DNA of 45,480 nucleotides, counting the filler, from Sphacelaria rigidula (Eukaryota), in the NCBI GenBank assembly GCA_964200075.2. It is 2 parts of 2 records of this genome, joined end to end, with 100 filler letters (N's around TTAATTAATTAA, not from the genome) between each part and the next. Parts side by side here need not be neighbours in the genome. Positions count along the whole stretch, not along the records: positions 1 to 22,692 come from CAXNAA020000317.1; 1 more part is not named here. The stretch is one strand, 5' to 3'. Below are positions 1-45,480 of the stretch, piece after piece; position 1 is the stretch's first letter, and every line of letters begins with the position of its first letter. The translations under genes were made by a program, and so were the position numbers. The notes beneath the pieces were generated by a model. The model was not told the origin of the DNA. It made no database searches and was given only the letters and a program-made list of their open reading frames with translations.

Positions 1-361
1 ACTGGGTCTGTATACATGTGTAACATCAGTCAGTCTCTGATATGTCACTGCAAAGGAATATCTCCCACATATTGACCATATATTGTCCAGGGTGTGAAAA
101 AAATATATATCCTGTTGCATTCTTTTTTTCTTGGTATACTTGAGCTTCTTCTTTTTTGCGCTATGCTGTTTTGTTTTTCGTTTCGTTTTACGAAAAACAT
201 AGCACGATTGGAATTGCGTGAGCGTCTCTCTGTCGTCGAGTCGTGTTGTGCTATCTTTGGAGTGGTCGATTTTGAGAGTTTATTTTTTGTTTGCCAGGGT
301 TCCATACACTGGTGCAGAGTGAGATTGCTCCAGCAATTCGTTTTGCGGCCTTGCACCGTCT

Positions 362-364
<3 letters not shown>

Positions 365-418
<54 letters not shown>
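365..418. repeat. (CA)n microsatellite
   Basis: Perfect CA dinucleotide run; it explains the spurious CV/HT ORFs. Confidence 0.97.
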
Positions 419-420
<2 letters not shown>

Positions 421-770
421 CATTGATTGATAGATTGCCGCACGTGAACTGGCCCCCGGGAGATTCAGCCCGGGATCACAACATGAACGTACCGTAACCC
501 AATATTGGGCATCATTAGTCGCAGGATTGTCGGTCACTTATCGGTCAGGCCCGACAAATCCAAACGCAGGTGACGAGTCTCTGCAGGTGCTGGCTGGGGT
601 TCAAAAGACACCGTGATACCCAACGTAAGGTCAACGCTTGAGGAAATTTTCGTTAAACGCCCCCACATTATGAGAGGGAGTAACACTCTTCACTAGCGGA
701 AGACCCCTCCGGTTGATGCTGATATTTGGTGTTGATTGCTGTTGGTCATGTTGATGTCCATGGTTGTCAG

Positions 771-915
771 GTGCCGGAAGGATTCACGATCTCCGGAGAA
801 GCAACGACCAGGCCTGCTCCAGCGGCATCAGCGCCAACAGATGCCGCCAAGGACAAGAACGTCGATGGCGACGCCAGTGTTGGTGCTGCTTCCGGCGAAA
901 CTGGGAACGGCGCCG
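771..915 (+). CDS. Penultimate exon of a gene entering from the left (possibly SUMO-activating enzyme subunit 2 C-terminus)
   Basis: ttgtcag| acceptor and G|gtcagt donor; 145 nt (phase 0 to phase 1); encodes VPEGFTISGEATTRPAPAASAPTDAAKDK... Confidence 0.6.
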
Positions 916-1668
916 GTCAGTATCTTTTTTTTTTCTTCTGGATTTTCATCATCGTGTGCTCCAATAATCGAATAACGAAGAAAGGAGAAAGAAAAATGTG
1001 ATCTTGGCAGCATTTTCACCATGCGCAGTGGCTATCACAATGACCCGCTCAGATGATGCGGCTGCCGTCCTCCATGTACGCGTAAAAAACTGTTCTGAGA
1101 AATGCGTTCCAGGGTAAAAAATCAAAATGAAGTGCATCGAACATGCAGAGGCTGGTTTGCTCCGGGGCGACTCCGAAATCCGATGTTTTGAAACACTTTG
1201 CTTTTGTCAATTCGTAACGCAAACCCCAGCCCGAGAGCCCCAGAGAGTCCAAGCCCAAGGCTTGTCAAAGACCCTCGGGTAAAGGGCACAGTGCATATTC
1301 TTCTGGTTGCTCAATTCGGCACATCTTGTCGTAGAAACGATTTTCTTTTTGGATTTTTTTCGGGTACTGACCTTTCCCTATTTCTCAGATTTTGGTGTTG
1401 GATGTTCACCGTGATGAGTCATGGGATCCGAAATGCCTGGGAAGATCGCTTTCAACCCGAAATTTATCCGTCCAAATGGTTATGATGATACTCTCAGGCA
1501 ACCATTGCTACTGAGTGATGGTACTTCTGTGTTGAGCAGGGTAATGCCTGGCAGCATTTCCAGGGGGCAGACGGATATTTTCCGCTGTTCCTCGCTTACC
1601 GTGGGTATTGAAAATTTCGCGATGTTTCAACAATCCCTTTACCGCTGAATGACTGTTTTGCATGGAAG

Positions 1669-1943
1669 GAAAATATGGCGACGACGATGACATGGTTGAG
1701 GTCATGGATGACGACGTTGTGTTCATGGAGAACAAACACGTCCCAGAAAAAGCGAAAGAAACGACCGCCGAAACGGAGAGACCGGAAGGCGAGGGGAAGG
1801 AAGAATCGGCCGAAGCTTCAGCAACTGGAATTTCAAAGAAGCGACCGGTCTCTACGATTGCAACCGACGGTACAGAGGCAGAAAAGGAAGCGGCGCTGGT
1901 TGAGACCAATGGGAACGGCGTATCTAAGAAGGCCAAGACATAA
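1669..1943 (+). CDS. Terminal exon: acidic low-complexity tail with basic NLS-like motifs (SAE2/UBA2-like tail, tentative)
   Basis: Phase-1 aag| acceptor compatible with the preceding exon; DDDDMVEVMDDDVVF, SKKRP, SKKAKT*. The PEGF..SG + DDD..EV + KKR pattern recalls plant SAE2 tails (from memory, not a search). Confidence 0.55.
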
Positions 1944-2961
1944 ATAGGGTACCTCGTCGGATTTCGTGACGGTCTATTTCGTGTGGTCATGCGATAGCTG
2001 TGATAAACACGGTGTGACGTCCGGCACCAGGCAAGCAAAAGAAGCCGTGATTCAAGAACCCTGAGACATGACTTTCGATTTTTTTTTGTCTCGTGTGCGG
2101 CGGCCACGCATTGGTTCCCGTCGATTAGGGTCCAGCACAGTTTTGCAACGCACAGAGCAGTCAATGTCATTGTTCGTACGAGCACGCAAATACGGTGGGT
2201 TTATCTGTCTTTTGTTGTAGCAGGGACTGTGGAGTGGCGTGGCGCTGTCTGTTTCCTCAATCACAATTTCAGTACCTCTGTCAGTTGGTGGATAACGGTA
2301 CAGTACGATCGTAATCATACGCTTCTTGTTTTCTTCGTGTGTCTCGGTGATGTCTCATTTCAGGGTCCAGTGTGTATTTAGGCACACCGAAGCGACCGCG
2401 TTTCGTAGGTGTGGAAATAAGTAGACAAGGATAGCGAAGCGCTCCTCGTATCGTGCAGGGATGGCCATGGTCGTCACCGCGCCACCGAACAACCTCCGTA
2501 TGCAGCCGCTGCTTGCAAAGTACGTACTGTAGTACATGAAATGAAAAGAAAAAACGGAAATAACAAGGATGAGAAGAGCCAGGCATGCGCCGTGGTGTGC
2601 TTGGCGTACGGACCAAGGCGTTTTCTAGTGTTGTTTGCCTTCTTTTGTCAGGGTGTTCCGTCAAGCAACACGCTAGCACGCACACAAGGATTTGTGTTCA
2701 ACGGAGAACCAAGCAGTAGTAACGGTCCTTGCCGTGAAAACTTCCCTGACGAGTACTAGCAGCATTTTGGAAATGGTATGGCTATCCCACGTCTAGTTCT
2801 CGACTTGGATCGGAACTCGCTCGGTTAACTCGTAAAAGCAGCAATCGTTTTCACACCCGCGGCATGCTTGCTGGGGTCCCGACAGTCTCATGGAGGATGG
2901 CAATATCGTAGGCGAGGAACACGATTGGAGGACGCCAGAGCGTAGAAATGATTTCGCGTGT

Positions 2962-3406
2962 AACACGGGATCTTACAAAATTGGGGATGGATCATTTATT
3001 GGGGATGGAAACCCGGAGGATTGAAATCTTCGTATCCGCCCCAACTATTCGAAATATGGTTCCATTCCTTCACCTACTGATGGCTATTGACAACTGCTAC
3101 ACGCCATAGAAATTTGGATTTCGAACACCGAAATGTTGGGGTCCTAGGTGAAAAAACAGTTTTGCGGAATTCCGGGTGTCCGAGCGGGCGCCAAAATGGT
3201 TCCGAAAGTTTTTTTTTCACCTAAGACCCCAACATTTCGGTGATCGAAATCCAAATTTCTATGGCGTGTAGCAGTTGTCAATAGCTATCAGTTGGTGAAG
3301 AAATGGAACCATATTTCGAATATTTGGTGCGGATACGAAGATTTTAATCCTCCGGGTTTCTCATCCCCAATAAATGATCCATCCCCAATTTGCAAGATCC
3401 CGTGTT
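2962..3406. mobile_element. Foldback/MITE-like long inverted repeat (~195-bp arms, ~55-bp spacer)
   Basis: 2962-3156 is the near-perfect reverse complement of ~3212-3406 (AACACGGGATCTT...GGTGAAAAAA / TTTTTTCACC...AAGATCCCGTGTT); GTGT on both flanks. Confidence 0.85.
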
Positions 3407-5479
3407 GTGTTTATTTTTTGGGCAATAGGATCGCAGCAGCCTGCCATGGTTGAGCAGCGAACTCGAGTTTTGTTTTGGTGCAGTCTAGGTTGGGTTTGCG
3501 CAATGTTGATATTCATGGCGATTGCTCGAGCAGGATGGCTGCGCCCTGTAAGCATTCGTATCTCGCTGGCGGCACCGTCGATTCTTACAACAGCGGAGAT
3601 GCATACGCGATTGCAGAGCAGCTACTACTGGCAGTGTGCAAACATCACGAGGAGAGGGCACGAGTTTGAGTATGTATGTGGTCACGGCCTAGCGGGTGCG
3701 GACCCCGTTGTTTGCGTGGATGCGTGGTCTCATTCGCGATAACAACGATTCCCAGCCCCTGGCGAAGGAAAAAAGGAAAAAACAAGACAGCTGGCGCACG
3801 GGCGCAGTAGGGGTTGACCACGAAAAAATGGTTTTCAAAAGTTTTTTCTCAACTATATCGGCCATGTACTTGCCATCTCTGATGGTTTTTTATGATCGAA
3901 CAATTCAACAACCGCTTTGTACAGCACCAGTTTCGGCAGCTTCCTTTCTATACTACACGAACTGGGCCAGCAGTAACCCGTATTTGCTTTTCACACCACA
4001 ACTGATCAAGTTTACCAAAGCAGCCCGACTTGAGCATATGGCCGTGAGCTGCAGACCAACAACCTGGTAACCCACGGCAGCGCCGCTGAATGAAGAAAAA
4101 AAGGGGGAAATGTACTGCATTACAGATGACCTCAACGACGGGACAAAAAAATAGGAAAGTCGGGATTCGAATTCGTGACCTCCATAACTGGAGTCTCCTC
4201 CACCACTTGGATTGAAGGGGCGCAGCGGTGTCACACAAAATGTCCCCGCCTGCGCCAAATTTGAGGTGTTTTCGGCTGAATGTTTCCCAAAATCTCCTCG
4301 ACGCAAATGCCCACAACGTGTAAGAAGGTGCCGCCGTATATCTCAAATGGATTGCTCTGCTTCGCAGTCGCGCTTCCAATCTTCTTTTTTCCTTTTCCTT
4401 TGTTTGGCTACTTGTCATGTATCGAAAAAAATATCACTTGTTGAAAAGTGCTTTTTTGACCCCTCTCCGTCGTTTTTGCCCCGAAAAGAGGGCTCAGCGG
4501 ATGTTGGCACCTGAGACCGTTCCAGAGCACCTTTGCGTTTTCCGTAGGTCATGGTGTAATGCGTGAGAAGACCGCGTGCTCAGAGGACCGCACCGTAGCT
4601 CGAAACACCTCAGTATCGACGTTTTCCAAAACCTTCTGTATAAGGACCGCTGAAAGATTCCCGGAAACTTGAATCGTGCTGCACGATTGAAAAACACTTG
4701 AAAATATTGTAGCACGACTCTGTACGATACGTGTACGAAACGTGGTCCAATCGTTTTCGTGCCAAAAAAGTGTACGATTGAGTGTCCGATTCAACGCCCC
4801 CTCTAAATTGCCTATAATACGCTCCGTGGCATCTCTTCGCGTCCCCCGTCGGCACCTGTCGTTTTTGCTCGAAAAAATGTGGTGGGGTGGACAACGGGGG
4901 ACGGGAGCACAAACGTGGCGCATTTCATGATCATCACGCCAAGGGGGGCCGAGGAAGCCGCCAAGGGGGGCCCGTGGGTGCTAGAATGTGGGCGCGGGCG
5001 CCACAAAGCTACATCTGCTTCGATTTCTCTCGTTTTTTTCGGTGATGGGTAGGGATCGGTCAGACGCACTCCTTGTGTCAAATTTCAGGGGCATCATAGT
5101 TTTCGGGCCCGCGCACAGGTGAGGTGTTTCTGTACTGCTGTAAATCTTTGCTTGAGGTTTAAAAATCGGCATCACCTCCGATTGCCTTCGTTTTTTTTCG
5201 AGAGCTTTGTTTGAAAAGGGCGCACACGCGTGCACAAATTCAGGCCCGACGGGCAGCGTGGTGAACGCCGGTGCAGCAAAATGTTTACACTTTGGGCTAA
5301 TAGTTGTGCCATTCAACACTGCATCTTGCTTTAAAAATCGAAATCTGCCCAGATTTGTTAAAAGATGAGTGCAACCCGACACTTTGGTGACGAGATATTG
5401 CTTGAAACGTGCTCGAATCAAGGAAGGGGTGGTGCTATCTAACGTACAATCGAGCCATTTTAACCATGACGAGGGACTA

Positions 5480-7930
5480 AAAACGAGGTCCTCTCACAGG
5501 ACTCAAACACAAAAAAAGCGTAGGGGCGGCTCTCAACACACTATAAGGACCACATTCCCTTCGGTTTCGGACGGTGGGGGTATGTTCCGTTGCCCGCAAA
5601 CGAATTTTCAAATTCTCAGGTGCGCGCCAAACGGCCAGCCGCGTGGCCGAGCGGCCGAGAGAGCAGCACGCGACCCGCGAAATTGGCACGAGCAGAGACA
5701 CGGAACAAGCACCTTTCGTCTCCGAAGAGCACTGGTCTCGATCCGCTGCTGTCTCGCTGCTCCGTTGCGGTCTCCCAAGCTGTGGTGTGTGGGCTGCGAG
5801 ATCGGGTGTGTGAGGAGGGTGAGAGAGGGAATCCCTCGGATAGGAAATGCGGCGGGTTCAGGGAGAAAAATTGTTACGCTTCGGGCGGGTTGCGGCGGAA
5901 CCACCAACTCAGCCACTACTCGACACCAGGTTTCTCCGTTCGACACCGGAGTTGTTGCTATCGGTTCGTGCTGAACATAGCTAGCGCATCAGGACCAAGA
6001 CACGTCGTGGTAGAGCGTATGCGGAGCGAGGGGGCGGCAGCAAGAGCAGGTGGGTTTGTACCTTTCTTGGCCTTTCGAGACAGCACGGGAGAACGGGACA
6101 GCACCTTCCACCAACCATGCACCCCGTCATGGCCGATGTCGGAGAGGAACTGTGGAATGGGCGTGTACCTCTCACCGACCACGCCAACCCCTTCTCAACC
6201 AACGTCAAGCTGTACCTTCCACCAGCTATGAACCCCGTCTTGGCCGATTTCGGGGCAGCACGGGGTGGTAGCGTACCTTTCACAAACCACGTACCCCTTG
6301 TTGGCCGAATTCAGAGTAGCATTGTACACTGGGAGTGTACCTCTTGCCGCTACTGTTATACAGCCCCCCCCCCACACGAGCACATGGGGGGAGGTCTGCG
6401 TTCAAAAAAATATTCGAGCGGTCATGGGGGGTGTACACACCGGGGCCGCCGACAAGGCGGGGATGGGTGGTATCTAGAGTATATGTCCAGTCAGAAAAGC
6501 AGCTGCGTCGTAGAAAAATGAGGTTCGCGTACAGGCCGCAGAACTAAAAACCCAGGCGCAGGAAGTCGTCCTACATACAGTAGGAGCGCTCTCCTGTCAG
6601 TTTTAGGCCGTGGGGGATTGTCTCGTGATCCACACAATCGCTTCCGTGTTCTCAAATGCGCGGCAGCCGACCGTGTGGCCGTAGAGAGCAGTGTACACAT
6701 GCAGACGCGCACAACTATCGAAGGTAGACACGATCACTCACACAAACACACACACCTTTATCCTACTCAAAGCTTAGTCGTCGTCCTCCGCCGCCTGTCG
6801 CCTTTGCCAGTGTTTCCCCTCGAGCCCGTGGGCTGGGCTGCGTGTACGGCGGGTTGCAGAGGGGGTCCCGCGGATGGTAATTGCGGCGCGTTCAGTGGGA
6901 AAAAGTGTCGCGCTTCGTGCGGTTTGCGGCGGAATCACCAAATCAGCGATTACTCGTCACCAGGCAAGGTACGGTAATTGAGGAGGTAGGGAAGAGGTAC
7001 ACTAACCCCTATAACCCACCGACAAAAGGTAACTGTGTGAGGAGGTAAGGCTGAGGTACAGCTGACCCCTTTGATCCGCCAGCAAAGGTACGACAAGCGA
7101 GGAGTACAGCTGAGGTACAGCTAACCTCTAATATCTGTTACAAAAGTACACTGTGTGAGGAGGTAGGGATGACGTCCAGCTGACCCCTACGATGAACGAG
7201 GAGGTTTAGCTGGGGTACAGCCGACCCCCGATATTCGCCAGCAAAAGGTACGATGAGAGATGAGGTACAGCTGACCCTTATAATCGGCCAAAAAAGGTAC
7301 GATAAGCGAGGAGACAGGGATGCGGTACAGCTGACCCTTACAATCGGCCAACAAAGGTACGATAAGCGAGGAGACAGGGATGGGGTACAGCTGACCCTTA
7401 CAATCGGCCAACAAAAGGTACGATAAGCGAGGAGGTAGGGATGAGTACAGCTGACCCTTGTAATCGGCTGCGTCGGAGAAAAATGAGGTTCACGCATAGC
7501 TCGCAGAAATAAAAGCTCAGGTGCAGAAAGTCATCCTACACATTATAGAAGCACATTCTTCTTATCGGCTTTAAACCGTAGGGGAACGTCTCCTGTTCCA
7601 CACAATCGCTTCCGTGTTCTCAAATGCGCGGCAAGCCGCAGGGGAGTGGACGACAGCGTACACATGCAGACGAGCACTCCTGTCGAAGAGAGACAGGACC
7701 ACTCACACACACCCACCTCGAGTCTCCTCAAAGCTTGGTCGTGGTCCGCTGCTGCCGATGGCCTTTGTCAGTCTATCAGTCTATCCCTTCGTGTCCGTCG
7801 GCTGTGTGTGAGCGAGGTGGGAGAGGGGATCCCGCAGATAGAAATTGCGGCGGGTTCAGAGAGAAAAATTGTTACGCTTCGGGCGGTTTGCGGCGGAACC
7901 ACCAAATCAGCCACTACTCGACACCCGGTG
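5480..7930. repeat. Composite repeat: three copies of a ~450-bp unit (~5480-5930, 6502-6965, 7467-7930) with intervening short repeats
   Basis: Shared blocks such as cacaatcgcttccgtgttctcaaatgcgcggc and ttgcggcggaaccaccaaatcagccactactcgacacc. Confidence 0.85.
6980..7470 (+). repeat. ~60-bp tandem minisatellite, ~8 copies
   Basis: Unit gaggaggtagggatgaggtacagctgacccttacaatcggccaacaaaggtacgataagc; related inverted copies at ~6100-6310 and ~9215-9250. Confidence 0.9.
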
Positions 7931-8319
7931 CTCCGTTCGCACCGCAAAAGTCGATTGAGTTTGAACATGTCCTGGCCATACGCACCACAAAAACACCACA
8001 AGCAACCAACTCATCAATGACGGGTCGAGTCTGGACGGGGGGGCGTACTCATTTGTTGCTTGCCTTAGTCATTTGACCATTGACCACGCATCCCTTTCGA
8101 GACGGAGCACCGTTCCTACTCCTAATAGAGACACCTCCAACATTATGGCGCCCATTACTTTCAGACGACGGGGGGAACGAAGGAAATTCGGCGCAGACTG
8201 GAGCAACATGAGGACAGAAGCAGAGAGGAAGGGGCAACAATACGTATAACAAATAATCACATGTTCCGCTGATGTGAAATGGTGCTACTTTCCGGACGAT
8301 TAGTGTGTGTGTCTTTTCA

Positions 8320-8770
8320 TGAGCATAAACCGCGCTAACCGGCTGACCATGTGTGTGTGTGTGTTTTCTTATTAGCGTAAACCGCGCTAACCGGCTGACC
8401 AATGAAAATACGTCAGTCTCAGCGGGTTTCAAACGAAAACGTTTTCTAACACGCGGAAGAAGCCACTGATGCAAAGAGTGGAGAACAGCAAAAGGGTTAT
8501 TTCAAGCCCGGCCGAAGCCAGGATATCATTCTATGCTGCATCTCCCAAATTGAAAATCGTACACTCCCAAGATCCAGCAGTCATCGTGTCAACGGCCAGA
8601 GTCAAAAACATGAACAAGTACATTATCGTAGCTCAACGCAAGCCCTCGCCTGAACCTAACAAGCCGTCTGTGTATGTGTGTGTTCTCATGTTAGCGTAAA
8701 CCGCGCTAACCGGTTGGCCAATGAAAAAACGTCAGTCTCAGCGGCTTGTAAAAGAAAACGTTCTTCTAGC
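8320..8770 (+). repeat. Short dispersed duplication (taaaccgcgctaaccggctgacca..., 3 copies)
   Basis: Copies at ~8326, ~8378 and ~8697; the latter two extend through acgtcagtctcagcgg. Confidence 0.8.
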
Positions 8771-11700
8771 ACATAGTGCCTTCCGAAGGAGTACACCGGG
8801 ATGAAGAGAAGTCAGATATTCTACTAAAAGCAGCACCCTCAAGCGAAATATTATCGACGTTGTGTGTGTGTTATTTTATTTTAATTGAAAGAAACAGTCA
8901 ACATCAAAGAAAGAACTGCTCTATGAGACGGCACTCACGGAGCGCCTCTTATTCAGAGGGTACGGTCCTTTACAGAGAAGGTTCATTATGCCGGCCGAGT
9001 ACAAAAACTCTTTAGATTCCCTAAAAATACAAAGTAGCCCCCATGCAAAACTCTGCAAGGTGTTAACAGCAGAACATATTTGTTACATTGATTTTTTGCC
9101 AGCAACATGGCGCGTGCAGAGAGAGCATCGCGGAACAAGAGGAAGCAGCAACAGCAGGTGGGTTTTTATACCTTTCGTGGCCAATTCCGGGGGAAGACGG
9201 GATGTTGGGACGACAGCACCTTCCACCAACCATGTACCCCTCGTTGGCCGTGGAAAGGCAACCGTAGAATGTAACAAGCGCAGCAGCAGCAGCAGCGGCA
9301 GCAGCAGCAGATGTGGTGCCGGAAGCAGTGGCCGGTATAGTCGATGCAGCCGCCATCGCACCGTCGAGCCGTCGGTCACCCCGGTCACAATCCCGGTCGT
9401 TGCCTCCCGCCCCCGGCGCGACCAGTTTTCCCTCCTTGCGTTTGTTGACATGTCCTATGTGTGATAGGAGGAGTAGGGGGTTCATCACCGATACCTGATC
9501 AGAGATAGAAAAATGGTGAAAAATCGAGCCGAAGAATCGCCTATTGTCGAGTCAGCTCATCAAGACAAAAATGCGACTTGTTGTAATCACAAACAATGGG
9601 AAAGGTTGTGTCTTTCCTTTTTTTCTCCGTACGAGAGTGAGGCGACCGGTGGGTACTCATCACCACACCCCCCCAAAGAGATACCTTGCGAACCTGGGAG
9701 CTAGCCTCCTAGATTCACTTTGGTTTCTGATGTTATTTTTGGAATTGACGCGTGTGGGCCAAGCACACTCGCGTGCAATTTGGTTTGGCATCAACAAACG
9801 AAATGGCGACGACTTAGATAGATATCAATTTTCATGTAGGCTTGCTTTAAAAATCGGGATATCGAGATCTTCTCAGACCGACTCTGGGTAGGTAGTGTTG
9901 ATGGAGATCTAGGAAGAACACGTTGGATATGTTTATTTTTGCCAACGGATGTTTTGCGGCCGAGAATTGAGCAAAACGTGTACACGCAGTTTTCAGAGAG
10001 AGGTACCCCGACCTCTTATTTTCGGCCGATGGGGGGTTTTGGTCAAACATAACGTTTGGAGGGGGGTGGGAGGGGTTACACACGGAAAGTAATATCCACA
10101 TACAAGTACGCACGCACGGAAACGAGAGAAGTCAGCAGGCGCGCTAAAACTAATTATCGCACGCAGGAAGACACCTTGATACCATAGGAATGGAATCCTA
10201 CCATTTCTGCCTGCTGTGGTGGCAGCTGGTAGCCCGTATCGTCGCTTCTTCTGTTGTCCAAAATGCGCCCCTGGCTGGTCCGTCAGACACGCGCACACAC
10301 GTTTACACGAGAGAGACGGACAAATATACCTTTGCAGAGGCATTCTACTTTTCCCCGAACGCTACAGCTCGGCAAACACCCCGTCCTCGCCGGAAGCTCC
10401 AACCTCGCGCCCTTATCGGTCCCACTGTTATTTGGCGGCCCCGGCAGACATGCTCTTGATTTCTTTCGTTTGATTAGACCGTTGACCATTGCCTTTTGAT
10501 TGGAGCCAACGTAGTAGGCGATTCGTTGCAGTTCGTTAATACAGTTTCCCCACAGACACACCTCATCGCCAAAGGTACAGTCTGATCACCTTTCGAATTC
10601 ATATAAAGGCTCGGTCAGGAGCGCGTTTCGTCCCGACAGAGAGCCAAGGGAGGAAGGGATTATCGGGAAAACAACAAGCTCCGCAAAACAAGATGCACAT
10701 GGAAAATAAATAATTTTCCGATGAAAACATTTAAAACGATCCCGGTTACAAAATATTCGTTTTGTTTTTTGTTTTTTGGAAGAAAGGAGTTGCACGATGG
10801 GGCGGGAATCACGGTGCCCCGTGGGGTCCGTTACCGCGAAGGGTCCAATTCTGCCCGACAAGTCTTCAAACAACGTGGGTATTTATTTTATTTTATTTTA
10901 TCAACCAACTCAGAGTGGACCCGGGACAAAGTTTTCAAATAATGCTATACCCATTGCCCTCGGGCGTACAAGGCCACGTATACGCTCCACGGATAGTGCG
11001 TGATTGCCAACTCTATCAAATTGCGGTCGACAACTTCTGCATGCGTCTTTACGTTGTTTTCTCGCCCCTCGTCACCATAAGGCCTCTGCTTCGTTGCGCT
11101 AATGTTCTGTGGTCAACCAACGCTGATAATGCCAGCGACGCATCGTCCTCCGACGTCAGACAGGGAAAGCGAAAAAAAAGTGGTGGATCACCATGTCTGC
11201 CTACCGCCCGCAGCATCATGCCGGAACCACAGAGTTTGTCCCTAGAGGGCATGAAAACAGAGCGCGACCGAGCACAAGATACCGCGTTGCGGTGCATGAC
11301 TACATCCATCAAGGACAGACCGAAACCAGTACGCCATTCCAACACAACAAAGGCATCCACAAAATCAATTTCGAGCGGGAACCCACGACACCCCACATTG
11401 ACCCGTCCAAAATAAGTCATCGCAGAGCGGGCAGCCGGTTTCCCCACACAAATGACACCAAAATCATGGTCCACTACAATCAAAAGCACGTGCGCCGCGC
11501 CGAATCTCTTCAGCCTAGTCAGCGACTTTATCCTGCCCCGTTCCTTGGGTCGACGAATGCGCCAGCCTTTGATCAATCCCCGAGACAGCTACTCTACAGA
11601 GCGCATATTCTGCGAACGCCCGGATGAAAAACGTTGCGCTCTGGTGGCATGAACACAACCATACTACATCAACACGCGACGGCCAACCCCCTGTTTTGTA

Positions 11701-11791
11701 GAGGAGGGGAAGCACGTCGTCATTGACGTGAATTCAACCCCTCGTCCAAGAACAACGAAATATGCTTCGACAGATCGATGGTGCGTTCGAC

Positions 11792-11989
11792 TCACATACT
11801 CGCGAACGTGTCACTGTTGCATTTCCTAACCCATGCGCACTCTTCCCCTCGCCCACCCCTGTCAACGAGCTGCATGATGGTGTGGGAACTGCAGAAGGGA
11901 GAACTGCCCCGCATTCCATGCACCTCGAACTTCTTTATCACGTCCTTAAGTTCGTCGTAAGCGAATCCTTGCAGAGGGGTAGGCCTCTC
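11792..11989 (-). CDS. ROCO last exon
   Basis: ttcag|ERPTPLQGFAYDELKD...MQLVDRGGRGEECAWVRK...*. Confidence 0.82.
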   Translation of the reverse strand, partial: ERPTPLQGFAYDELKDVIKKFEVHGMRGSSPFCSSHTIMQLVDRGGRGEECAWVRKCNSDTFASM

Positions 11990-12218
11990 CTGAAAAGAGG
12001 GATAGCGAAGGAGTGGGTTGAGAGAAAAGGTCGGAAAGAAACAAATGGGGCGCAGTCTTTTCGCGCAACGCGTTGCCTGTCGTGCAACGGTAGGGCGACC
12101 GTCCATAGTATTGGGCTCGGTACCCACAATTACCTAATGGGAGATTGCGTGCTTCCTATCCGGACGGCCTCCGACAGACTCCAACGTAACACACCGCAAG
12201 CGCAAAAAAAAGCCTCAC

Positions 12219-12503
12219 ATTTCGTGTCCCATGCCCGTGCGCAGCAGCCTGCCGGAGCAGGTCCGCCGGCCTCTCGCTGTCTAGGTTCTCCCCGGCGATG
12301 CTCGCCATCGCCTCGACGCCCGAGCTAAGCGACTCCTCGACTAACTTGGACAAGGCACCGCCGGCTTTCGTCCCGAGCGCAGCCTCGAAGTTTACCAAAG
12401 GAAGTGCCAGGCCGCTGCACACGTTGAAAGCAATCGTAGCGAGAGCCAGCCCCACCTTCGCGAACGGCACCGTCTTCTTCGCCCAGTCCAACAACTCCTT
12501 CGC
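12219..12503 (-). CDS. ROCO C-terminal exon
   Basis: 285 nt, phase 0-0; AKELLDWAKKTVPFAKVGLALA... Confidence 0.85.
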
Positions 12504-12881
12504 CTGATCATACGGAGGAGGGTGTGGGCATCAGATGTCTAACTGAATTAGACCGGTTTCCCCGCAGAAATTAGTTTGAGGATCCAAACTACGGGTGCTT
12601 TCAAGCTACCACACGCCCTGAAAGCTACCCAAAATGAAACGACCTGAGAACCCCATCCGCCTCTTCTTGGAAATAAAATCACCAAGTACAGGGACGTGCA
12701 CAATTGAGAGAGTGAAGGGATGCTCGCATTGCTCAAGAGAAAAAAAATGTTGAAGTTGGAAAAAAGCGATAGATAGACATACGTAACCGGCCGTTGCAGT
12801 AGTGTGTTGTACAAAAAACAAAAAAATACCATCAAAGCGTTGCTTGTTGAACTGATTTCCCCGGCAAGGAGGGCGACTCAC

Positions 12882-13107
12882 CTCGTATCCTTGCCCCTTG
12901 GGCCCGCACTCGGCGAGGCTCGTGTCCTGCGCGCATAGGAAGAAAGCACGCAACTCTCGCGTCGCTTTCCCCTCGCCTTCTCGTTTCCTGCCGAGGCACC
13001 ACTTCCGCAGTCTGGCCGACCATTCATCGAACGGTCTTTCTCTTTCCTCGAGGAGTTTATCGCTCGCGGGGGCGGGCAGCACGCACACCAGGCGTGGGAT
13101 CGGCCAC
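12882..13107 (-). CDS. ROCO C-terminal exon
   Basis: ctcag|G TGG...; WPIPRLVCVLP...FFLCAQDTSLAECGPKGQGYE|gtgagt. Confidence 0.87.
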
Positions 13108-14195
13108 CTGAGCAATCAAGGAAAAGGTGCAATACGATTGCATTAGCCGAGGCACATGCAACCTCGGGCAGCGTGGTTTTCGTCCGAGATGTTTCCGTCT
13201 TTTTCGTTGCATCAACCAAGGTAGATTTTACGGTGTGATACGAGAACAAGCCGTGCGCGTAGGAGGCAAGAGATAGGCAATGGCCGTGACCGCTAAGCAG
13301 GGCGAGATCTGGGATATCCACACCGCAAAAACGGTCTGATGCGGCACTGATTGATGTCGCATGATCGCATTTTTTGCCCGTGCCGGCGCACTGCCTCGCA
13401 CAACATACGAACAACCGCGAATGCGGCTATTCGGCGCCAGAATAAGGAGCCAAAATAGCGATGGTGAGAATATCATCCTCCCCCCCCCGTTCGGGCTATT
13501 GTCCGGTGCAAATCTGTGAACGGGAATGCGAAGCTTTTCGCTATCCAGTTGATAGGGAAGTGCTTCATTTCCTGAAATATCACGCAGCCGAGCCGCTCAG
13601 CGGTACAGACACGAAGGGGAGGTGTGGTCCTCGTGGCTGAAGGCTGGTGAGCAATATGTTTGAGGGATTGAACCGAGCCCAAGTCAAGATGAAAACCTGC
13701 GGCTCAAATAAGGGGAAATGTTACTTATATGTTTCACCGCAGCTGTCCAGCTGAAACGGAGTTTTGTAGCGCTCCTGACAGCTATTTCAATTAAACATCA
13801 TGACCGGATATTCACACGATTGAAGTCAAATTCGTTCGCTCTTGTTTCAAGCCTTGGGCTCAACGAAAGCCAGCATCTCAAACTGTTAAGGTACGTTTTA
13901 TGTTGCGGGACGCTGCGTCTACTGTGTTAAAATAGATCAAGAGGTGGCCGACCTTGAGCCAAAACAAAATGCATGAAAAACAACGAAGCTGAGGCTGGGT
14001 GGTGATATTTTTGAACTCACCAAAGATGGGCGATGGCATTGGCTGATCGCATCGCGGGGATTAGCTAAAACAAAAGGCGTGATTTCCGCCGTCTGTGTGA
14101 TGAGGACCACCCCACCTCAGAAAGCGAAGAGTAGTTGAGTCATCTCTACATCTATCCTAAGACCCCGAGATAAAGCTTATCCTTCGATTGCTCAC

Positions 14196-15690
14196 CGTAC
14201 GAAGGCCATGTCCTCTCTCATGATCCTATCCATCCTGAACTTCACGTTCATCTGGTCCCTGAAGACGCTCGAGACGCGCTCCACCAAGGCTTTGAGCTCG
14301 CCATCCGAGGAAAAAGCCGTCTCTTCTTCTTCACCACGGATGAGACCAAGGCCGGGGAACCCGTACCTGGCGTCGTTGATCAGCTCGCTAATCTGGTCGC
14401 CCACGTCGTGCAAGACGCTCCTTGCACTCTCGTCATGTACACCACCCCTTGCGTGGCATTCGATCCACGAGGTCCCATCATCAGTAGCCCGAAGCTCGTA
14501 CAGCAACACCAGGTGGTTCTTGAAGCTGAAACAGACCCCACGCTTCCAGCACGCCGTGATGCGCCCTTCCCCGCGTCCACACCATGCGAGAAGCCGAGGC
14601 ACCAGTTCGGGAGGCACGGCGTGCGCACCAATAAGCTTGAGCTTCTGTGAATAAATCGCACACCCGGGCTTCCGCTCCAGAAGCTTTGCTGGGTCCACTT
14701 CTGTCCCGGCTTCCTTTGGGAGACAGCTTGCGACAACGTAGCAGTCCGGTATGAAGTCATCGTAACCGTCACGAACTCGAAACATGAACCGGACATCAAG
14801 CAAGCTGCCCACCATCACGCTGATGTCCTCCTCCGACAAGTTGAGAGGCGGCGCTTGTTGACTTGCCTGGCCCACTTCCATGTCTCGCTGCCACAGAAAT
14901 TCCAGGTAGTCCTTGCTCACTTCTCCAGCCTGGACGAACCTCTTGTGCTGGTGCGAGAGTGGAAGGAGCTTTGGCCTTACTGATGACGATGCTTCCATCT
15001 CTTTGACCACCTCTGCCTGCTGCACGGGTCTACCTTCACGCCGACAATGCGGCGCACCACGTCAGCAAACCGGGACGGGTTCACGTGAATGATGATGTTG
15101 CTAGTTCCACCTTTCTGTTGAGCTCCTCCGCCTCCGTCAACCCGAGCCAGAAGAATCGCACCGTGAGCCTCATTTAGCTCGATGGCTTCGCGGAACACCC
15201 GTCTTTCCTGTCTTTGAAAAAACAATTTGGAAACCCGAGTGAACACGGTTTGCTGTTCGACAAAAAGAGACAGGGCCTCTGAGAACCCAATGAACGTTCG
15301 GGCTTCTTTGTGAGCCCCCCTCCCGAAGCCTTCGCGATACCTCGGCTGGAGTACCGTCCGAATCACCCAAATCCGCTCCCCGACGAACTGCTTCCAGCGT
15401 TGCGATGGCTGGCAAATAAGGCTCAGGTACGATGCTCATGACCGATGCGAACGAGTACCCCTCGTATCCGCTGTAGGCAATGTGCTCGATACGCTTCTGA
15501 AGCAGGTCAACATCGTGCCCTTCCGAGGAAGCGAGGTTCAGCGCAAGAACCTCGTCGTCCATCACAACGCGAAGGGGTTGGAAGCGGCGGTAGTCCTCCG
15601 AGTCCCGCTGTCCCTTCCCAACATCTTTTTCCCAGCGGTCTTTGGCCGACGCACATTCGGAGCGGATCCGATTCACGACCTTGGCCACAT
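14196..15690 (-). CDS. ROCO large exon: COR-like region (two frameshifts)
   Basis: Three overlapping ORFs (15170-15688, 14977-15366, 14192-15025) join into one protein via +1 at the C6 run 15315-15320 and -1 at ~15027. Confidence 0.85.
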
Positions 15691-16984
15691 CTGTTGATCA
15701 CGGACACAAGGGGTTATTTTGAACAACAGCGAACTTAAGTACTTCGTGTCGTAAGGTCATCGGAAGCTGTACTGAAGCTGATCGCTTGGAAATCGACCGC
15801 CCGCAGGATTTTTTTACGAGAGATGCGCGGACGAGAGTAACGGAATCGACAAGTGAAATCCGCTGGGTTGAGAATCGAACCTTCTAGGATGCCACTCATT
15901 TGGCTTGCTCAACTGTAGTCATTAGAGCCCCCGCCGCCTCAACACTCCCAACACTACCGAAAGAATACGAGAGAGCGCACGGGCCGGAGAGATCGCACCC
16001 CCGTGCGAAATAGAGTCAAGAACGAAGGGATCTTAGTCGCTATCGCACGAGTATCGGAGAGGTGCGATCTCTCCGATACCGAATGGTTCCGGGGCACTTG
16101 TTTTAGCTGCTGGTGTATCGCGGTTTTATCGTGAGTGAGCTCCACTGCTGTGTAGTTCTTGGGGAGCCGTCGAGTATCACATGCTTAGAACACTCGGAAC
16201 ACAGGATACTGCCATTTGGTTCCTTCGCATAATTTATGCATTCAACCACTCACGCAGAAAATCAAATGTGTCTTGACTTTCGTTAACCTATTCAGTATCG
16301 CGCGTATCGGAGATATGGCACCCGGGTGCGATAAAATGTAATTTGATTTTCGCACGGGGATCGGAGAGACTGTACGAATCGAAATATATCGAACCCCCCC
16401 TCCGATGAAAAGTGAAGAACGGAATCATTTGAAAAACGATCGCACCCCCGTGCGTTTTCTCGCATTCTTACGGCATACATTTAGCCATTGGCTCTGCCAC
16501 TAAATGTACACAGCGCGTTCACGCGGGACCCGATAGCTTCCATCACTCTGTTTCCGTTCCGCGGAACTTGATCAGGCGGAGTCAAGCATGCGAAGTGCGG
16601 CCTTACCGACGATGGCATCCAATACTGGGCGGTTGACTCACGATTAACAAAAAATAAAACTAGTCTCACTCAAAGCATACGTGGCTTGGAATCCCGGCGC
16701 ACGTGAGTTATTTCTCACTTCAAGTCTAGCAGTGGAGAGCGCTCGTTCGTGTGTACACAGTTCTAAGGGAGGAGACTGTTCAACTCTTCTAGTGGTGAAA
16801 CTGAAGGGATTACAGGGATAGACCTCGGATAGGCAGGTGGGGGCCCCAGGCAGACAGGACCGTTCTACGTGATCCCGGATTGGAACTCCCCGGCAGAAAA
16901 GCTGCGAGTGCTGGTCAAATGGGACGGGGGGCGGGAAAGGACAAGGGTACATCACAACAGTAACAGTTCGCCCCCACGGCCTAC

Positions 16985-17195
16985 CTCTCTTGAAGCCATC
17001 CTTTCGCGCTCTGGACTCGGCAAGATTCGATCCAAACAAATCGCTGTGTGTTCCCACGAGCAAAACCACGGCACCAGGGACTCTAGACTGAAGAATGTCA
17101 AGCCACTGCTCGAGCGCATCCTCCGGCGATTTCTTCACCGAACACGCATACAAGTCCACTACCAGGATGAGCAGAGCGCCTGCAGTGAGGAACAT
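16985..17195 (-). CDS. ROCO exon: ROC C-half
   Basis: cag|MFLTAGALLILVVDL...QWLDILQSRVPGAVVLLVGTHSD...G|gtag. Confidence 0.9.
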
Positions 17196-17367
17196 CTGGA
17201 TAACAGGCGGGCAGCGTCAAGGCAAGGGCGAGAGCATATGCGTAGTTGCCGTGAGCTTCTCAAAAGGGACAGAGAACGCTATCACGATACTTCAAAGTAT
17301 CCTATCTAGTCGTATGTACATGGCGGCAAAACGTTAGTCGTTGTTGGCTGTGTGTCAAACCTCCCAC

Positions 17368-17763
17368 CTGGTGCGTGTCGTAGTATTTGCCCAGCAAAAT
17401 CCCACAGGCTCACGTCCAGCGCGACGTTTGGCAACCTTTCCCCTGTGACGGGGCTGGACTCGAGCTTGATGTCCCTGATCTCCACGCCTATCGTGCGCTC
17501 CTCAAGTTCCGGGAGGCGAGAACTGAATCGGTCTTCGAGCCGGCCGGCAATGGTGGTCTTGCCTGCTTCGCCCAATCCCACCAATACAACCGTGAGGCGG
17601 TTGGACCATGTCCTGCCGTAGTCGTCCAAGTCTCTGAGGAACGAAACCGCATGGTCCATGCCCTTCGCCATCACACTGGCTGGTGGCTCCTTCCAGGGAT
17701 TGCCAGAGGTGGAGACATTCGTCGTTCTTGCAGCAAATCCTTCCGCCGCCGCTCTGGCAAATA
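17368..17763 (-). CDS. ROCO exon: ROC GTPase N-half (frameshift at ~17386)
   Basis: GNPWKEPP, VVLVGLGEAGKTT, ERTIGVEI; WDFAGQ is followed by one extra base before YYDTHQ|gt. Confidence 0.88.
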
Positions 17764-18553
17764 CTGACGAGCACAAACGGGCCGAAGCAAGGTGGAAGAA
17801 GGGGTTTGATTCTTACGGAATCGTTTCTTCCGCCGGGACCTCAGGGCGCAAAAGTCCAAGCTACCACCTTTGTGTAAACTGAATCTCGGCAGGCAGGCGA
17901 AAGAGCAACATCGCGGTTGACTAAAACCTAGGAAGCACTTTGTCAGAGTCGGTCCTGAAAAAAGCTGACGTGCAAATTTTGCGGTAAACGCTGACAAATT
18001 AAAGATACCCAAGCGACCGCTGAATTTCGTGATTGTTGAGATACTCGTGAGTGGTCGCGGATGTGTGCGTTGGTGGGTCAAGAACACTCACGCTTTGTTT
18101 TTGTTTTTAATGTTTCGTTTATTTCTCACAACCAAGTGAGAGGGACACAGACGCGCACATCCCAGACCAAGTAAGACCACCAATCCGCATCTTGAAAATG
18201 CCTCGAAATTACCATGAGAATAATTGCTGCTCTGACCGCGTCGCATTTGTACAGCGCTGCTTCCGCTTGCGGTATGCTGCCACAAGAGAGCCGTTCATTG
18301 AGTTTCCCGCAGATGCACGCCATACAATAGGAACACCTCCTTTGCGTGCTCATGGATGGCCGGTCCTCCTCCTGCCGACACCAACTGCGAACAATAGATT
18401 ACCCTGCTCATCCACGCGGGAGAAAAACATACGTTTTCTCCCCGGCGTCTAGAACGCCTACTAACCCACGGTGGGTGAGTAGGTGGGTGTTCTTGAGAGC
18501 GGGGAATTATTTGTTTTTGCCCGCTTAACTCGTATTTGTTTTTCTGCTTGCAG

Positions 18554-18625
18554 GTCCCATCCCCGCGGAGCTAGGGAAGCTTGGGGCCCTTCTGGAACTT
18601 AGGCTGTGGGGCAACGAGCTGGGTG
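18554..18625 (+). other. Intact antisense 72-nt LRR exon module (GPIPAELGKLGALLELRLWGNELG), inverted relative to the host gene
   Basis: ttgcag| ... G|gtgagt; 72 nt; phase 1-1; no stops; polypyrimidine tract intact. Confidence 0.92.
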
Positions 18626-18776
18626 GTGAGTTTTCTCAACTGGAAAGTCACTTGAGTCAATTTTCGGCTTCCATAGAAGATGTGTCCTGCGTACGCGTAG
18701 GCAGGATTCATGCTCGTTCCTCAGCTGAATTCAAAATATATAAAAATGAGTAATATGTCTGATTCTCTGGACTCAC

Positions 18777-18848
18777 CATCCAAATTGTTGAAGCTGAGGT
18801 CGACGGCCACCAAGGAGTGGAGATCTCCTAGCTGCGGCGGAATTTGCC
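18777..18848 (-). CDS. Sense 72-nt LRR exon (GQIPPQLGDLHSLVAVDLSFNNLD)
   Basis: ctcgcag| ... G|gtgagt; exactly one 24-aa LRR; phase 1-1. Confidence 0.92.
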
Positions 18849-19027
18849 CTGCGAGTAAGGGAGCAAACACGACTTCAGCGGGGAATAACGAAAAATATTT
18901 TCCCTGCTCCTGGAAGGCTACTCACCCACGCGAGTAGGTGTTCTACACGGCATAGGCAAAAAATATGTCGAGAAGCCGGGAGATTTTTAACAACTCCCCG
19001 CCGACTTCGTTTTCTTTTTGGCTGCAG

Positions 19028-19083
19028 GCCTTCCAGCTTCACAACACTGAGGCTCCTCTTCCTTGAAAAAAAACAGTTGAGTG
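19028..19083 (+). pseudogene. Decayed antisense LRR exon (56 nt; ...TLRLLFLEKKQLSG)
   Basis: ctgcag| ... G|gtgagt boundaries; LRR-like 3' half; 16 nt shorter than the 72-nt module. Confidence 0.75.
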
Positions 19084-19499
19084 GTGAGTCACACGAAAAA
19101 CGCGAGTTCCTGGTTTTCTGAGCTCAAAACGCGGGCGCACAACCACTTTGACATGCGGAATTTTAACAACATCACGCTGTGCCGCGGCAGTTAGGAAGTC
19201 TCAGCTCGGTGCATGCGGAAACAACAGGCCGGAGAAAAATAAGAACTCTGCGGAAAAGCAAGACCACTGTTACAAAAGCCTGTTTTATACATGGGTGCGA
19301 GGAAGATGTTTCAGAAAAACAACGCTTGGGATTTACCCGGGAAGGGGAACACGATAATAGGCCGTTGAGCGGGGCGTCTTCGGATGTCGAAGAGACAAGT
19401 CTCCCTGATTTGAAAACTGCCAAAATCCCCACGATTTCACACCGCGAGACAAATACACCGTTGATTTCACCACACAGCGTTCGCGACGTTTCCCCAGGC

Positions 19500-19988
19500 A
19501 TGGCTGCGAAAAGCCACGGCGGATGGATGTCAGCAAGGAAACCAACCGCCAAGCCTACCGGACCCGTGCGGAACGGATTCGTGGTCGAGATCGCTCCAGA
19601 GTACGACAAAAGACGCATACGAGCCTTGCAAAACAAAAGATACCGAAGGTCGTCTGTGTACCAGCAGCACTTGAAAGCCAGGAAAATTGATGTGGTGTAC
19701 AGGTGGCGCGTGTTCCAGGAGCAGGCTAAAAGGCGGAATATCAAAGTGTCGATTAGCTTTGACGAATACAGCAGCATCGTGCGCACAGCGTGCTGGTACT
19801 GCGGCGACTTCACATACAAGGGGTATTCAGGCGTCGACCGCGTGCAGACCGCGGGCACGTACCAGAAGGACGACGTTGTGGCTTCCTGTAAAACTTGCAA
19901 TCTTATGAAAGGATCACTTTCGGTCCACGAATTCCTGGGAAAGGTCAAGCACATCGCAAGAGCGCAACAAGTCACGTCCGTAGGGTAG
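19500..19988 (+). CDS. Intronless HNH-like (His-Me finger) endonuclease of viral/phage type, nested antisense in ROCO intron 1
   Basis: AKRRNIKVSISFDEY...CWYCG...GVDRV...TY..DDVV.SCKTCNLMKG..S..EFL matches the CxYC/GxDR/CxxCNxMK HNH family. First in-frame ATG at 19500; the frame is open upstream to ~19179. Confidence 0.8.
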   Translation: MAAKSHGGWMSARKPTAKPTGPVRNGFVVEIAPEYDKRRIRALQNKRYRRSSVYQQHLKARKIDVVYRWRVFQEQAKRRNIKVSISFDEYSSIVRTACWYCGDFTYKGYSGVDRVQTAGTYQKDDVVASCKTCNLMKGSLSVHEFLGKVKHIARAQQVTSVG

Positions 19989-20005
19989 GCCTTGAAATAA
20001 AGTAC

Positions 20006-20180
20006 CTTTGAGATTGTTGCCGCCCAGAGAGAGCCTCACGACGCGGCCGTCGTCGTTGACTTCGACTCCGAGCCAACCTTTGATCGGGGCATCCGTGCCC
20101 CAATTGGTGTTGTTGTTCCAATTAGCTCCACCGGTCGACCGATGCAGGACAAGCAGTACGTCACGATCGGCCGAAGCCAT
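20006..20180 (-). CDS. ROCO exon 1: LRR N-terminal cap
   Basis: ATG at 20180; 175 nt ending AAA G|gtact (phase 1). Confidence 0.9.
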
Positions 20181-21892
20181 GGTCGAGAGAGGACCTGTGA
20201 GCATTGAAGGAGGGGCGTGCGGGACAAAACGAAAATATAGTGTCGGCGTTTGGCGAAATCGTTTTCTGTCGGGGTAGGGTGAAAAGCATTTTGGAATTAT
20301 GGAATGGCTTGCGCGAAAAACCATCTTGATCGAAATACAAACGCGTGTCGTCACTGTTGTAGTGTTGTATTTTGCGTAGATATCTGCGCATTGCAGGAGC
20401 ATCACTCTCGTCATCACGAGGTGAAGCCCGACAATGGCCACTTGGCTTTGGGGTCTGGCTTGATGGCATTGGTCTTTGATTGATTATGCCTCACCGTTTC
20501 AGGTGTTAGATGATTGGCATACTTCCCCTTTTCTTTCGGTCACGAGTTCCGTTTGACATGGTTCATGTATGACATGCCAAGGAGGTGTGTCATTTACGCA
20601 TTATGGTTACAGGAACGGAATGGATACTGGTGTCGAAGGAGCAGGGAGAGGGGGGCAAAGAGGGCGGGAATATATTGCGTGGTCTGCTTCTGTCCGTGGA
20701 ACGAAACACCGTAGTTAGTTACTCGCGGCGTGGATTTAGCACCAAGAAGCACACCTGTGCGCTTCACTAGTTTAGTTTCCGTCGTTCGGTCTCGTCGTGT
20801 TCTACTTTCCTTCGACTGAGTGTCTTGCGGAGTTGTGTACACCACCGTTACAGCAGTGTTGGTCAGCGACGCCCAGTCGCTTTTTGCTTTACGCTACGTG
20901 TCCTGGATTGATCCGCGAGAGCGCTGAGGAACGGGTCGCATTAAAATATGATGTGATCATAAGGAAACCAAGCCCAAGCCTACATTTGTGTGTGTGCACG
21001 TCTGAGATGAACGCACTGTGTTAAACGAAGTGAAACAGCGTTGGCATCACCATCCCGATAACGAGAGAGTCCTGTATCCCCTTGACACACACGTTGCCGG
21101 GAGTCGACAATGTTACCAGAAATGCTGCAGCGTGGTAACCCACGAGAGGTGAACGGTGTTCCACCCTGTACCCGAACAACCTTGTGGAAGGTCAATGCTG
21201 ATAAACGCTGTACCCCAACAGCCCTGTGCAAGTTTGATGATGCCTACTCTCGCTAAGTCCTACCCCTGTACACGGGATCGCCCTTCCATGGTTCCAACCC
21301 CAAACACCTTGCAGCCAGAGCCGAATGGGTACGTGTGCAGCCACCGTGGGTAGTCACCGTCGAGGGAAGAGGGCTACACCGCCACCGGTGCGCGTGTTCC
21401 GCGCGTGGTCAAGACGCTTTCTGTCGAAAGCCCCTGCGAGGTGTGTTTGGACTCGGATTTTATTTTTCACCAGGGCTAAATAATACGGAGTACTATTTTT
21501 TATTGCGTGCGTGAAGCACACTTGTATCCATTATCTTGTGAAAACGATGATGGCTTGATGCTTGTCCAAATTTTGCTGGGCTGGACTTCCCGCCCGTGCA
21601 CACCCGTGCACACATTTTTTTTTGTCGTGCACTTCCCTGGCCGTGCACCACCGGAGCGACCACGAATGGTCTGTGGAAATTTTCTCCGGGTTGCAGTCCT
21701 TAGTTTCGTCGACACACGCAGTTCTTGGATCGTGTCGCATCTCCTCCGGATGTATTTTTGTGTGTGTGAGTGTTCGTGTATGCATGCATCAAGTTAAAAA
21801 ACGAGCCGCGCGCCCTGCGTCCGACCACGTAGTATTTCCCACCGTTTTACGGGAACGAACGCGGGGTACCTTCACAGCAGGTCCGCCCCCGG

Positions 21893-22080
21893 CGGAGGAC
21901 CATCGGAGTTTTGAGAAGTTTGCAGATCGTCGGAAATCAAGCGGGGGACCATCGGAGATTGAGAAGCTTGCAGACCGTCGGGAATCAGGCGGGGGACCAT
22001 TCGAGATTGAGAAGTTTGTAGACCGTTGGGAATCAAGCGGGGGACCATCGGAGATTGAGAAATTTGCAAACCGTCGGGAA
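21893..22080 (+). repeat. 48-bp tandem repeat, ~4 copies
   Basis: Unit gggggaccatcggagattgagaagcttgcagaccgtcgggaatcaggc. Confidence 0.9.
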
Positions 22081-22692
22081 CAAACCATCCAGCTATTATA
22101 CCCACCCTCCCTTTCATTCAAACATTCCTCCTCCACTTGACAGTCATCTTCACCACCTCGCTCGCCATCCTATCTCCAAGCACAGCCGCCCCGGAACCTG
22201 GCCCATCCAGTCGAGTATAAATATCTTCTACGGATTCTTTTTCGCAAGGGGTTTGCAAACGGGTGAAAAGTTCGGGGGAGGACCCAGAGGTGAGCGACGC
22301 ATGCATGTGGGGTAGAAACAGCAGCACAGCCGAGAACCATCGGAAGCTCCACACTCCGAGGACGTGTCCGCTCGAGCAGAGAGGGGGGCGTGCCCAACAT
22401 CCACATGGGGTTCGCCTTTGTTCGTGCCTCCACGGCGTTAGACGACCAGCATATCCGAAATATTTGTCCGACGTTTCAAAGATCGAATGGAAAGTTGACA
22501 ATGTCGCCATTCAGCGCAACAACGCATGGTCAGCCGATGACGCGTCCCCACGTGCATACCCCAAGCGGATTCGTACCGAGTCATCCTACGATAGGGAGGG
22601 GGGTATTTTTGGGCCATTTGTTGCTCGAAATTCCGAGTCAGATCGTCGTTGAAAGCAGCAACGATTGTTCGAACAAGCTTGTTGTGGATCAA

Positions 22693-22792
22693 NNNNNNNN
22701 NNNNNNNNNNNNNNNNNNNNNNNNNNNNNNNNNNNNTTAATTAATTAANNNNNNNNNNNNNNNNNNNNNNNNNNNNNNNNNNNNNNNNNNNN
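22693..22792. other. Assembly gap with artificial TTAATTAATTAA linker
   Basis: 44 N + TTAATTAATTAA (22737-22748) + 44 N, 100 nt in total. Confidence 0.95.
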
Positions 22793-23323
22793 GATTGAGT
22801 GCGAGCCTGGTCCGACGAAAACGCGGCGTGCACCGTCCCGGCTTTGTGAGGATGCGAGGTCAATGGTATCATGACTATGGCATGCATAATCATGAGTACA
22901 CCCCCCCCTCCACCTCCTTTTGAGACCCGTCGGCAGGCGCAAGAGAAAAAGTCATCTCTCTCCCGGTACCCACGTCAAACTTTACTGTCGACTTCCATCA
23001 GCACGCCCGCAATTTGTCGATTTCCGTCCTTACGCTTTCCACGACAGAAATATGTGAAATACAACACTCATGTTCGAAAACCCGAATCCGCTCAAACCGG
23101 CCATGGATGCACCATTGTAAGCACCAAAGCGCAGTGGCACTCACCTATACAGCTCGAGACAAAAAAAAAAAAAACGCCGGATCCATGACAGAAGCGACTG
23201 CTGGTCGACCGAACGGTGTCCGACGGGCTTCTTGAAAGAGGAATACGCAAAAAATAGCGTCATCGCAAAGAACCACTATCAAGAAAGTTTCAACCAGCGT
23301 GACGGTTTGACTTCAAGACTCAC

Positions 23324-23522
23324 CTTTCGATTAGCCATGTCAAGGAGGTATGACGACAGCGCGGTAGTAGTGCGGTCACACGTGTATTCCGGCGTCTGCA
23401 TCTCATGTCCCAGGAAGACATTCAAAGTTGGAAACGCCTGTGACGCGAGAACGGCATGACGTGGGAGGTTTTTGACGAGCCTCGTGAGAGCAGATCATCA
23501 CAACAACAACAACAACAACAGC

Positions 23523-23566
<44 letters not shown>

Positions 23567-24034
23567 CCACAACAAAAGACTCCTTGCCACTATTTTGAAG
23601 CGAGCACACAAGTGCTTCTCCTCCACGCAGTTGACCGTGGCGATGCTGACGCCTCTAGAGGCTGCGTGTGATTCCATGGCATCTGCAGTCTCGTACAAAG
23701 TCGGAAGTAGCCGCTGACACCATATGCACCTGCCGGTACGGGGGTAGTGAGGGATGGGGGGGGATCAGGGGATGCGACAGCACATTACTCTACGTTCGAT
23801 GAGCGAGTTCGGGAAGGATATGACATTTTAACCGTCAAGAAACCACTGGGCGTGTAGCATATGGGCATGTCCCGCTTGACACCACCACACATGCTTCTCT
23901 GGCTCGCGCGCCGCAGGACTTGAAACGTACCAGGGTGCATAGAATACAACAAGCGTCACGTCGTGGTCTGTCAGCCAGCCGTCGAAGGTCTGCGATGTTA
24001 GCTCCATAACTCCCAAGCCGTCCCGGTGTGGCTC
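23324..24034 (-). CDS. Thioredoxin/PDI domain exons (PDI-C/ERGIC-type-like), copy 1: 24034-23931, 23729-23588, 23437-23324
   Basis: Spliced product: EPHRDGLGVMELTSQTFDGWLTDHDVTLVVFYAPW|CIWCQRLLP...IATVNCVEEKHLCARFKIV|AFPTLNVF...EYTCDRTTTALSSYL. Phases are consistent. Confidence 0.85.
23500..23574. repeat. (CAA)n microsatellite inside the thioredoxin intron
   Basis: About 25 CAA units; a shorter degenerate version lies in the paralogous intron at 45170-45215. Confidence 0.95.
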
Positions 24035-24148
24035 CTGTGACGACAACGATACGATAGAGTCAGCACACAACGCAGTAAGCCAATGTCTGACACATGAAAC
24101 ATATAAAACAGTGCATTACCTCAATTGCCACGCTGGTCCTCCAATTGG

Positions 24149-26960
24149 AAGCAGAATCAACTGTCACGACTTCGCAGATGCCCCGACAGCAACCTGCAGA
24201 AGATCACTGCTTGCAGTTGTGAACACAGACCCCTTGTAGCCTCCCTGATTCTTCACATGCATCGAGACCCAGGCATTCGGTCCAGACGCAACGGAGTACA
24301 TTCTAAACGGTCAGACCTGTACCGCTTGGTCGCAGTAGGGAAAAGTACCCACGCACGGCCACTATTTCGTCGGTAACTGCATGTGCGCCGTGAAGACGGG
24401 GTAGCTCACATGTCCCCACACATTATTTGACATCAACCATCCAGTTCCGAATCCACCGGCCGGAGCCACCCTACGCACTGGCTTGGCGGCAATGGGCTAG
24501 AAACAATTCATCTTGTATCCGAATCAGCCTGTTGATGCTACGCCTCGTGTGTGTTGGAGATCGATGTCACGACATTCCCAGAAGATCAAGAGACATCAGT
24601 GTCATGGCCAAGGTCATTCCGGGAGAGGGGTACAGCGAACGAACCCCACAAACTCCACTCTCCTTGACTACAAAACCCCGTCCTATACTGTGTCGTAGAC
24701 GAATCATATCCTCCACCCGCGTGAAGGTCGACGCTGTACACCTAATGGGGGTGGTGACGACAACGTTCCGGGTTCGACTTCCGCTCCGATCCCCACGAAA
24801 AAGCGAAACAAAACTGTGACAACAAGCGGGGCGCAAACAGCACCTACAAAAGGCCCGGAGCAGCAACCACAGTTGTTCATGAACTGACCAAACTCATTTC
24901 GGCAGGAAAGCTTCGTATCGGCACTCCAAAACGCTCATACAAATATATAGTAACACTCGAGGAACACTGCGAAATACTCCTTGTCCATACCCAGCGATAA
25001 CACCGAACTCTGAAAAACGAATCTCACACTCAATTATGGACAGTATATCATGAACAAAACAGGTGAGGCGGAACCCTCATCTATCGAAGGGATGCAGTGT
25101 GACGACCATCTGTACAGGACCTGATACCCCTGCCACGAAAGACATAACAATAACGTTGCACTCATGCACGCGAATGGCAAGGCATACCATTATCACAGTG
25201 GTCGCCCGGAATGCTTCAGCCACAACAACCAGTCGTGTGTGTTGCACCCGTGCCAGGACACCACAACGGCATCGATACTCATTCGGAAGGGTCGGTCAAT
25301 CCTACCCTGCATACTTACGCCAGGGCAACGGATGCAAGAAACTATACCTACTCGTATTTGCAACTCGTACGACAGTAGAAACATGACACGCATCGCTGCG
25401 CCATGGACAAGAGAGAGCTCTTATCCACTACCCAGTGTAGTGAACTTTCAAAATGATGTCGGAAGGTATACCCGAGCAGGAGGTTTACGATTTGGAGCAA
25501 CTTTGTCTGGACTATCTTCGAACCTCGTCAATATAGAACATTTTATATCGTACTCGGGCAAAGCGCACGGCTACATGAAGGAACAGCAACGGCTTGGTTA
25601 GGTACCCGAACCATCCGTCCCGCACCAGCGTACTTACCGCACATCTTGTGACGACCAACTCACAGGTGTTCTCGGGTACGGTAAAACGATTATTCCCGTT
25701 TTGCACCAACTCCAAGAGCGTAAGTTACTCGTGATGCAAGCGACGCATGATGTTTTTGATCCAAGTATTCCTTCCCAATTGGCGAGAAACATGGCTCTTC
25801 TGTTCCAAGCGCCCAGTGTTCAGCGCAACCTTCAGGCAGCTGGTCGCTGGGAAAAGCACAACGTGCACTCACTCGTACCCGCGCTTACACCGACTCGCCA
25901 GCCTCCTCTCATCGGATTTTCAGGCAGATCGTCAGCCTATGGATTGACAAAGTATCACGCCCTGGCCAAGACAAGTGGTTTCCAATATATATATATTGGT
26001 CGATTATACCGGAATATGGCGATATATTGCCAGCGTTATGTGTTGCTACCCTGAGACTCCACACGTATTACCCGCCCCACATATATTGGTGTCGTGGGAC
26101 TGCACACGTACTGCCCGCCCAATATATATATATATATATATATTGGTACCACGGGATTGCACACATATTGTACCATCAGTATATGTCAGGGCAGTGCGGG
26201 CAACGACATAGAGCTCTTTTGAACGACCGATATATATTGGGGTCGCATGCAACATATTACACGGGCAATATATATATATGTATATATCGGGGCCGTGTGG
26301 GTGCCAACATATTGTCCGGCCGATATATATTGGAGCCATGTAGGTGCCAACATATTGCCTGGTCAGTATATGCATCGGGGTAGCGTGCGCGACAATATAT
26401 CCACGCCCAACAACATCGATGCCAAGCATATGTTCCACCGAACTACACCATTCAACTGTCGTACACTACTGCATCCTGGAGCCATCCCGCCCAACGAATC
26501 TCTCCTTCTCTTTCAACGCACTTTTTTTCCCCTCACACTTCAAACCCGTCCCCTTCCTCGGGATGAGTCCGTGGTCTCGAGGGATCAACCCATCTCCCCC
26601 CGACACGCGCCTTTCATCTTGGTCTCGCGGATTGGGTCAGCACTCCCACACCGCGTCAACTCACGTCGCACAAACCCAGTCGACTACTTCGTTTACTCAC
26701 GTTCTCACGCTTTCCACAATATGATCAGTCAATATTTTGTTCGCGCGTAGACCGCTATACGAGAGTAATTTCGAATCATTCCGAGAAAAAAAAACAAAGT
26801 GAGTCCTTGAGCCGTCCCTCCGAAATATCCCTGTCTCCTAGTATCGCTGTAAAAGACGGCAGAAAACACGGGTTGATATGCGCCTTTGGGTACCACTCTG
26901 GTCACTAGTGCTGTGCTCGGTGCTGTTCTGCTTTTACCCTCGACAATACAACATGTTCCA
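24149..26960. repeat. ~2.7-kb segment duplicated at ~40900-43410 (degenerate TE-like sequence ending in TA-rich tandem repeats)
   Basis: Long colinear identity starting at aagcagaatcaactgtcacgacttcgcagatg in both copies; no intact ORF. Confidence 0.85.
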
Positions 26961-27614
26961 ACAAGATACCAATACATTACATTGAATTCAGCGCAAGTAT
27001 TGTCCTCATGATATATTCTGTGCTGAGATCTCTCGGAGATATCGAAGCGACAGTACTTATTTCTTGTGATATGATCGTGAAGTGATGCATGAGAATGTAT
27101 GTTAAACATGCCCTTGCTCCGGAAACGAAACGTTCAATATACACTGTTCATGCCGGCCGTGTATTTTTGAACGGTGATATATACATATAAAGACGTTTTG
27201 GCGGCTATCGCCGCCACGCTCAGTGGATCGACAGCCAAAATACTGTGCGCGGTCGAGAGGTGGCATCTCCGACGGCCACAGGGTCCATAGAGGTTTCCAG
27301 CGAGGAAATGCATCGAGCAGAACGCATCGCAACGTAAAATCGCCATGCAGAGCACATCCCGGAAAGCGTATGCACTCCAAACCCGACCAGAACCGGGACG
27401 CACCGTAATGTCGAGCGGAATGCAAGCGAAGAGGCTGATGTGCATTATCAGCGAAAACCTGTGCTCTAAAATCAAGTGAAGAAAAAATCCTGGCTCAGAG
27501 CTTCAGAGAACGAAATGGTCCCGAAACATCTGTAGTCTGAAACCAAGTGAAGAAATACAGCATTTTGACACCTGTCTGCAGGGAACGAACCTCAGAACAC
27601 TTGTAACTGCTATA

Positions 27615-28950
27615 TGTTGTACAGGGTTTTTGGCGCTTCGCGCCCCCGCTCAATGGAGCGTTCCCCAAGGCAAAGGGTAATGAGGAGTGTTGCTACCGGC
27701 ATCGGCCGTTGCCCACATGAAGAAGTGCTGAGAGGCGAAGATATGATTCAGAGAAAAAACTTGTGAAACGAGGATATTATTCAGAGGTAACTCCTGTGAC
27801 ACGGGGAGATTATTCAGAGATAACACATTCTCTTTTTTTTTTTCGCCTATTTGGACTTTCAAACATCGTCAACGACGATAAAACCCGCCCGAAAAAGAAT
27901 CGGCTGCACAACGAAAAAGGTAGCAGTGAAGTTCGACCCATTCTCCGTCCGAGAAATCTACGCGAAATGAACGTATTTAACGTTCAAAAAACGACAAACC
28001 CCGAACGAAAATGAAGAATTGAAACGAGGCAGAAGACACTGATCGTACAGAACCAAAGACTAACCGTCGATCTCCGCCCATCCTCCGTCTGATATATGTG
28101 CCCAAAATAAACCCATTTCAACATTCAATCACAGACAAAATTCGACCGAAAATAAAGACTTTTAGCGACCCAAAAGACACTGATCCTGAAGAACCAAGAA
28201 CTACCTATGAAGGAATATGACAGCATCGACAATATGAAGGGATTCACTGATGCCCGTCGATGAGACGATGTATATAAGACCATGTTTAATGGCAACGAAT
28301 CTCGATTATTTTAGACGGGGACTTAAATTCGCGAATTCAAAATCGGGAGGACCGTTTCATGGTACAGACGTTGTCATAGTTTTGTGAAATAGTTCTGTAC
28401 ACATACGGATATTTTCTGCACCAGTGCGGAAGTGCGTATTCGTGCATGAAGCCGAAGAGAAGGCAGACGGCGAATAATCCTCCGAGCACAGTGTCGTACT
28501 GTGGTACCTTACGGTAATACAGTGCAGGACACTCCATTATTACAGTGCATGATCGTGCATTGGTAGTATATGATGATGGCAAAGTCGGTATTGCGAGAAC
28601 AGTGACCAATCAGTGCGCAAGCAGAGTTCAGTAGTCCAGTGCACAACATCACCCTGCAACTACAGCGACAACAGACCAGGAGAGTACAGCACCTTTCGGT
28701 ATAGTGATACATGTGGCAGTGCAGTGCAGCATGAGATATTACCATCGCCACAGGGTGGGGCGTCAATAGTTATTATCCATCGGCGAAACCTCGTGCGAAG
28801 CTGCTACAGCAGCTGGCGCAGGCAGGCACACACTGCGTTGTCACGAGACTGTCTTCTGCTGCGGTTGCAGAAATATCTAACACCTCGTCCTGTACCATTG
28901 TACGTCAGTGCACGTACTTCTCCTCGAAATCGGGGGGACCTCAGATTTCC
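27615..28950. repeat. ~1.3-kb repeat unit, also at ~31375-32640 and partially at ~36700-37300
   Basis: Shared ttggcgcttcgcg...aatggagcg, gacactgatc motifs, aaatcggg.ggaccgtttcatggtacagacg. Confidence 0.85.
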
Positions 28951-29087
28951 CCCGATAAAAAAGGGTGGAAAATATTCTGAAATCGTGACACCATGATTTT
29001 TTGCCCAAATCGATGTCCATAGGTTCCCCGATTATTTTCCTCCCATCTGCGTAAAAATCGAGATCGGTGACTGCCATGAAGGATGGT

Positions 29088-29920
29088 CTTAACCCTTCGA
29101 CAGCGGGCGTCGCCTCAAACCAATGTCACAAGCTGACAGTGCAGGGACATCCAAGGGTGGCCTCGGGGCGGCGGCGGCGGCCGGGGGGAGGGGGAAGGGG
29201 GGGGACTACTCGCATAGTAGAGGTATCTCGAACTCGGCTCGCGGTATCCTGGTTTATTCGCTGGCTCCGGGTTGTGTACTTTTTTTTCAAGTGAAAGTGA
29301 TCGCGATTCATGGGAGGACCTGACTTGGCGGTCAAAGGGTCACATCATCTGATGAATCGGCATCACTTTCACTTGAAAAAATAGAACAAAACAAACCAGG
29401 ATACCGGAGCCGAGTTTGAGATACCTCTAATAAGAGCCGAAAACCTCACCAAGTCAACTATATCTGTTTCAGGAGTTTCCCACGGAAGATTATTGGCCAT
29501 GGATTATGTATTTTTCTCCCAGTTGAAGTTGATGCCGATTCAACAGATGATCACCCCTACTGGGTTGTTTCGTGTTTACAGCTTGTAGGAATCCACGCCA
29601 ACATTAACCCTTAGACCGCGAGGGTAGTTCATCTGGACCTCGCATACGCTTTTCAAGTGAACTTGATGCCGATTCAACATATGACCTACTCTCGTCGTTC
29701 AAGGGTTGGCCCTTCGAAGGCGAGAGAGAGTAGGTCATCTGTTCAATCGGCATCAATTTCACTGGAGAAGAGTATGAATGATCCAGATGGACTACCCCAT
29801 CGCGGTCTAATGGTTGCCACTCCTATACAGCAAGGATAGGTCATCTGTTGAATCGGCATCAATTTCACTTGGAAGAATGATGCATGATCGAGATAGAATA
29901 CTCTCGCGGCCGAGGGATTG
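29088..29920. repeat. Cluster of ~100-bp piggyBac-like units and related inverted repeats
   Basis: ttaacccttcgacagcg, ttaacccttagaccgcgag, aagggttggcccttcg; inverted pair ~29217-29311 / ~29352-29428. Confidence 0.7.
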
Positions 29921-32900
29921 ATGCCATGATGCACTGAAGATCTCCCTGTTATTGAGCTCAACGACACATGCTCCGCCAGACCTCCAGCTTCTGGTAAAGC
30001 CTCTAGCGCCGGAAGTGTTCATTTGTAGAATTCACATCGTTTGTACTTGAAAAGGCCTGAAAATGATGCCGATTCCACAAATTCTTCTAGTAATGGGTTC
30101 CCTTGGTGAGATTTTCTGCGATAGCCCCCCCTCCCAAAAAGTGGCTGGTTTGGAGAGGCAAAATCTACACGTGAATCGACATGAACTAAGCCGAGCAGAA
30201 GGAGCAGATGGTTCTTGGAATCGGCCTCATTTTCACTTGAAAAATACATGAGAATCAGGCCTAGTCCACAAATAAATGAACACCTCCGGCGGTTGAACGA
30301 TTGGGATTGGCGCCGTGGGACAAAGCACTCTGTGACTCCGAGAGCCATAGGATAGTCTCGGTGACACTTTCTGCGATAGCTCCCTACCCCAAAAGTGGCT
30401 GGTTTGGAGGGGTAAAATCTACAACACGTAAATCGAAATGAAAGGAGTTGAGCACAGCGAGCAGCTGATTTGTGGCATCGGCATCATCTTCACTTGAAAA
30501 ATACGTGAGCCGAGCACAACGAGCAGATGGGAAGTCCCACGCTTGGGTTCGTTTTCGCCAATGTCGCCCATATAAAGTGCTTCATGCAGCCTGAAATCAA
30601 ACATCAGGCGCTGTACGACCCTTTTCTTCGTGAAAGTTTTAGGCTGGTTTGGGGAGGGGAGGGGGGGAAAGCTACCGCAGAAAGTGCCCGATGCCCGAAT
30701 GTTTGCCATCTGCCTTCATTGGTGGATTACGGTTGGGGTTAGGGTGAGAGTGTAGCTGGGTCAGTCTATCAAAGATTTGGATACATCATAAAGAGGCGAA
30801 CTGACGACGGAATTGAACCCTTTAACCGCCTCTTGGAATCATTTTCAGCTCTCCAAGTTAAAAAAAGAGTGGTAGTCACTAGCACGAAGGGGGGGTAAAA
30901 CGGCTGAGAACATCACTGGTACTGTAGAGACATGCAGGTTCCGTTGCATTGACGGTGAAGAGTACGTCACTGGTGCCGGGGAAATAAGATACGTTAGATT
31001 TTCATGAGGGAAAAGTCAAACGGCTCGGCGCGTCACTGGTGTTGTTGGAGGTCCCGCGCGTGAAATCCCCAGGAGGAGGGAGAAGTGAAGAGTGACACGG
31101 AAACAGGTTGCGGTAATTCCGAGTGGAGATTATGGTGGCTAGGGCAGTCACTCGTCCCAGAGTAAATTCCGCGGAGAAACGGGAAAATTCCGCGAAGGGA
31201 AACAGGAAAGAGTGGATATATGGTAAATTCCTCAAAAAAGCACCGGAGAGATTTAACGGAATAATACTGGCCGCTGGTGCGTCCGACTTCGGAGGAATGG
31301 TGCACTCTCAGGCCCCGTAATTGCTGCACCTGCGTCCAGAGACCCGGAATGCGAACAAACTTAATGAATGAGAATAGTACAAGGTTTTTGGCGCTTCGCG
31401 CCACCACTTAATGGAGCGTTTCGCAAGGCAAAGGGGAGTGAGGAGTGTTGCTACCGGCAGCGGCCGTCGCCCACAGGGAGAAGTGCTGAGAGGCGAAGAT
31501 ATGGTTCAGATATAACTCGTTGTCTTCTTTTCGCCTTTTTGGACTTTCAAACATCGTCGGCGACGATAAAACCTCACCAAAAAGAGCCGAAACGAGGCAG
31601 AAGGCATTGGTCCTGCACGACTAAAAAGATAAACGTGAAGCTCTACCCATTCTCCGTCCGAGAAATCCACGCGAATGAACGTATTTAACCTTGAAAACGA
31701 GGCAAAAGACACTGATCGTACAGAACTGAAGAATTACGCCATTCTCCACCCATCCTACGTCTGAGATATCTGCCCAAAATGAACTCATTTCAACCTTCAA
31801 ACATGGACAAAAGTTGACCCAAAATCAAGAATCTTAGCGATGCAGAAGACACTGATCCTGCAGAATCAAGGACTCCCCATGAAGAAATATGACAGCATCG
31901 ACAGTATGAAGAAAAAATGTGGAAATCACTCTTGCCCGTCAATGAGACTACGTACAAGACGATCTTTTATGGCAACGAATCTCGATTTTTTTAGACGGGG
32001 CCGCAAATTCGCGAACTCAAAATCGGGGGGACCGTTTCATGGTACAGACGGTATGATATATTTGTGACAGTTCTGTACACACACGGTCCTTTTCTGCACG
32101 AGGGTGGTACTACGTACTCGCGCATGAAGCCGAATAGCAGGCAGGCGGTGAATAACCCTTCGAGTACAGTGCCGTACCTTGGTTCCCTAGGGGAATACAG
32201 TGGAGGACACTCCATTTAATACAGTGCACGAGCATGCCGTGTGGTAGTACATGATGACGGCACTGTCGGTATTGAGAGCAAAATGAACAATCAGTAAGCG
32301 AGAAGAGTTCAGTAGTGCAGTGCCATACATAACCCCTCAAGGACAGCGACAACAGACGAGGAGAGCACAGTACCGTTTGTCATAATAGTGATATATGTGG
32401 CAGCGCAGCGCAGCATCATGTATTACCATCGCCGCAGGTTACGGCGTCAACACTCATTATCCTTTTGTCACACCCCGTGCAAAGCTGCTTCAGCATCTGG
32501 TGCGGGCAGGCACGCCCTGCGCTGTCATGAGACTGTCTTCTGCTGCGATTACGAAAGTATCAAACGCCTCCTACCCTACCAATGTACGTCAATACACGGA
32601 CGTCCCCTCCTCGAAATCGGGGGGAGTCACGATCTCGAAATGATCTCCCGATCTTTAAAAACAAAATGGGCAGAAATGGTTCCGAGATCGCAACACCCCA
32701 ATATTATCTCCCCCGATTTGGACCATGAAATACGTTCCCCCATTTTTCCCCCCTCGATTAAAACAAATTTGTGATTGGTGACTGCCATAAAACAAAAAGG
32801 TTGATTGATTGATTCTCTCACATTAGCTGACTGAATCGATCCAGCCCGTGGTCAGGAGCAGCAAAAAAAACAGAATGATGTAAGAAAGATGAAGGGGAAA

Positions 32901-33089
32901 AAACAGAAAAAGATAAAAGTAGCGGTCTCAGAAAGGAAAGAAGAAAGGAAGCAGCGATGGTCTGAAACCCTTGGTATCCCTGACTAGGATATCGACGTGT
33001 AGATGTAAGCACACGCTAGTGATGTAGGCAAAGAAAAGCACACGCGGAATGAATAGTTGGCCAACTTGAAGCGAGTGATAGAACCCACT

Positions 33090-34305
33090 CTCAATCAACG
33101 CCCTACTCTCAATCTCACGAAACCATTGCTACCTGCCGCTGACACACGATTGAGAGGTAAAAGTCCCGAAAGGATTAACCCTTGGACCGCAATCAACGCC
33201 CTATTTTCAATCTCACGAAACCATCGCTACCTGCCGTTGACACACAATTGAGAGGTAAAAGGTCTCGAAAAGATTAACCCTTAGACCGCGAGGAGGGTAG
33301 TCCATCTGGATCATGCTTACTTTTTCAAGTGAGATTGATGCCGATTCAACAGGTGACCTACTCTTGCCGTCTAAGGGATACCCTTGGAACGCGATCAACG
33401 CCCTACTCTCAATCTCACGAAAACATTGTTACCTCCCGCTAACTCACGGTTGTGAGGTAGACGGTCCCAAAAGGGTTAACCCTTAGACCGCGAGGAGGGT
33501 AGTATATCTGGATCACGCATAGTTTTTCAAGTGAGATTGATGCCAATTCAAGAGGTGATCTACTCTTCTTGCCATCTAAGGGTTAACCCTTGGATCGCAA
33601 TCAACGCCCTACTCTCAATCTCAAGAGAATATTGTTACCTACCGCCAACACACGATTGTTGTGAGGTAGATGGCCCCAAAAGGGTGAACCCTTAGACCGC
33701 AAGGAGGGCAGTCCGTCTGGATCGCGCATACTTTATCAAGCGGAATTGATGCCGATTAAAATTGTGACCTACTCTTGCCCTCTAAGGGTCAACCCTCAGA
33801 CCGCGAGGGTAGGTCACCTACTGAATCGGCACCAATACTCACTTGAAAAAGAGTATGCATGATCCGGGTGGACTACCCGCACCGCGGTCTAAGGGACACC
33901 CCTTGGACCGCGATGCGGGTAGTCCACCTGGATCACGCATACTTTTCAAGCGAAATTGGTGCCGATTCAGCATATGACCTACCCTCGCGGTCAAAGGGCC
34001 GCGGTGCGGGTAGTCTATCTGCATCATGCATTCTCTTTCCAAGTGAAAATTGATGCCGATTCAGCAGGTGACCTCTTCTCGCGGTCGAAGGGTTGACCCT
34101 TAGACCGCGAGGGTAGTCTATCTGGATCATGCATCATGCTTTTTCCAAGTGACATTGATACCGATTCAAAATATGACCTTTTCTCACCATGTACGGGTTA
34201 ACCCTTAGACCCCGAGGGTAGTCCATCGGGATCATGCATATACTTTGCTCAAGTGAAATTGATGCCATGTCAACAGATGACCTACCCTCGACGTCAAAGG
34301 GTTAA
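33090..34305. mobile_element. Tandem array of ~12 piggyBac-like ~100-bp units joined at AAGGG-TTAA-CCCTT
   Basis: TTAA-like junctions at 33175, 33274, 33378, 33476, 33583, 33685, 33789, 33896, ~33998, 34093, 34198, 34302; unit ends CCCTTAGACCGCGAG...CTCGCGGTCNAAGGG. Confidence 0.8.
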
Positions 34306-35084
34306 GGACTACACCAGCATCGACACTACTGTGTGTGTGCGTGTGTGTTGCCATCCCATCTCTTGTAAGCACCGGTCTACATCTTCCGGTGTATGTGGGC
34401 GCACCATCCGGGGTCACACAGGAGAAAGGACAACACAGGAGTTTTCATTTTTTTTATTTGTGATAGTTCTTACTTTCCTTCTGCGGTGCCTGCCTTTTAT
34501 TTTTTATAGCGAGAGGGGTTCAGCAGTCCCTTCCTCTCGTCGACCGTTAAGTCGAGTTTCGTGTACCCATGACATCGTTGCTCTCCACTATTGGGCATTG
34601 TGTGAGAAAAAAACCAGATCGCTCCGAGATTTGAACCCACGACCCACTGGAAGGCGATGGCACGCTGACTCTTTCTTGCCGTTTAATCCAGCGGAGGCAT
34701 ACCGCACGCATACTGACTCTGCACGCTCTTGACTGCATGGTCAAAACAGGTCAGGAGTCCCTGGAACTGCCTTCTGCATAGATGCTCAGCATCCACATGA
34801 TTATACACATGATCATGAGAAAATGCGTTTTGTGTAGCGAGAAAAGAGCTGTTCTGAACCCCACATGTGGCATAGTCCATCTCAGTCCACCTGCGGGGTC
34901 GCTGAGGGTTAACCCTTGGACAGCGAGGGCAGGTCATCTGTTGAATCGGCATCAATTTCACCTCAAAGAAGTGTGTATAGTCTAGATGGACTACGTTCGT
35001 GGTCCTCACACCGTGGTGGTAGTCCACCTAGATTATGCATTATTTTCTCAAGTGAAAATGATGCCGACTCAACAGATCGCGGTC

Positions 35085-35830
35085 TTCTGGTAAATCACTT
35101 TAGTGTCGCAGGTGTTCATGTGCGGAATCGGCATCATTTTTACTCGAAAAGGGCCTGAAAATGATGCCGATTCCACAAATAAATGAATACTTCCACTGGG
35201 TCGAAGGTTTGTGTCTACGCCGTAGAACGAAGCACTCTTTGCCTACGGAGCGATCAAACACCCTCGCTGCCCGAGTGTTCGAGGTCTGCCTTTCTCGGGG
35301 TACGGCTGGGGTTAGTGTTGGAGTGCAGTTTGGTCAGTCTGCAAAGAATGCATTTATCGAGAATAAAGGGGTTTTAACGAAATAAAACCTTGGACCACCG
35401 GAGGTGTCCATTTGTTGACGGCACCACGTAATCATTTAGATAAATCGGTATCATTTTCATCAAAGCGCCGGAGTTCAAAGTGGAATTGGCATCATTTTTA
35501 CTCGGAAAGGGCCTGAAAATAATGCCGATTTTACCACTGAATGAATACTTTCACTGGGTCGGAGGGTTCGTATCTACACCGTCGGACGAAGCACCATCTG
35601 CCTCCGGAGCAATAGAACAGCCTCGCTGCGCGAGTGAGTGTTCGAGGTCTGCCTTTCTCGGGACACGGCTGGGTTAGTGTTGAAGTGCAGTTGGGTCAGT
35701 CAATAAAATACGCGGATATTGTGAAGAAGGGGCTGATAACGAAGTAAAGCCTTGGACGGCCGCAGGTGTCCATTTGCTGACGGCATCAAAGTATTGAATT
35801 TATGAAATCGGCATCGTTTTCAAGATATCA
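35085..35830 (+). repeat. Tandem duplication of a ~360-bp unit
   Basis: ggaat.ggcatcatttttactcg.aaagggcctgaaaat.atgccgatt occurs at ~35124 and ~35482 with colinear downstream sequence. Confidence 0.8.
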
Positions 35831-36766
35831 AGGCCTGTGTTTGGGCGCTCGGCCGGAGCGATCTCAGTCAAGGCATATGTACTAGTGGTGATATTCAAGT
35901 AATGATAGTGCGACTGACGCCTCAACGCTCAGGGAGAAGAAGGTTGCCGCGATAGCCAAATATATCTATGTACACTTCCCTAGGGTGTACGGGGCACCTT
36001 GGCGCCAGGCGCGGCACGTGGTGAGCTCCAACAAAAAAACTGCTGCAGAAAGGAGGCAAGTTAGGTAGTGATGGAGAAATAGAGAGGTAGGTGTCTCCAA
36101 CAGCGAGAGAGGTGTGGACGGCCAAGAAGGAGACTCGAGACGGGCTGAAGACAAAATGAAAAAATTCCTTTCAAGTCCGCAGAAAGAAAACGGAAAAAAA
36201 AACCCTGTAGTGATCACAGAGAAACGGAAGAATCAAATGTTGCGAAACGGGGGTCAAACGGCTGGGAGCGTCACTGGGCGCGAAAGGAGGTCAAACGGCT
36301 GGAAACGTCACTGGTTCCAGAGTAAATTCCGCGCGAATGGCTGGCGAAGTCACTCGTGAAGTGGTGCTGAAGTGGCAGAGAAGAGAGTATGATAATCCGA
36401 GAGAGGTAAAGTTGTCAGTGGTAAAAGTGGTAGAAAAGGTGAGATTCCGAGGGAGGGGTAGAGGTGCGAAAGTCGCAGAAAATTGCGAAATTCTGAATAA
36501 ATAAATCGACGAAAGCGCAAATTCCCAACAGTAAATAGGAGATGCTGTTCATCACAGAGAAACGGAAGAATCAAATACTGGCCGCTGGTGCGTCGGACTT
36601 CGGAGGAAGGNNNNNNNNNNAGGAAGGGTGCGCTGTCAGGCCCCGTAATTGTTGCACCTGCATCCAGAGACCCGGAATGTGGACAAACTTAATGAATAAG
36701 AATAATACAAGGTGTTTGGCGCTTCGCGTCACCGCTCAATGGAGCGATTGCCAAGGCGAATGTAAA

Positions 36767-36868
36767 CCCTTTCATTGCGAGGGCAGGTTACCTGCTGAAT
36801 TGGCATCAATAATCGCTTGAAGAAAGTATGCATGATCCAGATGGGCTACCCGCATCGCGGTCTACGGG
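36767..36868. mobile_element. Solo 102-bp piggyBac-like unit with TAAA direct repeats
   Basis: TAAA|CCCTTT...CGCGGTCTACGGG|TAAA; absent from the homologous sites at ~27672 and ~31430. Confidence 0.75.
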
Positions 36869-37340
36869 TAAATGATGAAATGGGCATCAACCGTCGCCCA
36901 CATACAGGAGTGCTCAGAGGGGAGGATATGATTGAGATATGACTCCTTCGACATTCAGATATTCTCCATTATTGTCTCTCTTAATCACCGACGACGATAA
37001 AACCCGACCCAAAAAGAATCGAAACGGGGCAGAAAGCACTGATCTTGCACAACGAAAAAGATAGCCGAAAAGCTCCCCCCAGTCTTCGTCCGAGAAATCG
37101 ACACAAAATGAACTCATTTACCCTTCAAACAACTATGAAAACCGAACGGAAATGAAGAATCGAAGGAAACAGGAGACACTGATCCTACAGAAGCAAAAAA
37201 ATAACCGTGAATCTCCACCCATCTCACGTGTGGGATATCTGCCCAAAATGAACTCCCTTGAACCTTCAAACATCGACAAATTTCGATCGAAGAGTTTCAG
37301 TTCCGAGATGACCCTCCACGAGGCCTGATATGCTTTCTGG

Positions 37341-37754
37341 CAAGGATGTCGGTTGACAGGGTTTGAACCCCTCGACAGACTGTTAAGCATCAATTGCCTG
37401 TCTTGACAGCCTCGACAGGGTAACGCCTGACCATATAGCCGAAACCCGAAACGCCAATTTTTTCGGCCATGTTTCCCGAGCAAACGCGGTACATTTTATG
37501 TTAGCTCAGCCCTGATTATCCTGGCATTATGCTCGTATGCTAATTTGGGCAACAAATACGAATTATGTTAGAAATCATGCCGGCACAAAGGACTCAGGCC
37601 TAGTTGTGTGAAAGGAAAAAGAAGGTTTTCTACATAAATGGGTAGGCGTTATTTACCCCGGGGACAGGGGATGTTTTGTCTTGACGACAAATGCCTTGAC
37701 AGACAGGCTTGACAGCTTGACAGCTTGACAGCTTGACGTCAACCGACACCCTTG
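37341..37754. mobile_element. 414-bp hAT-like MITE
   Basis: 17-bp TIRs CAAGGATGTCGGTTGAC / GTCAACCGACACCCTTG (one mismatch); perfect 8-bp TSD CTTTCTGG (37333-37340, 37755-37762); internal ttgacag repeats. Confidence 0.88.
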
Positions 37755-38354
37755 CTTTCTGGAGTAGCTTGCCACTTATATAGCAACGAATCTCGATTTT
37801 TATAGACTTGAGATTGGCGAACTCAAAATTGGGGGACCGTATTATGGTACCTTGTGGTGAATAATCCTTGTGGTGTATAATCCTTGTGGTCCAGTGCCGT
37901 ACGAGCTGGGCCAGCCTAGGGGCGGACTTGAAATTTGCAGGCAAATGCGCCGGCCAATAGTTAGAGTTCGAGCTTGAAATTTGGTGTGGATAATGCATGG
38001 AGCATAAGAAAAACTACTCAAGAATAACCAAAAGGTTTTTGTTTTCCGTGAGTTAAGGGCATTTTACTGATACCTGAAAACTGATTATTGCCCTTGAGGC
38101 CGTTTCTTCCGGTTCGTATTTTATTTGGCTCGTATTTTCCACTTTTAGGATATTTGTCAAGGTTTTTGACCCCCAAACAGGGGAAATCGCCACCACACGT
38201 CTTGGACACTTTGTATCACCCCACCGAGAGGAGCCTAGCCCACTTTTCCGATTCGCCTGGGTCAGAGATTTCGAGAGCGGCCTCTGGACAAAAATACGAG
38301 GAAAACATATATTGCACAGTCTGTAGGTATTTTCACCATACCTACACTTCTCAC

Positions 38355-38578
38355 CTCCAAATCCCCGTGTAGCACCTTCATATTGGGAACCTCCTGGACC
38401 TGCTTATCGGCCCCATGCATCGGAACCTCGACCGAATGTTCATGAAACTTTGCTATACCCTTGAGTGGATCTTCCTCGCCAGTCTCGAAGGTTTCCATGG
38501 CGGCAACCCCGCCGTTGTTCGAGTCCTCCAAGTGGGACCTCGTGCGGCTGTCATGTTCGAAAGAAGATTTATCGTCGC
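38355..38578 (-). CDS. Upstream exon of the thioredoxin-domain gene, copy 1
   Basis: acag|...GAG|gtgaga; DDKSSFEHDSR...VLHGDLE; frame conserved in the paralog at 43937-44163; phase-0 end matches the exon at 24034. Confidence 0.6.
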
Positions 38579-39184
38579 CTGTCATCTTGCCCCATTCCTG
38601 ACGTTCGTGGTAATTTCATGGCAGTCATGCAAGCAGAGGAGAAGAGAAAATCGAGCGCGTCGACGAGCCGTAATACTGCCAACAAGGAAAAACTAGCAAG
38701 AGGAACGAATCGTACTCGGATTTTCGCCATGATCTCGACAAAGTAGGTTATGCTCCTAGCATTTAGCTTTGCTCGTGCGGCTGTCGTGTTACTCCTCTCT
38801 CTGCCGTTGCTATCAGCCGAACTCACCTAGGACACGACATATTCATGTCGTGTCCATATGATCGACAGTAGCCACACTGAAGCTTGAACGTTGCCAGTGG
38901 CTGCACTACACTCAAAATCACATCAAAAACGTCATGGGCGCTGTCATGAAACGGAGTGGTGATATACGCCCCACTGCGGTAGTCACGTTTTTAATAATGG
39001 AACTCACAACTGTAACTCAAGAAGATTTCTTCGTCATATCAATTCAACGCACTCCAAAGCCATTCAACAGTTTCAGAACGTCTCAGCTGCGTACTTATTG
39101 TCGGATCAACGATGCGTCGGGAACATTGACTTGAGAAGCTCCTTCTGGGTAACTGGCAAAATAGCACGGTCCTGCATGCGCAAC

Positions 39185-39418
39185 TTCCATCTGGGATACA
39201 TAGGTATATATCCCAGACCAATCTAGGATGCCACACTCCACATGGATATCAATCTGCGATATCAAGCCCACCTAGGACATAGACATCCCAAATGAATAGA
39301 GCAGATGGACATCCCAGATGGATATTCATATCCCATATGGACATCCTAGATGGACAGTGATACCCCCAATGGATATCCCAGATAGACATCATATCCCAGA
39401 TAGACATGATATACCAGG
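39185..39418. repeat. Degenerate short tandem repeat (atatcccagatggac-like)
   Basis: Recurring catcccagatggatat / tatcccagatagacat units. Confidence 0.75.
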
Positions 39419-40899
39419 TGAGGGTTGCACGATAACGTCCAAGAAACAGCTAAGTACTCTGGGGTTTGAAACGATAGATGTTCTACCTTGAAGGGACGCC
39501 AACAGTCATAGCTCATCCGCTAGGGGAAGAGCTGTGAGGTTAAATACATGCACTAAACGAGGAGTGAAAAAAGGCCAACCGTCCCAAGCGTTCACCTACA
39601 CTCCCATCCACCACGATCGCGCACGACGCTCGCAGTCACAACTTACGGAATGCATTGAAACTCCCCCTACAATGACATGATCACCTGCTTGGCAGACAAC
39701 AATATTAGCACATCTGCAGCTTCTGACCGCCGACACCACCGTATGGCAGCTTCCGTCAAACATTTCCAACTACTGCGGTTGTACGGACGTCACCACCATA
39801 TTACAGGAAGCTCTTGAGCCATTTCACTGTGCTACCATAGGGTCACATGACCATCTCCATGCGCTGTCACCCGCTAGAGCACTTCTTGTTCGTTCATCTC
39901 TTCGTCAGACTTTCAACCCCTGTCTTTTCTTAGGGCGTGTCTCACAGTCGGGCTCAAGAGATCGACCCACCGTGCCTCGGTATATGCCTGACAGTCGGGG
40001 ATAATGGATTGACTCAGCACTCCCCACAGGGTCGACTTTCGTTTGATCTTCATATTCTACGCACGTCATCTTGGTGCAACGAAGGAAATCAGATACTCTC
40101 GGAGGAGGGAGTTTTTTACTCATATCCTAACTCTCAACTCGCCGTCACCATGTTCAACATGTACAGTACAATGTAGACCACCGGGGTAAGTATATACAGT
40201 ACAAACGACGTTTCAAGAACACAGGCAAACTGCAAGTGCCCCGGCGCCATCAACACATCGGCTCTATATTTTGCTCCGAAAGTACCATCACTCAAGATTA
40301 TCGTTTTCGCACCACTGAAAATGCAGCAAGATAGACACTGTCTATGCACCAGGTCAAGCAGCTTCTCGAAACAGTAGCCAACCACATCCGACTCCTCCGG
40401 GAAGAGGTGGAGCACGAACTTCGAACGCACGAGTCGCGTAAAGGCAGTCATCCCAGTGGTTGACTTCGGCTGAAGAGACGCAAACAGTTGAGATACGGCC
40501 TGAGACAGGGCGCGGCTGTGTGGATACAGACGAGGTATAGCCTGTCCCTAACTTCTAGACAACGTTGCACATCACATGAGCCACATTCTGTCGTTGCATC
40601 TTCTTTTGTCATACTAACAACCCACCTCTTTCCCGAGGATGAGCCTGAGATGCAATGGATCAACCCATATTTCCCGGCACCCGCCCCAACATTCATGGCC
40701 GAGCCTTCGATCGGCAGGCCCGCAGCCTACCGACTGCCATTGATCCAGCACATGGATGTTTCAGCAAGGCGTAGTTAAAAAGAATAATATCATGCCTGAG
40801 CGACCATCTGGACGTCTATATGCTCCTGACGTTTCTCGTATGTTAAGGTCGACTGCAAGCTGATCCAACCAAGAAACACCCACAGAGGTTCGCCGAGCC

Positions 40900-42930
40900 A
40901 AGCAGAATCAACTGTCACGACTTCGCAGATGCCCCGACAGCAACCTGCAGAAAATAACTGCTTGCAGGTGGTAAACACAGACCCCGATAGCGTCCCTAAC
41001 TCCTCACATGTATCGAGATCTTGGCGTTCGGTCCAGACGCAACGGAGTACATTCTAAACGGTCAGACCTGTACCGCTTGGTCGCAGTAGGGAAAAGTACC
41101 CACGCACGGCCACTATTTCGTCAGTAAATGCATGTGCGTCGTGAGGACGGGGTAGCTCACATGTCCCCACACAATATTTGACATCAACCATCCAGTTCCG
41201 GGTCCACCGGCAGAAGACACCCTGCGCACTGGCTTGGCGGCAATGGGCTAGAAACAGTTCATCTTGTATCCGAATCAGCCTGTTGATGCTACGCCTTGTG
41301 TGTGTTGGAAATCGATGTCACGACATTCCCAGAAAATCAAGACACACAAGTGTCACGGCCAAGGTCATTCCGGGAGAAGTATACAGCGAACGAACCCCAC
41401 AAATTTCGTAGACGAATCTAATCTCCACCCGCGTGAAGGTCGATGCTGTACCCCTAATGGGGTGGTGACGACAACATTCCGGGTTCGACTTCCGCTCCGA
41501 TCCCCACGAAAAAGCGAAACAAAACTGTAACAAGCGGGGCACAAACAACACCTACAAATGGCCCGGAGCAGCAACCACTGTTGTTCATGAACTGACCAAA
41601 CTCATTTCGGCAGAAATCCTTCGCATCGGCACTCCAAAACGCTCATATATATATATATATATATATTTAGTAACACTCGAGCAACACTGCGAAATACTCC
41701 TTGTCCATACCCAGCGACAACACCCAATTCTGAAAAACGAATGTCACATCCAATTATGGACAGAGTAGATCATGAACAAGACAGGCAATGTGGAACCTAT
41801 CTATCGAAGGGATGCAGTGTGACGACCATCTGTACAGGACCTGATACCCATGCCACGAAAGACATAACAACAACGGTGCACTCATGCACGCGAATGGCAA
41901 GGCATTCCATTATCACAGTGGTCGCCCGGAATGCTTCAGCCACAACAACTAGTTGTGTGTGTTGCACCCGTGCCAGGACAACCACTACGGCATCGATACG
42001 CATCCGGAAGGGTCGGTCAATCCTACCCTGCACACTTACGCCAGGGCAACGGATGCAAGAAACTATACCTACTCGTATTTGCAACTCGTACGGTGGTAGA
42101 AATATGCCACGCATCGCTGCGCCATGGACAAGAGAGGGCTCCTATCCACTCCTCAATGTAGTGTACTTTCAAAATGATGTCGGAAGGTATACCCGAGCAG
42201 GAGGTTTACGATTTGGAGCAACATTGTCTGGACTATCTTCGAACCTCGTCAATATAGAACACTTTATATCGAACTCAGGCAAAGCGCACGGCTACATCAA
42301 GGAGCAGCAACGGCAACCAAGGCACCCGAACCATCCGTCCCGCACCAGCGTACTTACCGCACATCTTGTAACGACCAACTCACAGGTGTTCTCGGGTACG
42401 GTAAAACGATTATTCCCTTTTTACACCGACTCTACGAGCATAAGTTACTCGTGATGCAAGCGACACATGATGTTTTTGATCCAAGTATTCCCTCCTGATC
42501 GGCGGGAAACATGGCTCTTCTTTTCCAAGCGTCAAGTGTTCAGCGCAACCTTCAGGCAACTGGTCGCTGGGGGAAACACAACGTGCACTCACTCATACCC
42601 GCGCTTACACCGACTCGCCAGCCTCCTCTCGTCGGATTTTCAGGCAGACCGTCAGCATATGGATTGACAAAGTATCACGCCCTGGATAACACAAAAGGTT
42701 CCCAATATATATTAGTCGATCATACTCGAATATGGCGATGTATTGCCGGCGTAATATATCTTGCTACCGTGAGACTCCGCACGTAAGACCCGCCCAACAT
42801 ATGTTGGTGTCATGGGATTACACACGTATTGCCCGCCCAATATATTTTGGTACCACGGGATTGCACACATATTGCCCTGTCAATGCATATCGGGGCCGTG
42901 TGGGCAACGACATAGAGCTCTATTGAACGG

Positions 42931-42971
<41 letters not shown>

Positions 42972-43410
42972 TGGGGCCATGTAGATGCTACCATATTCCC
43001 TGGTCAGTACATGTATCGGGGTAGCATGCGCGACAATATATCACACACCCAACATACATTTGGAGGGCGCATCGATGCCGAGCATATGTTCCACCGAACG
43101 ACACCATTCACCTGTCGTACTCTGCTGCATCCTGGAGTCATCCCGCCCTGTGAATCTTTCTTTCCCTTTCAATGCAATTATTGAAGTCGACTTTGTGTTC
43201 GCGCGCACATTGCTCTACGAGTCACTTCGAATCATCCCAAGAAATAAATAAAAGTGAGTCCTTGAGCCGTCCCTCCGAAATATCCCTGTTCCCTACAGTA
43301 GTGTCGCTTTAAAAGACGGCAGAAAACACGGGTCGGTATGCGCCTTTCAGTACCCCTCTGGTGCCCGATGCTGTGTTGTTTATACCCTGGACAACACACC
43401 ATGTTCCAAT
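40900..43410. repeat. Second copy of the 24149-26960 segment
   Basis: Colinear near-identity with small indels and (TA)n length variation. Confidence 0.85.
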
Positions 43411-43936
43411 ACGAACCTTCACATGTTGATGACACAATATATATCACATATATTGGCCCGTCTGTCGTGCCATCATGTTGCTTGGTCGATATATATTGAA
43501 GACGTAATGCGTCGACATAGTCGCGGGCAATACAAATTACATTTTGTACGGCCTAGGGTGTGCAAAGGACCAACCCCCCTTCTCATTTCTCACTTGAATT
43601 ATGCTCCGTAATCCAACAGTGCATCGGGACTGCTGCAGCCCGTCCACTTTGGTTTTGATTTCAGCACTTTACGGGGTACTAAAACATGCATGGAGAGTAA
43701 ATGCTGTGACAGTCCTCTGCGTCGCTTTGCGAGCGCTCTTCTTGTTCAAACACTTCGATAACTGAACGCGGACAGAGTCTTGAACCAACAGAATGTATCT
43801 ACTCTCAACACATTCGTGAATGCTGAACTCTCGTCTACACGCATATCACGCACAACAAGTCGTTTTGGAATCCCTCAGGAATCATGTTTTTCAAAACTGT
43901 CATCAGGCACGAAAATAGCAGAGTGCCGATTCTCAC

Positions 43937-44163
43937 CTTCTCCAAGCCCTCGTGGGGTGCCTTCATGGTGGGAACCTCCTCGACCTGCTCATCGGTCCAA
44001 TGCATCGGAACCTCGACCGAATGTCGATGATACCTCGCTACACCCTTGAGTGGATCTTCCTCGCCAGTCTCAAAGGTTTCCATGGCGGCAACCCCGCCGT
44101 TGTTCGAGTCCACCAAGTGGGACCTTGTGCGGCTGTCATGTTCGAAAGAAGCTTTATCGTCGC
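43937..44163 (-). CDS. Paralogous upstream exon (copy of 38355-38578)
   Basis: DDKASFEHDSR...APHEGLEK|gtgaga; lies within the duplication 38350-39170 / 43930-44755. Confidence 0.6.
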
Positions 44164-44994
44164 CTGTCATCTTGCCCCGTTCCTGGCGTTCGTGATCATT
44201 TCGTGGCTGCAATTGCAAGCAGAGGAGAAGAGAAAATCGAGCGCATCGACGAGCCGTAAAACTGCCAACAAGGAAAAACTAGCAAGGGCAACGAATCATA
44301 CTCGGATTCTCGCCATGATCTCGACAAAGTAGGTTATGCTTCTAGCATTGAGCTTTGCTCGTGCGGCTGTCGTGTTACTCCTCTCTCTACCGTTGTTATC
44401 AGCCGAACTTAGCTGGGACGTGACATAGTCATGCCGTATCCTGATAATCGACAGTAGCCACACTGAAGCTCAGACGTTGTCAGGGATTGCACTACACTCA
44501 AAATCACATTCAACACACCATGAGCGCTGTCATGAAACGGGGTGGTGACATACGCCCCACAGCGGTAGTCACGTTTGTGCTCGTGGGACTCACAACTGTA
44601 ACTGGAGAAGGGGTTTTTCGTGATATCACTTGAATGAACCTTGAAGCCATTCAATACTTTCAGAACGTCTCAGCCGCGTACTTATTGTCAGACTCACGAT
44701 GCGTCGGGAGCATCGCCTTGAGTAGCTCCTTTCAGGTAACTAAAAAAATAGTACGGTCCCGAATCCACTCAAACCACCCATTGATGCACTAGTTTGCACC
44801 ACCGGAGCGCGGCGCCACTTCCCTGTTACGTCCGATAGCCAAACCTCGCTCGATGCATGACAAAACAATTGCTTGTCGATCGAACGGCATTCGACAGGCT
44901 TCTCCGGAGACAGATGCGCAGACTATCGCGTCATCGCAGAGGACTGCTATCAAGAACGTTCCAAACAACAACTCGCTTTGGATTCAAGACTTAC

Positions 44995-45374
44995 CGTTCG
45001 GTGAGCCATGTCAGAGAGATACGAAAACAGCGCAGTAACGGTGCGGTCACCCGTGTAGTCCGGAGTCTGAAGCTCATCTCCCAGGAAAACCTTCATAGTT
45101 GGGAACGCCTATGACACGCGGGAAGAAGAATGACATGGGGGGCATTGGACGAGCCTGATGAGGGTACATCAACAACAACAACACCCACCACCACAACAAC
45201 AACAAACACCACCACAAGAGACCCCTTGCCTTTACACGAAAGCGTCCACTGCACAACTGCTTTTCCTCCACGCAGTCGACCGTGCCGATGCTTACACCTC
45301 CAGCGGCTGCGTGTGATTCCATGACATCTGCAGTCGCGTGCAAAGCCGGAAGAAGCCGCTGAGACCACTGGCAC
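44995..45374 (-). CDS. Thioredoxin/PDI domain exons, paralog with CxxS site: 45374-45230, 45108-44995
   Basis: (W)CQWSQRLLP...IGTVDCVEEKQLCSGRFRVK|AFPTMKVF...DYTGDRTVTALFSYL; GC-AG intron, then gtaagt donor. Confidence 0.85.
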
Positions 45375-45480
45375 CTGCCGGTGCGGGGTCATTTGGGGGG
45401 GGGGGGGGGGGGAATGATAAATGGGCCATTAGATCGGCGGAACACACCCATGAACCCCAATCCCCGCCAAAACCGGGAGG

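Follow-up and report, generated by a model that had tools for sequence, protein, structure and literature searches.

We analysed a stretch of 45,480 nucleotides (hereafter the window) that carries a ROCO gene on its minus strand. The locus is best explained, with fair probability, as a decaying ROCO gene whose LRR cassettes were flipped in the germline and taken up as exons by an antisense transcript. Reversed LRR modules are spliced into a plus-strand RNA, and the two intact modules show the opposite orientation in a related organism. In brown algae, ROCO genes are the main candidates for pathogen receptors, and the question of how their LRR exons are shuffled has lacked an answer since 2012.

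LRR modules and probable decay of the ROCO gene

The ROCO gene and the LRR modules comprise the following features.

11795-20180, minus strand: ROCO gene, whose LRR region contains single-exon cassettes
20006-20180, minus strand: ROCO exon 1, with ATG at 20180, encoding the LRR N-terminal cap and the first LRR and ending in phase 1
19179-19210, plus strand: remnant D, the 5' half of an LRR exon (PRQLGSLS) joined to a flank fragment
19028-19083, plus strand: LRR module C, decayed, 56 nt, with ctgcag and gtgagt borders and a stop in the LRR frame
18849-18960, minus strand: 5' flank of module B, a homologue of the A flank
18777-18848, minus strand: LRR module B, intact type I exon in ROCO sense, putative exon 2, 72 nt, with tcgcag and gtgagt borders
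18685-18706, no strand: palindrome at the tail-to-tail junction of A and B, 22 nt, 91%, centred on 18695/18696
18554-18625, plus strand: LRR module A, intact type I exon antisense to ROCO, 72 nt, with ttgcag and gtgagt borders
18440-18553, plus strand: intron-like 5' flank of module A, a homologue of the B flank, holding a palindrome at 18457-18483
17368-17763, minus strand: ROCO exon 3, encoding a linker and Roc G1-G3, with a 5-nt deletion at 17385/17386
11795-17195, minus strand: rest of the ROCO body (C-terminal half of Roc, COR-like region, C-terminus), from tblastn of P0045

Four LRR modules had been predicted in this region, and all were located at their expected positions, with A, C and D on the plus strand between ROCO exons 1 and 3. 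According to Zambounis 2012 (PMC3341825), a type I LRR exon has 72 nt and follows the pattern GxxPxxLxxxxxLxxLxLxxNxLx. Modules A and B fit this pattern, with V replacing one L in B; C has 56 nt and D is a fragment, and neither falls within the definition. A scan of the 45,480 bases on either strand for open LRR-pattern exons of 72 nt bordered by AG and GT gave three matches: A, B, and 18575-18646, which overlaps A at an offset and has non-consensus splice sites. Module A is open in the phase-1 frame and translates as PIPAELGKLGALLELRLWGNELG; module B translates as QIPPQLGDLHSLVAVDLSFNNLD. Exon 1 (175 nt), B and exon 3 are in phase and keep the frame, and A would suit the identical phase. The two intact modules share intron phase as well as cag and gtgagt borders, so they are interchangeable exons, as originally proposed.

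Module B shares 63% identity with the first LRR of homologue P0045. Its phase and its homology suggest that it is a ROCO exon. In P0045, exon 1 is followed by a B-like LRR, then by an A-like LRR and by VFARAAAEGF. Module A shows 60% identity to the second LRR and 56% to the first, which makes its orthology to the second weak. The ancestor may have carried exon 1, B, A and Roc in a uniform orientation, the single-exon cassettes having been duplicated along with short introns.

The two decayed modules keep recognizable parts of this unit. Module C retains the LxLxxNxLxG end and lacks about 16 nt. Remnant D resembles the beginning of B: a degenerate pattern of 21 nt matches solely 18820-18840 (minus strand) and 19182-19202 (plus strand), that is, two matches in the window against none expected (100 shuffles). 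The flank fragment joined to D belongs to repeat family D2 (18982-19001 versus 19158-19177, 80%). A profile of the unit revealed no further cassette copy in the 45-kb window; the one exception is a partial inverted match within the flank of A.

The 5' flanks of A and B are homologous, in agreement with the original prediction: 78 of 103 ungapped aligned bases are identical (76%), and the alignment score is 36.5 versus 5.2 +/- 2.0 for 300 shuffles (maximum 12.5; z 15.4). The flank of module C shows weaker similarity (z 4.4-4.5). The longest exact word common to the A and B units has 12 nt and corresponds to the donor motif. The palindrome at 18457-18483 is made of a donor motif opposite its own reverse complement, with 13-nt arms, 12 of 13 positions being paired; the expectation is 0.01 such palindromes for each shuffled 1.3-kb region. 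The predicted tail-to-tail layout of A and B holds, the two modules being arranged around an 18-22 nt palindrome centred on 18695/18696. Their 3' flanks show no significant likeness (z 1.7), so it is the 18-22 nt motif by itself that suggests a tandem unit ending in the palindrome halves.

Such an inverted pair could act as RNA, if a pre-mRNA of either strand formed a long imperfect hairpin that affects splicing or gives rise to small RNAs directed at LRR exons. Region 18440-18960 folds with -218.1 kcal/mol, compared with -171.1 +/- 6.5 kcal/mol for 100 shuffles (z -7.3), but such a z-score is automatic for any inverted duplication, and the arms are just about 70% complementary. No Rfam family was found in 17000-21000. 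Zambounis 2012 (PMC3341825) presents reshuffled LRR exons as likely miRNA targets. Overall, a role of the pair as RNA appears unlikely.

The host gene itself is recognizable over its length. Exon 1 is 49% identical to residues 1-59 of P0045. The Roc domain is detected by Pfam PF08477 (E 1.8e-6, 28.6 bits for a cut-off of 27), and the post-Roc part of P0045 is matched along its whole length by tblastn with 77-95% identity per block. Pfam COR gave no match on the two ORFs tested. Three assemblies represent the organism of the window, namely the window itself and two other samples, X3 and X4, one of these two from another study; X6 represents a related organism. Relative to X6 and P0045, the 5-nt deletion at 17385/17386 shifts the ROCO frame, and X3 and X4 also lack the 5 extra letters that X6 has behind 17385. 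The homology-guided model runs into a stop at codon 247. ROCO is thus likely a pseudogene here; an in-frame alternative donor of exon 3 could bypass the frameshift, with loss of DxxGQ.

Splicing of reversed modules into a plus-strand RNA

[quoted passage not shown] Our locus resembles these cases, as they are described there, in having one-LRR exons of 72 nt, intact or decayed, reversed in the introns of the LRR domain, with conserved splice sites and with copies confined to that domain. It differs from them in that the reverse copies are spliced into an antisense RNA encoding another protein, that the best named protein matches come from the kelp Laminaria digitata, that the host ROCO frame is broken, and that a related organism carries both cassettes in the opposite orientation.

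The splicing was observed in run X9, one of four similar runs (X9-X12); its label as RNA is a guess, and the argument for RNA comes from the GT..AG joints and from cover restricted to exons. X10-X12 share a similar fraction of words with the window (0.25-0.26). The X9 contigs contain four GT..AG joints: 18625 to 19028, 18625 to 19498, 19075 to 19498 and 19083 to 19498. In addition, record 18 of X9 has a loose end of 228 nt before 18552, the final 30 nt of which match 6937-6966 exactly, giving a joint from 6968 to 18554. Record 24 (1479 nt) begins at 19498 and extends beyond 20400. X9 covers 12 of 30 bins, essentially just the exons of the plus-strand RNA. Neither 17200-18483 nor module B is covered, and X9 is uninformative on ROCO expression.

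The plus-strand RNA adds the following features to modules A and C.

6739-6968, plus strand: upstream exon, traced in the 5' direction as far as 6739, in copy 2 of a tandem repeat of about 1 kb
19498-20400, plus strand: last seen exon, holding an ORF of 162 codons and then running antisense across ROCO exon 1
19500-19988, plus strand: HNH/EndoVII-like ORF, 162 aa, within ROCO intron 1, remnant D being 290 nt away

Module A is exonised through its own LRR splice sites, and module C is an alternative exon with two donors, at 19083 and 19075. The ROCO body (11795-17195) lies within an 11.6-kb intron of this RNA. A plus-strand LRR protein was considered and rejected: in the frame through A, a stop is found 31 codons upstream with no ATG in between, and C contains an in-frame stop. 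The HNH-like ORF is the sole long ORF across all three isoforms. Modules A and C are most likely 5'-UTR exons.

These joints contradict the view that the antisense exons are a silent reservoir. Exonisation of inverted elements and natural antisense transcripts offer a parallel: a piece with good splice signals on the "wrong" strand turns into an exon when that strand is transcribed. Here the pieces are instead flipped coding exons of the host gene that retain a full open LRR frame. In our reading, a cassette retains its splice signals (AG, 72 nt, GT) when flipped, and since transcription of the locus also runs along the plus strand, flipped A and C are used as exons of the antisense RNA. This RNA would begin in the repeat near 6.9 kb, pass over the whole Roc-COR body and end in the HNH/EndoVII-like exon. 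[quoted passage not shown]

Cassette orientation in other samples

The region has one orientation in the three assemblies of the window's organism. Record 2 of X3 (17539-19915) is collinear with the window with 0 differences, and record 6 of X4 (17200-19956) is collinear with 4 differences and 0 gaps. The antisense module might have come from a mis-joined or collapsed repeat, and N runs do occur elsewhere in the window (22693-22736, 22749-22792 and 36611-36620), but these independent contigs span the cassettes, and an assembly artefact is extremely improbable.

X6 shows the reverse of the window, with A in ROCO sense and B antisense. Its record 14 reads from 19045 down to 18854, from 18695 up to 18852, then AA, and from 18068 upward. 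Record 13 reads from 18425 up to 18696 and then from 18039 downward. Both records have a depth of 162-165 and share no letters across their joints. X6 also has more contigs over this stretch (depth about 88-253), which may correspond to a second arrangement or to a paralogue. After 20012, telomere-type repeats are found in place of exon 1. The reversed orientation shows that cassettes have been flipped over evolutionary time.

The original prediction held that inverting about 18470-18930 would swap the LRR facing the ROCO strand. The swap is found in X6; the single inversion is not. Two segments, 18068-18696 and 18695-18852, are each inverted in place, with joints 18039 to 18696 and 18695 to 18854. 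Both rearranged contigs break at the palindrome centre, 18695/18696; its reuse within 1-2 nt in the two flips is unexpected under random breakage. A repeat scan reported no inverted repeat at 18040-18068 versus 18696. We suggest that some cassettes were inverted in place through germline rearrangements, with one flip per lineage and end-joining repair, without programmed switching.

Oppositely oriented alternative coding segments are also found in bacterial shufflons and invertible switches (R64 Rci, Hin/Gin-type), where inversion changes the segment joined to a constant part. Likewise, an active programmed inversion, somatic or reversible, could flip the LRR cassettes and alter the LRR of the ROCO mRNA. 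Three of four orientation states occur across three sequences: both modules in sense (P0045, deduced from the protein), A flipped (window) and B flipped (X6). The breakpoints lie at cassette edges, 18852/18854 being 4 nt upstream of the B acceptor, and 18695/18696 serves twice. The 785-nt block of X6 may also be bordered by the palindrome halves as inverted ends of about 18 nt.

Several observations argue against such a switch. A single orientation is present in X3, X4 and the window, as seen in single collinear contigs, which drop rare variants and could miss a minority orientation. The flanks are 76% alike and lack a long exact inverted repeat. The AA filler, the 1-nt loss and the 28-nt difference at the junctions fit end joining better than conservative site-specific recombination. 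Among 53 stop-to-stop ORFs of at least 130 aa, none matched a recombinase, integrase or transposase in Pfam, Roc and Arf being the sole matches, in a scan that intron-split genes could escape. Compared with shufflons, the locus has no short conserved crossover repeats, shows no mixed orientations within a sample at the level of contigs, has junctions with filler and small losses, and sits in a eukaryotic exon-intron setting. Lamprey VLR genes, where LRR modules lie beside the receptor gene as possible donors, offer another likeness, one also cited in Zambounis 2012. The VLR cassettes, however, have no splice sites, are not exons and enter the gene by somatic copying. Since the ROCO frame is broken in the window's organism and exon 1 is replaced in X6, little is left to diversify. 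According to a 2024 review of brown-algal ROCOs, there are no reports of a somatically recombinant ROCO locus or of a recombinase. Programmed inversion is accordingly very unlikely, and the active or somatic switch that had been proposed finds no support in these assemblies; the opposite state is found in the related organism.

Germline flipping in a decaying gene remains our preferred reading. Opposite cassette orientations in two close relatives, with a common breakpoint, make the rate and mechanism of flipping measurable across strains. If flipping amounts only to neutral turnover in a gene that is being lost, the locus is one more ordinary case of a known pattern.

HNH/EndoVII-like protein of intron 1

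The 162-aa protein resembles phage endonuclease VII (PHROG 1035, E 3.9e-10), and 13 further PHROG rows, with E up to 0.14, mostly correspond to nuclease families. It has the motif order of HNH/EndoVII nucleases (PF01844, PHROG 1035), CxxC ... D-x ... N ... CxxCN..K. The family conserves CWYC ... N ... CKTCN, that is, two CxxC pairs and the Asn of the beta-beta-alpha-metal motif. It differs from these nucleases at the D-H pair: nearly all of 23 aligned members, and also distant relatives, have Arg (VDRV) in place of the general-base His. VDRV aligns with MDH of chain 4h9d_A in a weak match (E 0.42), and a PDB profile search gave weak rows alone (E 0.16-0.42). The Pfam HNH score, 14.4 bits, is under the gathering threshold of 21.4; 2 of 10 distant relatives tested are above it. 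The AlphaFold model is poor (mean pLDDT 57.5), with values <50 over residues 101-138, the motif region.

We found 43 homologues. The family is brown-algal, multi-copy in several species and about 120-250 aa long, with no function described in the literature searched. Three of the 43 (P0009, P0036 and P0042) extend at least 88 nt into sequence homologous to window positions 20006-20186, the antisense of ROCO exon 1. None of 141 candidates was a longer or fused form; an in-frame LRR-HNH fusion is thus unsupported, in line with the frame through A. Loci of other copies were not confirmed in viral contigs or in metagenome contigs (68 and 125 pattern matches in the latter).

These features raise the idea that the HNH/EndoVII-like protein cuts the palindromes or cruciforms of inverted cassettes and drives flipping and LRR exon shuffling. 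Its ORF is nested in ROCO intron 1, its mRNA is made from flipped LRR exons, and members of this multi-copy family elsewhere also precede antisense ROCO exon 1 sequence. The idea is weakened by the Arg at the catalytic His position, by the sub-threshold Pfam score and by the unreliable model of the motif region. Moreover, the superfamily is very large (22,548 representatives at E <= 1e-3), most of it not tied to LRR genes, and linkage could reflect mere co-duplication with ROCO genes. We regard this role of the protein as improbable. A more specific version, in which LRR shuffling is precise cassette flipping at palindromic junctions and the nested product is the initiating structure-specific nuclease or DNA-binding factor, is highly improbable; if true, the protein would be the missing "recombinase" of the Zambounis hypothesis. 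A conserved HNH-like family adjoining ROCO first exons nevertheless provides a testable candidate factor.

The Atlas neighbours of the HNH-like protein are phage and giant-virus clusters, which we take as leads only.

LRR cassettes and their ROCO host

The region is organised as follows (minus strand for the ROCO host, both strands for the LRR modules).

20180 to 11795 (-), ROCO gene
20180-20006 (-), ROCO exon 1, encoding the N-terminal cap and the first LRR and ending in phase 1
starting at 17763 (-), ROCO exon 3, encoding VFARAAAEGF followed by the Roc domain (Pfam PF08477, E 1.8e-6)
18554-18625 (+), LRR module A, 72 nt, bounded by cag and gtgagt, phase-1 frame open, reading PIPAELGKLGALLELRLWGNELG
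18777-18848 (-), LRR module B, 72 nt, bounded by cag and gtgagt, phase-1 frame open, reading QIPPQLGDLHSLVAVDLSFNNLD
19028-19083 (+), LRR module C, 56 nt, retaining both splice sites and the LxLxxNxLxG end
remnant D, similar to the start of module B
19500-19988 (+), HNH/EndoVII-like ORF, 162 aa, nested antisense in ROCO intron 1

Modules A to D and the homologous flanks of A and B, as described in the original prediction, are all found in the sequence. A search of the whole window, on both strands, for open LRR-pattern exons of 72 nt between AG and GT gave three matches: A, B and a stretch that overlaps A at an offset and has poor splice sites. The likeness of D to B lies in a 21-nt degenerate pattern that matches those two places only (0 expected in 100 shuffles). 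The 5' flanks of the two intact modules, A and B, are identical at 78 of 103 ungapped aligned bases (score 36.5 versus 5.2 +/- 2.0 in 300 shuffles, z 15.4) and are better conserved than the exons themselves (47/64 identical, z 3.8). The flank of C is more weakly related to them (z 4.4-4.5). When the three units were combined into a profile, no further copy was detected in the 45 kb except a partial inverted match within flank A.

The tail-to-tail junction of A and B carries a palindrome of 18-22 nt centred on 18695/18696. Flank A contains a near-perfect palindrome at 18457-18483 (+), in which a splice-donor motif faces its own reverse complement across a 1-nt spacer; the arms are 13 nt long and pair at 12 of 13 positions. 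Only 0.01 such palindromes are expected per shuffle of the 1.3-kb region, and the real sequence of the window holds two, this one included. The palindrome in flank A may have been left behind by an earlier flip. Folded as RNA, the inverted A/B pair gives a long hairpin (z -7.3), as any inverted duplication would, and the region has no RNA family match.

Module B fits as ROCO exon 2. The best named relative of the host is P0045 from Laminaria digitata (1043 aa), which reads exon 1, a B-like LRR, an A-like LRR and then VFARAAAEGF. Block by block, identity with P0045 is 77-95% from Roc onward and falls to 49% in exon 1. Zambounis et al. describe the same pattern, in the passages available, for recently duplicated ROCO genes, which are alike throughout except at the LRR end (PMC3341825).

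The ROCO reading frame is broken in organism A, the source of the window and of runs X3 and X4. Relative to the related organism B (run X6), 5 nt are missing after WDFAGQ in the Roc exon 3, at 17385/17386 (-); the only X6 contig at this place has 5 letters inserted behind 17385. P0045 calls for the same 5 nt (GQRAYYDTHQ), and the deletion is also present in X3 and X4. In a homology-guided ROCO model, the frame shifts after WDFAGQ and meets a stop at codon 247. The X6 contig that includes the HNH-like ORF passes into TTAGGG repeats just beyond 20012, within ROCO exon 1, with the G-rich strand directed outward; past 20012, cover is found at lower depth only. These repeats could mark the end of a chromosome or be an interstitial telomere tract. 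With the frame broken in organism A and the X6 contig ending in TTAGGG within exon 1, neither organism seems to have a working receptor.

Opposite cassette states in two related organisms

Four coded runs were compared over 17200-20400. X3, another sample of organism A, gave a single contig over 17539-19915 with 0 differences from the window. X4, an algal metagenome from another study, gave a single gap-free contig that spans 17200-19956 and shows 4 differences. Both samples therefore have the cassette orientation of the window, as far as contigs, which are blind to rare variants, report it. Since these contigs agree with the window, an assembly artefact is ruled out as the source of the layout.

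X6 contigs (depth 162-165) are about 98% identical to the window but differ in their adjacencies. Record 14 runs from 19045 down to 18854, from 18695 up to 18852, through AA, then from 18068 upward; record 13 runs from 18425 up to 18696, then from 18039 downward. These joints are not repeat-derived graph artefacts, because zero letters are common across them. With the outer parts as in the window, the X6 order is outer left, 18696 to 18068, TT, 18852 to 18695, outer right. Both cassette segments are thus flipped in place, A lying in ROCO sense and B antisense. This finding of opposite cassette states in two related organisms is new. X6 has further contigs at other depths over 17200-20400 (46 pieces beyond those described), and a paralogue or a second arrangement may also exist there. 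Within module A, X6 differs at no fewer than three positions (18583, 18587 and 18600; two amino-acid changes, one silent), a lower bound given 48 further X6 differences.

The original prediction was a single inversion of about 18470-18930 exchanging the spliced LRR. Such an inversion would swap the order of the cassettes; X6 contradicts it, since the order is kept. In the simplest history, the ancestor would have had exon 1, B, A and Roc in a single shared orientation, like P0045; the A segment would have flipped once in the window's lineage and the B segment once in the X6 lineage. Alternatively, an excised circle reopened at the palindrome could account for both changes in a single event. 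Under both histories, breakpoint 18695/18696 is used two times, and a further break falls 4 nt upstream of the acceptor of B. The X6 junctions, with AA as filler, 1 nt lost and a difference of 28 nt at 18040-18067, look more like end joining than conservative recombination.

LRR exons in the mRNA of a nested HNH-like gene

The cover of run X9, labelled RNA by guess only, falls in 12 of 30 bins and is essentially confined to 18552-18626, 19027-19083 and 19498-20400. Its GT..AG joints connect 18625 to 19028, 18625 to 19498, 19075 to 19498 and 19083 to 19498. The X9 contig over module A extends upstream by 228 letters that do not lie on 17200-20400; the final 30 are an exact match to 6937-6966 (+), adjoining a gtacgg donor. 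Together, the joints and this match define a plus-strand RNA that links an exon ending at 6968, module A, optionally C, and an exon starting at 19498, using the splice sites of the LRR modules themselves. Its 11.6-kb intron holds the entire Roc-COR body, antisense. The upstream exon sits in copy 2 of a tandem repeat at 5556-8000 (+), made of three copies of about 1 kb whose starts lie about 1034 and 964 nt apart. Between the tandem copies, at 6966-7463, is an array of repeats of about 60 nt.

In the three plus-strand isoforms, the sole long ORF runs from the ATG at 19500, 2 nt past the acceptor, to 19988 (162 aa). Module A is in frame with it, but 31 codons upstream a stop closes that frame, and no ATG intervenes; module C contains a stop in frame. 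For these reasons A and C look like 5'-UTR exons. The antisense exonisation of flipped LRR exons into the mRNA of the HNH-like gene is also new.

The encoded protein shows similarity to the phage endonuclease VII and HNH families (PHROG 1035, E 3.9e-10; 14 PHROG rows in total) and scores below the Pfam HNH threshold (14.4 versus 21.4 bits). Its motif string CWYC ... VDRV ... N ... CKTCN has the HNH layout, with Arg in the position of the general-base His. This Arg hardly varies across the 23 members in the alignment, and a weak match (E 0.42) places it against the D-H pair of a solved HNH protein. At E <= 1e-3, 43 of 49 candidates are homologues; the named ones are all brown-algal (Hapterophycus, Pylaiella, Scytosiphon, Laminaria and Ectocarpus species), and the family is often multi-copy in brown algae. 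No longer forms were found among 141 candidates. At E <= 1e-3, a profile search retrieved 22,548 representatives; in many of them the domain is present twice. The window has one copy only. Near the start and C-terminus of the ORF, extra contigs of X3, X4 and X9 with unrelated loose ends pile up at 19474-19512 and 19927-19962, a sign that the genome has paralogous copies at other sites and that at least one is transcribed.

The predicted tails of three of the 43 homologues (P0009, P0036 and P0042) run into a homologue of window 20006-20186, antisense to ROCO exon 1; those of P0033 and P0041 extend to the equivalent of 20018-20030. Judged from these tails, the pairing of the ORF with a ROCO-type first exon recurs elsewhere.

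Published background and the question of an active switch

Both the reverse-oriented exon layout and the reservoir idea are already in print, as the available passages of Zambounis et al. 2012 state both (PMC3341825). ROCO introns are described there as scattered with noncoding LRRs, known by their reverse orientation and including intact exons whose splice sites are conserved, at 19 ROCO loci and confined to LRR-domain introns; excised noncoding exons might form a reservoir, re-recruited at the next recombination. According to the accessible text of a 2024 study of four brown algae (PMC11378527), neither a somatic recombinant ROCO locus nor a site-specific recombinase had been reported, and alternative splicing was favoured as the explanation. 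The term 'antisense' is absent from both papers. A literature search found nothing tying an HNH endonuclease to a brown alga and LRR, and, judged by title, the seven HNH endonuclease papers on Ectocarpus include none on ROCO.

Of the proposed inversion, cassette-level flipping over evolutionary time is supported by X6; the active, shufflon-like silent reservoir is not. None of the 53 ORFs of 130 aa or more has a recombinase, integrase or transposase domain. The longest exact word common to units A and B is 12 nt and corresponds to the splice donor motif. Three assemblies of organism A show one orientation only, and the receptor itself looks defunct. In the boldest reading, a long shot, the nested EndoVII/HNH-like protein might act at these palindromic junctions and drive cassette flipping; the Arg substitution at the general-base His position and the size of the HNH-like superfamily weigh against this.

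Elsewhere in the window, a long CAG/CTG-type simple repeat at 23444-23764 translates in several frames as runs of poly-Q, poly-N or poly-L. Runs of N labelled as assembly gaps lie at 22693-22736, 22749-22792 and 36611-36620.

Follow-up and report, generated by a model that had tools for sequence, protein, structure and literature searches.

Seams of an LRR exon cassette coincide in part with inversion breakpoints between two related brown algae

In brown-alga ROCO genes, each LRR is encoded by one 72-nt exon of symmetric phase, intact LRR exons with conserved splice sites lie on the non-coding strand in introns of the LRR domain, and a Roc GTPase domain lies downstream (texts of PMC3341825 and PMC11378527). 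How these exons are shuffled was left open in the main text of PMC3341825, in which Zambounis et al. (2012) propose targeted recombination, discuss the comparison with lamprey VLR assembly and state that Ectocarpus has no RAG; the 2024 study (PMC11378527) states that neither a somatic recombinant ROCO locus nor a site-specific recombinase has been reported. Neither text, supplements aside, reports palindromes, junction motifs or mapped breakpoints: 'palindrom', 'inverted' and 'recombination signal' are absent from the main text of PMC3341825, as are 'palindrom' and 'hairpin' from the text of PMC11378527. One further paper on brown algae and exon shuffling has 'palindrom' only in the CRISPR sense. 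Here we describe the seams of an LRR cassette array, a cross-species flip of cassettes with its breakpoints, and the use of a 'non-coding-strand' exon by an antisense gene.

Rearranged gene segments are known from other systems. Lamprey VLR genes are assembled somatically by copy choice, through short homologies between LRR cassettes. In V(D)J recombination, inversion of segments in place is possible, the head-to-head fusion of two signal ends yields a palindrome, and the other joints are imprecise, with a few bases added or lost. Bacterial shufflons and invertible segments (Hin/Gin, Rci) have conserved crossover cores and a linked recombinase. Palindromes can also provoke breakage followed by end joining, as in hairpin cleavage by Mre11-Sae2 in yeast and in the PATRR translocations of humans, and these palindromes are much longer or AT-rich.

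The window, the whole 45,480-nt stretch of Sphacelaria rigidula DNA analysed here, carries a brown-alga LRR-ROCO gene on its minus strand. Pfam Roc (PF08477) matches 17306-17671 on that strand (E 8.5e-07, 29.7 bits against a cut-off of 27), the Roc region is 92% identical to a Laminaria digitata LRR-Roc protein, and the Roc domain lies downstream of LRR exons on the same strand, with compatible exon phases. LRR exons were found by scanning for AG, 72 nt and GT together with the LRR motif GxxPxxLxxxxxLxxLxLxxNxLx (one 24-aa LRR). From left to right, the genes and cassettes are as follows.

17306-17763, minus strand: ROCO exon encoding the final LRR and the Roc P-loop (GLGEAGKTT)
18381-18470, minus strand: intron copy 'minus1', leading into a decayed LRR-like stretch further left and containing a hairpin at 18418-18442
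18471-18553, plus strand: intron copy 'plus1', acceptor 18553 used in RNA
18554-18625, plus strand: exon P, an intact 72-nt LRR exon (PIPAELGKLGALLELRLWGNELG) on the ROCO non-coding strand, spliced into a plus-strand transcript
18777-18848, minus strand: exon Q, an intact 72-nt LRR exon (QIPPQLGDLHSLVAVDLSFNNLD) whose phase fits both ROCO exon 1 and the Roc exon
18849-18929, minus strand: intron copy 'minus2', upstream of exon Q
18928-19027, plus strand: intron copy 'plus2', acceptor 19027 used in RNA
19028-19083, plus strand: decayed LRR exon, alternatively included in RNA (end at 19075 or 19083), with an in-frame stop in the LRR frame
19498-19988, plus strand: final exon of the plus-strand gene, carrying an HNH-like ORF of 162 aa (19500-19988) and lying antisense within ROCO intron 1
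20006-20170, minus strand: ROCO exon 1 (MASADRD...GGNNLKG)

ROCO intron 1 thus holds two LRR exons on its non-coding strand, exon P and the decayed exon at 19028-19083, both on the plus strand. Together with the 72-nt length of the LRR exons and the downstream Roc domain, this gives the locus the features of the brown-alga type I LRR exon cassette; the symmetric phase is a further likeness to the exon shuffling described in the texts of PMC3341825 and PMC11378527. In the closest relative with an annotation, Laminaria digitata protein P0040, exon 1 and the Roc exon are separated by two LRR exons. By our own count these share only 13-14 of 24 residues with exons P and Q, too few for P0040 to settle the ancestral exon order.

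Each cassette consists of a ~80-nt intron and, after it, a 72-nt exon; the LRR region of the ROCO gene holds four copies of this unit, with alternating orientations (- + - +). The four intron copies can be aligned; their bodies are 66-75% identical pairwise, and 4 of 6 pairs exceed all 200 shuffles. The stretch around exon P and that around exon Q form a larger inverted repeat of ~190 nt and about 70% identity (18446-18631 aligned to 18771-18950 in reverse complement; alignment score 99, blastn E 6.9e-9), whose alignment is continuous over the intron/exon border.

Exon P is a 5'-UTR exon of the antisense HNH-like gene. The transcript evidence comes from run X9, which is not recorded as RNA and was taken as RNA from the GT..AG joints of its contigs; its coverage excludes 17000-18481, with the Roc exon. 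All four of its skipping joints have GT..AG ends on the plus strand (18625>19028, 18625>19498, 19075>19498 and 19083>19498), and both the acceptor and the donor of exon P are used. A 228-nt loose contig end before 18552 matches 6937-6966; the donor actually used is 6968/6969, the donor-like start of plus1 being unused in the contigs.

The sequence-only reading had proposed that palindromic sites in the spacers flanking the intact LRR exons are recombination signals or RNA hairpins. By direct reading, the four sequences that it quoted are all present where it placed them, at 18403-18420, 18457-18483, 18685-18706 and 18918-18945. The dyads and related sites are these.

18046-18092, either strand: spaced dyad with arms 18046-18056 and 18082-18092, 10/11 complementary, 25 nt between them, centre 18069
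18403-18420, minus strand: decayed single copy of the motif made of an exon end and a 5' splice site, with 2 mismatches to GTGGGTGAGTAGG and no palindromic form
18457-18483, either strand: head-to-head dyad where the intron 5' ends of minus1 and plus1 abut, 13+1+13 with one mismatch (A18463), centre G18470
18685-18706, either strand: central dyad, where cassettes P and Q meet tail to tail, 11-nt arms, spacer 0, one mismatched pair, centre 18695/18696, E 3.7e-4
18916-18945, either strand: second head-to-head junction, of the minus2 and plus2 intron 5' ends, homologous to 18457-18483 but with 5 nt deleted from one arm

The palindromes claimed at 18457-18483, with 13-nt arms around G18470, and at 18685-18706, near-perfect within the tail-to-tail spacer, are statistically real dyads. 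Scanning the window with arms of 11, at most one mismatch and a spacer of 0-3 gave 55 raw matches, which reduce to 8 sites outside (AT)n runs, whereas 30 simulations from a first-order Markov model averaged 1.57 matches, with 7 as the highest count; 2 of the 8 lie inside the 543-bp region 18403-18945. As DNA, 18457-18483 forms a hairpin of -10.4 kcal/mol (z -3.66), and in organism B, a related alga, A18463 reads C, so that the palindrome is perfect there. The other two sites fared less well. At 18918-18945 the head-to-head junction is real, but the palindrome is a weak dyad with 6-bp arms (CTACTC/GAGTAG) and 8 nt between, and its hairpin is not above shuffles (z -0.89; 33/200 fold as well). 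The site at 18403-18420, listed as a palindrome, is instead the decayed minus-strand motif copy, and organism B lacks 3 nt of it at 18412.

The arms, CCTAC...GTAGG, are the intron 5' end (GTGAGTAGG) read on both strands, and the head-to-head dyads are therefore abutting intron starts: in 18457-18483 and in 18916-18945, exon-end GTGG plus GTGAGTAGG of two copies abut. The two sites are inverted homologs, as had been claimed, 18471-18482 and 18918-18929 being 100% complementary over 12 nt. The ACGCG core said to be mostly common to the sites is present in 3 of the 4, with 3 copies in 18400-18950 where the window density predicts 0.44. GTGGGTGAGTAGG with at most 2 mismatches has 6 matches against 0.90 expected (0/100 shuffles reach 6), 4 of them within 18403-18929. 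The 27-nt dyad pattern had 0 matches in the metagenome contigs scanned. The central dyad is formed by two similar 16-nt ends (13/16 identical), and its half-site motif has 2 matches in 45 kb, both of them its own arms. Chance similarity without common origin would suit the 18918-18945 hairpin, which is no better than shuffles, and 18403-18420, which is not a dyad; for the two main dyads and the motif cluster it is rejected by the dyad, motif, blastn and breakpoint counts, and we consider it very improbable.

Our preferred reading, to which we give a probability of about 0.5, is that the sites are seams of a mosaic made from one LRR cassette, and that dyad-centred breaks at such seams were followed by end joining. 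Head-to-head seams, where intron starts abut, give the palindromes at 18457-18483 and 18916-18945; the tail-to-tail seam of the two intact cassettes, with its similar 16-nt ends, gives the dyad at 18685-18706; and 18403-18420 is a lone decayed motif copy. The anatomy, the use of exon P in splicing and the inverted arrangement with its breakpoints are observed; a role of the dyads in promoting breaks, the direction of change and the enzyme are inferred. The palindromes might instead be passive by-products of the inverted duplication of cassettes with alike intron starts, neither attracting breaks nor binding anything, an alternative that we regard as rather unlikely. On that view, they would coincide with breakpoints because any seam made by inversion between similar cassettes takes the form of a dyad. 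This alternative is favoured by the identity of the dyad arms with the intron 5' end on both strands, by the homology of the two head-to-head dyads, which makes them count as one origin and not two, and by the general pattern CCTRC..GYAGG, whose 4 occurrences in the window are no clear excess over the 1.69 expected (200 simulations reached up to 5). A seam between inverted similar copies is a palindrome by construction, and cause and consequence are not separable here. The central 16 nt speak against purely passive scars, being an island in an otherwise non-homologous spacer: the spacer around them aligns no better than random (110/300 shuffles align as well). Between the arms of the large inverted repeat, the dyad-bearing stretch is also the best-kept part, with 29/33 aligned bases (88%) against 46/64 (72%) in the rest of the intron and 45/64 (70%) in the exon, so that the motifs are better conserved than the duplicated flank, as the sequence-only reading expected of signals.

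To compare arrangements, the window was set, in a single comparison, against assembled contigs (not reads) of organism B (run X5). Among the matches listed, two segments are each inverted in place in organism B: 18068-18696 (629 bp, with exon P) and 18695-18852 (158 bp, with exon Q). Joint 18039~18696, on opposite strands, lies in a contig of 447 nt that shows 6 differences over the 272 nt of 18425-18696, and 28 letters of this contig are unaccounted for at or near the joint. Joint 18695~18854 is also on opposite strands, and joint 18852>18068 goes back 785 with AA between; from their common depth of 162, these two are read as one contig. Combining the joints gives the order left flank, inverted 18068-18696, inverted 18695-18852, right flank. 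Joint depths of 162-165 match the neighbouring single-copy contig (165). The X5 contigs could derive from a paralogous locus instead of the ortholog. None of the three joints has microhomology ('both' = 0; sides of 147, 158 and 80 letters), base 18853 is lost at a joint, and the AA is a 2-nt filler at one joint. The window's own order is confirmed by a contig covering 17539-19915 with 0 differences from another sample of organism A, that of the window (run X3); a further organism A sample (run X7), with 2-7 fold cover and holes over 18368-18709, is uninformative. No alternative joints occur among the organism A contigs listed, and contigs drop rare variants.

Two of the three breakpoints coincide with dyads. 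Both inverted segments end exactly at the centre of the central dyad (18695/18696), and the larger segment breaks on its left at 18067/18068, 1.5 nt away from the centre of the 18046-18092 dyad, both arms of which are donor-like (plus strand, CGTGAGTGG; minus strand, CGTGAGTGTTC). The third breakpoint, 18852-18854, lies 4-5 nt inside the minus2 acceptor end (the exon acceptor) and only at a dyad with 4-bp arms, expected by chance. For dyads with arm 11, at most 1 mismatch and a spacer of at most 30, the region 17900-19100 has only 3 centres (18069.0, 18470.0 and 18695.5), and positions at most 2 nt from a centre make up 1.08% of it. The 2 of 3 breakpoints within that distance (18067.5 and 18695.5) give P(>=2 of 3) of about 3.5e-4, a value that is partly post hoc, the spacer limit having been widened from 3 to 30 after 18046-18092 was seen. 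The earlier expectation that breakpoints would map to the dyads is thus borne out in part: only 18685-18706 of the four listed sites breaks, and 18046-18092 was not on the list. The sites 18457-18483, 18916-18945 and 18403-18420 are not breakpoints in this comparison, as passive scars would have it for the head-to-head dyads. The four motif-side DNA ends start alike (CGTTGG, CGTACG, CGTAGG and AGTAAGG), with pairwise identities over the first 10 nt of 9, 7, 6, 5, 5 and 5 (null P(>=7) = 0.004, P(>=5) = 0.08). Random breaks would neither come so close (0 and 1.5 nt) to two of the three dyad centres in this 1.2 kb nor give four alike end starts. Moreover, the halves of the central dyad are present but apart in organism B, which argues that the dyad is older than at least one event or was cut at its exact centre.

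These observations suggest, in favour of breakage and end joining at seams, that the seams are places where DNA broke and rejoined over evolution. Double-strand breaks may have arisen at or next to dyad centres, in hairpin- or cruciform-prone DNA or by a nuclease preferring such DNA, and would then have been sealed by non-homologous end joining in the inherited genome. The likeness to palindrome-provoked breakage lies in breaks at the symmetry centre, homology-free joints and small fillers; unlike in that process, the arms here are 11-13 nt within the larger inverted repeat, and 11-13 bp arms are short for cruciform extrusion. With the P and Q pieces turned round, the exons offered to the ROCO gene and to the antisense gene would have been exchanged, since the flips swap which LRR exon faces which gene. 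Exon Q adjoins its homologous intron only in the window's arrangement, and we therefore infer that the 158-bp inversion is derived in organism B; intron divergence does not polarise the 629-bp inversion, all pairs being 66-75% identical. In the arrangement of organism B, as put together from the joints, the halves of the central dyad (13/16 alike) would bound a ~790-bp block in the manner of the terminal inverted repeats of a TIR transposon, MITE or foldback element; its flanks show no target-site duplication, and the end motif does not recur elsewhere in the window.

A dedicated recombinase or nuclease that recognises the dyads, in programmed and possibly somatic cassette flipping, is improbable in our view. 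Breaks at dyad centres, ends with a common start motif and the use of boundary 18695/18696 by both inverted segments would fit such an enzyme, as would the targeted recombination, of open mechanism, proposed in the main text of PMC3341825. One candidate is the multi-copy HNH-like neighbour, an expressed gene 650 bp away whose transcript carries exon P. Its ORF is present in multiple copies in organism B and matches PHROG endonuclease VII (E 4e-10), 12 of 14 PHROG matches being annotated as nucleases, and the family conserves CWYC and CKTC pairs and an Asn. Against this, the ORF scores 14.4 bits with Pfam HNH, below the cut-off of 21.4, and in comparison with PDB 4h9d (E 0.022) the family has an Arg at the position of the catalytic His in the DH pair. 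Searches for the protein in metagenome contigs gave 68 pattern matches, 0 confirmed, and the viral contigs scanned for further loci gave 0 matches. Of the 8 ORFs scanned with Pfam, out of 31 of at least 120 aa, only the Roc ORF was matched, and no linked serine or tyrosine recombinase was found among them; the neighbouring ORF is HNH-like, not a recombinase. The lack of alternative joints in the organism A contigs listed, which lose rare variants, and of any somatic recombinant ROCO locus or site-specific recombinase in the text of PMC11378527 also weigh against it.

The joints themselves lack a common core, their ends having only a loose start motif in common, and one carries a 2-nt filler, which argues against conservative site-specific recombinase joining. 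Like Hin/Gin and Rci systems, the locus has adjacent segments that flip independently, a common boundary site and a change of the module facing a fixed gene; unlike them, it has joints without a common core and no recombinase among the ORFs scanned. In-place inversion, palindromic head-to-head fusion and imprecise joints recall V(D)J recombination by RAG, but neither strand of 18000-19100 contains an RSS heptamer (CACAGTG) or A-rich nonamer, and the differences are between organisms, not somatic events. As in lamprey VLR assembly, a pool of flanking LRR cassettes in both orientations is able to supply a receptor gene; here, however, whole intron-exon pieces are inverted in the inherited genome, without joint homology. 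Of the proposal that the dyads bind a recombinase or nuclease, what stands is dyad-centred breakage over evolutionary time; the missing joint core, the filler and arms that are simply the 5' splice-site region tell against the rest. A bolder version would make the dyads cis signals of brown-alga LRR exon shuffling, with a nuclease, guided by structure or sequence, cutting at their centres and single cassettes flipping between strands recurrently, perhaps somatically, to change the LRR of a ROCO receptor, the HNH-like family as candidate cutter or targeter, and the flipped-out exon kept as an antisense-gene exon; we think it a long shot.

The locus is a base-level example of two related algae that differ by cassette flips through which a receptor gene and an antisense gene exchange an LRR exon. 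Cassette-flip breaks at small dyads, without joint homology, offer a first sequence-level clue to the exon shuffling of candidate immune receptors. Should the pattern extend across the genome, one could test directly whether shuffling is targeted; if it fails, the palindromes are just seams of old inverted duplications.

The inverted cassettes could also act in RNA, pairing in pre-mRNA as local hairpins or as a long imperfect duplex that steers LRR exon choice or feeds a small-RNA pathway. Folding 18440-18960 gives a single long hairpin at -218.1 kcal/mol, where 100 shuffles average -171.07 +/- 6.48 (z -7.26, 0/100 as good). Plus-strand RNA of the region is alternatively spliced, and a used acceptor lies 71 nt downstream of the 18457-18483 hairpin. 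Such a long fold is, however, the automatic outcome of inverted duplication, and exon P is spliced in despite it. Within the intron family, G-rich/C-rich pairing is possible in each copy, but the 4-sequence consensus fold is weak (-1.5 kcal/mol), and a covariation term of only -0.12 does not support a selected structure; a role in RNA therefore seems doubtful to us. A further hairpin, GGGAGAAAA/TTTTCTCCC, lies at 18418-18442, near 18403-18420.

The window sequence is eukaryotic, and its minus strand carries an LRR-ROCO gene of brown-alga type. The Roc domain was the sole Pfam match among eight ORFs scanned (Roc, E 8.5e-07, 29.7 bits, cut-off 27), the best relative is a Laminaria digitata LRR-Roc protein (92% identity), and of 2085 candidate proteins 17 reached E <= 0.001, 15 of them with brown-alga names. 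For this gene class, Zambounis et al. (PMC3341825) describe a single LRR per 72-nt exon and also, on the non-coding strand of introns, LRR exons that are intact and have splice sites. The cassette architecture of the locus is a member of this known brown-alga ROCO exon-shuffling class.

Gene exons and intron copies (introns from a four-copy alignment)
20170-20006, minus, ROCO exon 1 (MASADRD...GGNNLKG)
18928-19027, plus, intron copy
18849-18929, minus, intron copy
18848-18777, minus, intact LRR exon Q, 72 nt
18471-18553, plus, intron copy
18381-18470, minus, intron copy
from 17763 downward, minus, ROCO exon with last LRR and Roc P-loop

The motif GTGGGTGAGTAGG, allowing up to two mismatches, occurs six times in the window (0.90 expected), and four of these matches lie at 18403-18415 (minus), 18457-18469 (minus), 18471-18483 (plus) and 18917-18929 (minus). 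It consists of an exon's last bases followed by the 5' splice site and start of one intron family, whose bodies are 66-75% identical in pairs (four of six pairs better than all 200 shuffles). The LRR exons after the intron copies are, in order, a decayed one left of 18381, the intact exon P, Q, and a decayed one at 19028-19083. Because every intron copy heads an LRR exon, the cassettes alternate in orientation (- + - +). Together with its intron, each of P and Q makes up one arm of a large, imperfect inverted repeat (18446-18631 versus the reverse complement of 18771-18950; blastn E 6.9e-9), and the RNA fold of 18440-18960 is a single hairpin (z -7.26). Within all four intron copies a G-rich stretch (GGGGA-like) can pair with a downstream C-rich one (TCCCC-like), at 18497-18524, 18877-18907 (minus), 18975-19002 and 18416-18445 (minus), the longest pairing being GGGAGAAAA/TTTTCTCCC at 18418-18442; a consensus fold of the four sequences was too weak to support conservation of this hairpin.

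The sequence-only reading had described four palindromic sites in this stretch. All four quoted sequences occur where it placed them, and two are statistically clear dyads: 18457-18483 (13-nt arms, single central base, one mismatch) and the central dyad at the tail-to-tail P/Q junction, 18685-18706 (11-nt arms, spacer 0, one mismatched pair). The 18403-18420 site is not palindromic, and the hairpin at 18918-18945 is no better than shuffles. DNA folding gave z -3.66 for 18450-18490 and -2.44 for 18678-18713, versus only -0.89 for 18910-18950, where 33/200 shuffles did equally well. A search for strong dyads (arm 11, at most one mismatch, spacer 0-3) across the window reduced 55 raw hits to 8 sites once (AT)n runs were set aside, whereas 30 Markov simulations averaged 1.57 hits, and two of the eight fall inside the 543-bp stretch 18403-18945. 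Others lie at 4669-4691, 16053-16077, 38831-38854 and 39192-39215.

These palindromes mark the seams at which copies of a single intron-exon cassette meet in opposite orientation. The shared CCTAC...GTAGG arms are present, their nature being two intron starts that meet head to head with no exon remaining between them. Both head-to-head dyads are homologous, 18916-18945 having a 5-nt deletion in one arm, and have a single origin, not two.

Identity between the arms of the inverted repeat
Dyad-bearing stretch: 29/33 aligned bases (88%)
Remainder of intron: 46/64 (72%)
Exon: 45/64 (70%)
Central 16 nt: 13/16
Outer spacer: random level; 110/300 shuffles align equally well

Dyads no more conserved than the duplicated flank had been set beforehand as evidence against the sequence-only reading; this did not come out so, and the difference between dyad stretch and remaining intron is only suggestive given the small numbers. 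Since its central 16 nt are alike and the outer spacer is random, the central dyad is an island of similarity and not a piece of a long duplicated flank.

A contig from another sample of the same organism matched 17539-19915 with 0 differences, confirming the window's order. Contigs from a related alga, organism B, contained three joints relative to the window.

Joints in organism B
18039 to 18696, opposite strands
18695 to 18854, opposite strands
18852 to 18068, going back 785 with AA between

The sides of these joints measured 147, 158 and 80 letters, with 0 shared letters at each joint, and the depth of their contigs (162-165) was like that of the adjacent single-copy contig (165). The 18425-18696 part of one contig differed at 6 of 272 nt. 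Using each joint once, the order in B is left flank to 18039, inverted 18068-18696, inverted 18695-18852, then right flank from 18854; the first contig holds 28 letters without placement, the same length as 18040-18067. P therefore faces the ROCO strand in B and Q the plus strand, opposite to the window. The 158-bp flip is derived in B, because only the window's order places Q directly beside its homologous intron, whereas intron divergence (pairs 66-75% identical) gave no polarity for the 629-bp flip. Whichever order is ancestral, the 18695/18696 boundary is used by both inverted segments. These apparent rearrangements, deduced from contigs, come from one locus and a single comparison.

The prediction that breakpoints map to dyads was borne out for two of the three. 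Within 17900-19100, dyad centres (arm 11, at most one mismatch, spacer <=30) lie only at 18069.0, 18470.0 and 18695.5, and positions within 2 nt of a centre make up 1.08%. Two breakpoints sit at such positions, 18695.5 at distance 0 and 18067.5 at distance 1.5; the probability of at least 2 of 3 doing so is ~3.5e-4, a value that is partly post hoc because the spacer limit was widened once the 18046-18092 pair had been noticed. At least the central dyad, along with 18046-18092, which was not among the four sites, lies where segments carrying cassettes were broken and joined anew between two related algae. The third break, at 18852-18854, has only a trivial 4-bp-arm dyad and falls within Q's acceptor end, 4-5 nt in. 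In B, A18463 reads C, making 18457-18483 a perfect 13+1+13 palindrome, yet no breakpoint falls there; the 18403-18420 site is 3 nt shorter in B. The four motif-side ends start CGTTGG, CGTACG, CGTAGG and AGTAAGG, with pairwise identities over 10 nt of 9, 7, 6, 5, 5 and 5 (null P(>=7) = 0.004, P(>=5) = 0.08).

Blunt joints, the 2-nt filler and the loss of one base suggest end joining after double-strand breaks; they do not suggest homologous recombination between the inverted repeats or a conservative recombinase. The dyads may cause the breaks, although wherever similar inverted sequences meet, the seam necessarily reads as a palindrome and could be a passive scar only. Against a mere scar, B has both halves of the central dyad at separate places, and the dyad's centre was hit exactly, which argues for more. 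The roles originally proposed for the dyads, as sites of a dedicated recombinase or nuclease or as RNA hairpins steering exon choice, stay hypothetical at this locus, and so does somatic switching.

In a run presumed to be RNA, four skip joints all had GT..AG on the plus strand: 18625 to 19028, 18625 to 19498, 19075 to 19498 and 19083 to 19498. A 228-nt loose end before 18552 matches window 6937-6966, with a donor following at 6969. These joints and this match show that P, a ROCO "non-coding-strand" exon, is spliced into a plus-strand transcript.

Plus-strand transcript exons, in order
6741-6968, plus, first exon
18554-18625, plus, exon P
19028-19083, plus, optional decayed exon (ending at 19075 or 19083)
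19498 to beyond 20400, plus, last exon

No ATG lies in the LRR frame from the upstream stop to P, and the junction G|GC leads directly into the ATG at 19500; P is most likely 5' UTR of a 162-aa ORF (19500-19988). In the aligned contigs, none of the donor-like motifs within the dyads served as a splice site. The arrangement with the ROCO gene looks like a natural antisense one. The 11.6-kb intron 6969-18553 encloses the entire Roc part of the minus-strand gene, and one contig is unspliced from 19498 to beyond 20400, antisense across ROCO exon 1. First-exon sequence is present in two copies, 5790-5945 and 6810-6975 (plus; 82% column identity), and the used donor ends only the second.

The ORF (plus strand) lies antisense within ROCO intron 1, with 18 nt between its end and the donor of ROCO exon 1. 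It has 39 relatives at E <= 0.001 among 49 candidates, the named ones all brown-algal, and matches PHROG endonuclease VII (4e-10) as well as HNH families (nuclease annotation for 12 of 14 hits), while its Pfam HNH match was under the cut-off. Aligned by profile to PDB 4h9d (E 0.022), the family has Arg where the HNH enzyme carries the catalytic His of the DH pair; the protein is HNH-like, with uncertain activity. Depth over 19508-19963 in B was 3230-7440 versus ~160 in single-copy contigs, and thus indicates roughly 20-45 copies.

Junction dyads, mapped inter-organism breakpoints and antisense use of a flipped exon are absent from the consulted passages of PMC3341825 and PMC11378527, whose supplementary tables may list orthologous non-coding-strand exons, and from the part of the literature on brown-alga exon shuffling and palindromes that we consulted.

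In a low-coverage run from a further sample, 17456-17569 and 18140-18253 reached depth 17-18 versus 2-4 elsewhere and probably have further copies in that genome; a 255-letter unrelated sequence precedes 18152. Runs of N, read as assembly gaps, occupy 22693-22736, 22749-22792 and 36611-36620. A satellite-like array at 33090-34310, with periods of ~100 and 202-210 nt, is rich in internal inverted repeats; the strong dyads at 33574 and 34083, two of the eight in the window, stem from its AAGGGTTRACCCTT core.
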